This document shows positions 1 through 64,000 of a stretch of 64,000 nucleotides of DNA, in pieces. The translations under genes and the position numbers were made by a program. The notes beneath the pieces are model-generated. The model searched no databases, had not been told where the DNA came from, and saw only the letters and a program-made list of their open reading frames with translations. The stretch's first letter is position 1; every line of letters begins with the position of its first letter. Source of the stretch: Selaginella moellendorffii (Eukaryota > Plantae > Lycopodiophyta); NCBI RefSeq assembly GCF_000143415.4, contig NW_003314362.1, positions 532,657-596,656 on the forward strand, given 5' to 3'.

Positions 1-2
1 CG

Positions 3-677
3 ATATCCCGCAGCCACCAGCACACATGCAAGAGCACAGGACTAATGCTGTGGGAATCTGCCCTGGCAATGTCCCAGCTGCTGCTACGATTTCCATCTCT
101 TCTCCGAAACAAGACCGTGCTAGAACTCGGCAGTGGATGCGTCGGCATCTGCTCGTTGCTAGCGTCGCTCTCCGCAAGCCATGTCCTCACCACGGACGCG
201 GACACTCAAGCTCTCGACTTGCTCCAGCAAAACATCCAAGCCAACGCTCAAACTTTCCCAGTGGACAAGATATCCTGCCAGAGGCTGCAATGGGGTGACT
301 GTGGCGAGATCTCCTCGGTTCTAGGCCGTTTCTCCGGAGGATTCGAGTTCATCTTTGGAACAGACGTGACTTACGTTGAAGAGGCGCTCCCCGCGCTGTT
401 CGAGACCGCCAAGCAGCTGCTTTCTAGTGCTGCGAGCTCCAAGCCAAGCCTGCTGCTGTGTCATCTGACCAGGAGGATCGACGAAGCGCAGATAACTTCC
501 AGCGCCACTAGGCATGGTTTTCTTCTCAAACGCTGGTGGCTTAGCACGGATCAAAGCCTTGCTGTCGAAGAACTTGGCATAGACGAGGGATTTCACGCAG
601 GGACTTCCTACGTGTCCTCTCCAGTGATGTTTCTTTGGTACTCTTATAATTCTCAAGAAAATGAATTTCTCCATTGA
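3..677 (+). CDS. SAM-dependent methyltransferase (Methyltransf_16/METTL21-like domain), 5'-partial last exon
   Basis: The open frame runs from the window edge: HQHTCKSTGLMLWESA, motif I VLELGSGCVG, VLTTD, LQWG, IFGTDVTY; stop at 677. Confidence 0.85.
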   Translation: MSRSHQHTCKSTGLMLWESALAMSQLLLRFPSLLRNKTVLELGSGCVGICSLLASLSASHVLTTDADTQALDLLQQNIQANAQTFPVDKISCQRLQWGDCGEISSVLGRFSGGFEFIFGTDVTYVEEALPALFETAKQLLSSAASSKPSLLLCHLTRRIDEAQITSSATRHGFLLKRWWLSTDQSLAVEELGIDEGFHAGTSYVSSPVMFLWYSYNSQENEFLH

Positions 678-739
678 ATTAATTGTGTAGCCAAGATGAG
701 TTATATGTTCTTACATATGAAAAAAATCAATGCCACAGA

Positions 740-840
740 TGTACAAATGTAAATGTATGTATATCTATATATATATATACATACACATATATATACATAT
801 ATATATACATATAGACACACACACACATATATATATATAA
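740..840. repeat. (TA)n/(CA)n microsatellite
   Basis: Directly visible dinucleotide runs. Confidence 0.9.
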
Positions 841-1319
841 AGAAAAACTAATAAAATAAATAATATATGAATAAAAAATACTATTATTTCCAAAATCCCA
901 TATATTTGTGGTAAGACTAGTCACAAAAAAAAATTTTAAACACCATAAGACTTTTATTAAATTTGGGAAATTAATGATCCTTATCATCCAATCTTATTTA
1001 TTAATATCACTTGCTTACTCACTTGTTTATTCAATTGTCTATAAAGTTGCCTATAAGCTTACTTAAAAATTGTCTATACATGACTATTAGTTGTTTGGTC
1101 ATTAAAGCTTTTGTGTGTATTAGGTATTTGGTTTTATACATTCATCATTTTCCTCACAACAATAATGGTCCAGAACTGAAAGTGAAAAAAAGTTAATTTA
1201 TTTCTAAATGGAAGCACTGATATTATTAGAACAATGAGCAGGAAATGATTGTTAATGAGAAAACTAATTTAAATTCAAAAATTGTATCAACATAAATCTT
1301 AATGATGTTTGTGAAGGAG

Positions 1320-1670
1320 ATTACAATATGGAAAAATATTGTGTGCATTGTATTGCTTTTCTTTTTCACACAAAAACTTAGTCTTAATATTGTCATGGTG
1401 GTCGTGTCTCTTTCACAGAAAATTTAGATTTTTTTGCACTAATTCGTGATTTACTGAAAGAAAATATCTTTGTAAAAACTTTAAGGAATATAAAAGAAAT
1501 TACAATAGTGTATTAACCTTTGCATCCATGGGTGATAATATTGAAGAGATGAGTGATGGGGGATCTTATTATTTCAAAATACATAGTTAAAGTGTATCAT
1601 TCAATTGGAAACTTTAAATAAAAGGATAGTGAAGAAGTATAGTATTCCCAGTTATATATTTTAGATTCGG
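1320..1670 (+). pseudogene. Decayed Helitron Rep/helicase N-terminal fragment
   Basis: Translation across stops and frameshifts gives CVHCIA, CHGGRVS, RNYNSVLTFASMG, GSYYFKIH, VYHSIGN and YSQLYILD. These match Helitron motifs YNSxxAFTSMG, GPYxFRI, YHxIG and AQLYIxD. Confidence 0.7.
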
Positions 1671-3699
1671 TTTATTCAGTTTTCTTATTTCTCATAAAAG
1701 GTTTAAAATAGTATTAGTCTTGTTTTTATGCTCTTAATATGCTTTAAACTTATTAGCACTAAACATTATTCTAAAAACTACTCTCTCCATTACTTATATA
1801 AAGTTTTACAACTATACTATAAACTATTTAAAACTATTAAGTTAAAAAATTATTGTAATATCTAAAGGAATCACTAAAACTTTTGCTAAAAAAAATTAAG
1901 TTTTATTCTAGAATTGTTTCATATTTATTTAATTTATATTTTCCAGTGGAGCTAGAATCCCAGCTAGTATACATCTCTACTTTACAAACCCATATATTTG
2001 TGTCGAACTTGAAGTTTCATTGTGTAGTTTCTCTGAAATGTCTTTTGGCATATAGATTTATTAAGTAAAAAAAAATCTAATTCACCTATTAAATCCTTTT
2101 ACATTTGTTTCTCATTCTTATGTTAGTATCATGTCTTAATTTTTCATAATTATTAATAAAAAGTAACTCTTTTATATTTCTCATTTGCAAAAATTGTGTT
2201 GAGTCTATACATGAAATGGAAGCTCATTTTACTCAAACTTTGGAAATTATTCTTTAGAGGATTCTCCACTACACTATATGAGAAAAAAAATTGTCCACTC
2301 ACATTCAAGCATAAAGCAATTGTTAAGTATAGTGTAAAGTTTGTATGTATTTAGAGAAACAAGTGCTCCACCAAGGAGAAGAACAATGACTTGATTTACA
2401 AGAAAAGAGTATATTTTTTGGAAAGAGTGCAATTATTTTGGTTTACCCTTTATCAGAGAGATTAAAGTAGGTTTTAATTTGCTGGGAATGTGGTTTAGCT
2501 TTCAAAGTTTCTACAGACAGGTGCTTATCCATTACATTTTATAAAAAGGCATTGAGAAACATTGAGTGAAAGTGAAGTCATTGCTTTTGACATGGTAATG
2601 GTTTGAAGTTTCTTTCTGTAGCCTCCTACAATGCAACTAAATTTAACAAGTGGTAAAGATCATTTGGAGAAATGGCTATATACCTTTAAATCGGTGATAG
2701 AAGTGCCAAAGTCTATGCTTTGATCCCTTACACAACATTCCTTATGCAGCCTTGATTGTGTCTGTAGGAAAATCTGGGATTCCAGATCAATTCATCTCTA
2801 TAAAAAAACAACCTTGCTGCTAGGAAAAAAAAAAAAAAACCAACCAGCAGTTGGTGCTTCACTTTGGTTCTTCCAGGCCTTTTTGAGGGAAATAATAGTT
2901 CTTAGCTTCATTAATGCATTGTGTAGGGATGGGAAATCAGAATCAATGATTGATATTATTATTTGTCTGTTTTGTAATATAAACTCTAGCAAAATGAATA
3001 TCAGACTTGAGATAAGAAACTTGCCTGGATGGCTCTTTTGCACTCATTTGTGTGAGTCCTATAAAGAGAGAGAGAAGTGAGTTTATAGATCACTACACTT
3101 TTCTTCTATCATGCCACATCCATAGAGAGATGAAATTTATGTAGAGATTTAGTAGTTGGACAGGCAATGTTGGGGGAAGGAGGGATGTTTCCCTTAACGC
3201 TCGCTCAAACACGAGAAATGCTCTGATGCTCTTCACAAATGCCCCTCCTTGCCCTTGTGGGGCAAGGGTTTTATACAAGGAAGATGGGGAATATTTTGTG
3301 GACCAGAATATTCCCTCTCTCTCTCTCTAACAACAAATGAAGGAAAAAGGGTATCTCTAAAGTGGAGGGCATTTTTTGGATAAACAAGAAACAAATATGA
3401 CACATCCAATGCTAGAGTTGCAAACCGAATTGTCTTGGTCTGTCAACCTTGAGGTGCAACTAAATTGCCTATGCAACGTAGGAAAGATATTCAGCAAGAA
3501 ACACATAGGAGTTCCTACTTTATATCTATCTAATTAAGTACAGATGTTAATCCCAATTTACTAACACTTGAACAAAAGGGGTTGACAAAGGGAATCAACT
3601 ATACCGGTCTTTTATTGTCATAGAAGTAAAGAAAAAATATCTAAAAGAACTTACTAACAAGTAACTTTCCATACTTATCATATTCATAACAGTTCTATG

Positions 3700-5600
3700 C
3701 CTTTATTTCAAGATTGCAAGACTTGGGCTTAGAAAGAGGTGATACACTGGAACCCAAAAAATTATAAGGAAGCATTGGATATGGCTATCAAGATGCATTT
3801 TAATAAAAACTTATAAAAAAAGAACTTAACTAAGTTTGGGTTCATATTTAGCAAGGGATTCAATCAAAAGAGATATATGAAAAAAGGAAATTCAAGACAA
3901 ATTTCTCTAAAAATGAGTCCTTAGAGTTTGGGAAGGGTAAATCTAGAAAGCAAACATGTGGGGCCAAAAGTGTTACAAATATGACTTTGGGTATCAAAAA
4001 ATACTTGTTAGCCAGTCCTTACAAACACTCTCCCCTTACTGCCACGATGATAGAAGGTCGATATTGCTGATTTTCTTTATGTTCTCCACCCAAGCTAATT
4101 GTGAAATTAGTCATTATGTGTGCACTTGACTAGATGAGCATAGGGATCGAATTCTTAAATGCTATTAGTCAAGTATATTTGACTTGGTTAAAGAAACTCA
4201 TTCATTGACTTATACTTATTAGTGACGATATTGAACTTAGTTCCTCAATATCATTATATGGTAATTTATTGTGTCCACCAAACACCCTCACTATCCTGTC
4301 CTATGTATTGGTTCCATTCTGGATCCAAATGCTATTTATGATAAAGGTCTAAATCTGTTTAAAAGATTTATGGAATGTAAAGAGTGTCTTAAACTCTATG
4401 GTGTTGTTCCTGCTTCACATTTGTCCCAAAGACTAACTCCTAATACTAAGGGTGGCTAGGGGTGAAAGCCCAAAGTGTGTGTTCTTGGGTGTAAAGGGGT
4501 TATGGGGAGTTAGTAGGGATAGTGGTTGGAATGTATGGTTGACCACTTGAGACATTAATTTAGCTTCCATTAGGTTATGTCGCTTCTTGTTCTATGTCTA
4601 GCTTATGTCTAAGCCTAAGCTCTATGCTACTTTAATTGGTGAGGCACCCTTCTCACATTAGGCCACTGATATGCCAAAATTATGCCAAACATCGTTTGAC
4701 ATTGATTTGCATATAGATGCTGGATATGAGAAGCTGGTGCTCATAGGATTAAGAGTGTATTAGACCCTCATTTTGTAGTGTAGTGAGTTTGGAGTTTAGC
4801 TTCAAATTCATATGCACTACAAAAAGGGACAAACCCTTCAATAAAAAGACCAACTCCATTAACAATATGGGGAACTATATATGTTTCAATTTTTAGGAGT
4901 CTAGACACTTCTTAAGAGAATGTTTCTACCCGAATAAAGCTAGGATTAATATAACTATTAAGTTGGGTAAAGTGTAAATTGATAAAATTTGAATATATTA
5001 TCATTGTAGATCCTTAAAACTTTAAAGGATATATGGGGATAAAATAACCACTAAAGTCTTTTTCATCAAGAAATTTCCCATTTTTCAATTAGTTTAAAGG
5101 GGGAAAGTAAGGTGTGGTATATTTGGTATTGGAGCAAATGGGACAAGTTTGATTTTTATTGATTAGTGGCTATTTAAAATATCATATACCCTTGAACAAG
5201 GTATATTCTACTGCTTCTCAGGACAGCTCGAATGGCGGTGTCCAGCACCGTGACGAGGTCAAATCTTCTCAAGAGCAGCTTGCTGGCAATCATTGAAATC
5301 ATATATATTGGGCATTCACAGATAAAAGTATTTACTGTGGAACCAAATTGATTATCTTATATAGAATAATTAGTCTACATAATAGAAAGATTAGTAAATT
5401 CAATGCAGAAATGGAAATGTTGGTCCCCTTGGCTTAATAGGAGCTGTTGGGCATTATTGATATGGGTGATTCAAATAATAAGGTTGTCTTGGATATGGCA
5501 AGATTTAATATAATTTTTTGGATTGATTGGTTCAATTAGTTTATAATGGCCTTGCATGGACAAGGTAGAAACTTATTGATATTGGCAAATGCTTAGAGAT
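3700..5600 (+). pseudogene. Old Ty3/gypsy gag-protease remnant related to element X, interrupted by solo LTR-B
   Basis: FSKNESLEFGKGKS (~3900), DKPFNKKT..RHFLREC (4825-4930) and [26 protein letters not shown] (5480-5595) align with X gag-pol. Confidence 0.65.
3971..4821 (+). mobile_element. Solo LTR (family B), 851 bp
   Basis: TGTTACA...ACTACA termini with AAAAG on both sides (3966-3970, 4822-4826). Homologous copy at 41020-41568. Confidence 0.7.
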
Positions 5601-5639
5601 GGACGATAAGGACAATAAAGTTCTACAACCACCCTTGGT

Positions 5640-8146
5640 TGCATGAATTTCAAAGTTCCAACTTCCAAAAGCACCCAATTTTAAAAGCATGTGGGACTAT
5701 CAGGTTTTGGAAGATTAAGTCTATGATATGGAAAACTATTTCATAGTGGCAGACATAGATGATCATACAAATGCATTTCTCATCAATCATGCCAAAACTT
5801 GGTGGTGCCAAGTATGTGCCAAAAAAGGCAAACTAGAAGTTGGCTTAAGATCTAGTCTCATATCTATAAAGAATACTTGCCAGATGATCTTAGTCTAAGA
5901 CTTTGTGCTAAGCTATGATGGTTAAAGTAGCATGGGGATCTTATGCATTACATTAATGTGTTTGCCCAGAAGTGTATTATAATTGCAAATATGAGTGATA
6001 AAGATGTTGGAAGTTATTTTTCAAAAGGTTTTCTCATAATAAGATTTTGAAGTTGAAGTTAAAGATATATCTATAGTGTAAAGAGGTAACATAACAAGTT
6101 GCCTTTAGTCACTCACTCATAGAACAGTATTAACAGCTATATACTGGTACTATAAACAAAAATAAAAACTCTAGGAATAAACAAGGTGATCAGAAATAGA
6201 GGATGGAAGGAAAGTCTTACCTTGGAGGCTTACAAACAATAGTTAACAAAGGTGGTGGTTGGTGACCATTAACAGCTTTTTCTAGTCTTCGGTTTTTGTT
6301 CCTCCTCCTAGTGGGTACAAGCAATAGCAATCTATGAAACTTACTCCTAACAGAACGGGTATTATAAGTCATTGCTTCCATTGTGAAGAGGCAGAACATA
6401 GGTCCTCAAAATGTCCTAACAAGCATAAAACAAAGTCTCATGTTAATGTCATTAGGGAAGACAGTGGTGGTAAAACTAAAGGGATTGACAAGTTGGTCAA
6501 TATAGACTATGAGGAAGAGGAGGTGAGTTACTTTCGTTACTTTTCTTAAACTTTTTTTGCAATTAACACAAGCACTAATCCATTGATGTATTTGGTAGGC
6601 TTTGTCCATAGACACCACATTCAAGTGATGATTGACATAAGAACTACACACAACATGATATCCAAAGACTTAGTATAAGCAGATGTTACCCATACAATTT
6701 CGGTTTATAGAAAGTGGGCAAGTATCCAGAAGATTTGTGAGTGATGTTCCAATAAAAATGTTCAAATGGAAAAAAAGATTGGATTTGGTAGTTGAAGATA
6801 CCAAATTTTCAGATAGTGTTTGGTATGGATTTCTTCAATAAATATATCAAAGGGATTTATAGTGCTAGATAAAGTCATATCACGTTGAGATCAAAAGGAC
6901 ATCTTGATGTGTCCTTCCAGTTGCAAAAGTGCTCCTCAAAGGATTAGGATGCTAAATTCTTGATTGCAAGAGTTGCTCAAAAATTAGTTAAAAAGGGATG
7001 TCAGACCTTTTGGGTTTAAGTGATGGAAGCTGAGGGTGATGGTTACTTAATTCAAATTAGTGACAGAGTTGATCCTATACCAGAGGAAATATTAAACTTG
7101 TTGGCGTGAAATTAAGATATCTTTCTGAAGGATTTGCCACTAAAGGTACCTCCTAGCTGTGAAGTTGATCATTGGATTGAGATTGTTCTGAGTTCTAAAC
7201 CCCTTACAAAGGCTCTATATCATTTAAATATCGAGAAGGTGGCTAAACTCAAAAAACAATTCATAGAGCTTCTTGACAAAGGTCATATCCAACCAAGCAA
7301 ATCATCTTATGGAATGCTAGTCCTTTTTGTTATAAAAAAGGATGGTACAATGAGGTTGTGTATTAATTATCAAGCTCTCAACAAAATTACGGTCATAATC
7401 AGTTATCCTTTATCTCGCATTGATGACTTGTTTGACCAACTCTTAAAGGCTAAGTATTTTACGTGACTTGATTTGCGGTTTAGGTATCATTAGGTATGGA
7501 TGGCAAATCAAGATGTGGAGAAAACAACCTTTAAAACTTAGTATGGATTCTATGAGTTCCTTGTTATGTCATTTGGGTTATGTAATGCTCTAACAATGTT
7601 CAGTACAATAATGGATAGAATATTTGAAGATTATTTAGATACATTTTATTGTCCTATATATTGACAATGTTCTAGTTTTTAGTGAAACGTTGGAGGATCA
7701 TTTGAAACACTTGGAGCTAGTGTTTCCAAAATTGCGTAAACACAAACTATATGCTAAAGATAGTAAATGTGCTTTTAGACAATTGCATATGAACTTTCTT
7801 GGGTATATAGTTGATAGTGGTGTAATTAAGGTGGATCTAAAGAAAGTTGAAGCAATGAAATTTTAGGAAGTTCCAACTACTATATCAAATATTCGTTCTT
7901 TTTTCGGTTTGGCAGGATATTATTGTAAGTTTGTTCACAATTTTACAAGTATTGCTCTTCCATTGACTGAGTTAACAAGGGGTAGTATACCGTTTCATTG
8001 GACACCAACTTGTCAGTGTGCTTTTGTATAGTTGACGGAGATTTTGATTATGGTTCTTGTTCTCAGAATCCCAAATCTTGATAAACCTTTTGAAGTGCAT
8101 TGTGATGCATCTAACTATGTTATAGGTGTTGTGTTGCAGCAAGAAG
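5640..8146 (+). pseudogene. Degenerate Ty3/gypsy gag-pol (gag, Zn knuckle, RT, start of RNase H)
   Basis: DYQVLED*VYDMENYF; CFHCEEAEHRSSKC; [35 protein letters not shown]; FEVHCDASNYVIGVVLQQE; many stops. Confidence 0.85.
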
Positions 8147-8660
8147 TGTAAGCCACAAATATTTCCTTTCCAATTTGTTAGCTTACCTTGTCTATCCAAC
8201 CACCATGGCCTTGGCCTTAATTAAGTTCTTTCGCCAAAGTTCCCACATATTATACTAGCTCCTACTTGGTCCTACTTGGTTTCAACAACTCATTGTATGA
8301 GCAACCGTGTGTTAGCCATCCATCCACAGATTCCCAATCTTTTTCCCAATCCCCCTCCTCGGGTTAAATTGGACTTAAGGTTCAACTACATTCCTCATAG
8401 ACACAAGCAGCTAAGCACACCAAGCCTCTAGATTCCTAATAGCCCTTGGTATAACAAGACTTGATCATGGGACCCTCTAAATCCCAAACTTTGGGTGCAA
8501 CACTTGCTTTGGGACACCGGGGGGAAACACCACGGCCTAACGGCTTGATATGGGTACCCCTACTCCCCCATTTCCATGCTGAATGGAAGGCTTAAACACC
8601 TAGGAAGGGTGAGGACCAATGAGCCGTAAAGTACTCAAGTGGGGCACCACTCCACATGGG

Positions 8661-10386
8661 TGTAAGTGACTAATTTTTCCATTTTACTTTAGTCACTTAA
8701 CCACACCTCCGACCACTTGGAGGAGTCTCATTCACAACCTCCACAAGTCCCAGTTAGGACTTGGGGCTTGCTAGCCCCGAGGATGGCATCCATGCCACTC
8801 AACCTTTGCACTTGGTCCACGTGTCCGATCCCATGATCGACACCCCAAGGTACCACCGACATATCGGCCCGTTACGCTGAGGCCATACCTATTCACCTTG
8901 GTCACACCAGTGGTCCAACACCACCTACATTGCAATCCCATCCCTCATAGACTAGGCCATCCATCGATGAGTGATCATCCCAGATCCACTCCTTAGCATC
9001 CTTAGGATGCTCGCAGACTTAGGGAATAACCTTCCCCAATATCTCTTTTCCGGTCCCCACCAAGTCCCTCTCTGTCGATGGCCGTGTTCACCAACACTAC
9101 CACTGGATTAAGGCCCGCAGGTCCGACCTCTAAGTCCAACTGTCCTCTGGGACTTCCTCACTGGGTGACCGTGTCCTTTGTCACCACACCAGAGGGCTAC
9201 TCCTCTTCCTTTCCACAGTCTGAGACTTTGGGACAACATTTCGGAACACCGTGGCCTTACGCAAACCTCATGGGTACTTTCCCTGCCTTTCGCCTTTAGG
9301 TGCTCTAGTCATGGGCTTAGAGCGAGGTTCTGTTGAGCCATGACAGGTATCCAAGTAGGTAGTGCCACCCACACTTGGACTGGGAGCATCGGCTAGTCGA
9401 TCTCCCGGGGGAACTAGAGCCGGCTCTTGAACACTTCACCAAGCTACCCTACTTGTCGGTTTGTGTTCACTCTAGTCTTGGACTTCCCAGTGGGCAGCTC
9501 ATCACCCAACACTGGGTCCGGCCTTCCTGGGCCAAACTGGCCTTTCCTGGCCAAACTGGCTCCACTGCAGTCCTCCCTCTACTATACTTTTAGAGCTCAC
9601 CAAACCCCCCAAGGTCTGGGAGACGAACGCTTTGGGCTTTCACCCTCTTAGACTCGAACTCAGACTCGGACTCGGACTCGGACTCGGACTCGGACTCGGG
9701 CTCGGTCTCGGCCTCGGCCTCGGTCTTGGTCTCGGTCCCGGTCTCGGTCTCGGTCTCGGTCCCGGTCTCAGTCCCGGTCTCGGTCTCGACTTCGGACTCC
9801 ATCTCGGGTCCATCTCGGGTCCATCTCGAGTCCATCTCGGACTCCATTTCGGGTCCATCTCGGACTCCATCTCGGACTCCATCTCGGGTCCATCTCGGAC
9901 TCCATCTCGGGTCCATCTTGGACTCCATCTCGGACTCCATCTCGGGTCCATCTCGGACTCCATTTCGGGTCCATCTCGGACTCCATCTCAAGTCCATCTC
10001 GGACTCCATCTCGCTCCATTTCGGGTCCATTTCGGGTCCATCTCGGACTCCACCTCGGACTCCATCTCGGGTCCACCTCGGACTCCACCTCGGACTCCAT
10101 CTCGGGGTCCTTCTCGGACTCCACTTCGGACTCCAACTCGGGTCCATCTCGGACACTTCCACGTGTCATGTGTTAGTCCTTTTTGGGTCCCTTTTTGGAG
10201 CCTCGCTTATGGCTCACTTCGTGCCCATTCCTCAAGCACTTTGTTAGGGGTTCCACTCTCACTCTCGACCTTTCAAGGTGGAGCTTTTAGTCCAAACGTG
10301 TTACGCTCGTTTGGCTTTCGCTTCGGCCACTACCACGTGGCGCCCCTCCGGCTCCACTTTGGGGCCTAGGTATTTTGTGTCTCACA
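8661..10386 (-). mobile_element. Family-C LTR (3' LTR of a truncated element; internal sequence continues to ~13130)
   Basis: tgtaagtgac...tctcaca termini followed by PPT-complement actccaccacc; inserted inside the family-A LTR. Confidence 0.8.
9650..10155. repeat. GGACTC hexamer and 11/12-bp GGACTCCATCTC/GGGTCCATCTC tandem array inside LTR-C
   Basis: Directly visible; it explains the low-complexity ORFs here. Confidence 0.9.
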
Positions 10387-10994
10387 ACTCCACCACCTAT
10401 AGATGAAGTTTGATGTCCTCATCGAATGGTAAACCCTTTCATAAAGTAACACCCGCATGTGTTACCATTTCCATCCTTGGCACCTAGCCAATATCTGTCT
10501 ATGGTTTGACACCGAAGGCTCACTATGCCTTGTTCATCCTCTAAGGAGCATAGCCTCTCTAACTTAGAGGCTCATTTGACCACTTGTGGTGGTTCTCTCC
10601 TTTTATTGGTTTAGTTCTTACTAAACCTGTTAAAGACACCTTCTTTAACTCGATCCCACTACTCGTTCTCGAGTGGTCTCACTTTCTAGCGCTATAACCC
10701 TTGCACTTTGGAACTTTTAATTCTGACTTCTCGAAGTCAATTTCCTAGGTGTCTCTGACACCTTGCATTGCACATATTGTGCAATTCCACTTCCTCATCC
10801 TAGGAAGTTCTCCACTTGAGGGCACCATCATCCTCTGTTCGATTTCATGCCACCTTTGGGCACTGAGTTCCAGTTATCATATTTTGTGCTAGGGCTGTCC
10901 ATGGCCCTATCTTTTGGCTACTTTGCCGCTCCCTCACTTGGAGCTTTTACTTCACCAAATTGGAGCACTTAGGAATCCATCCTTGGAAGTCCAC

Positions 10995-12886
10995 TGTGAG
11001 ACACAAAATCCCTAGGCCCCAAAGTGGAGCTGGAAGGGCGCCACATGGTAGTGGCCGAAGCGAGAGCCAAACGAGCGTAACACGTTTGGACCAAAAGCTC
11101 CGACTTGAAAAGTCAAGAGCGGGAGTGGAACTCCCAATGAAGTGCTCGAGGAACGAGCACGAAGCGAGCAAAAGGCAAGGCTCCAAAAAGGGACCCAAAA
11201 GGACCAACACATGACACGTGGGAGTGTCCGAGATGGACTCGAGTTGGAGTCCGAAGTGGAGTCCGAGATGGACCCGAGTTGGAGTCCGAAGTGGAGTCCG
11301 AGATGGACCCGAGTTGGAGTCCGAAGTGGAGTCCGAGATGGACCCGAGTTGGAGTCCGAAGTGGAGTCCGAGATGGACCCGAGTTGGAGTCCGAAGTGGA
11401 GTCCGAGATGGACCCGAGATGGACCCGAGATGGAGTCCGAGTTGGAGTCCGAAGTGGAGTCCGAGATGGACCCGAGATGGAGTCCGAGTTGGAGTCCGAA
11501 GTGGAGTCCGAGATGGACCCGAGATGGAGTCCGAGATGGAGTCCGAGGTGGACCCGAGATGGACCCGAAATGGAGTCCGAGATGGAGTCCGAGATGGAGT
11601 CCGAGATGGAGTCCGAGATGGACCCGAGATGGAGTCCGAGATGGAGTCCGAGATGGACCCGAGATGGACCCGAGATGGAGTCCGAGACGGAGTCCGAGAT
11701 GGAGTCCGAGATGGAGTCCGAAGTCGAGACCAAGACCGAGACCGGGACCGAGACCGAGACCGAGACCGAGATCGGGACCGAGACCGAGACCGAGGCCGAG
11801 GCTGAGACCGAGCCCGAGCCCGAGTCCGAGTCCGAATCCGAGTCCGAGTCCGAGTCCGAGTCCGAGTCCGAGTCCGAGTCCGGAGCCTGAGAGGGTGAAA
11901 GCCCAAAGCGTTCGTCTCCCAGACCCTGGGGGGTTTGGTGAGCTCCAAAAGTATAGTAGGGGGAGGACTGCAGTGGAGCCAGTTTGGCCAGGAAAGGCCA
12001 GTTTGGCCCAGGAAGGCCGGACCCAGTGTTGGGTGATGAGCTGCCCATTGGGAAGTCCAAGACTAGAGTGAACACGGACCAACAAGTGGGGTAGCTTGGT
12101 GAAGTGTTCGAGAGCCGGCTCTAGTTCCCCCGGGAGATCGACTGGCCGATGCTCCCAGTCCAAGTGTGGGTGGCACTACCTACTTGGACACCTGTTGTGG
12201 CTCAACGGAACCTCGCTCTAAGCCCATGGCTAGAGCACCTAAAGGCGAAAGGCGAGGAGAGTACCCAGGTGGCTCGCGTAAGGCCACGGTGTTCCGAAAT
12301 GTTGCCCCGAAGGCCCAGACTGTGGAAAGGAAGAGGAACAGTCCTCTGGGGTAGTGACCAAGGACACAGTCGTGTGGTGGGGAAGTCCCAGAGGACCGTG
12401 GGACTTAGTGGTCGGGCCTGTGGGTCTTGATCCAGTGGCAGTGTTGGCAAACACGGCCAGGGGCAGAAAGGGACTTAGTGGGGACTGACAGAGGGATATT
12501 GGGGAAGGTTATTCCCCTTGTCGGTGGGCATCCTAAGGATGCTAAGGAGTGGATCTGAGATGACCACTCACGGATGGTTTGCCTAGTCTTGGAGAGCCAA
12601 GACTGTGATGCAAGTGGTATTGGACTACCAGTGTGGCAAAGGTGATTGGGCATGGCCTTAGCGTAACGGGCTGCTATGTCGGTGGTACCTTTGAGTGTCG
12701 GTCATGGGATCGGACACGTGGAGCACTTGGACCAAGTGCAAATGTTGAGTGGCATGGATGCCATTCTCGGGGCTAGCAAGTCCCAAGTCCTGGATTGGAC
12801 TTATGGAGGTGGTGAATGAGACTCCTCCAAGTGGTCAGAGGTGTGGTTAAGTGACTAAAGTAGAATGGAAAATTTAGTCGCTTACA
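10995..12886 (+). mobile_element. Solo LTR family C, 1892 bp, opposite orientation to 8661-10386
   Basis: TGTGAGAC...CTTACA termini; TSD TCCAC at 10990-10994 and 12887-12891. Confidence 0.9.
11222..11885. repeat. Tandem array in solo LTR-C with a 35-bp higher-order unit (gagttggagtccgaagtggagtccgagatggaccc)
   Basis: Directly visible repeats. Confidence 0.9.
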
Positions 12887-15168
12887 TCCACTTCCTTTCC
12901 CACAAGCCGTTAGTATCAAACACATTAGTGTTCCTTGGCTAACTTTGCCATTTGGATCCCTTCCATTAAATTCCATGGCCCAAACTTGGCCACTAGTCCT
13001 TTGCTCCTATCCTTGATTGTTGCACCCAGCAACATAGGATTGCTACCTCCATTTTTTAGGTATCCTTTCGGTTCCATAGCAAAGACTCTTCTTTGCCAAG
13101 TCCGGAGGATGTTCACCCCTAGTACGTCTTTTTAGACCTCACTATCCCTGCTATACTTTTGGAACCCTTTGTACCCCCCCCTAGAAGACACACGTTTTGG
13201 GATTTCACCCCACAACCTATGTTAGTATTTGAACTCAGTCTCGGACTCAATCTCAGACTTGGTCTCGGACTGGACCTCAAACTCAATCTTCGACTCAATC
13301 TCGAACTCAATCTTGGACTTGACCTTGGACTCTATCTCAGACTCAGTCTCGGACCTGATCTCAGATCTCGGACTCAGTCCCAATCTCGGTCTCGGACTCG
13401 ATCTTAAACTCGGTTTCGGAGTCGGTCTCGGATTCGATCTCAGACTCAGTCTTGAACTCAGTCTTAGAGCTGGTCTCAAACTCGATCCAGACCCAGTCTT
13501 ATTCAATGAACTCTTTATCATTTTGGTCGTGCTTTCAAGGTTCCTTTAGCCTTTGACACCTCGGGGAGTTGGTTCCTTACAACTCCACCACACATAGAAG
13601 AGGTTCAATACCTACATCGAATGTTTCTTTTTAATTTTATGACTTGTTGACCATGTCTCTGGGGGCATCCCCCCACTTAACGATGTGCCTAAATTAGCCT
13701 CCCTAGCCAAGAGCCCATGACAATGGAGTATAAGTGTCCCTATACCCCTCACCTCACCATGCCTTAGTATGGGGTTGGGATTTAAACCCAACCTTGCTTT
13801 ACTAGAGGGTTGGGACTCGAACCCAACTTACGTAGAATACGTCTACGGATTCGACATCCCCAAGGGGAGTTAGGTGTAGTTCCCTACTCCTGGTCGACTT
13901 AGATAACCCATGCTAATTAGCTTACCTTTGGCATGCCTTCGGGTCCTAACATTCAACATTGCTTAATTTCTCGAATAGATTCTTTAATTGAATTTTATAT
14001 AAGTACATAGAGTTCTACCTTGCAAAAATTCCTCCATTACATCTCACACATTCGCTAGGTTTTCCTTATTCATAGCTTCTTGTTCGACCGAAAGCTCTAG
14101 CTCTAAAGGAGGTTCTGTTTCCGCCTTGGTTCTTTTATGCCCTACTTTTGCCATCTCCCAGCAATTTGCCTCTATCCTTCGCTAAAACTAAGGAAAAAGT
14201 TCTGATACCAAATTGTAAACTACAAATTTTTCCTTTCCAATTTGCTAGCTTACCTCATCTATCCGACCACCACAGCCTTGGCCTTAGTTAAGTTCCTTCG
14301 CCAAGGTTTATTGTATCAGCTCTTATTTAGTCCTACTTGGTTTCAACAACTCACTACACAAGCAATGGAGTGTTAGCCATATCTGTAGATTCCCAAATTC
14401 TCTCCTAATCTCCCTCCCCGAGTTAGATTGGATTTAAAGTTCAGATACACTCTCCATAAGCACAAGCAGCCAAACACACCAAGCCTCCAGATTCTTAACA
14501 TCCCTTGGTATAGCAAGACTTAATTATGGGACCCTCTAAATCCCAAATCTTGGGTGCAACACTTGCTTTGGGACATCAGGGGGAAACACCATAGCCTAAC
14601 AGCCTGATATAGGTACCCCTACTCCCCCACTTCCATCCCAAAGGGAAGCCCAAGCCCCTAAGAAGGGTGAGGACCAATGAGCCACAAGGTACTCAAGTGG
14701 GGCACCACTCCACATGAGCCAGGAGCACTGCAGTCAATTTCCCTTTTAGGAGTGGGAGTTGCTTTTGAGCACTTCCTTGGGTGGCCCCTCCGGCACCACC
14801 TGAGTCCAAGCTCACTCCCACCCAAAGCCTCTCAGCCCCAATCTCAACCTCAAGTTAGTTTGGAAGCACCACTAGAAAGTTCCTTGAAGACTGGTTCCTA
14901 AACCTCACTATCCTACTATACTTTTGGAACCCCCCCGCCCTCCCCCTTGGGAGACACATGCTTTGGGCTTTCACCCCACAACCTGTATTAGTATTCGGAC
15001 TCTATCTCGGACTCGATCTCAAACCCGACCTCGGACTCTATCTCAAACTCAGTCTTGGACCCGATCTTGGATCTCGGACTCAGTCTCATCCGATGAATTC
15101 TTTATCATTTTGGTCATACTTTTGGGAATCCTTTAGCCTTCAACACCTCAAGGAGTTGGTTCTTTACA

Positions 15169-16831
15169 TATAGTTGGTGTTACGCTAAGGCGATATGGTT
15201 TTTCCATTGCATTTTTTTCCAAGAAATTGGATGAAACCCAATGAAGATGGCCAACACACAAGAAAGAGATGTTTACTGTAGTGTTGGTGTTGACACAATA
15301 GAGACATTATTTAGGTGGACATACCAAGGTTTATATAGATAGTAACACACTAAGCTACTTTGCTATGCCGTCAAAGCTTACGTTGAAGCAGGCTTGTTGT
15401 CAAGAGAAGCTCATTAGATTTGATATTGAAATTATCTACAAAAATAGTAAAGACAATATTATTCCAAATGTGTTGAGTCATCAGACTCAATTCCAGGCAA
15501 TATCGGCAATCAATTCAAACTAGTTGGAGGATGTTCGGGCTTCATATAGAAGTGATTCATTGGCAAAGACAATTTTGCACTGTGTGGAGTTGTCGAAGTA
15601 GAACCCTAGTAATGACGTGGCAAAAGTTGCTCTGAAGCTTCACTTTTTAATTTGGGACGGGCTTATTATCTATAAACAAGAAAGACTATATCTTCCCTCC
15701 AAGGATCTGCAATAGCTATTTCTGCAGGAACATCATGATGTTTTGGTAGTGGGACATGGTGGTAAACAAAAAGACTTTTGCTTCATTGAAAAAGGGATTT
15801 TTTTGGTTTAGTATGGAAGGCGATGTAATGGATTATATTTGTTCTTATTCTAGCAATGTAAGCGAAGAATTGAGAAGCAAGCTGGGAAGTTGCAATGCAT
15901 TTCAACACTGGCATAGCCATTTTAGAGGGTGACACTTGACTTCATCACTTACTTGCTAAAGTCTAAGGGTTATGATACTTTGATAGTGGTTGTGGATCGG
16001 TTATCAAAAATTGTACACTTCATTCTAATTGTGGAAATAGTAAATGTGAAAAAAATAACAAAGGTCTTTTTCCATGAAATAGTCTGGGTTTATAGTCTTC
16101 CCAAAAAAATGATCTCGAATAGGGATTTGAGATTTATAGAGAAGTTTTAAGGCACACTATTCTAGTTATTCAGAATTAAGTTGAAGTTTAGTACAACTTA
16201 TCATCCTCAAACTGATGGGCAAATCGAATGTGTGAATACTCAAGTTAAGAATTATCTACAAACACTCTCTCCTTATTGCCACAATAATAGAAGGTTGGTA
16301 TTATTGATTCCCTTTATAGTCTCCACCCAAGCTTGTTGAGAAATTGGTCATCATGTATGCACTTGACTAGATGAGCATAAGGACAGAATTCTTAAATGCT
16401 ATTAGTCAAGCATATTTGACCTAGTTAAAGAAACCCATTTGTTGACTTGCACTTGCTAGTGTTGGGAACCCCACAATATTAAGTTTAGTCCCTTAATATC
16501 ATTACATGATAGCTTATCATGTCCATCAGACACCCTCGCTATCAAGTCTTATATGTTAGTTCCATTCTGTTGAGACTTATGTAGAGCAACTACACCACAA
16601 TTGGTCTAGAGCTACAAGTGGGAGATCAAGTATGGCTAGTCTTCCCAAAACTTGAACATTAAGGGATCTTTGTCTCGGAAGCTATTATCAAAATATGTTA
16701 GACCCTATCAAGTGTTGAAACAAATTGATAATATATCTTATCAGTTAGATCTTCCTACGGAAATGTCCAATGTTCATAATGTAATTCATTCCAATTTATT
16801 AACTCCTTATACTATGGATGTTGCATGTTAA
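15169..16831 (+). pseudogene. Degenerate gypsy RNase H/integrase (host of element X)
   Basis: AFFSKKLD..RWPTHKKEMF, TLDFITYL..LIVVVDRLSKIVHFI, YHPQTDGQ, PYQVLKQI..YQLDLP. Continues after X at 40215. Confidence 0.85.
16256..16569 (+). repeat. Fragment of LTR family B inserted in integrase
   Basis: Similar to 4020-4320 (acaaacactctc...tccattctg). Confidence 0.65.
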
Positions 16832-17380
16832 TGTAAGCCACAAATTTTTCCTTTCCAATTTGCCAACTTACCTCGTCTATCCGTCCGACACCACTTTGGC
16901 TTTTACTAAGTTCCCTTGCCAAGGTTCTCGCCTATGGTACCAGCTCCTACTTGGTTTCAGCTACTCACTACACGAGCAACGGAGTGTTAGCCATCCATCC
17001 ACGGATTCCCAAATCACTCCCAATCCCCCTCCCCGGGTTAGACTGGACTTAAGGTTCGGCTACACTCCCCGCAAGCACAAGCAGCCAAGCACACCAAGCT
17101 TCCAGGTTCCTAACACCCCTTGGTACCACAAGACTTGATCATAGGACCCTCTAAATCCCAAGTCTTGAGTGCAACACTTGCTTCGGGACGTCGGGGTGAA
17201 ACACCGTGGCCTAGCGGCCCGGTATGGGTACCTCTACCCCCCCACTTCCATCCCGAAGGAAGGCCCAAGCCCCTCGGAAGGGCGAGGACCAATGAGCCGC
17301 ATGGTACTCAAGTGGGGCACCACTCCACCTGAGCCGGGAGCACCGCAATCGGTTTCCCTTTCGGGAGTGGGAGCTACTCT

Positions 17381-18350
17381 NNNNNNNNNNNNNNNNNNNN
17401 NNNNNNNNNNNNNNNNNNNNNNNNNNNNNNNNNNNNNNNNNNNNNNNNNNNNNNNNNNNNNNNNNNNNNNNNNNNNNNNNNNNNNNNNNNNNNNNNNNNN
17501 NNNNNNNNNNNNNNNNNNNNNNNNNNNNNNNNNNNNNNNNNNNNNNNNNNNNNNNNNNNNNNNNNNNNNNNNNNNNNNNNNNNNNNNNNNNNNNNNNNNN
17601 NNNNNNNNNNNNNNNNNNNNNNNNNNNNNNNNNNNNNNNNNNNNNNNNNNNNNNNNNNNNNNNNNNNNNNNNNNNNNNNNNNNNNNNNNNNNNNNNNNNN
17701 NNNNNNNNNNNNNNNNNNNNNNNNNNNNNNNNNNNNNNNNNNNNNNNNNNNNNNNNNNNNNNNNNNNNNNNNNNNNNNNNNNNNNNNNNNNNNNNNNNNN
17801 NNNNNNNNNNNNNNNNNNNNNNNNNNNNNNNNNNNNNNNNNNNNNNNNNNNNNNNNNNNNNNNNNNNNNNNNNNNNNNNNNNNNNNNNNNNNNNNNNNNN
17901 NNNNNNNNNNNNNNNNNNNNNNNNNNNNNNNNNNNNNNNNNNNNNNNNNNNNNNNNNNNNNNNNNNNNNNNNNNNNNNNNNNNNNNNNNNNNNNNNNNNN
18001 NNNNNNNNNNNNNNNNNNNNNNNNNNNNNNNNNNNNNNNNNNNNNNNNNNNNNNNNNNNNNNNNNNNNNNNNNNNNNNNNNNNNNNNNNNNNNNNNNNNN
18101 NNNNNNNNNNNNNNNNNNNNNNNNNNNNNNNNNNNNNNNNNNNNNNNNNNNNNNNNNNNNNNNNNNNNNNNNNNNNNNNNNNNNNNNNNNNNNNNNNNNN
18201 NNNNNNNNNNNNNNNNNNNNNNNNNNNNNNNNNNNNNNNNNNNNNNNNNNNNNNNNNNNNNNNNNNNNNNNNNNNNNNNNNNNNNNNNNNNNNNNNNNNN
18301 NNNNNNNNNNNNNNNNNNNNNNNNNNNNNNNNNNNNNNNNNNNNNNNNNN
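17381..18350. other. Assembly gap (N)
   Basis: N run. Confidence 1.
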
Positions 18351-19478
18351 CCCCCCCCCCCCCCCCCTCCCCCCTGGGAGACGCATGCTTTGGGCTTTCA
18401 CTCCTTGACCCGTATTAGTATCTGGACTTAGTCTCTGGCTCGATCTTGGACCCAATTTCGGATCTGACTTCGGATTCGGTCTCGGACTCGATTTCGGACT
18501 CGATCTCGGACCCGATCTCGGACCCGAGCTCGGACTCGACCTTGGACTCGGTCTCGGACCCGATTTTGGATCTCAGACTCCGTCTCGAACTCAGTCTCGA
18601 ACTTGGTCCCATCCAATGAACTCTTTGTCATTTTGGTCATGCTTTCGGGGTTCCTTTAGCCTACGACACCTCGGCGAGTTGGTTCCTTACAACTCCACCA
18701 CGCATAGAAGAAGTTCGATGCCCACATCGAATGTCTCTCTTTTTGATCCTACGACTTGTTGACCATGTCTCCGAGGGCATCCCCCCACTTAGCGGTGTGC
18801 CTAAGTTAGCCTCCCCGGCCAAGAGCTCATGACAACGGAATATAGGTGTCCCTATACTCCTCACCTCACCACGCCCTAATATGGGGTCGGGACTTGAACC
18901 CAGCCTTGCTTTACTAGGGGGTTGGGACTCGAACCCAACCTCCGTAGAATACGTCTACGGATTCAACATCCCCGCAGGGAGTCGGGCGTAGCTCCCTACG
19001 CCTGGTCAACCTAGCTAACCCATGCTAATTAGCTTACCTTCGGCACGCCTTCGGGTCCCAACATATGCTATTGCTCAACTTCTCAAATTGATACTTTTAA
19101 TTGAACTTTGCATAAGTACATAGAGTTCTGCCATGCAGAAATTCCTCCACTAGACCTCACGCGTTCGCTAGGTTCTCCTCCGGTTCCCATGTTGCTTTGC
19201 AGTGTGGAAATCCTTTCTACTTCACATGGAACTCTCTCACCTCGCGTCCTTGTCGCTTGCTCTTGCGCGCATTGAGGATGGCCTCGACTTCGTATTCCTC
19301 CTCCCCTTAGATAACCTCAGGTAAAAGTCTTACTTGGTCCTTGCGAAGCGGATCCTTAAAATACGGCTTGAGTAAGTTCACGTGGAACACGGGATGCATC
19401 TTCCCCATCTCTCGAGGAAGTCAGAGACAGTAAGCCACTTTACCAATTCGAGCCTCAATCTCATAAGGCCCCGCGAAC

Positions 19479-19529
19479 CTGCTTAAGGAACTCAAGATCA
19501 ATTCATTTACAAGAATACATGCATTTTAC
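19479..19529 (-). other. 51-nt GT-AG intron-like insertion in X integrase
   Basis: Minus strand: CAA AG|gtaaaatgc...ccttaagcag|G TTC GCG GGG CCT TAT. Removal restores QRFAGPY. Confidence 0.8.
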
Positions 19530-19947
19530 CTTTGGGTCAACTTCCGGCTGATCCCACTTGGTAGCCTGAGGTTCTTGGTGTTCAGCCACACCTTCTCCCC
19601 AGCTTGGAACTCCACATCCCGACGCTTTTGGTTCGCATACTTAGTTTGCCTTTGTTGAGCCCGTTCCAAGGAATCCCTCACTAGATTCCAAATGTTGAGT
19701 CTTTCCGCCGTAAATGCCTCCACTGCGAGTAACTCTCCATGATACTCGGCCACGCCGAGTTCCACAGGACCTTCAATAGCTCGCCCATTGATGACTTCCC
19801 ATGGACTCATCCCGATGCTCGAATGTGGTGAGTTGTTATAACACATTTCCGCAAGTCCCAAATGACTTACCCAGTCGGTCTGGTCCCTTGAGACATAGCA
19901 TCGCAAATAATCCTCCAGCTGCCTGTTCACCCTTTCCGTTTGTCCGT

Positions 19948-19994
19948 CTGTCAAGAAGTGTTAGTGCCATCAATCTTGACTTAATACCCATTAC
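19948..19994 (-). other. 47-nt GT-AG intron-like insertion in X integrase
   Basis: Minus strand: CAT ACA G|gtaatggg...cactaacacttcttgacag|AC GGA CAA ACG GAA. Branch point CTAAC; removal restores YHPHTDGQTER. Confidence 0.85.
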
Positions 19995-22198
19995 CTGTAT
20001 GTGGGTGATAAATTGTGCTGAATTTCAACTTGGTGCAATACTGTTTTAGGAGCATCCTCCAGAACCTACTGGTGAAGATCTTATCTCGATATGAGATAAT
20101 CTCTTCCGGCCTTCCCCGCACTCGAACCACTTGTTCGAAGAACAGCTTCGCCACACCTTCCGCATCCACTTCCGTTGTGGTGGGTATGCAATGTGCCATC
20201 TTTGAAAATCAGTCCACCACCACGAATATCGCATCGAACCCCTCACTTGGGGTAGTCCCGTGATGAAGTCCATCGTGAGACATTTCCACGGACGATCTGG
20301 AATGGGGATGCTTTGCAACAAGCCCCCACTAGCCTTCGTCACGGCTTTAACTTGCTGACATGTTGGACATGTCTTTACATAGTCTTGGACGTCCTTAGCC
20401 ATATCTGGCCAGTGATACTTCCTTTTGAGTAAGCCCATCATCTTGGGCACTCCGCCATGTCCCGCGAGAGGTCCGTCATGACACTCTTCCAAGGCTACCT
20501 TCCTTAGTTCCCTTTCTGGAATATACACCCTCGTTTGCTTGTAATATATGAGTCCGTTGCGTTCTGCATAGATGCTCTATTTCGTTAAAGTGGGATTTAT
20601 TCAGTAAAATGGGATTAGGTACAAATTTTCAAGTATTTGAAAATGACGTGAAATTATATGTTTTTTGTCCAGGGGCTAGACATATCTGGGGCATGGTGAC
20701 TAGCGCGGTGACTTTGTGTCCAGACTGAGTCCATCTGGTTGTATAATAAATCTCATTGTCAAGGTGAACAAGCCGAATCTAAAGCTAAAGAAGAGCGATG
20801 GCATGCGCGCACACACTATTTGTTTGTTCATTGAGCGTGTGGTGAGCTTTCCAAGATGAACGTCATTCCTATTAGCCAGACATATAACTTAATGGTGAGA
20901 ACATTTAGATATTATTCAATGTTATCTTTTTCTAACGAATCTAATTGTGAAGGTGTAGCAAGAGGCATTGCTAGTCTGGAGAAGTCATTTAACTCATTTG
21001 ACCCTTAGTGTATTTTCATGAAACTAAATAACATTCATATTATTAAGGAATTTCTCTAGTACCTTTTTTTTACGACATAGAGGCTTGCATTTCTTTCAAA
21101 GGTGATTTAGTAAAAGGCCTGAGGGCACATGCCATTCTATTTCTCAGACCGGTATTAAGATATACTAGTGCAAAGGGAAAAAGGTATTTGGTGATCAAGT
21201 AAATGGCATGAGGACACACGCCATTATAAGCCTAAGCGCTAGTGGATACCTCCTTTTTGGTACTCTCAGCGGTACTATCATCCTTCTTCGGGTCAGTTGT
21301 TTTGCTTTGGATTGTTGTCTCTAACGTTACTGGGGCATTTTCGATAGTTGTTAATGTTGCCGTTTGTTCAGAAAAATGATCACCTGGAGTATAGTACGGG
21401 GAGTTTGGAAGACTTATATATTCTACATCTTCACCTATCTCCTTCTCCGTTTCCTTTTCTGCCTCACAGATTTTGTGCTTGCCATGAGAACGCTCTTCAC
21501 CCTAAAATATGGAGTTCGTTGTGTTATAAAAGGAAACCAACACACACGCTACAAGGGAATGATGGTACATAAAGCACATAAGCCCACAATATGGGTTTAT
21601 GTGCCATTAATATGGGCCACACGCCATATTATTAGATTTATGCACGTGTGATTGGTAAATGCATATGTCACATCATCTTTGTTTTACCTCACACACTATA
21701 TCAGGCCTAATGAACCATATCACATGTGCGCACATGCTATATATATGGAGAAGTATTATGCAAGGATAGAAAAATTTAATGCATGATTGTGGAGAGCAAT
21801 GGCATGAAGCCACATGCTAAATAACATTTTAGAGAAAGAATTAAAATAAAAACATGCAAATAGTACTGAGTGGACCAAGACTTAGAAGTGCACAATTGAA
21901 TGAGGTATTTATAATAAATATTTCACTCACCTCATATAGGAATGGCTACCACTCTCAAATGGCATATCGCCTCATGCCATCACTTCGCAATTTGTTATAA
22001 CAATCCGATGAATTCATATTCGGCTTGTTCACCTTGAACTTTAAGTAAGATTTACTAGAACAACTAAGAATTTATACTTGTTATTTGTATCATCTCACCT
22101 AGGAATGGCGTAAGGCCACATGCCATCACGCCTCCTCTGATTCAGATTCGGATTGTTCACCTTGAAATAAAATACATTAGAAACTTAGTAAAGGAATA

Positions 22199-25024
22199 TT
22201 AATGAATCTCACCTTGAACCCGGGTTATGAATGCTCTTGCTGCATCTCTTGCATGGTCTGGCAAGGTGATGGTGGCACTCTGCTTCCGCATCCACCCATG
22301 CACAACATTATCCACTGATATGCTCATGCTGGGATCCCTTGGATTCAGCACCCATCTCTTTTCTAGGCAATCCTTCGTATATCCGGAACTTGGCTTGAAC
22401 CACTCCACAGTTACATTGAAGGAGTTAGTTTCCGCGTCCTCCTCTACATCAGTGATGCAGCGCCCCACCCATATCATTTGTTTTTTATTACTGGGTCTGA
22501 CAAGCACGACCATTCCTTTGCAGACCTGTACTGGATTGAATGCTGAATCCGGCTTCTTGTTCCTCGGCCCACAATAGTGATCCTCAACATCGTTATTTGT
22601 CACTGCATTTCCAGAGGACATTGTTCCGCTACTATCTGGTGCTCTGGGTTCTGGCCAAAAGGACTCTTCCAATTCTTCATATACAACCGGCCCATTTTGG
22701 ATAGCAGATATAATCTTCTCCCAGTATTCGATCAAAGGCTTGCACCTCTGAAAATAAGATTCTCCACCAAACACCAACCCCCTCTTCCAGAAGGCAATAT
22801 GCTGTCTAATCCCGGCCACTATACTTTCCTGGTCTTTGAGTCCATCCAGGTGCATCGGCCGTGGGGAACCCTGAGGAATCATAGGTTCCCCAGTTATGGG
22901 ATCTCTCTTGAAGAGTTCAATACCGTCCACTGGCAGCCACACTATGTCCCATTCTCTCATCTTGTACCTCATCACTGGAGCACCGTCACGCATGCTGAAA
23001 TGAAACTGAAGAAGCTTGGAGTGGCCAATCAGTGTTTCGGATCCGTCCCTGATGTAGCCTCTTACAAACCCCTTAAAGTCTGGAACCTCTATCACAAGTG
23101 CAGCTTCAACAGTGCCTTTGATGCAATTTTGGAATTCATCGTAGAGTTGTGGGAGGGTGAGGACATTGGATTGCCGGAGGGACTCTGCCAGGTGACTAAA
23201 CATGGCATCGACGTCTTCATGAGTGTGCCCAACCATGAGAAAGCCAAGTGTAACCGTTTCAAATATGCTTTTGGCAACAAGCATCGCCAAGTACGCGAAG
23301 ACGTACATGTTTTTGTTCTCACTGCCAGCATTGTCTGTTTGGAGCAGAAGATGGGGTGGAAGGCCACATCGGCCGCAAGAACTTCCTTGAGATTCTGCTT
23401 TGTTTGGATGAGGCTGTGCATTCACCGGGCGACCAACCTCGTCGGAATGGCATGAGGCCTCACGTGATAACCCTACAATCTGACGGCCAACATATTCACT
23501 GGGATGGCATGGGGCCCCACGCGATACTGCAAGCCTTTGCTCCTCCTCCAGCTGAACCCTGTATGGGGTTCGATCGACAAGGGCCTTATGCAAGGGTTGG
23601 CCGTTCAGCTTAGTCTACGCACTTTGCAGAGACCTTAAGTGTTTTGCTAGGGACGCAATCATCATATTTGCACCCCCGCCACCCCATAGAGGTACAAAGA
23701 AGTTCCCATAGTTCTGGGCACCATGCCCATGAGCGATTATGCCAAACAGAGACACAGGCAGTTGCATGGATGAAGAGATTGCCTTGGGGGTAGGATTGAG
23801 TCGAGGTAAGCACGTCTTTTTCTGGTCCATTTTGTCGTGGATGATGCAGAGGTAAGAGTCAAGTCTCTCCATGGAGAGAATCCTGTTATGATAATATGCA
23901 GTCCTGCAGCTTCTCTGCTCGATGTTGTGGTCGAGCCTCTTTCTAACCAACGTCTCTCGCTCTTGAGCGATGCAAGAATTCTTCGACAAAGCCATTTTGA
24001 TAGCAGTGCACTCGTCACACTTTGAAAAGCTGGAGTACTTTCCTATACTCACATCCTTGAACCTGTTGCTCCACAATCTACTAAATCTAGATTGGCTCAG
24101 CTTCCTGTAGCCATTACTCTAGAGTTCCTGATTCACATCTTCCAATATGGCCCCCTTGGTATACATGGAAGGGAGAACTCGTTGGGTGTCTCGAGTTCCA
24201 TCTTCCAAGAGGCGGGTTTTATGTGGTTGCTGCTCGCTACATGTCTCAACAAACCTCTTGAAGATTGCCTCTCCATATACAACATGACCCCTGGTTTTGT
24301 GAGTACCGTCGTTCCCATGGACTGCCTGTTGAACCCTTTGTTCCTCGAACTTAGTTTTGATTCTGTAGAATGTGGTTCGAGGGACTTCATAAATGATTCT
24401 CCATGCCTTCATGCAGACCAAACCCCTCTGGAAGACCATGCCCCCCACCTGATGTTCTGAAGCATCAACAGATGACTGTAATGCCTCATACACAAAATTG
24501 CGAGCTGCCTTCCAGGACAATGTCTTGTATCTTGCTCTCTCCTCTTCAATAGCATCCCAATCAGCATGTTGACAGCACCTCCTCTTGCAACAAGCAACTG
24601 TCGAGACCATTCGAACCTCCATCGCCATTTTCTGCCTTTTCGGTTCGTTGCTCAGATCCCTTTGGCTGCGCTTTAGGAAGGTGTACTTTCTTTTCCCATG
24701 AAGAGATGTTCTGTCATCAGTTGTAGTGGTGTTTGATTGTGAATCCTTCACATTCTCAAACACTAAGTGCCTCAATTTTCACCGCACAATGCTTCCAATA
24801 GTCAAACTGTTTTCTTCTGTGTCAACAACCTCTAAAATCGCAACTCCAATATCATCCCAACCCAATTCTTGATTAGCAACCGCATCTCTTGGATCGACAA
24901 CTGTGGCTAAGCCCTCAGCTACCACCTCCCCCTCGGGGTTGTTTAGAAACACCTTTGCCTGAATCCATGTAGCACGGTTCTTAAGATCCACAGAGGGAAC
25001 ATGCGTCGCACTTGCGGAGGCCAT
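22199..25024 (-). pseudogene. DDE transposase, one 941-codon frame with three premature stops
   Basis: ORFs 25024-24779, 24775-24119, 24076-23615 and 23593-22199 share a frame. Motifs FSKCDEC, IIHDKMDQ, LQTDNAGSENKN, FLMVGHTHEDVDAMFS. A splice acceptor lies just before the ATG. Confidence 0.85.
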
Positions 25025-25645
25025 TCTGAAAGTGCAGAAAAGAAGTTAAGACCATACAAAAAATGATTGGAGAATGGCCTAAATCATAACATACCAAACA
25101 ACCTCAATAGCATGAGGCCACATGCCATTATTCAAACATGCTATTGACACCCACGTGAAATTTCGCATTCACAAAATTGGCATGAGGCCTCATGCCATCT
25201 TGATATACACACAGCTGCAGGCAAGTAAAAACATACATGACAATACGCTAGCCATGAAATTGCAAGGGCCCAAGATGGCATGTGGCCTCATGCCATTTCT
25301 AAATGTGGTCCTAAGCCATTCCATGGTGAACATACCAGGAAGCACAAGTGCCAAATATCAAGAGGAAGCGGTAGCCACACCAAAGACAGTGCCGCTCGCA
25401 ACACTGCAACTACTCGTAGCACCGCTCGCAACACCGCAACCGCTCGTAGTGCCGCTCGCACAAACTGCCACTCGCATAAACTGCCGCTCGCAATGGCGCT
25501 CGCAATGCCGCAACCGCTCGTAGACGCATAAACCATAGCTCACAACGCCGCTTACACAAGCAGCGCTCACTGCGCTCAGCAGAACCAAGAACACGGCGCA
25601 CAAAAATGATAGACCTAGGAATGAGTTCGAGAATTCAAAAATAAC

Positions 25646-27554
25646 ACACGCTTGAACGTCACATCAAATCCTTTGGCAAACCAGATCTTATGATTCCTCT
25701 GACAAATTTCAAACTGAGTAGCTTCTAGACTTTGCTGTCAGAGGTTGAACTTTGTCACATCATGTCCTTGCCTCAATCCAGCTGTGCCATGTCAGTGATT
25801 CGAATTTTGCCATGCCATGTCAGCGATCCGCGCCAAGATTATTCGTCGTGTAAAGGAATAATTATGCTGTGTGTGTACGTCCATTTATGGCAATATAAGG
25901 CCACACGCCATTCAAAGAATAATGCTAGTCGAGCATTTTTTGGTGCATTTTTGGGTTCAAAATTGCATGAGCCCACACGCTATAAAGTTTACCTGTACCA
26001 AAAATAGAAACAGCTTTATTTACTTGGGAATTTAAGTGGTTGAGGCATTTTTAAACTTACAAACACATGCCCTACTTACATTCCTTTGGTTGCTTAAAAT
26101 TCAAAAATATTATAAACTTTTCTTTTTGCATTTTCAATGTTTTCAATTATGGTTTTTGATTTTCACAGGACCAGCCTAGTAATCTATTTGCATCCCGTCA
26201 TGTTTATAGCTAGCTTTCGTTTGTCCCCTTCGCTAGCCTGAGATACATCTGCTCGGCATCTGCCTCTTACAGCATTTGCCCAGAAAGGGCATCTTCACGC
26301 AGCATTTGCCACATATTTAGGGTTTAGGGTTTAGCAATTCAGTAGCTTGATAAACATGCAAATACAGAACTTGATGCAAAATCCTTTGATATGTCACAAT
26401 GCCCCTAGGACCATAAACACATTTCAATAGAGAGGGTCCTTTCATTTCATAACTCCTTACGTAGATCTTGGTGAAACCAGAGTTAGTGAAGTTAGTTTCT
26501 TGTGATCCCGCATCTGATTGTGATGTCCCTTTGCAGTGTCGATGGAAAGGTCAATGCACACCAAACTGTAAAATCTTGGAGCAAAATAACGGTCGGATCT
26601 ATGGCAAATGCCCCTGAAACATTGTAAGGCTCGTGTGGTCTCATGTGGTGTCCGATTGAGATGCTTCTTTGCAGGGTCATCAAGAAAGACATTGTATACC
26701 ATTCTGTAAAATCTAGTTGCGATCTAACGGTTGGATCTCCAGAAAACTCAAAAAAATCTCGCGCGTGTCAGAATATTCTAGGAATATACTCCTATGTGCC
26801 CCTGAAAATGGCATGCGGCCCCACGCCATTCAAAAGATAACGCCAGATGACGCCGAGCATTTTTTGGTGCATTTTTTGGGATCAAAATTGCATGAGCCCA
26901 CACGCTTGAACGTCACATCAAATCCTCTGACAAACCAGATCTTATAATTCCTCTGACAAATTTCAAACTGAGTAGCTTCTAGACTTTGATTTCGGACATT
27001 GAACTTTGTCACATCATGTCCTTGCCTCGATCCAGCTGTGCCATGTCAGTGATTCAAACTTTGTCAGCGATCCGTGCCAAGATTATTCGCCATGTAACTG
27101 CTCGGCATCTGCCTCTTACAACATTTGCCCAGAAAGGGCATCTTTCTTCACGCAGCATTTGCCACATGTTTAGGGTTTAGGGTTTAGGGTTTAGCAATTC
27201 AGTAGCTTGATAAACATGCAAATACAGAACTTGATGCAAAATCCTTTGATATGTCAGGACCATAAACACATTTCAATAGAGAGGGTCCTTTCATTTCATA
27301 ACTCCTTACGTAGATCTTGGTGAAACCAGAGTTAGTGAAGTTGGTTTCTTGTGATCCCGTATCTGATTGTGATGTCCCTTTGCAGTGTCGATGGAAAGGT
27401 CAATGCACACCAAACTGTAGAATCCTGGAGCAAAATAACGGTCGGATCTATGGCAAATGCCCCTGAAACATTGTAAGGCTCGTGTGATCTCATGTGGTGT
27501 CCGATCGAGATGCTTCTTTGCAGGGTCATCAAAAAGGACATTGTATACCATTCT
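25646..27554. repeat. Internal direct duplication with telomere-type TTTAGGG runs
   Basis: 26249-26705 matches 27098-27554; 25646-25852 matches 26899-27097; TTTAGGG x2 at ~26316 and x3 at ~27169. Confidence 0.85.
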
Positions 27555-28475
27555 TTATTTAGCTGAACATCTGGCATTTTTGGAAATACAAGATGCTTTG
27601 GAATATCCAATCATGCATGGTATAAATATAGCGAGGGTATTAAATGATATCCCAATCATGATCTTTCTTTTGGATTTCGCGTGTATGCAGTCCGAGGAAT
27701 GATGACGTTGCGGATTTCTTTTGGATTTCACGTGCATGCATGCGCACGGCGATCCAGAAATTAATGGTGGCGCCCAAGTCCGAGGAATGATGACGTGGCG
27801 GGATTACCAACCGTTGTGACATTTCGCGCATGTGAGGTTAGGTTTTGCATCGTACTCGCGCTCGCACACTCGCGCTCGCATCGCGCTCTCACTCGCGATC
27901 ACGCTCACATTCGCGCTTATCTACCTTCTCTACAGGTTTCTCGTGTGCATCGGCGTCCACTCGCGCTTGCATCACACTCGCGCTCGTATCGCGCTCGCAT
28001 CGCACTCGTGTGCATTGGCATCCACTTCAAGACACACCTAGTTTGTAACTTCGCCGCCAACTCCGCCGCCCACTCCGCCACCCACACGCAGCCCACTTGG
28101 CGTCCCGGGAGATTTCAGCGCCACTCTCCAACTGTAAGTGGCAGAGTAGCCTTGCTGCTATGATCCGCTGCACACACAGTGCACATTCGCCAGCGAGTCC
28201 GGCCTCGATTGTCATGCCTTCATTCGGCTTCAAATAGTAAGTTTTTTAGGCCAAGTAGAAAATGGCATGAGGCCACATGCCATTCAGTAGCAACATTGGC
28301 ATGCACCGATTGGGCTCTCGAGTGCAGTCCGGTTATAGATGGCATGTAGCCTCACGCCATTTTAGGATGCAGCCTCAAGACATCTGATATAGTGGTGAAT
28401 GGCGTGTGGCCTCACATTATTTCCAGCTGCTAGTTTTTCATCTGTCAACTCTAATTGTTGTGCATTTCTGAACAG

Positions 28476-29654
28476 GCAAGGAATTGCGTTCTTCTTCCAG
28501 CCACTGTCAATGTGGATGCAAAGAAGGGGGAGGAGCTCACCAGTTGGACTTTCGGGATGGAAGGCGAGGATCTAAGGCTGTACAACACAGATGGTGGGAG
28601 AAAAGAATGCATGGGGATCCTCATCCAAGTGACAGACACTCCATGCAGTTCCATGCAAGAATATGGACTGGCACTTGTGGTAGAGACAGCGTCCGCCTTC
28701 AAGATCCACCTTGCACATCCTAGCGGCTTCCCGGAGGGGGGCAGCGGCTATGAGGAATTCCTAGAGGGAGCTAGGGAGAGGTTGTCCAGGAGGCCCACAA
28801 TTTCAAAGACGCTGCGGGTCTATGAAGATCACATGGAATCCACGGACCTCACCTACGGCGATGTTCAAAAACTATATTCCAACATTGAGCCGTTGAGAGT
28901 GCCTCCAGTTCGCGAAGCGAAGGGGAAGGGGGTCGATCTGGAAACTACCCCGAAGCAGAAAAGGGTGGTCAAGCTCAAGCCGACATCCGACTCTCCTGCT
29001 CCAAAAAAGAAGCTACTCGGTGATGCCATTGCCTCGGGTTCGAACACTATACCCACCAAAAAGAAGAGCCGCAAAGAGCAGAAAGAGCAAGAAGAGGCAG
29101 CAAAAATTGTCGCAGATAATAGTACTTGTTACTATTCCAACAAAGTATATACAATCGACGTGAGCCGTATCGACATCCAAAGCAAATACAACCACAGGCT
29201 AGTATCTGATGAGTGGGTGGAGAAACTGAAGCAGAAGATGCTGGCAAGTCCAGTAACACTCGACATCGCAGACGTGATCCCCTACTACCGAACAATGAAG
29301 GGCGAGACGAGGTTTCCAGACTTGATCAATAGGAAGGTGTTGGACGATCAGAACATCCGGTTCTATGCCGTCTCCGGGCAGCATTTTAGCTTGGCAATGC
29401 AAAAGATAGTTGTGGATATTATGGTGGGCGAGGAGGTGAAGAAAGTCTTCAAGACAAGAGTTGTCCGCCTGATAAAAGGCAACTCGCCCCTCCGATCTAT
29501 CATATACATCTCCCACGCGCAGAATGTCAAGCAAGAAATGTGCTACAAATCGGGTCTACACGAGACATTGGCACGAACACGGAAGCTCTGGGTTCAACTG
29601 AAGAAGCCACAAAAACCAGGACAAGGACGTGCACTAGCAACTAGCGTCTGGCAG
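28476..29654 (+). CDS. Large exon of transposon cargo gene with a ParB/sulfiredoxin-like N-domain signature
   Basis: Acceptor aacag before 28476 and donor CAG|gtaagc after 29654. YTIDVSRIDIQSKYNHRLVSDEWVEKLKQKML...FYAVSGQHFSLAMQKI resembles the ParB_N pattern (R..V..L, GxH box). Confidence 0.6.
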
Positions 29655-29689
29655 GTAAGCCTCGTTGCATGTGGCATAGCATGTGGCCT

Positions 29690-30285
29690 TGAGACGTCAA
29701 AACATGAAATACCTCAGCCATAAATGCAGGACCATTATCCGAAAGAATCCGCTCTGGACAAGAATGTTGGAACACCACTCGATTGAGGAGAAAGTATCCA
29801 ACAGCAGTTGCAGAGGCGCTAGCAAAAGCACCAACTTCCACCCAACGAGTCAAGTAGTCAAAAGCAATAATAACATACTCATTGCCAGCAGTCGACCGTG
29901 GAAAAGGTCCCATAAGATCAAACGCCACCAACTCAAACGGACAGAAAACTGCAATTGACTCCAACCGTCCTTCCGCAGCACAAGGGGGAGTATTACGAGT
30001 TTGGCACCAAACGCAGCTACGCACATACCGGATAACATCACGTCGCATCTCTGGCCAATAGAAAGACCTGCGCAGCTTCTTGGTCACACGACGATGTCCC
30101 ATATGCCCACCTAGAACAGGAGAATCATGATAGGCATGGAGAAACCGTGGAATAAAGATAGAAGGCACCACCAGTCATAAATGATCATCAGGATCCGTCC
30201 CCACAAAATAAAGAAGGCCATCTTCAAGGCGATATTGAGAATGTAAATGCCGGAAAGGCAAGTCATCCGCAAGTGATGCAGGATC
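29690..30285 (-). pseudogene. Captured gypsy-type integrase fragment (family D)
   Basis: AYHDSPVLGGHMG..FYWPEM..CVWCQ..FDLMGPFP..SDNGPAF; homologous to 55230-55535 and 54380-54545. Confidence 0.85.
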
Positions 30286-30633
30286 CTTGTAGCGCACGTG
30301 GTTTTGACCCTTTATCCTATGGTGATTTACCATAGGATAACACCACGATAAACCCTCTTTGTGCCACGTGATAGATGCCACATGTCACATGCCACGTGTC
30401 CATGCCACGTGTCCACAGGAACCCGAGGTTCAGGGCCTTGGGCCACTGAATGAAGGAACAGTGCCAAACTCCCAAATATGGAGCCGAGGAGTGACAGAAC
30501 TGAACCACGAAGCAACTCCCGAGCATGAAGCCCAAGGAGCGAAGGGGCAGGAGCCCGAAGCGACTTGGAATAGTCCTGGAGCAACCAGCATCCCAATGCC
30601 AGAACCAGCATGCAAAACGGAGCCAAACAAAGT

Positions 30634-31625
30634 CCTGCGAAATGCGGGGTACCTCCCCAACTTTTCGTGAAAATCGCGCGTTTTGGGCCCCAAAAAAAGC
30701 CCGCGGAACACGTGGTACCTTCCCAACTTTTCGCGAAAAATCGCGCGTTTTGAGCCCCAAAACGCGCCCCGCGAAATGCGGGGTACCTCCCCAACTTTTC
30801 GTGAAAATCGCGCGTTTTGGGCCCCAAAAAAAGCCCGCGGAACACGTGGTACCTTCCCAACTTTTCGCGAAAAATCGCGCGTGATTTTCACGAAAAGTTG
30901 GGGAGGTACCCCGCATTTCGCAGCGTGCATTTTGGGGCCCAAAACACGGTCTTCGTGAATTGTTGGGGAGGTACCACACGTCCCGCAGGTTTTTTGGCAC
31001 CCAAAAAGAACACGGGATTGTGGAGGTACACTGCAGCTTTGGATCAGCTGCCCCACACTATAAGAGTAGGGGGAGTGTGAAATATTTCAGAGTGGGTTCA
31101 AACCGTGACTATGGCACTGGATCCCATCAAACCTCCAAAGTTAAGCGTCCCTGGGCTTGAATAGTACTGGGCTGGGTGACCATCCGGGAAGTCCAAGTGA
31201 CCCCATCTTTTTTTTTTCCTTACAAGTCATTTATTTTTGTAAGATCATTGTTTTAATATATAAACTTTGAGTATTTTTCCATAGCATATAAGTGTATGGT
31301 CTTTAAATACTACTTACAATTGTGAATGTAAGGTGTATTTGCCAAATTGTGTCGTTAGCTAGTTATTAACTAGGATATAAGTTAGAAATAATGTGTTGGT
31401 GATTGTCACCACGTGGCATGGCAAGCAAGTCCAAACATATGTGTGTCACGTGGCATACAAGGTCAAGGACACTAAACTCTAACTATGAGAACAAGCCAAA
31501 GGGCATGCCACGTGTCAATGTGACACATTGACAACCATAAAACTCGTTTTGGGGCCCAAAACGCGCGATTTTTCGCGAAAAGTTGGGAAGGTACCATGTG
31601 TTCCGCGGGCTTTTTTGGGCCCAAA
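30634..31625. repeat. 134-bp tandem unit with inverted copies bracketing the 5S gene
   Basis: 30637-30770 and 30771-30882 are direct; 30883-30923 and 31545-31625 are inverted copies. Confidence 0.85.
31090..31207 (+). rRNA. 5S rRNA gene or 5S-derived copy
   Basis: Co-linear with plant 5S: GGATCCCATC, GTTAAGCG, ATAGTACTGGGCTGGGTGACC, GGGAAGTCC. TATAA at 31059-31063 and a poly-T terminator at 31208-31217. Confidence 0.85.
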
Positions 31626-31828
31626 AGCTTTCTCTGGATTCGAAAGCTCCATAGCTGTCTTCAGTTCCTCAGGCACAGGTAAATTGACCTCCCTCAGATC
31701 AATTCGATCGGCCTTGTCGAACGAAGCTGGGAAGTCACTCCAGTCCCACTCTGCTGCAGGACCAATAACAAGGGCGAGTGTGAAGATGCGGACATTCGTC
31801 GGTATCTTCTTCTTAGCCATTATCCCAT

Positions 31829-34450
31829 GCTATGGAGCTTTCAAATCCAGAGAAAGCTAAAGGTGCAGCATGGGAAATGCTCAGCTGGGTCTTCAATGCA
31901 ATAGCGGGTGGGTCACCTGCTTCCGACTCCAAGGGCAAATGCGTTGTTGAGTACAACTGCTGCGGACTATTCTTTCGAGCCGCACTACTCAAGGGTGTCC
32001 CGTGTGTTGCGGTGACAAACTCCATTGAAGAGGTGACTTCAATGGAGCATATAATTACAGTTGCCAAAGAAAATCAGTATCTTCTCTGCGAACCTGGTGA
32101 GTACGCACTTTAAGTTTAAATGTTATCTCACAAGCTCTGTATGCAGGAGCGTGGCCACCCCCAGATGCTGAAACGGCGTTAACAGCTACTGTTGAAGATA
32201 CCCATGTTGGGCCGAGCTCACAACCTGCACAAGGTAAGGTCACGTGAGGCCTCACGCCATTTTGATTATAGATCGTTGTGAATATTCAGACACGAGGATT
32301 GAAAAGGGCACTGGTGGCGCATCGAAGAAGGACAAACAGACAAGCAATAGGAAAAAAGGAGGTACAAATTATATTTGTGTAAGCTCCTGAATTTGGACTT
32401 CCCGGGAGGTCACCCAGCCCAGTACTATTCAAACCCAAGGACGCTTAACCCCAAGTATCCCAAGACCCTTAACCGATTGGAAAAGGGGGTGCACTCTTGT
32501 TCATGGGCCCTTTCCCTCTATATTTGAACCCCATGGATCGTCTCTCAAGTCGTTCCCTTTGGTTGCTTACAATCCACCACGCTTCCCTGCAAGTTCACGC
32601 CCTCGTGAACGGAAGCTGAGAGCCGCAACTCTCTCGAGAGCCCCGCTCTCTTGACACCCTACCCCTCGGGTCGAGCCCAGCGGGAGCAAACTGGACCAGC
32701 CAGATGTCAATCAACATGTGGTGCGATTCCCTTAGCCAACCAACATGTGGTGCGATTCCCTTAGCCAACCAACAGAGTCGGACCCGAGACCCCTCTGATA
32801 CCAAATGTAAGCTCCTGAATTTGGACTTCCCGGGAGGTCACCCAGCCCAGTACTATTCAAACCCAAGGACGCTTAACCCCAAGTATCCCAAGACCCTTAA
32901 CCGATTGGAAAAGGGGGTGCACTCTTGTTCATGGGCCCTTTCCCTCTATATTTGAACCCCATGGATCGTCTCTCAAGTCGTTCCCTTTGGTTGCTTACAA
33001 TTTGCAATGGCGTGTGGTCTCATGCCATTCCTTGCAGGAGACACTTCTTCAAAGGCAAAACAGGCAAGCACTAGCCAAGCTCAAACTGACAGTGGTCATA
33101 AAAAGCGAAAGCACGTTGGACAGTCGTTGGGATCAGAGGCGTTTGATTCAAAAAGGAAGAAGGGCAACGAAAAGATGATAGGTAATGCCTCGCGGTTATG
33201 GCGTGTGTGCTCATGCCATTCATTGCAGATCAAGGCTGAGTGAAAGCAGCCAATCACCACCTCCTGACTCAGATTCCTATGGCAGACTCCCCTTCCCCAA
33301 TCTCAATGGAGAGGTACAATGGATGAGGGATGCTTTTCAAGTCAGGGCCACGTTTTTCTCATCTCGTCGTTTTCGAAGGGTGCAAGAACGTGCAGAAACC
33401 ATGTTAAGACAGTCAGGTGAGGATACGGTCCTAGGTCACGCACTAAAACAGGCTATGGATGTCTTGTATTTTGAGATGGAGACTCGGCCAGATGATTTTC
33501 CCAAGATGGTCCTGGAAGAACAAGCCATCCAGCCTGAGCAGCCTATGGAAGAAATGCAGGAGGGGGATGAGGAGCCAGAGAAAGATAATGAGCAGGAAGA
33601 GCAGAAGGACGAAGAGGAGGACAAAGAAGAGGAGGACGAAGAAGAGGAGGACGAAGAGGACTTGGATGGTCCTCACAATGGTGACGATCATAACGACAAC
33701 GACGATGATGACGACGATGGCCAGCCTGAGGTGGCCAAAGAGTAGCGGAGGAAGGTCATACAAGACAAACCATCAGGTAAATAATAGTACATCCATTCCT
33801 AACCTTTTACCATTTCTAACATTGTCCATATAGGTCGCAGAGCAAATGGTAAGTAGAGATTATTCAGTTGAATTAAGATACAAACTCTAGCCTTTAGTGT
33901 CGAGGAAGGATAGTGCCAAGCAAGGGTCGAAACGTATGTCCAATCCTTCAGAATCAGCAGTGCGCCCAAGTGATATCGGTCCTAGTTCCTCAATAGCAGT
34001 TGATGGTAAATACAGTATAGTCGATTCAATGTGCTAATGAGTTTGTTTTTAGTAGCCAGTAAGGAGGATACCATCTCAATCGAAGGGAGATATTTGGACA
34101 TGCATATGGATCCGCCAGTGGACTCTACTTGCCTGCAAGAGTCATCAGAGCTGGTGGAGGCTACTATCCATAGCCTGGAACACCGCCCCTGCTGCCTGTT
34201 CGGTCATGTCCACTTTGCCAACGGAGGCACCAGCTGAAATGGCGTGTGATCACACGCCATCGGAACCACCCCATGCCACTGTTGAGCCAGTTGTACCAGA
34301 GTCTACAGCTGAAATGGCATGTGCCCACACGCCATCGGATGCGATTGACCCCACATTGCAAAGGAGAGTATTTCCGCCCTTCACGTTTCCTCGACCAAAA
34401 CCCTCTCAACGACCATCGGGAGCACCATTCGCTAATATTGTAGATGGTAA
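31829..34450 (+). pseudogene. Further exons of the cargo gene (acidic and low-complexity regions)
   Basis: Open segments bounded by GT-AG sites, e.g. ~31829-32096, 32148-32233, 33038-33181 and 33229-33776 (E/D-rich). The exact gene model is uncertain. Confidence 0.5.
32378..32999 (-). mobile_element. Cassandra-type TRIM with 5S-derived LTRs (622 bp)
   Basis: 194-bp LTRs at 32378-32571 and 32806-32999, identical by eye; TSD ATTTG; PBS TGGTATCAGAG at 32793-32803. LTRs contain the 5S A/C-box region gttaagcg..tagtactgggctgggtgacctcccgggaagtcc on the minus strand. Confidence 0.95.
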
Positions 34451-34493
34451 AATTGACTTGTACCATTTTTTATGCTGACGCATTTCATTTCAG

Positions 34494-35119
34494 AGTCACG
34501 GCGAAGGTACTGTATCGTTTTTGATCTGAACGGTGTCCTTTTCTCCCATGAGCGTGGCTCGTCCTCGAATGTCACTGCACCCTCCAAAGCCTGTGGTCGC
34601 AAGTTGGTCAAAAGAGACAGATTCACATTAATCACACGGGAGAAACTGCGGGATCTAATAATGACCATGCGACACTTAAAACAGAGGGCCGGGTTCAATT
34701 TGCAATTGGGAGTTTGGACATCCATGATGCGCCACAATGCATTAACGTTACTACAGATGATGCACGATCAGACGCGAGTAATATTACCATTTGACTTTCT
34801 CCTAACGCAGGAGGATTGCTTGACTATGGTCCATGTGAGGGGTAACAAGCCCATCTTCGTCAAGCCAGAGGCTGTAGTGATGAACCGGACTGCTAGGTCA
34901 AGTGAAATCCTCATCATCGATGACTCGCCGATTAAAACTGCAGCAAACACGCACACATATGCAGTGCACCCCATCTCTTGCAGTATGGAAACTAGGGAGA
35001 AGAAACCGTATGTTCTGGGGAACCTTGCAAAACGGCTTGGAGCAATGGTGATAGAGAACCGGCCAGTCCAGAAGGTGGCTGCAGAAATCAACCAAATGGC
35101 AGATGGAACGGTATATTAG
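34494..35119 (+). CDS. HAD-superfamily FCP1/NIF-like phosphatase domain (terminal cargo exon)
   Basis: IVFDLNGVL (motif I variant), LGVWTSM (motif II), ILIIDDSPIK (motif IV). Confidence 0.75.
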
Positions 35120-35802
35120 AAGTCATTTGATCGGACAGACACCAGTCATCATTTATGGCATGTATATTGTCTAGCCAAGCACTATCCGCATCTCCATAAT
35201 CTGCTCAACCGGATGGGTTCTTCGACTACTGAACATGAGCGTGGACGTATTAGAGAAGAGATGGCATTACTATTGGGTTTAAATCCTGATAGTGTGGAGA
35301 GTGATGAAATTCCAAGATTATTGTATAGGTGTTGGAGGCAAAAAATAACAGTTTGAGATGGTATGTATTTATTTAAAAATGTAACTTATTATGGCATGGG
35401 GTTCCATGCCATTGTATTAATATTAAAAGACAATTCTTTGAGAGGATTTGCATTATACTAGAAATGTTACAGCATGTTATTGGAAGTCTACGAAGTTATT
35501 TTATTAATAAGGGGAAAGTAAAGATTGAATGGGGACTTGGGCTCCACCTAGACTCGCAGCAACTGAGCCAATATTAAAAGGATGGAAAGAAATTGGATGA
35601 CGATGACAAGGAGAAGAGAGAGGTGAAGCAGTGGCAGGGGGAGGAGAAGTGATTGAGTAGACATTTCCTTGTTTAAAATAAAATGGCATGTGCCTCAATG
35701 CAGTTGAATTTTGTTATATTTATATACTATATAAAGGTTTGGAAACCTTATTTTACAAGTGGGATAATGACAATTCCCACTTTAACAAAATAGAGCTTAT
35801 AG

Positions 35803-38264
35803 CCCGTTTTCTCTTCCGTTGGCAGCTCACCTCTCTGGTGAGCTTCCCACTCCTCTAGATTCCTCAGCAACACTTCTTGTGCTAGACCATCATTCTCGTA
35901 TGCAGTCCGCACATCATCCCAAAAAGTTGCTGTCGCGCTAGATATCGCCAACTTCAAGCTCGCTTTTCGACTTAGCGCATCTGCCACGATGTTGCTCTTC
36001 CCAGGCTTATACAGAATCTCGCAATCAAACTCGGCCAAAGCATTGGCCCACCGACCTTGTTTTCCCCTTAGGTCGGGCTGTGACAAGAAGTGTTTCATTG
36101 CCACATTGTCCGTGTAAACTTTGAAGTGTCTCCCAAGGTAGTGTCGCCACTCCTTGAGCGCCTTGACCACCGCAAACAATTCCTTCTCATGGGTAGGCCA
36201 CTTCCGTTAAGCCTTGTCCAACTTCTTCGAGAAGAATGCTACTAGATGGTTGTCTTGCTTCAAAACTGCGCCCAACGCAAAGTCTGAAGCATCTGTTTTT
36301 ACCTCAAAGTCCTCACCAAAGTCTGGTAATGCCAACACGGGAGCCTTCCTCAACTTCCCTTTTAGGTGGACAAATGCCGCCTCGCATTCCGCTGTCCATA
36401 CCATCTTCCCTTTTCCCGTTTGGTCCGTTAAGGGCAGGGCTACTCTCGAATAGTGTCTGATAAACTTTCGATAGTAGTTGCATAGCCCCAAGAATGCCCT
36501 TAACTCGTGTACATTCGATGGTCGTTCCCAATCCTGGATCGCTTGGACCTTCTCAGGGTCCACCTTGAGCCCGTCCTTGCCCACCATATGCCCGAGAAAC
36601 TTTACCTCTTGTTAAGCAAAGTCACATTTGCTCTCTTTAGCATACAGCTGGTGTTCCCTTAGTTTTTCAAACACCTTCGTCAAGTGTTTGGCATGCTCCT
36701 CTAGCGTTTCGCTATAAATCAGGATGTCGTCAATATAAATGACCACAAAGTGATCCAGATAGGGTACAAAGATATGGTTCATCAACGCCGAAAACGTGGC
36801 CGGCGCATTGCATAGTTCGAAAGGCATCACCAGAAACTCAAAGCTCCCATACCTCGTTCGACAGGTTGTCTTCTCAACATCTTCCTTCGCTACCCTGATC
36901 TGGTAGTATCCTGACCTTAGGTCAATTCTCGAGAAGTATTTTGCCTTTCCCAACCTATCGAACAGGTCCTCAATCCTTGGCAAAGGGTACTTGTTCTTCT
37001 TTGTATACTTGTTGAGCAACCGGTAGTCTATGCACATGCGCATAGACCCATCTTTCTTTTTCACAAATAGCACCAGTGCCCCATACGGCGATTTGCTCAA
37101 CCTAACATACCCCTTGTCCACCAACTCCTCTAGTTGGCGCTTGAGCTCCGTGAGTTCTTTTTTGTTCAAACGATAGGGTGGACGAACCACCGCCTCAGCG
37201 CCCTCGACCAGCTCAATCTTATGTTCTATCGGTCGTGCGGGGGGCAACCCCGCCAGTAGCTCCTCTGGCATGGTATCCTGGAATTGGTCTAACACCCGCT
37301 GGATCACTAAAGGTACTTCTTCCATTCCTGTCTTTTTGTCACTCTCCACCGAGAGTAAGCACAAAAAGGCTGCCTTAGTTCCTTTAGTGAGTTGTCCTCT
37401 CGTAGACACCAGGTTTAAGCAGGATTCTTTGGCCTTGCTTTGCCCTACCTTTAGATCCTGGGCCTCCACCCTAGATCTTCTTCCTTGGGCATTCGCCAGT
37501 ACCACAAGGTTCCTACCTTGTCCATGTAGGGCTACCACGAACCGATTGAACCAATCCATTCCGAAGATCACGTCAAATCCCGCCATGTCCAACACGGTGA
37601 AATCCATGTCTACTTTCCATGTCCCTACTTCGACTCTCGCTTGTCGAAGTACCTCATTGGTGCTTTGGCTACCTTGAACAAACTCTATAGTCCTTGGTTC
37701 GCCTAGCCGCTGCACCGTTAGTCCGGTTTGCCGGACTATGTCTGCAGCCACAAAATTATCCGAAGCACCCGTGTCAATAAGGATCTTAACAAAGCTACCT
37801 CCGAGCTTCCCTCGGAGGGCTAGTAGATGTCGCGAACGACTCTCTACCAAAGTTGCTCGTGTAATGAGTAACTTTGAGTTAGGGACTGGATCACATACCT
37901 CATTTTGGACTTCACCCGACTTGATGGACATATTGGCTCTGGCCTTCTTCGGGTAGGGACATTCCCTCAAAAAGTGTCCCGCTTCACCGCAGTTGTAACA
38001 TACGTTGTTTCCCACGCTGCTATACGACTTGACCTTCTTATCCGTGGGTTTGTCTCTTTTCGCTTGACTCCCCCACGTACTCGCTCGCTGGCCACCGGAT
38101 TTGCCTTTTCGGAACCCCGAGGACTCATTCTTAGAGAAACTCTTCTTGAATTTCCCCCTGCTATACGTTCCCTTTGGTTTGGCCCCTTTGCTAAACGTGG
38201 GATCCCGACCCCGTCGTGTTCCCCTTTCGCAGGTTATCGTTGAAATGCACCTTGATGGCCGCAT
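35803..38264 (-). pseudogene. X pol: Zn knuckle, protease, RT, RNase H
   Basis: [47 protein letters not shown]; in-frame TAA stops at 36612 and 36207. Confidence 0.95.
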
Positions 38265-39099
38265 CCAACGCTTCCTTATAGTTGGTCGGGTTCCAGCGCA
38301 TCACCTCACCGCGAGCCCAGGTTTGCAAACCCGATATGAAGGCATGGAACGCATCCATATCCCCCATGTCCGTGACAAGTATCCTCTTTGCCATGAACCC
38401 ATTCACATATTCCTGGATGGTTCCAGCCTGCTTCAGCCTACTCAGCTCATCTCTCAAATGCAGAGTGGCATTCGGAGGAACGTATGTTGCGCGGATCCTC
38501 GCCTTCATTATGTCCCAAGTGGCCACCGGTCCTTCGTTGGCCTCCGTCGTTCTCCACCAAGACTTGGCATTATCTACCAAGTATGGTTTTGCATATGGGA
38601 CCTTCTCCGAGCTTGGTAACCGCAACGCTCGGAAGTAGTCCTCCATATCGTAAAACCAATCCTCCACCACCTTATAGTCGTTCACTCCCTTGAAGACCGG
38701 TGGGGGCTTTGGTTTGTACTTGGGAACTGCCTGAGGGACTGATTCCACTTCGGTTTGTTCGACCTTGTCTGGTTTTGCCTCAGTCCCTACCGAAGGGTCC
38801 GCACCTTCTGCGCTACCAGCGTCCGCAGTCTTTCTCTTTTTCTTCCGCTTCTCGTCACGCTTTAACTTGCGTACGAGAGTCTCCAGCAGGGCATTGGTCT
38901 GTGCCAACTGTCCTTCTAGCATGTCCAATCGAGCTTTGGACGACCGAACCTCGCCACCGGACTCCTGTTTGGAAGTTTCCTCACTAGAGTCCTCCTCATG
39001 CAAGGATTCCTCATCCATAGCCTCGGATTCGACCGGAGGCTCCAGCTCCGGCGGAGGTTCCGTCTCCGCCTGGGTTGACTTACGCGCTGCCCTTGCCAT
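38191..39099 (-). CDS. X gag (retrotrans_gag)
   Basis: ATG just downstream of the PBS; [24 protein letters not shown]. Confidence 0.85.
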
Positions 39100-40214
39100 C
39101 TCCCAGCAATCCGCCTCTATCCTTCGCTAGAATTGAGGAAAACGCTCCGATACCAAATTGTAAGCCACAAATTTTTCCTTTCCAATTTGCCAACTTACCT
39201 CGTCTATCCGTCCGACACCACCTTGGCTTTTACTAAGTTCCCTTGCCAAGGTTCTCGCCTATGGTACCAGCTCCTACTTGGTTTCAGCTACTCACTGCAC
39301 GAGCAACGGAGTGTTAGCCATCCATCCACGGATTCCCAAATCACTCCCAATCCCCCTCCCCGGGTTAGACTGGACTTAAGGTTCGGCTACACTCCCCGCA
39401 AGCACAAGCAGCCAAGCACACCAAGCTTCCAGGTTCCTAACACCCCTTGGTACCACAAGACTTGATCATAGGACCCTCTAAATCCCAAGTCTTGAGTGCA
39501 ACACTTGCTTCGGGACGTCGGGGCGAAACACCGTGGCCTAGCGGCCCGGTATGGGTACCTCTACCCCCCCACTTCCATCCCGAAGGAAGGCCCAAGCCCC
39601 TCGGAAGGGCGAGGACCAATGAGCCGCATGATACTCAAGTGGGGCACCACTTCACCTGAGCCGGGAGCACCGCAATCGGTTTCCCTTTCGAGAGTGGGAG
39701 CTGTTCTTGAGCACTTCCTTGGATGGCCCCTTCGGCACCAACCAAGTCCGTGCTCACTCCCACCCAAGGCCCCTTGGTCCCAGTCTCAACCTCAAGTCGG
39801 TTTGGAAGCCCAACTGGAGAGTCCCTTCAAAATTGGTTCCTGGACCTCACTATCCCTACTATACTTTTGGAACCCCCTGCAGCCCCCCCCCCTGGGAGAC
39901 GCACGCTTTGGGCTTTCACCCCTTGACCCGTATTAGTATCTGGACTTAGTCTCTGGCTCGATCTCGGACCCGATTTTGGATCCGACTTCGGATTCGGTCT
40001 CGGACTCGATTTCGGACTCGATCTCGGACCCGATCTTGGACCCGACCTCGGACTCAACCTCGGACTCGGTCTCGGACCCGATTTCAGATCTCAGACTCCG
40101 TCTCGAACTCGGTCTCGAACTTGGTCCCATCCGATGAACTCTTTGTCATTTTGGTCATGCTTTCGGGGTTCCTTTAGCCTACGACACCTTGGCGAGTTGG
40201 TTCCTTACAGTTAA

Positions 40215-40440
40215 GGGGAGATTCGTTCACCATCAAAAGTTATGGACAGCGAACCTGAATTTGAAGTTGAATGCATCTTATCATGTAACTGAAAACATGG
40301 TGGTTATTCTAAAGAATATTTAATTAAATGGAAAGGTTACCCATCTTGTGAATCAACATGGGAGCCTCTCAGTAACCTTATGCATGCCCATGAGCTTGTC
40401 ATGGAGTATGAGAATTGTAATAAAAAATCACTTCTGTAAA
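40215..40440 (+). pseudogene. Chromodomain of the older host element
   Basis: EFEVECIL...EYLIKWKGYPSCESTWEPLSNL. Confidence 0.85.
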
Positions 40441-41019
40441 TCTTATAATAAATCTTGCAAATTAATAAAGTAATATGTTTCTATTAAATTAGAAGTTTTA
40501 TTTCTCTTGTTTATTAAGTTCTTGGGTCAATTTTGGCAGGTTGACTTCAGCACTTTAGTGCATAGGTTCAATCTATAACCATGGGGATAACTATTATAGA
40601 CTGATCACAAATCCCCATTTCTCTCTTGTTGACTCATTTTTGCAAAGGGGGCTGGTCATGTAAACAACTTTATCTGCCACTTTATAATAGTTGTCTAAAT
40701 CTTCTCAATAAGGTTGATTTCTTGCTCAAGGGAGTTAAGCTTTTAACTCTCTCTCTATGTTCCTGTAGGCATGGATGTATCATTCTTTTGTAAGCCGAGT
40801 GGTATTTAGAGCAGCAAGGGTGGCTAACTTTGTTAATCATTTCTTTGTTAGTGACAACTAGAGGGTGTTTGAGTCTTAATATCTTTAGACATAGAGGAGA
40901 GGTAGTTCCATAACTCATTTAAGTTGATATGTTTCCCATATAGTGTTTTTTTTATTAACTTTTGGAGTTGTTTCCTTGACGGTTTGCTAAACTTGAGTAT
41001 GCATCGATAGGGGGGAGAG

Positions 41020-41568
41020 TGTTGCAAATATGACTTTGGGTATCAAAAGATATTTGTCGGCCAATCCTTACAGATACTTCTTCTTTACTACCACAACGAT
41101 AGGAGGTTGATATTGCTGATTCCTTTTATGTTCTCCACCTAAGCTAGTTGAAAAATTGGTCATCACATATGCACTTGACTAAATAAGCATAAGGATGGAA
41201 TTCCTAAATGCTATTAAACAAGTATACGGGAGGATATGGGGAGTCTTAAATATATAGTAGGAATAATGGTTGGAGTGCATGGCCGACCACCTAAAACATT
41301 AATTTAGCTTCCGCTGGATTGTGTTGCTTTTTATTTTACATCTAGTTTGGGTTTAAGCCCAAACTCCATGCTACTTTAGTTGGTGGAGTACCCTTCTCCT
41401 CGTATTAGGCCACCGATATGCCGAAATTATGCTAGACACTATCTAACATCAATTTGCATAGAGGTGCTAGATATGAGGAGCTGGTGCTCATAGGATTGAA
41501 AGTGTATTAGACCCCCATTTTGTAGTGCAATAAACTTGGAGTTTAGCTCCAAATTCATGTGTACTACA
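41020..41568 (+). mobile_element. LTR family B copy (internally deleted) preceded by a PPT
   Basis: agggggggagag|TGTTGCA...ACTACA; homologous to 3971-4821. Confidence 0.7.
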
Positions 41569-44500
41569 TAAAAGGACAAACCCTTTAATAAGAAGACCAA
41601 CTCCATTAATAATATAAGGAATAATGTATGTTTCAATTGCTGGGAATCCAAACAATTCTTAAGAGAATGTCTTTGCCTGAATAAAGCTAGGAATAATATA
41701 ACTATTAAGTTAGGTAAAGTGTAAATTGAGATATGTGATCCAGTCCCTAGCTCAAAGATACTCATTACATAAGCAACTTTAGTAAAGAGACGTGTAATAC
41801 ATGTGATCATAGGATAAAATTTAAATATATTATCACTGTAAATCTTTAGAACTTTGGGGGATAGGTAGGGATAAAATAACCATTAAAAGCTCTTTCATCC
41901 CCCTTTTCAAATTAGTTTAAAAGGAGAGAGTTAAAGTGTGGTATATTTGGTATTGGAGCCAATAAGAGTTCAATGCTCCAATGAACAAATCTTGCTAAAC
42001 CACAAAATGTTAAGAATCTAAAGACTTGGTGTTTTTAGCTGTTTGATAGTGGTCTTCATATTCCCAGATGAGTAATAAAGACTAAGAGTGTAATATGGAG
42101 ATTATTAAGATTAAATGAGATGAAATGTTTCTCCATGGGCATATTTTAAAAGTTGGATATTTTTATTTGTGGTGATTTAGATGGTTGGTGATTAGTTGTG
42201 CTCATTGAAGATTAATATCGTATTTCACTAGTCTCAATGAAAATAGTGTTAATAATTAGGCTATAATTTTGTGTTATTGGAATTTATACATTTACTAGTT
42301 AACAACTATATTGGTATTCAAATAAGATAAATTAATCAAATGAGATAAATAAATTCAAATAAGACAAATTAATTAAATGCCATATTCTAGACGAGATTGA
42401 TAAATTGATGATTCGTTGGATTTATTAAAGATTGATATTGAGTTTTATTAGTCTTGATAAAGATGGTGTTGATAGTTTGGTCATACCTTTATATCATTGA
42501 CATTTGTGTATTGTTAGTTAGCAAATGTATTAGCATTTAATCAAGTTGAGTGGTGAGTTGAGTTAACTATATTGTAAACAAGATTATTTAGCAGGGGTTT
42601 GAGTTTTGGTTTTTTCTTGAAAAGTGATTTATTCATAAACTATACTAGCTTTGCAAGAGAAAGAGTTAGTGATAGATACTTAATATTTTATTTTTTATTA
42701 TATTTGAGTTAGGATTATATCAATTATTGATAATTCTTCTTATACTTATTATGAAGTGAGTTAAATCTTATATAAATTCATGGAGAATTGATTTATTAAT
42801 CACTTGTTAAGCATAGAGTTGTTGTGCTTAGTTTTTGGATTGATATAAATATGTAATTCATTAAAATTTGCATTATAAAGTTTAGTTTATAGATGTATCA
42901 AAGATAATATTGTAGGTTATACCATAAATTCTTCTTTGACATTAAAACTAATTGATATAAAACTTATGATCATTGTTATATGAAACTTCTAATTGCTATA
43001 GGTTTTTTTGAGCCTTTAGTTCTTTGAACTCTCATACTCATTGTTTCATTTGTTTGAAATTTTTTGGTAAGGCATTTTAGCTCTTTATTCCAATATTCAA
43101 ATTGGTGTTTGTGTTTAGCAATTATTGTGGATGATTGATTGTCATCTAGAATAGTTAATTATCCTCAATAGAGGTTTTACTTGATTCTTATTAAAAATAA
43201 ATGATTTAATGTTGTTCAGAAAAGTAGATTATTCTTTAATAATGATTATGTATCTCTATTAATTGGGTGATTGATGATTTCTAATGATGGTTAGTTATTC
43301 TCTTTGATGGCTTTTGGTTTTTGACATTACCACATATTCTATGTGGTCATTTGGGTTTGAGATATCAATAAGATGTTGCTAACACTTATTTAAGTAACTT
43401 TTGTTCCTTAATATTATTGACTAAAGTCTATTTAAATTAGTTGGTAACATGAATAAGTATTTGTTAGCACTTATAAAATTTATTCAATTCTATTGATTGT
43501 TGCTAAGATCAACTTTAATAGATTGAGATGTTATTTCCTTTAGGTGATACATTCATGAGTATTTCCTTCATGTGATACATAATATATCCTTTAGATGATA
43601 CATTTATGAGTATAGGTAAAATAACTTTAACACTTCATATGTATAGTGAAATTTTTAGTTATAGGGTAGCTACTATAGACTTGTCATATCACTTGCCTCT
43701 CTTTCTTGAGTTCCTAGTTCCATTCAAAGGGTATAACTGTATGAATAACTCTAACTACTTGTTTATAATAGTTTATTTAAATGTTTTTAACAAGTTTGAT
43801 TTGTTGCTTAAGAGGGTTGGGCTATATGCAACTAAAGAGAATGACTTAAAAAATAATATATTAGGGTTTAAATATAAAAGGAAAAAACTTATAAATAAAA
43901 GTGCATCCCTTTTTTCAATAAAGTGGTGCATCCCTTTTTTCAACAAAGATCTAAAGCTAAGATCAAAGTGGTGCATCCCTTTTTTCAACAAAGATCTAAA
44001 GCTAAGATCCAAGAGTTAGATCCGCTCCATAGTTAATCTATAGTATATCACCACAAGGTAAAGGGTGAAAACCATATATACTACATCTATGATAATTGTA
44101 ACATAATCTTTGGAACCACTCCATACATACAACTCTTCCATTAAGAATTAAAGCAATTTCAATAGAAACCACATAATATTTCTAGCTATTAGAGCCTAGA
44201 TTAGAACTTCTAACTAGAAGGCACTTGCATTAATACTATATAATTCTTATAATCATAATCTATGTAAGAGATTGCAATCTTGTTTCACTAAATAATGCTT
44301 TTATTTTATAGTTTGTTAAAAGTATTCTTCGTGTCAAGAGTGCTCTAACACATTCTATACAAGCCAACATAGTCCAATTGAGGGGCTGGGATCTTACTAG
44401 ATTAACTGATTAAAGTATACTTTAAACACTAATTTATTTTTTATTTAAAATTTATCTAATTTATCAATTATTATTTAATTAGAATAAATAGTTTGCAGTT

Positions 44501-44825
44501 TAGAACTAGTTATATTATCATTTTTACACAAGACTTAGGTTTAGGCTATAATATATGTCTTCATTAAGAATATCTTATTAGAAAATAGTTATAATTATAA
44601 AAAAATTCAATTTATAATAATTTGTAGTTATGTAATAACCAAGCTACTGTATTAATCATATTTAAGATAGCATCAGCAAAACAAATAATAGATATTGTTT
44701 TTCTAGAGAAAGCTAAATATTACTGCATAGTGTAGAAAATTATTTCAAGTTAAATTTTTAATATTTCAGAAAATCAATACTATAAGTATTTAAATTATTT
44801 GTATTTTACTTAAAATAAAAAGTGA

Positions 44826-45435
44826 TTAACAAGGATAGGTATTTGATGACCATCTTGCCTTAATAAAAGGATGATGAGAAAACACTCTTTGTAAAGATTC
44901 ATATAAGACTAAGTTACAATCATTTTGTAAAGATAAAATATAAATTGATTTATCACAAAAAGTATTTGGTGACCAGACAACATTATTACTATTTGAATAT
45001 AAAACTATGTTTCCATCTATTTGCATTTTAAATTCACAATTCTTATATTTATCTGATCCTACAAACCATTTTTTTTTTTTTTCAAATATATAGCCAAAAT
45101 ACAATTGAGATGTAAATATAAAATAGCTTTTCTATTTGGAGATAATAAAAATGTTTCCCATGATCATATTCAATATTATTATCATTTGTATTACATTGAT
45201 CATAGTGTTTTCCAGATGTACTATATAGCCACATTTGATTAATAACATTTAATGAACCAATAATATCATCTTGTACTGTAAATGGAAATTCCATACTTTG
45301 TCCTTTAGGGAATTCTTCTGAGGATATATTATTAATAATTAATTCCTTTGCATATAAGATTAAATCAATACTCTCTTGACTTATTGTATTTTTTCCCCCA
45401 TAGCCAAGTATAGAATTCATTTTAAACAAATGCAA
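44826..45435 (-). pseudogene. Bulb-type (GNA-like) mannose-binding lectin, frameshifted
   Basis: Two QxDxNxVxY motifs (MQIDGNIVLY, LQNDCNLVLY) and VVWSPNT. The two ORFs change frame near the long homopolymer at ~45069-45082. Confidence 0.7.
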
Positions 45436-47407
45436 AATATCAGCAAACTTATTAATTTCATAGTTTATTAATAAATAGAATGAACATCTAATATTCTGAA
45501 ATTTATATTTAATTTCTATATAATACTACCAATATTTTAAATTAATAAATTAAAATATATAGTCATAGACTCATAATATAATATTATTATATTTAAAGTA
45601 AAATTATATTTTTTTATTATCTTTTTTTATTAGTTAATCATATCTGTTAGTTGTGATTTTTTTTCTTATAAAAAGAAGGAATTGTTAAATTTTGTGGGCC
45701 ACCAAATCCAGTCAATAGCAAATGTCAAATGGTGGGTAACTGTTAAAAGGGTTAGTTTTTTCTAACCATGTGTTATGTTGATGTTTGTTGTTAGCCAATG
45801 GGAGGTTGCGAACTGCTTGGGGTGACAGAAGAAAGTGTTATGACACATGTCACATGCAACTGTGTTGACAAAATTGCATTGGTCAAACCAAGAAGGCATT
45901 ATGACAAGTGCATGTGCTTAATGATGTGGCCAAAAATAAGTAGAGCATAGGACCAAAGGCTGTAATTAACTTTGGTTTAATCAACTATTTAATTCAAGAG
46001 CTCTTTATGATGGCAGTGGCAGCCAGTGACTCTACCTTAGGGTCTCAAGACCATGTAAAATATAGTTATCAATCATTGCTAAATGATGTTTCTTTGTAGC
46101 AGCAAACTCAAGATAGGTGGAACTAGGTTTTGTTTTAACCTAATAAAGCAGAATGCAAGCATTTTCCTTTCTAAGAATTGAGCACTCTACACAACTTAGT
46201 GCTTTAGGTACTTAGTCTATCCAATACAGTACTTTACTAGGAATAGGTGAGCAAATAGACTTCAAACAGCCATTAGGTCCCTTTGCTACTTTAGCAAGTA
46301 TCAGCATTTGGCTTCTTTTCTTCTTAAACTTTTTTGTAGCCAAATCCAAACATTAAGACACATATTTCTAGCCAAGTGCCCTGTGGCATTATAGAAGGTA
46401 CTCAATCTTATAATGTGTTGTTTATGGGTTTGTAATCACAAATTATATAGCATTCTAGACCCTAGCATATGGAATTTGATTGTCTCCTTTGAGGAAACAT
46501 GATATGCATATGTGGATCTACAACTTCATTCAGGTGGTGAGCCATAGCTTATATATGTAATAACTTGGTATAGTAGTTGTGATTTCCAACATGAGGTCCA
46601 TTCAACAAATATGGCATTGACATCATCAATTTCACTTACAATTATAGCATGCAAATGCTACTGATAAATATAGCCACCTTTTCAAGCCATCTAATTGGCT
46701 CTGAATTCAACACTATAGGGTTAAAGCTAAGAATCAGAAATATTATTTAGGGCTCTATCCTCTCTCATGGCTAGAAAAGGCTCTTTCAGTGCTTAACTTT
46801 GTCAGACCATTAGACATTGTTCCATTGAGTCAATTTGTAAGAGATGCTTCTACTTAAACCTTTGCAACAATTACTACAGCAATCACTGGTGTATATCAAA
46901 CACCTTAATACTTGCTATGCATAGATACTGATTGTCACAGATGGTACAGGATCTGGATGCTCCAGCAAGAGATCCCATAAGAGGCATCATAATATGTGGA
47001 GGGCAATTTATGCTAGAGAATGTCTAGTAAAATAAATAAAAGGAAAAGTTTGACAAAGAAAGGCCTTGAAATATGATTAAAACTTCACCTTCTTGAACCT
47101 TATTCCGAGAATATTCCATGGCCTGCTTTGGCAGTTAAATTTGAGTGCTTAACTGGATAGGATTGAGTCGGACATTCTCCAAGTTGCCAATGCTCTGATA
47201 TGGTGGCTTGAGTACTAGAGCCCCTCAATGGAAAAATGATCTACGACCAAGAGAATGTCACGAGTTTCATTATCACAAGAAAGAGACCTGTTTCTCTTGA
47301 GTCGTAAAACTGAAAGGAAAGAACCACCCGCCAGCATCTTGGCTGGATAAACAGAACAAAACACGGTTAAGAGGAGGAGCTAAAAGATTGATTGTGTGAA
47401 ACTTGCC

Positions 47408-48837
47408 TCAGGGGAAACGAAGGCTGGGAGTGTAGACAAGCTTGAGAAAATCCGCAGCTCCACTCATGAACGTGCCGATTGGAAGATGAGGCTCCGGCAA
47501 GCACTGGAAGTAGACGGCAGAGTTGTGCAGACTGACAAACCAGCACTGCATCGTCGGCTCCTCCGCAATGTTCTTGCCTTCGTACATGAGAGATCGGCCG
47601 TCCCACTTCTTGAGATCCCATGCATTGCTCTTTTGCACCGGGACGTGAAGGAAAAGCGCATGTCCGAAGCCCCACACCTCCATCATCCCGAACATAAGCT
47701 TGTTCGTCGGCAGGATCTCGCTCGGCACCTGGAGCTCCGCTGTCATCACCAGCTTCTCCTGCTCGATCACAGCCTTGAATAACTTGCCCGTGTCTTTGTC
47801 AGCTACGACCATCATCGTTTCGCTGCTGCTGTCAATCATGAAGCTCATAAGCATCAAGTCCTCTGGGATGTCCACCGGAGTCGGGAGCCACTCCATTTTG
47901 GCGATGTCAAAGCGAGCAATCTTCTCGGGACGGTTGTTGACGTTGTTGGAGGTGCAGTAGAGCAGCGAGTTTGCGATGAAACACTGGTGTGCCTTGCATA
48001 GAGCGCGGAAAGGGAGCACAAATCCTGGAGGAAACCCGGTGATGGACGTCCAGGAACCAGTCTCGGAGCAGTAGACGCGCATGAAGGGCTGCTTGTAGTC
48101 ATGAATGTCCGGCACTGGGATCGGGCGGTCTACCGGCTGGACGACGCTCATTTTGTAGAGAAATCCACTGATCTCGTCCGCGTCCATCACACCCATGGTG
48201 AAAACCTTGTATGAAGAGGCCGAACGCGAGCACTGGATGGCTGATGGTAAAAGAGGTGTAAGCTTTGTTCTTTCCTTTTCAATCAGCTCGAGCCACTTAC
48301 CGGAGTAGACGATCTCTTTGCCAGAGCTCATATCCAACGCCGGGAGCTTCTTGGTCTCCTTGGTGAGAGGATTCACCTAGAAAAAGAAAGAAAGAGACTC
48401 GTGAGTCTTGTCTAGAGCGATTGATCAGAAAAAAAAACCAAAGCTCTCTCTTCGGAAGTGATATCGAGAGAAAAAAGGAAGTTCTTTCCTACCACGGTGA
48501 AATGGCCCTGGGAGTCCCGGAGCAGCAGGAGGCCGAGCGAGCACGAGACGATGCTAGTGTCCTGCGCCGTAGGGATCCACGGCTGGCGAGAGAAGCGCCT
48601 TGGCTTGCCGGTCATCGCATCATTTCCAATCACGAAGCCCGTGCGGCCATGAATGAAGAGAAACCATGGCCTGGCGCTGATGATCATCTCATACCTCCGC
48701 AAGAAGCTCTTTGTCGTGGAAATGCGGCGCCAGAACTTGCAAACCGTGCGCGATCGCAGGAGATCTTCGAGCGGGAGCTTGGCGAGGATCATCTCCAGGA
48801 GCGATCGCGGCAGAGGAAGCGGCAGTGGGGACTCCAT
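47408..48837 (-). CDS. F-box protein, 2 exons (48837-48493, 48376-47408), ~437 aa
   Basis: LPRSLLEMILAKLPLEDLLRSRTVCKFW; phase-0 GT-AG intron 48492-48377; F-box-associated motifs (SCSLGLLLL, VNPLTK, VYCSETGSW). Confidence 0.88.
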
Positions 48838-50984
48838 GGCTCTCTTGAATCGCCACGAAAAACCTCAGATAAACCCTAGAAGGCTTTCACTTCATTTCGT
48901 GAGCTCGAAGTTTAGAATATTCGGCGATTGCTCGACTCACCAAGTCAATCTCGCCTTTGAGCTGCTTAATTCTCGGCTTGTATCCACACTTGCCCCTGTG
49001 ATCGCTCAATCACAATGGAAAGAGAGAGAAACCAACCTGATACATTTGCAGCTCGGATGCCATTGCTTTCATTTGCCTCGTCTTCTCCTTTGAACTTTTC
49101 AAGTAGACCGCCAATTGTTCTACCATCTCTGGTCTTGCCAAGATGTTTCAAAGCTCCACGTACAGCTTTTTGTTCTAAGCAAACGAGATAAACTTTAGGG
49201 TTGTGAAATATACGCTTATAGTCTTTAAATACAATCTTTATATTCTTTCACTTTTAGCGATCCATGCTACTGCATCTCATAGTTACCATACCAATAGCAT
49301 TGAGCCATAGGCTTTGTCTATTGATTCGTTACAACTGTGGTGGAGAGTCAGACATTCAGCCTTTGGCATCATCTGAAGATCCTTGATTACTGCTGGTGGT
49401 GATGAACTCACATAACTCTTAAAGACCGGAGCAGGCATGTGAAGCACTTCGTCTATTTGTTACTGTCTTTTCTTTATAAGAATCAATTTTTAAAATTTCA
49501 AATTTTGTCAAACAAAGAAAATACTATTCTGCATGTGTTTATTTTTTCCCCATGTTCAATTATAGAATATTTCATTTTATAGAAAGGTATGGCATCCTTA
49601 AAAAATTTAAAATTAAAGTTTAACTTAAAATAGTGTTTAAATTGTTTGAATTTAGTTAATAATTATATACTAATAAATAAAAGAATAAAGAAACATGCTA
49701 ATTATAATATAGATATCAAGCAATTTTTGCAAAAATAGAAGTATTTTAACCTTTAAGCTTTTGCTCACAAAACCTGTGTGACCAGTTTAACCATTTGGAC
49801 CTTGATCATGTTTTGAATGGTGAAAAGATCAAAGTAAACAAGAGAAGACCACAACTTTTGCAAAATAACAATGTGAGTTAAATAGCTTAAATTAACTATA
49901 TTCAAGTTAAGCAAAACATATTAGGGCTTGTTAACCAGGAGACTTTATCATATATACAATAATGGCCAGTTCAGTGTACTTAGTTTAGCCTTCCAAAACA
50001 CTCTTGCAAGTTACCCAAGTTTGCTATACGAAGATCACACCAGTCCATGTTTGCTCAGATTCTCGATGAATTCCACAAGACAATGTGGGAATCATCAAGC
50101 TTGTATAAGCCCACACTGACCATTTGCATTTAATCTAATTTCTACATTGAAGATCCACCAAAAGCCATTTTTGCTTGAGGTTCTCTCTCATTGTTTCACA
50201 TCTTGTATGAAAGCTTTGAGATGGTGACGGTCGTGTGATACGGTACCTGGCCAATGACACGCACTTAGCAAAGATGCGAGCTCCAGTTCCTTGCGCACAG
50301 GGGAGAAGATTCGGCAATGCTGGAGAAGGGATCAAATCAGTGCTTTATTCATTCTACACATTTTTCTGCCCAGCTTTTCCTGCATTTTGAATCAAGATTG
50401 ATGAACTTGAAAAGCAAATGAATATACCAGAAAGGCACCTTACGTAAAAGCCCAGCCTTCACTCAGTCTTTCACTCATCAGATTCCTGAAAGAGATCCAT
50501 AGCAGCCACCCAAGCTCCCCTTGCAAACCTTTTCAAAATGAACGTACACCCAAAGCCTGCTTACTACTTCATTAATGGACTTTACCATCTCGAACTTATC
50601 AAAAACTGTCACACAAGATCGAATGCACAAGTAGAAGTTTTGGATCAAAATAACACAAGAAAGAAGTTTAAGAAGCACTTCACAAGAGAAAATGTGTCAG
50701 TGAACAGATTACACATTCTCTAAGAGGTTGACAGCTTCAATCAAGATGGCTGCAAGAAAATGGAATATCACAAAGACACGGCCATGCAAATTTTCGATAT
50801 AGAAGTATGCCTAGTTTGAGTTTGGGTGTATGGAACCCGAAAGCCATTTGCATCAGCTATAGTTTAGCGTAGTTGTCTAGTGCCAAGAATGGCGTTGTCT
50901 CCATCTCCTGTACAAAAGCATTGGAGAGGAGTACGTACAGCAACAATCGCGTGGGTGATAAGATCCAAGGCTGCCCGTGCGGCC

Positions 50985-51470
50985 TGGTCAGCGTCACAAT
51001 GCAAACCTGGGCAGAGATGCGAGCTCCACTTCGTCCGGGACGAACGGCATGCTCATCGCCAGATCGATCGCGTCGCCCAACCGGCCGATCCACGCCAGGA
51101 AATCCGCATGAGAAGTGTGATCGCTCAGCCCAGACGCCGTGATCCGCGAGCAGCGACTGGAAGTGGTGGCAGCTCTCATTGATCAGTGAGGACGGTGAGG
51201 AGCGTCATGCCGTCGGGATCCACTCCCGCGATCCACATCAAGCGCAGCAGCTGGATGCCGTGATCCAGATCGCCGTTGTTGGAGTGGCCGGCCATCATCG
51301 TGTTCCAGAGCGTCATGTCCGGATTGGCGATGCCAGAGAAGAGAGCCCACGTCCCAGTCTTGGAGTAGACGTTGAACATCGCCATGAGGGACAGCTGATC
51401 CGGCTGTGTGGTTGCGGACTGGGTCATGGAGTGGAAGAGATCCGCGGAGCTGGGATCCCAAGACACCAAA
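50985..51470 (-). pseudogene. PLS-class PPR gene remnant
   Basis: LWNTMMAGHSNNGDLDHGIQLLRLMWIAGVDPDGMTLLTVL, then in another frame DFLAWIGRLGDAIDLAMSMPFVPD. Confidence 0.75.
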
Positions 51471-52809
51471 GAAAGAAATTTTTCTGTGGTACCACAGCAA
51501 GAAGCTGGTCATTGTCAAATGGCATAATGCCATAAACTTCCAATTCTCTTCCAAGTCTGGTATGCAAAAAAAAAAAAAAGAAACGGCTTCAGCAACATTT
51601 ACCAACCAAAGAATTTGACGTGATGATCCAAGCAAATGCAAGGAAATATCACTCCTTTCCTGCCTCAGCTGGCACCTCCCTGCTTTATAGACTCAAAACT
51701 AAGAAACCTCACAAATGCTTACTATCTTAAATTGTAGTGAATAACTGTCCACCAGTTTGCATCCATTCTAATCTTCATGTTGTTTTATGCTGTTGATCTT
51801 GCAAAGAGGGTTGCAGATGGGAAGATCATAGCCTGTAACAAAGCAAAGATATATTAGAGAAATATACAACAAAGCTGTAGTCCAGTGCTAAAACTGCATT
51901 CAAAAGGTCACCATAACACACATGAATCTTCAGGTGAAACTTTTCTTACCCACGAATGTCTAAAGGTTTCCAAGTTAAACTTATGTCATCTCTAGTTTAA
52001 TAGTCTCAAGATGTTACAACCTGTGACACACAGATCATGATTAGCAAAATGGACAAGAGGAATTTGAAATAAAATTGTTGATTATTCAGTCTATGTTAAA
52101 TTCCATGTTACGTCATTATGAAGACCCTAGTCCCCAAGGGCAATAAGAAATTGCAAGATTGATTATAGGAAGTTGGTTTAAATTTAAAGCAATTGAAATG
52201 TGTATTTGGGTTCAAAAACACAATTTATTTTGGGTACTATATTTTTTATGAGAGTTTGCAAATTGATCTTGACAAACTTATGACTGTTCAATATGCCTTA
52301 TTCAAAAGTGTGTGAATAATGTGTAACACAAAAAAGACGTCACTATGCTTCACTTTGGACAATCATTCCTTCAGTGCTAGGACTGAGGAGACCACCACAT
52401 ATGGGAGACCTCAATGCTTGAGTCAAAATAACTCTTAGGCTTGTGGTGATGACACGGTGATGAAGAAGAGGGGAGACATTGTTGAATGTATTGTGAATTT
52501 TATGATAACCAAAAAGCACTCCATTTCACTGATTCACCTCCATAAGTGGGTTTTGTTACCACAATCCACTAGAATTCTAATGTAATAACTTGTGATTCAA
52601 CTTGGAGCAAGAAAATTTCGATCAATCTGGCATCCAAAACAAAATATCCCAGTTCAAAGCATAAGAATTACCAAAAAGAGAAAATGAAAGAGATAAATAC
52701 ATAAAAATCACAAAACCCTCAGATTTGAATAACCATAACTATTTCTTAGAGAGTGCTACATTTTAACCATCAATTTCAAGAATCAGATGTCAATAGCACT
52801 TTTAAATAA

Positions 52810-53520
52810 AGAAGTATATATGTATATGTATATGTATGTGTATATGTATATACATATATGTATATATCTGTGTGTCTATGTGTCTGTGTATACTTCTATG
52901 TATTTATTTATTTATTTAACACTTTTACTGAAGAACATACTTCCAAAATTATATATGCTTTATACTTTAGTAACAAGTATTTATTATATAAAAAAACAAA
53001 CTAGTTATCAACTTCTTTATTTTTTAAATATATCTTGTAGCTATTGTGGTATCACCTGTATTCTGGAAATTATCCACCATCATTTTGTGTTTCTTGATAA
53101 TAATCTCTTTGAAAGTGGGACTTGTATTCACCTTTTCATAGCAAGTGATTATCTAGAAACTTGGACCATGAGTCATATTATTTTTACCAATTCATATAAC
53201 TCAGGATCATATAACCAGCTTTTCATATAAAAACTAAGTGGCTTATGTTTTTATAAATCTAAACCAAAACTATTATGATTCTAAAAAATATGAAAAGCTA
53301 TATAAAAAGTTGATAATATGACTTACTTATCACTTTTGTATGCAATTCTAAATAACAAAACATTTCAGGAAACATACATACATACATAGATACATACACA
53401 CAAAAGTATATGTACATACATATATATATACATATATACAAACATAAATATATACATACATAAATATATATATATATATACTTCTATATATATCTTTGTG
53501 TTGTGTGTGAGAGAGTGTAT
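52810..53520. repeat. Two TA/TG-rich microsatellites in opposite orientation
   Basis: 52812-52900 (tatatg) and 53372-53500 (catata). Confidence 0.8.
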
Positions 53521-56500
53521 GGAATATGGAATTAGAATATAAAAATGTACATATCAATTAATCTAAAAACCCTAGTTTATATATAAAAGTGAGTGGTCCA
53601 AATTGAAATTAATCTAACGGCTATCAAAATCCACTACACTAATATTACTTACAGCTAGTAATATTAGTATATGGCATCATACTTATACACTTGGATCTCA
53701 CATTATCCCCTCCTCTCAGAAATATGGAAAGAAGTTAGAGTTCTCTTTTTGATGGGTTGAGATTTAGAAGAACATTAGGAGGAGGCACTAGTGGATTTGT
53801 AGGTGGTATTGAAGCATTTTAGTTGTTGCACATACACAAGTTTTAGAGGATTGGCTTGATGAATATTATATTGGACCTCATAAACTTGTAGTCTAACTTG
53901 TTACAACACTTAATATAATCCCTTCCACTAAATAAGGAGCCCTTTAGTATCGTAAGATTGGGAAAATGGACTAACACCAAATCATCCACCTTGTACTCTG
54001 TAGATGGACGATGATGGGAATTACAGCACCATTGTTGTCCCACTTATATATGGCCGAAATGTTCAACAAATTCCACTTTGACAAATGGAAGAATGCTTGT
54101 TAAATTTTGATCCCAAGACCTAGTATTGGCAATTCGTAGCAATTCAAAGGTAAATTAACTCCATTAGCAATTTCAAGTCATGACCATGTAGAAGTTACAT
54201 GATGAAACACTAATATAACTCTATACTTCTGTAACATATGCAAACCAAAAAGACGGCAAATAACCATCTCAATCCAAATGTTGAAAGTTCACATACTTTG
54301 GGATTATCCCTTTAAAAGTCCAAATGAGCCATTTCACCAAACCATTTATTTGTGGATGATAAGCACTTGAAAAAGTGTGGCATATCCCTAGCTAAGATAT
54401 TAAAACGTGAAATGCCTCAGCTATAAATGCAAAACTATTATTTAAGAGAATCCACTCTAGATAAAAATATTAGAATTTCACTCAATTAAGGAGGAAGTAC
54501 TCAACAACAGTCACTAATCCATCAGCAAAAGCACCAACTTCCATTTAACATTATCTTTCATTTGGTTTGACAACTGCAAATAGACATTTACGAATCTCAA
54601 AAAGCTATTAACGACTCTTTTAATTTTAGCGTATTCATATTACACTCGACTTTTCATTTTGCATGTGGATGCTTCAAATATCAACCTTAAGGGTGTCTTA
54701 ATGCAAGAAAGTATGAGTGTGCATGATCAGTATTATCTCATTATGCACATCAGTTGTACATTACAACTAGTGGAAGTGAACTACTCCATAATAGAGGAGT
54801 GTTTAACAGCAGTTTAGGGTTTTAAGAAACTCCATATATATTTGGATGGTTTTCAAATGTTGTTAAAAGGTGATCATATTACAATTACTCCGTTATTGAA
54901 GCGAAAAGACTTAGTTGGTCATACTGTTTGATGGGTTTTGAAACTTTAGATATATGATTTTAAAGTTATTTATCACCTAAAGCGTTCTATGGCTAATGTT
55001 GATGCCCTTTTTCGAACTCCTCTCCCTTCTTCACTCTTTTCTCTTATTCTTGATAAGCCTGTTCTAACACCTATGGATTTTCTACACTAGAATTCTGTGT
55101 TGTCAGTGGTTGCTATACTTGATGTATAGTGTCTACAAGATGCAAAACAAAATTTACTTTTTTCTTGACGAGGTTCATAAGGCTCAAAAGTTGAGTTGTG
55201 GATCCGAGGGCTTCGTGAGGGGTTTGAAAATTTTGCATCACTTGTTGATGACTTGCTGTTTCGGCATTTACATTCTTAATATTGCCTTAAGGATAACCTT
55301 CTTTATTTTGTTAGGATTGATCTTGATAATTATTTACGATTGGTGGTACCTTCGATATTTATTCCCCAGTTTCTCCATGCTTATTATGACTCTCCTATTC
55401 TAAGCGAGCATATGGGCTATATACATATAACTGAGAAGCTACATAAGTCTTTCTATTAGTTGGAGATATGACATGATGTTGTGTAGTTGTGTTTGGTGCC
55501 AAGCCCATAACATTACCCCTTGTGCTACTGAAGGATGTAAGCCACAAAATTTTTACTTTCCAATTTGCTAACTTACCTTGTCTATTCGACCAATATTGCC
55601 TTAGCGTTAGTTAATTTCTCTTGCCAAAGTTCTCGCCTATTGTACTAGTTCTTAGTTGGTCCTACTTAGCTTCAACAACTCACTACACGAGCAATAAAGT
55701 GTTAGCCATCGATCCATAGATTCCCAAATGCTCTTCCAATCCCCGTCCCCAGGTTAGACTGGACTTAAAGTTTAGCTACACTCCCCGCAAGCACAAGTAG
55801 CCAAACACACCAAGCCTCTAAGTTCCTAACATCCCTCGGTACAACAAACTTTAATCATAGGACCCTCTAAATCCCAAGCCTTGGATGCAACACTTGCTTT
55901 GGGGCATTGAGGGGAAACACTGTGGCCTAATGGCCCAGTATAGGTACCTCTACTCCCCCACTTCCATCCCGAAGGGAAGGCCTAAGCCCCTAGGAAAAAG
56001 CAAGGATCAATGAACCACAAGATACTTAAGTGGGGTACTATTTCACATAAGCCGAGAGCACTGCAGTTGGTTTCCCTACCGGGAGTGGGAGCTGCTCTTG
56101 AGCACTTCCTTGGGTGGCCCTTCCGGCGCCACCCGAGTTTATGCTCACTCCCACCCAAGGCCTCTAAGCCCCAGTCTCAACCTCAAATTAGTTTGGAAAC
56201 ACCACTAGAGAGTTCTTTCAAGACTGATTCCTGGACCTCACTATCCTTATTATACGTTTGGAACCCCCTGCAGCCCCCTCCCCCTAGCCCCTTAGGAGAC
56301 ACATGCTTTGGGTTTTCACCCCACAACTTGTATTAGTATTCAGACTTGATCTTAGAATCGATCTTGGACTCAACCTCGGTCTCGGCCTCAGTCTCTATCT
56401 CAAACTCGATCTTGGACCCAACCTCGGACTCGGTCTCGGACCCAATCTCGGACTCGGTCTCGGACCCGATCTTAGATCTCAAACTCAGTCTTGAACTCAG

Positions 56501-57523
56501 TCTCGAAGTCAGTCGGACTTGGTCTTGGAGTCAATCTCTGAAAAACTCCTGGAATCTCTAAACTGGGAGGAAACATCCAAACAAGATCTTCCTAGGAGTT
56601 TCAAATCTAATCTAGTCCCTAAAACTAAAACTACACTACGAGATGTGTGCACTTACCTGCTTGTGCCAAGCCAAGTAGAGACTGTGAACATGTGCTTGAA
56701 GGTGCTAGTCCCACGCCTTTGATCCCTTGAAGGCGGTGGGTAAGTAAGACATTGCTGTGAAGGGCCGAAGAGATAGGCAGAACGACGATGTATTGCAATG
56801 TATTTTGTATTAGGGATAAGTCTAAAAACATTCTAAGTCCTACTTTTATAGTCGCTACTGCTCACATCAAGGTTAGGAATACAGTCCTAACCTTGAACCT
56901 CTCAAGTTTACTTTCCTAAGCTTGAATCCTCGAGCTTGTCTTTTTCTCCCTTCTCCACTCTCCCACGACTGCCTTGTGCTGCGTCCCGCAGTCACTGCTC
57001 CATTGCTGCATCGTGGGTAGCTGCTCCCTCATGTGGCTCCTCCTCCTCTTCCTCCTCTTCATAAGTCTGAGCTGCTTCCTCAAAGTCTTGTGATCTGAAT
57101 TTGACCAGCTTCTTCCCGAGATCAGTTGCACAAATGCCTCTTCTCGAAACTTTAAACATCCGACTTGAAACAGCCACGACTTCTCCTGGACGGCTTTCAG
57201 TTTTGCTGCTTTACTACTTACTTCCTCTACTCCTACAGAGCTACAAAGGATGAAACCAGCTTGCCTCTGTCCCACCAGAACCTGAGAAACACACTTCCTT
57301 GTCTCTTCACCAACTTCACACCAGCCACCTTCAAATTCAAACTTTGGCCTGGGTATACGGCTCCTCTTGATGGCTGCTCCACAAGGTTCTAAACTTCTAC
57401 ACCTCTTTGTTGTCCAACATCTTCTTCTTTCTTCTTCACAACAGCTTTCTGCTCCAAGCCAGCTTGACCAGCTGCTGCCTGTTCCACGTCAAACTCTGGC
57501 ATTGAATTTTTCTTCTGCTCCGT

Positions 57524-59614
57524 CTACTCACAAAACTTCGGAAGCACCACCTCAAGTTCTTGCGTCTGAAACTCCTTTATCCACTGCAGGTCTTTGTCTT
57601 CTTCTGCTGGTTGCTCAATCTGATCAGGCTGTTCATCTTCCACCAGGTTTTGCTTCAACCTTGCTTCAACTTGCTCTTCCACATGAAACTTTTCTTTCTG
57701 CTGAACAGGTGCCAGCTCCTCTTGGGTAAAACTTCTTGTTTCTTGATTGTTTGATTGTTTGTCGTGTTCTTTGATTGTTTCTGGATCTTGTGCTTGCAAT
57801 TCAGCTTGAATTGCTTTAAGTATTTTCTTGCTTTTCTTCCATTCGGTTTCTGGGATAATTTCCAGTTCATCATCGTGATCTTGTTCTTCCAAATTATCTG
57901 GTTGTTGATACTTGTATTGTTGTCTCGTGATTGCTCGTATTGCTGGTTCTTCATAAGTTTGTGAGTCTTCGACTTCAACCTCAACATTCCGTGCTGCAGG
58001 TGGTCTTGCTCTTGGAGCTTGATTGTTTACGACTTGGTTATTTTCACGATTTGCATTTTGGTAAGGTTGCCGAGGTCGATTATCTTGTTGTGGTGCAAGT
58101 CGCTGGTTGTAATTGTAACCTTGAGCTTGAGGTGGTCTTTGATTATAGTTGCGATATGGTTCTTGATCATAATTGTAATTTCGTGGGGGAGGACATTGGT
58201 AGTCGTCATGAGGTCCATCACGTTGCTGATATGTATTGTAGTTTCTTCCATAATTTCCAGAATAGTTGTTTGGTCTTTGATCTTGAGGGGGTATTCTATT
58301 GTAGTTGCGATTGTTCTGACGGTAAAAGTTTCCTCTTTGATTGTACAAATTATCATCACGTTGATAATAATTGTTATATCTTGGAGGTTCATTGCGTGGT
58401 GGTCGTGCATTTTGATTCCAGTTTCCTTGATATTGAAGATTGGGCTCTCGACGAGAAGTATTCTCGATTCTTGAAACTTCTATTGTATTCCTAAATCGGC
58501 AATTCTTGGCTATATGGCCTTCTCTATCGCAAATTTGACATTTTGGAAGCTGAAATTTGCATTCCAAATATGTATGTCCTTCATTTTTACACTTTGTACA
58601 CCACACTCCTTCCTTGAGTTCGGTTTGTGAGATTTTCCTGATTATTTCCTTCAAGTCTTGGTTTTTTGATGGTTTCTTCTTTGTCTTGATGCGGATTTCT
58701 TCCTCTTCTTCATCATCTGAACTATCATCGGTTTGTGAAGGTCCCGCTTTTGTGAATTGCTTAAATCGTTTTTCTAATGTCAAGATTTCTTTGGAGAGTG
58801 TATCGACATTTTCTTCATCCGGATTCTCTGCTGCAACAGCAAGTGCTACCATGTTTCTATAGATTTCTTTAAGGCCTTGTATATAGGACAAGCTTTTTCC
58901 TTTTTCCGTTATCAAATCCTTGCAACGCTTTGCATGGAACTTAAATCTTTGAGTGTAATCTTGAATACCTTCACGTGGTTTTTGTTTGAAATTCTTGATG
59001 ATCTCATAGTGTTCTTCTTGAGTTCCTCCAGTCTGGAATTGTTCTTTAAATTGTGTGATCTTTTCATCATAGGTTATCGCATCATCGAGTGTGTTGTGCC
59101 AATCGAGGGCTTTTCCTTTAAGTGTGTATGGGAAAAGTATTTCTCGATGCATTTCCTGTTTGTTCATCTTTACAATTTGATCAAATTGTTTAAGATGCTG
59201 GTTTGCATCTTCGGTTTTTCCACCAGTAAAAATGGGATAGGAAATCATGTTCCCTATGGCTGTCGCTGGATTGATGATTGCCATTTGAAGTTGTAGACTT
59301 TGTTGGTGAAATTGTTGTTCTGGTGAGTCTGGATTGGAGTAAAACTTTGGTGCTATGTATTCGGCTTCTTCAAATGCCTCAAACTTTGGGGCGTCTTCAC
59401 TATTTAGTTCTTTGTTATCGTTGGCTGAGTTGCTTGACTCGGCAACTTGAATTTCTTTATCCTCCTTGTCGTACTTCTCTAATATTGTTTCTAAAATTTG
59501 TTGCTGTTGTTGTTCTAGTTTCTCTTTTCCTATCTCTTCCTTTTTCACTTCTCGATTCTTTTGTCGAAGATCTCTTTCCCGGATCTTGATTGGGTCTGGT
59601 TTGTGTTTGTACAT
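57524..59614 (-). CDS. Gag of element E (696 aa)
   Basis: FPYTLKGKALDW, FKQKPREGIQDYTQRF, two CCHC knuckles (CTKCKNEGHTYLEC, CQICDREGHIAKNC), N/Q/Y-rich tail. Confidence 0.85.
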   Translation of the reverse strand: MYKHKPDPIKIRERDLRQKNREVKKEEIGKEKLEQQQQQILETILEKYDKEDKEIQVAESSNSANDNKELNSEDAPKFEAFEEAEYIAPKFYSNPDSPEQQFHQQSLQLQMAIINPATAIGNMISYPIFTGGKTEDANQHLKQFDQIVKMNKQEMHREILFPYTLKGKALDWHNTLDDAITYDEKITQFKEQFQTGGTQEEHYEIIKNFKQKPREGIQDYTQRFKFHAKRCKDLITEKGKSLSYIQGLKEIYRNMVALAVAAENPDEENVDTLSKEILTLEKRFKQFTKAGPSQTDDSSDDEEEEEIRIKTKKKPSKNQDLKEIIRKISQTELKEGVWCTKCKNEGHTYLECKFQLPKCQICDREGHIAKNCRFRNTIEVSRIENTSRREPNLQYQGNWNQNARPPRNEPPRYNNYYQRDDNLYNQRGNFYRQNNRNYNRIPPQDQRPNNYSGNYGRNYNTYQQRDGPHDDYQCPPPRNYNYDQEPYRNYNQRPPQAQGYNYNQRLAPQQDNRPRQPYQNANRENNQVVNNQAPRARPPAARNVEVEVEDSQTYEEPAIRAITRQQYKYQQPDNLEEQDHDDELEIIPETEWKKSKKILKAIQAELQAQDPETIKEHDKQSNNQETRSFTQEELAPVQQKEKFHVEEQVEARLKQNLVEDEQPDQIEQPAEEDKDLQWIKEFQTQELEVVLPKFCE

Positions 59615-60135
59615 TCAGTTTGCTGAGTCTTCTCAACTTGAATGTTGAGATAAGTTTCTTGAATTTATGTTTTGCCTAAGTTGTCTGGAGTCAGATGTTG
59701 TTCTTCATAGATTGCAAAGTCAAGCTCTTATGTCTTGAGTCTTCAGCAAGTTTGTTTTTGGTGTATAAATGCGAAGTCAAGCTCTTGTGTCTTGAGTCTT
59801 CTGCAAGTTTGGTTTTGTAGTAGAAATGCGAAGTCAAGCTCTTGTGTCTTGAGTCTTCAATCGAGTTTTTCTTTCTCGATTCTTCCCGAGTTTCTTCTCG
59901 AGGTCACTTTCCTGAGTCTAGCTTAGGAAAGGTCTTGTATTTGAAAAATCTGGTGGTGTAAGTAAGTACGATTTTGTTTGTGGAAGGAGGTTGGTTGTGT
60001 CATATATTGATCAATGTAGCTGTTCGCTAGTGATATTCTAGTCTCTAATGACGTCCACATGTCACAATATAGTTTCCAACAGATTCTTGTTGCTTTAAGC
60101 CTATGTGTGTGCGGGTTTATCCAGCGCAATTTTCT

Positions 60136-60993
60136 CTATGGTCGATTGCGTGATGGTGCATTTCCCCAATGCTGTTCTTGCCGGTGGTGTTCTACTTCCC
60201 TCTGTCGTATAGCACGTTCTCTTTCACGATCAGAGTCGATCGCTTCACGAACTTCCCAAGGGATAGTCTCAATTAATACCCTTGCATTATAAGTTTGAAT
60301 CCTTGACGCAGGATCTCCTAAAATACTCCTTAAAATGTTGAGACTGCTTGGACGCACTCTTCCTTGTTGGTTGCGAGTGATATGTAGCTCTAGGCTGGGG
60401 TTTCGACGTTGGACCTCAGTGTCAAAGTTGAAGTTTGTTACTGTATTTAATCTTGGCCTATTGTGATTCTGTCTTAAATTTCTCCTCCTTCGACTTGTTA
60501 TCCTTGAGTTTACAAGTCGTTCCCTTGAACTTGATGCAAGTTCAGGTTCCCGTCGGTTTCTTAAACTCGAATTCCGAATTGGAATTTGTTGATGGCCTTG
60601 TCCTTGATTTCTTAATTCTCCAGCTATTCTCGTCCGTCCTAAACGGTGCCAATATGCTATAGCATATAATTCGAGAAGAGTGCTTGTTGGTAGCGTTACA
60701 CGGAGAGGACTTTGAAGAAGTCGGTAAAGTAATTCCGCGTTCTCTTCGAAATCTCTAAATCTAAGAGTGTCCACAAACCAACGAACTTGTGGTTCAAAAA
60801 TTCCACACTCTGTTGCTGCTATGACTCTCGTCAAATCAGTGTTGAAAGCAAGCGTTAATGGTTGAAAAGTTTCATGTTTGTGTATGCCTAGGAATTCAAC
60901 GATTGTTTGTTGAAAGAGGTGTTCGCGATACACCCAAGTCAGGGTTCTTCGAGTTGCAAAGAAATCGAAGTAAACATATTTTTCTTTCAACAT
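60136..60993 (-). CDS. Extra 5' ORF of element E, unknown function (285 aa)
   Basis: Intact ATG-to-stop ORF between PBS and gag, with an Arg-rich central region. Confidence 0.6.
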   Translation of the reverse strand: MLKEKYVYFDFFATRRTLTWVYREHLFQQTIVEFLGIHKHETFQPLTLAFNTDLTRVIAATECGIFEPQVRWFVDTLRFRDFEENAELLYRLLQSPLRVTLPTSTLLELYAIAYWHRLGRTRIAGELRNQGQGHQQIPIRNSSLRNRREPELASSSRERLVNSRITSRRRRNLRQNHNRPRLNTVTNFNFDTEVQRRNPSLELHITRNQQGRVRPSSLNILRSILGDPASRIQTYNARVLIETIPWEVREAIDSDRERERAIRQREVEHHRQEQHWGNAPSRNRP

Positions 60994-61014
60994 TTCCTCA
61001 TTTTTGCATCCCTC

Positions 61015-61344
61015 CTATTTGCTAGACAATTTGTAGAAGAGTCGTAGAATCGTTTCTTGAAGTTTTTGTAAACAACTAAAGCTTTGTTTCGCAGCTTGTT
61101 CTAAACTATCGTCTCTCTTTTTGGTGTCATTTTCTTGGGCTATTTCTTCTCGTTTCCTACTCTCCTCCGCTGCGGCAATGTCATCCCTGATTCGCAGTCT
61201 TGCTTTTGCTTGTTTGCAAGTGTCGCATCGCCATTTTGGATAGCATTGCTTGTACGGTTTTGCACAATTTCTGAAACCACACAAAAGACAGTTTTCGTAT
61301 CTTGTACAGCTTGTGTCTCCAAATGGGCAGTCGTGCTTTTTCAT
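61015..61344 (-). CDS. Cys-rich extra ORF of element E (109 aa)
   Basis: Tandem C-x6-C-x5-C-x2-C motifs followed by a coiled-coil-like segment. Confidence 0.55.
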   Translation of the reverse strand: MKKHDCPFGDTSCTRYENCLLCGFRNCAKPYKQCYPKWRCDTCKQAKARLRIRDDIAAAEESRKREEIAQENDTKKRDDSLEQAAKQSFSCLQKLQETILRLFYKLSSK

Positions 61345-62820
61345 TCTTCCTCCATCTCCAGCCGCTAGAATTTTCCCTTGGTCGTTTCCTTATCGCAGAT
61401 CCTTGGAATATTCGCTTTCTTCAACCTCTCGCCAAAAACAGTTACGCGTACGCTCCAATTTTTCCACGACTTGGGTGGCTTCAATCTTCATGTGTTCTTC
61501 ATCTTTTGGTCTTACGCTCCATTTTTGTTCTTCATTCCTTCATGCTCTTCCACCGTTTTTGTTTTACGGTCTTGTTTTTCTTGATTTTTGGGGCTTTTTC
61601 TTCCTATGCCATTTTCTTGTGCGTCTTTGGTCCGTTTTCCTTGAAGTTTTGGGGAAAATGAGCGTTTTGGTCTGCTCTATTCCATGAGCTCTTCACGTTG
61701 TCTCATCCCACCGTGGTCGCCAGTGAAAACTCCTGGAATCTCTGAACTGGGAGGAAAACGTCCACACGAGATTTTCCTAGGAGTTTCAAATCTAATCTAG
61801 TCCCTAAAACTAAAACTACACTACAAGAAGAATGCACTTACCTGCTTGTGCCAAGCCAAGTAGAGACTGTGAACATGTGCTTGAAGGTGCTAGTCCCATG
61901 CCTTTGATCCCTTGAAGGCGGTGGGTAAGTAAGACATTGTTGTGAAGGGCCGAAGAGATAGGCAGAACGACGATGTATTGCAATGTATTTTGTATTAGGG
62001 ATAAGTCTAAAAACATTCTAAGTCCTACTTTTATAGTCGCTACTGCTCACATCAAGGTTAGGAATACAGTCCTAACCTTGAACCTCTCAAGTTTACTTTC
62101 CTAAGCTTGAATCCTCGAGCTTGTCTTTTTCTCCCTTCTCCAATCTCGGACTCAATCTCGAAGTTGATCTCAAACTCGGTCTCGAAGTCGGTCTCAAAAT
62201 CGGTTTTGGACTCGATCTCAAACTCAATCTCATCCAATGAACTCTTTATCATTTCGGTCGTGCTTTTGAGGATCCTTTAGCCTACCACATCTCAGGGAGT
62301 TGGTTCTTTATAAAGGATAGTTGAAGTCAATTGCATATGAGTTGGTGGTGTTTGAATTGATGGGGCATTTTCCACAATCAACAGTTGGCAATGTTATTGC
62401 CTATGATTATTTGACTCAATACCTTCCAAACATCATAGATATGGTACTCCCATCTCCCTCTAAGTGGGTCAAGACATCATCAATGAAGTCAAAAGTCACC
62501 TTCAGTATATCATAAAGAACCTCATCCATCATTTATTGAAAAATCACTAAAGCATTGTTCAAATCGAACAATATCACCAAGAACTTGTACAAACCAAATG
62601 GTGTATGAAAAACAGTCTTAGGAATATCCTCTTTGGCTATAGCACTTGCTGATACCCAAAAACAAAATCTAATTAGTGACCTAATAACTTCTCCTTAGAC
62701 AATTTAAAAGATCAGCAGTGTGAGGAAGAAGGTACACATCTGGGATAGTCACTTTGTTTAACAAATGATAATTGATGTAGAAATTAATACTCCTATCAGC
62801 GGTTTATCACAAAATGAAGT

Positions 62821-63375
62821 NNNNNNNNNNNNNNNNNNNNNNNNNNNNNNNNNNNNNNNNNNNNNNNNNNNNNNNNNNNNNNNNNNNNNNNNNNNNNNNN
62901 NNNNNNNNNNNNNNNNNNNNNNNNNNNNNNNNNNNNNNNNNNNNNNNNNNNNNNNNNNNNNNNNNNNNNNNNNNNNNNNNNNNNNNNNNNNNNNNNNNNN
63001 NNNNNNNNNNNNNNNNNNNNNNNNNNNNNNNNNNNNNNNNNNNNNNNNNNNNNNNNNNNNNNNNNNNNNNNNNNNNNNNNNNNNNNNNNNNNNNNNNNNN
63101 NNNNNNNNNNNNNNNNNNNNNNNNNNNNNNNNNNNNNNNNNNNNNNNNNNNNNNNNNNNNNNNNNNNNNNNNNNNNNNNNNNNNNNNNNNNNNNNNNNNN
63201 NNNNNNNNNNNNNNNNNNNNNNNNNNNNNNNNNNNNNNNNNNNNNNNNNNNNNNNNNNNNNNNNNNNNNNNNNNNNNNNNNNNNNNNNNNNNNNNNNNNN
63301 NNNNNNNNNNNNNNNNNNNNNNNNNNNNNNNNNNNNNNNNNNNNNNNNNNNNNNNNNNNNNNNNNNNNNNNNNNN
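62821..63375. other. Assembly gap (N)
   Basis: N run. Confidence 1.
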
Positions 63376-64000
63376 TCGGACTTTAATTCGGCATATGACA
63401 ACAGGAACCTTGATTAGATGAGCATCCCCAGTTAGAATAAAATGATGTGTTGTAGTCTTAACCCCCAGACAACAAGTTAAATTCAAAAAGATTGGCATAT
63501 TCTTTCATGATTTGGTCAACCATTGCAATATAAAGATTATCAGAGGGATATAAAGAGAGAATAGAGGAACAAAATAGAAATATAAGAGGACGTAATGAAG
63601 AGATTAAAGTGATGGAAGTAAAAGTAGAAGAATAAAGAGGAATAGAAGTGAGAAGAATGAAAGAAATATTAGGAAGTATAAATCAAGGGGGAAAGGCCTC
63701 AAAGTCACATTTGGTATGATTATGTTACAATTAATCTATACCAAGGATAAGGTCAAAAACATGATTTAGCAGTATCTATAACGACTAAAGTTTAAGCTCA
63801 AAATTGCCCATGCACACAACTAGGTTTGCCTCATCTCATACACATAGCCATTGCTATAAAGAATAAAATTTAGCTTTGCTACACAACATAAATATAGATG
63901 GCAATATGTGGCAATAGGCTGAATAATAAAAGATGAATTTGAGCTTGTATTAACTAACACAGAGAGCATAATAAAAAATCTTTTGTTATATAAGCGAATT

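What the first reader, a model, noticed from the sequence alone, without database searches (positions are those of the whole stretch)
19479..19994. Two tiny spliceosomal-type introns inside an LTR retrotransposon integrase
Seen: AT-rich inserts of 47 nt (19948-19994) and 51 nt (19479-19529), each starting GTAA and ending CAG on the sense strand; one has a CTAAC branch point. Removing them exactly restores YHPxTDGQTER and QRFAGPY. Unspliced, one frameshifts and the other adds an immediate TAA. The older integrase at 16200 and 16690 lacks them. Each sits within a 4-bp direct repeat (ACAG, AGGT). Established: replication through RNA should purge sense-strand introns. Inference: either the family packages unspliced RNA and needs splicing to make integrase, or an introner-like process is adding introns at proto-splice sites. 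Two precise cases in 500 bp are unlikely to be random filler.
Basis: partly seen in the sequence, partly recalled or inferred. Interest (0 to 1): 0.88.

Follow-up and report, generated by a model that had tools for sequence, protein, structure and literature searches.

The report
Retrotransposon integrase split by two introns
A dead copy of a very abundant plant jumping gene (it fits the published SM1-Galahad of the spikemoss Selaginella) has two tiny host-style introns in its integrase gene; DNA copies keep them and RNA-type assemblies lack them exactly, which is rare for an element that copies itself through RNA.

Summary
On the minus strand, a 47-nt insert (19994..19948) and a 51-nt insert (19529..19479) start GTAA and end CAG. 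Removing them restores exact collinearity with five intronless integrases.

The host element is a complete LTR retrotransposon with 1,051-bp LTRs, a tRNA-Met primer site and a TTAAC target duplication. A 15-kb DNA transposon later split it. It matches every checkable feature published for SM1-Galahad of Selaginella moellendorffii, including an ORF1 of exactly 3,885 nt that ends inside intron 1.

Laid reads show the inserts are family-wide. DNA contigs cover them about as deeply as the exons. RNA-type contigs from two studies skip exactly 47 and 51 nt.

So these are real introns. Only spliced RNA can encode the catalytic glutamate, the C-terminal module and the chromodomain. Copies bearing the introns must come from unspliced RNA.

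The introner or repair-filler alternative is not supported. This copy itself is dead (stops, frameshifts, transposon insertion).

The closest precedent is the intron of Ogre elements. I found no paper describing introns in this family. The scan has reported the same thing on at least eight other pieces of this genome.

Still open: RNA status of the contigs, raw-read support, and rare intronless copies.

The parts
40210..40214 (-). Target site duplication TTAAC, 5' side
   Evidence: Read directly. The same 5 bases follow the 3' LTR.
39159..40209 (-). 5' LTR, 1,051 bp, TG...CA, with a 12-nt tandem array and a poly-G tract
   Evidence: It is 98.5% identical to the 3' LTR over 549 bp and 93-95% over the repeat-bearing part.
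39144..39155 (-). Primer binding site TGGTATCGGAGC, 3 nt after the LTR
   Evidence: Read. Its complementarity to the 3' end of initiator tRNA-Met is from my own knowledge. The published family has a tRNA-Met PBS.
35799..39099 (-). gag (CCHC), protease, reverse transcriptase and RNase H coding region of this copy. It is damaged by a frame change near 38191-38264 and by TAA stops near 36613 and 36210.
   Evidence: ORFs; sequence; plant Ty3/gypsy homologues.
20572..35798 (.). NOT part of the element. A 15-kb DNA transposon inserted later into the RNase H-integrase linker, with TSD CTAT and about 25-bp terminal inverted repeats. It encodes a DUF7869 protein.
   Evidence: RNA-type contig X15 record 10 runs from 20571 straight into the sequence of 35801+ (table 7).
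19995..20571 (-). Integrase exon 1: H2C2 zinc finger and the two catalytic Asp region. In this copy it carries a 1-nt deletion at 20248 and a TGA at 20211-20209.
   Evidence: Pfam PF17921 at 3.8e-22. Reading. Most of the family (96% of the depth there) and the RNA-type contig X15 have CGA at 20211. X15 and about a tenth of the DNA depth there have the extra base at 20248.
19948..19994 (-). Intron 1, 47 nt, phase 1, GTAATG...CTAAC...CAG, four codons before the catalytic Glu of DGQTER
   Evidence: Skipped by X15 record 9 and X17 record 12. Spanned by DNA contig X1 record 5 (table 8).
19530..19947 (-). Integrase exon 2: DGQTER (catalytic Glu) to KLTQ(R)
19479..19529 (-). Intron 2, 51 nt (52 nt in about half of the family's DNA depth), phase 2, GTAAAA...CAG
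   Evidence: Skipped by X15 record 9 and X17 record 11. Covered by DNA contig X1 record 4. The indel at 19523 is in 31 DNA contigs.
19097..19478 (-). Integrase exon 3: GPY/F module and chromodomain. In this copy it has four in-frame stops, one of them TGA at 19159-19157; the true stop is at 19099-19097.
   Evidence: The family majority and both RNA-type contigs have CGA at 19159.
18692..19096 (-). 3' untranslated internal region up to the 3' LTR
16832..18691 (-). 3' LTR, holding an assembly gap of 970 N (17381-18350) that begins at the poly-G tract
16827..16831 (-). Target site duplication TTAAC, 3' side

Best explanation
The two inserts are genuine U2-type spliceosomal introns that belong to the whole retrotransposon family. 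The family is most likely SM1-Galahad, a Ty3/gypsy chromovirus of Selaginella moellendorffii.

Shown here:
- The inserts sit in a copy that was inserted by retrotransposition (two LTRs, TTAAC duplication).
- They are present in the family's DNA at about the depth of the exons.
- They are absent to the base from RNA-type assemblies of two studies.

What follows from the sequence:
- Unspliced RNA encodes Gag-PR-RT-RNaseH plus an integrase cut off after YHPHT. That is before the catalytic Glu of the D,D,E triad.
- RNA spliced at intron 1 only would give an integrase core that stops at QR*, without the GPY/F module and chromodomain.
- Only doubly spliced RNA gives the full integrase.

Inferred:
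- The RNA that is packaged and reverse-transcribed is the unspliced one, as in retroviruses. That is why new copies keep the introns.
- Spliced mRNA supplies integrase, so host splicing sets the integrase dose, much as the Ogre intron sets the dose of RT-RH-INT.

This particular copy is dead and only records the family's structure.
For: Anatomy of the copy.

Collinearity: five intronless homologues align across both junctions with exactly one residue (the split codon) between exon pieces.

DNA run X1:
- 18,734 contigs were laid.
- Depth over the intron bins is 0.53-0.93 million, against 0.79-1.04 million in the neighbouring exon bins.
- Record 5 spans intron 1 with 50 and 40 nt on the two sides. 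Record 4 covers all of intron 2.

RNA-type contigs (table 8):
- X15 record 9 (1,083 nt) joins 20000-20319, 19528-19952 and 19140-19476 without a gap in the record.
- X17 records 11 and 12, from another study, show the same two skips of 51 and 47 nt.

Raw RNA run X21 (table 2): the bin arithmetic 8+64+37+41 = 150 fits one read, 19844-19952 plus 20000-20040. That is a read spliced at intron 1. Another read lies over 19512 inside intron 2.

Indel pattern: a 1-nt length polymorphism in about 57% of DNA depth lies inside intron 2 (19523). The listed exon indels are rare (table 4).

Family fit:
- From the gag ATG (39099) to the stop in intron 1, less one CTAT, is 3,888 nt, that is 3,885 plus the stop.
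- That is the ORF1 length published for SM1-Galahad. The paper also reports no intact copy and two short downstream ORFs, the last with the chromodomain.
Against: - X15 and X17 are labelled RNA only by a guess of the tool.
- The raw RNA run gave just 8 reads, and no junction reached the listing threshold.
- Ten joints were not shown. A rare intronless DNA copy, which could be the source of the transcripts, is therefore not excluded.
- The RNA-type contigs carry letters that are rare in DNA, so they come from few loci.
- Selective packaging of unspliced RNA is inferred, not shown.
Confidence: 0.8

Rival explanations
1. There are two forms of the family. A rare intronless, autonomous master copy is transcribed and supplies integrase. 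The abundant insert-bearing copies are non-autonomous derivatives mobilised in trans. On this reading the inserts are never spliced.
For: The RNA-type contigs share letters that are rare in DNA: 19331 T>C at 2.8% of depth, and 19565 C>T in one contig (table 3). Ten joints were not displayed, so a low-depth DNA contig with the joined form cannot be ruled out.
Against: No X1 joint of 47 or 51 nt appears among those listed (table 5). The authors of the family description found no intact copy among hundreds. Two independent inserts that both carry GTAA...CAG, AT-richness, a CTAAC in one, and host-intron size would be an odd coincidence for unspliced junk.
Confidence: 0.1
2. The inserts are copy-specific, gained after this copy inserted. 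They would come from an introner-like element or from filler DNA at a repaired break, with the 4-bp repeats as its footprint.
For: ACAG and AGGT direct repeats flank the inserts. Such repeats are described for introners and for repair-mediated intron gain (my own knowledge).
Against: DNA contigs of thousands of family fragments carry the inserts at the same places. The published reconstruction breaks at the same points. The insert sequences have no other copy in the window. Similarity to flanking exons or to the rest of the element is not significant after correcting for nine tests. AGGT is largely what the splice consensus itself predicts.
Confidence: 0.02
3. The inserts are inert decay insertions of an extinct family. 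On this reading the 'spliced' contigs are artefacts of assembly or of DNA in those libraries.
For: The RNA label of X15 and X17 is a guess. Logan contigs are unitigs.
Against: Two studies give the same two exact skips at GT..AG borders. X15 and X17 have no depth over 18700-19083, which is equally abundant in DNA (table 2). Their total size is 26-31 Mb, against 210 Mb for the DNA run. One raw RNA read fits the intron 1 splice.
Confidence: 0.05

Closest known systems
Ogre elements (Ty3/gypsy, Tat/Ogre lineage) of pea and Medicago
   Same: An intron lies inside the polyprotein coding region of an LTR retrotransposon. It is retained in genomic copies and spliced from only part of the transcripts. 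Its removal is needed to translate the downstream enzymes (PMC6317226 and PMC12786077, which cite Neumann 2003 and Steinbauerova 2008).
   Different: [quoted passage not shown] Here there are two introns of 47 and 51 nt inside the integrase itself, one of them between the catalytic Asp residues and the Glu. The element is a chromovirus, not a member of the Tat/Ogre lineage.
shGAG splicing of EVADE (Arabidopsis Ty1/copia) and BARE1 (barley)
   Same: Host splicing of a retrotransposon RNA sets the ratio of its proteins, while unspliced RNA stays the full-length genomic form (PMC12786077, PMC5580714, PMC3735527).
   Different: There, splicing removes coding sequence to make a Gag-only mRNA, and the unspliced RNA already encodes the whole polyprotein. 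Here the unspliced RNA cannot encode a working integrase.
Retroviruses and Cer1 of C. elegans: spliced subgenomic mRNAs beside unspliced genomic RNA
   Same: The unspliced, intron-containing RNA has to be exported and packaged, while the spliced RNA makes a further protein (PMC10309623).
   Different: Those spliced mRNAs encode accessory or envelope proteins. No dedicated export protein or element has been identified here.
SM2-Galahad, the sister family in the same genome
   Same: Same clade, with a group I chromodomain, a tRNA-Met PBS and a 5-bp target duplication.
   Different: It is described with one uninterrupted ORF of 4,731 bp through the integrase and chromodomain, so it has no introns. 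That dates the gain to the SM1 lineage. This is an inference from the paper; I did not check it on sequence.

Membership tests
U2-type spliceosomal intron | GT at the 5' end and AG at the 3' end, in the sense orientation of the gene | tested here: met
   Both inserts show it: CAG|GTAATG...GACAG|A and AAG|GTAAAA...AGCAG|G.
U2-type spliceosomal intron | Branch point and pyrimidine-rich stretch before the 3' splice site | tested here: inconclusive
   Intron 1 has CACTAAC followed by CTTCTT. Intron 2 has only a weak TTGAT and TTCCTT. No scoring model of the host's introns was available.
U2-type spliceosomal intron | Present in DNA and removed exactly from RNA | tested here: met
   DNA contigs cover both inserts. 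RNA-type contigs of two studies skip 47 and 51 nt, and one raw RNA read fits the intron 1 splice. Caveat: the RNA status of the contig runs is the tool's guess.
U2-type spliceosomal intron | Removal restores the reading frame and collinearity with intronless homologues | tested here: met
   In five homologues exactly one residue lies between consecutive exon pieces.
SM1-Galahad (Novikova et al. 2012, PMC3350952) | LTRs over 1 kb with TG..CA and poly-G tracts of variable length | tested here: met
   The 5' LTR is 1,051 bp, TG...CA, with a G run at about 39890. The 3' LTR's G run is longer and ends in the assembly gap.
SM1-Galahad (Novikova et al. 2012, PMC3350952) | PBS complementary to tRNA-Met just after the 5' LTR | tested here: met
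   TGGTATCGGAGC at 39155..39144. The match to the tRNA is from my own knowledge.
SM1-Galahad (Novikova et al. 2012, PMC3350952) | ORF1 of 3,885 bp (Gag to core integrase, no chromodomain), then two short ORFs, the last with a group I chromodomain | tested here: met
   3,885 nt plus the stop from ATG 39099 to the stop in intron 1, leaving out the DNA transposon and one CTAT. In exon 2, the stretch from its first ATG to the stop is 318 nt, against 316 published. Exon 3 carries the chromodomain.
SM1-Galahad (Novikova et al. 2012, PMC3350952) | Hundreds of copies, about 95% alike | tested here: met
   18,734 DNA contigs were laid on 1.9 kb. By likeness they split 4,606 at 99% or more, 7,212 at 95-99% and 6,916 at 90-95%.
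SM1-Galahad (Novikova et al. 2012, PMC3350952) | Nucleotide identity to the published consensus, and the species being Selaginella moellendorffii | not testable with these tools
   The consensus is not held here and organism names were coded. Protein searches show only plant Ty3/gypsy relatives at 40-60% identity. The species name comes from earlier scan notes.
Ogre-type intron-containing retrotransposon | [quoted passage not shown] | tested here: not met
   The introns lie in the integrase, and the element has a C-terminal chromodomain. It works like Ogre but is not a member.
Introner / introner-like element | Many near-identical copies of the intron sequence in unrelated genes, with copy-specific presence | tested here: not met
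   There is no second copy of either insert in the window. The inserts occur at fixed places throughout the family. The rest of the genome could not be searched.

The most novel reading that the evidence does not exclude
The family is obligately splice-gated. Its genomic RNA cannot encode an active integrase, and the two introns yield three outcomes: no integrase, a core integrase without the GPY/F module and chromodomain, or the full integrase. Host splicing would then set both the dose of integrase and its chromatin targeting. The unspliced state, or the intron sequences themselves, would be part of what marks an RNA for export and packaging. That would explain why intronless progeny do not take over.
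Probability: 0.3. Interest if true: 0.75.

Novelty: new variant of a known kind. Interest (0 to 1): 0.6.

Why it matters
Elements that replicate through RNA are expected to lose sense-strand introns. A high-copy family that keeps two of them inside its integrase is a natural test of how a retroelement separates its 'message' RNA from its 'genome' RNA.

It would also explain why SM1-Galahad was published as a family with no intact copy and a detached chromodomain ORF. Annotation pipelines that demand one open frame will misjudge such elements as dead.

Beyond that, it gives a second, independent case beside Ogre of splicing used to dose pol products in plants. Because the introns are so small, the two RNA forms differ by only 98 nt, which makes the system easy to test.

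Tried and rejected
- **Fungal RIP reading:** dropped. The window's GC swings first suggested it, but the low-GC stretch by the element is an N gap and the relatives are plant elements.
- **Domesticated integrase gene:** rejected. The copy has LTRs, a PBS, a target duplication and a very high copy number.
- **Other family copies in the window:** only LTR or 3'-end fragments were found, at 13281-14066, 14388-14758, 8325-8658 and 55719-56098. None has an integrase.
- **Protein databases:** no protein more than 45% identical to exon 2 turned up. No annotated family member could be fetched to compare DNA.
- **Origin of the introns:** similarity to flanking exons (the tandem-duplication model), to each other, and to the rest of the element on both strands was tested. 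The best P values were 0.011 and 0.013 among nine tests, which is not convincing.
- **Dispersed copies of the inserts:** none in the window.
- **Raw RNA reads:** only 8 reads were laid from 12% of one run, too few for a listed junction.
- **Literature:** searches found no description of introns in this family. The word 'intron' does not occur in the family's paper.
- **Papers not held:** the Ogre splicing paper and the Selaginella genome paper are not in the library.

Full report
**What is in the sequence**

Read on the minus strand, the integrase frame ...KFSTIYHPHT is broken after the first base of an Asp codon by 47 nt (19994..19948). This insert runs GTAATG ... CACTAAC ... GACAG. The frame then resumes as DGQTERVNRQLEDYL.

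About 420 nt later...SRKLTQ plus two bases of an Arg codon is broken by 51 nt (19529..19479). This insert runs GTAAAA ... AAGCAG. The frame resumes as FAGPYEIEARIG, followed by a chromodomain.

- Left in, intron 1 adds GNGY and a TAA.
- Left in, intron 2 gives AGG TAA.
- The inserts are 38% and 31% GC against 50% in the exons.

Searched as three separate pieces against five intronless relatives, consecutive pieces are always separated by exactly one residue, the split codon. The older integrase at about 15980-16830 on the plus strand belongs to another family (about 38% identity). It is uninterrupted at both places.

**What the element is**

The integrase is the 3' part of a complete LTR retrotransposon on the minus strand.

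- 5' LTR: 40209..39159, 1,051 bp, TG...CA, with a 12-nt tandem array and a poly-G tract.
- Primer site: TGGTATCGGAGC, three bases after the 5' LTR.
- Coding region: gag with a CCHC knuckle, protease, RT and RNase H down to 35799.
- Interruption: a 15-kb DNA transposon (20572-35798), with TSD CTAT, about 25-bp inverted ends and a DUF7869 protein.
- After the transposon: the integrase from 20571, then a 3' untranslated stretch.
- 3' LTR: 18691..16832, which contains a 970-N assembly gap beginning at its poly-G tract.
- TTAAC flanks both LTRs.

The LTRs are 98.5% identical over 549 bp and 93-95% over the repeat-bearing part. So this copy arrived by retrotransposition some time ago and has since decayed. 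Its defects are:

- TAA stops near 36613 and 36210;
- a frame change near 38191-38264;
- a 1-nt deletion at 20248;
- TGA at 20211 and 19159, and further stops in the chromodomain.

Where one search lists them, the family majority has the intact letter.

**Which family**

My first guess was a RIP-affected fungus. The paper describes:

- no intact copy among hundreds of copies about 95% alike;
- a reconstructed element of about 7.5 kb;
- LTRs over 1 kb with TG..CA and poly-G tracts of variable length;
- a tRNA-Met PBS;
- an ORF of 3,885 bp running from Gag to the core integrase without a chromodomain;
- two short downstream ORFs, the last encoding a group I chromodomain.

In this copy, the distance from the gag ATG (39099) to the stop inside intron 1 is 3,888 nt, leaving out the DNA transposon and one copy of CTAT. 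That is 3,885 nt plus the stop. All the other listed features are met as well.

The paper never uses the word intron. Its three-ORF structure is what the two introns produce. I could not align the published consensus, and the run tool coded the species names. Protein searches gave only plant Ty3/gypsy relatives at 40-60% identity. Family membership is therefore very likely but not proven at the nucleotide level.

**Family-wide presence, and removal in RNA**

I laid 18700-20600 on four runs.

DNA run X1 (210 Mb of contigs):
- It gave 18,734 short contigs.
- Summed depth over the bins that hold the introns is 0.76 million for intron 2 and 0.93 and 0.53 million for intron 1. The adjoining exon bins show 0.79-1.04 million.
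- One contig spans intron 1 with 40-50 nt on either side, and another covers all of intron 2.
- The only common indel in the stretch is a 1-nt length difference inside intron 2 (19523, about 57% of depth). Tolerance of such an indel is expected of non-coding sequence.

RNA-type runs:
- In X15 (26 Mb of contigs), one 1,083-nt contig joins 20000-20319, 19528-19952 and 19140-19476 with no letters between.
- In X17, from another study, two contigs show the same two skips.
- The skips are 47 and 51 nt. Their apparent borders are shifted by a few bases because of the terminal repeats.
- A second X15 contig runs from 20571 straight into the sequence found at 35801 and beyond, so the transcribed copies lack the DNA transposon.
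- Both runs have no depth over 18700-19083, which is just as abundant in DNA. That argues against them being DNA libraries, although their RNA label is the tool's guess.

Raw RNA run X21:
- Only 8 reads were laid.
- The bin depths on one strand (8+64+37+41 = 150 nt) fit a single 150-nt read covering 19844-19952 and 20000-20040. That is a read spliced at intron 1.
- Another read lies over 19512 inside intron 2, so it is unspliced RNA or contaminating DNA.
- This agrees with partial splicing but is thin evidence.

**How it most likely works**

Shown:
- the introns are in the DNA of the family, including a copy with the hallmarks of retrotransposition;
- transcripts lacking them exist.

It follows from the reading frame that:
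- unspliced RNA encodes everything up to a truncated integrase with the zinc finger and the two Asp residues but without the catalytic Glu;
- splicing intron 1 alone would give a core integrase ending at QR*, without the GPY/F module and chromodomain;
- only double splicing gives the full enzyme.

Inferred:
- As for retroviruses and Cer1 (PMC10309623), the unspliced RNA is the one exported, packaged and reverse-transcribed.
- Spliced mRNA supplies integrase, presumably as a Gag-Pol that co-assembles with the shorter product.
- Splicing efficiency would then set the integrase dose. [quoted passage not shown]

Why intronless progeny do not take over is unexplained. Selective packaging, or a benefit of the introns for expression or against silencing, are possibilities I could not test.

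**Rivals**

- *A rare intronless master copy feeding the RNA contigs.* This is not excluded, because ten joints were not displayed and the RNA contigs carry variants that are rare in DNA. However, no such DNA joint was listed, the family's authors found no intact copy, and two junk inserts with full splice signals would be a coincidence. I give it 0.1.
- *Copy-specific gain by an introner or repair filler.* This is contradicted by the family-wide presence and by the absence of other copies of the inserts in the window. I give it 0.02.
- *An assembly artefact or DNA in the 'RNA' runs.* I give it 0.05.

How the introns arose in the ancestor of the family is open. The 4-bp repeats are compatible with a staggered-break or transposon-like insertion, but AGGT is close to what the splice consensus alone predicts. 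Tests for a duplication origin were not significant.

**Novelty and score**

Introns in LTR retrotransposons are known: Ogre; the shGAG splicing of EVADE and BARE1; spliced mRNAs of retroviruses and Cer1. So the principle is not new.

What I found no paper for, after four literature searches, is this combination: two mini-introns inside the integrase of a chromovirus, one between the catalytic residues, kept across a family of many copies. It also explains a published puzzle about this family. I rate it a new variant of a known kind, with interest 0.6.

The scan has already reported the same feature on at least eight other pieces of this genome. This window adds four things:
- a dated, TSD-flanked copy;
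- the exact ORF1 match to the paper;
- two-study RNA-type support;
- one raw read fitting the splice.

Noticed in passing
window 20572-35798: A 15-kb DNA transposon lies in the RNase H-integrase linker of the retrotransposon. Its terminal inverted repeats read A(A/T)GCTCTATTT(T/C)GTTAAAGTGGGA. The TSD is CTAT (35802-35799 and 20571-20568). It encodes a DUF7869 protein at 22199-23593 (minus) and holds many short palindromes of the type ATGGCATGTGG..CCAT. It is already the subject of scan note s1-374831.
   Followed up: partly
window 17381-18350: An assembly gap of 970 N starts at the poly-G tract of the 3' LTR. The 414-420 aa 'ORFs' on both strands at 17169-18455, and the low GC reported there, are artefacts of the N run.
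   Followed up: yes
window 37856-37898 (minus strand): A candidate further splice lies upstream of the protease: GTATGT ... CCTAAC ... AG, 43 nt. Unspliced, the frame stays open into the protease. Removal would shift the frame to an early stop, as in shGAG splicing of EVADE/BARE1. Earlier scan notes mention extra upstream introns in this family.
   Followed up: no
window 19331 and 19565 (table 3): Both RNA-type contigs carry letters that are rare in the family's DNA: 2.8% of depth at 19331, and a single contig at 19565. Only one or a few loci of this large family therefore seem to be transcribed.
   Followed up: no
window 15686-16831 (+), continuing at 40215 onward: An old, AT-rich Ty3/gypsy element of another family is the target into which the Galahad copy inserted. 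Its integrase has no introns.
   Followed up: partly
window 13281-14066, 14388-14758, 8325-8658, 55719-56098: These are fragments 79-85% identical to the 3' end and LTR of the element. They are relatives or older members of the same LTR family, and none has an integrase.
   Followed up: no
runs X4, X5, X7: Runs labelled with three other (coded) organisms hold 0.28-0.32 of the sampled 31-mers of the integrase region. Near-identical family members may therefore exist in related species, or those samples may be mixed.
   Followed up: no
window 29842-30141 (minus), inside the DNA transposon: A weak tblastn match (32% identity) to the integrase zinc-finger region. It may be a nested or captured retroelement fragment.
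   Followed up: no
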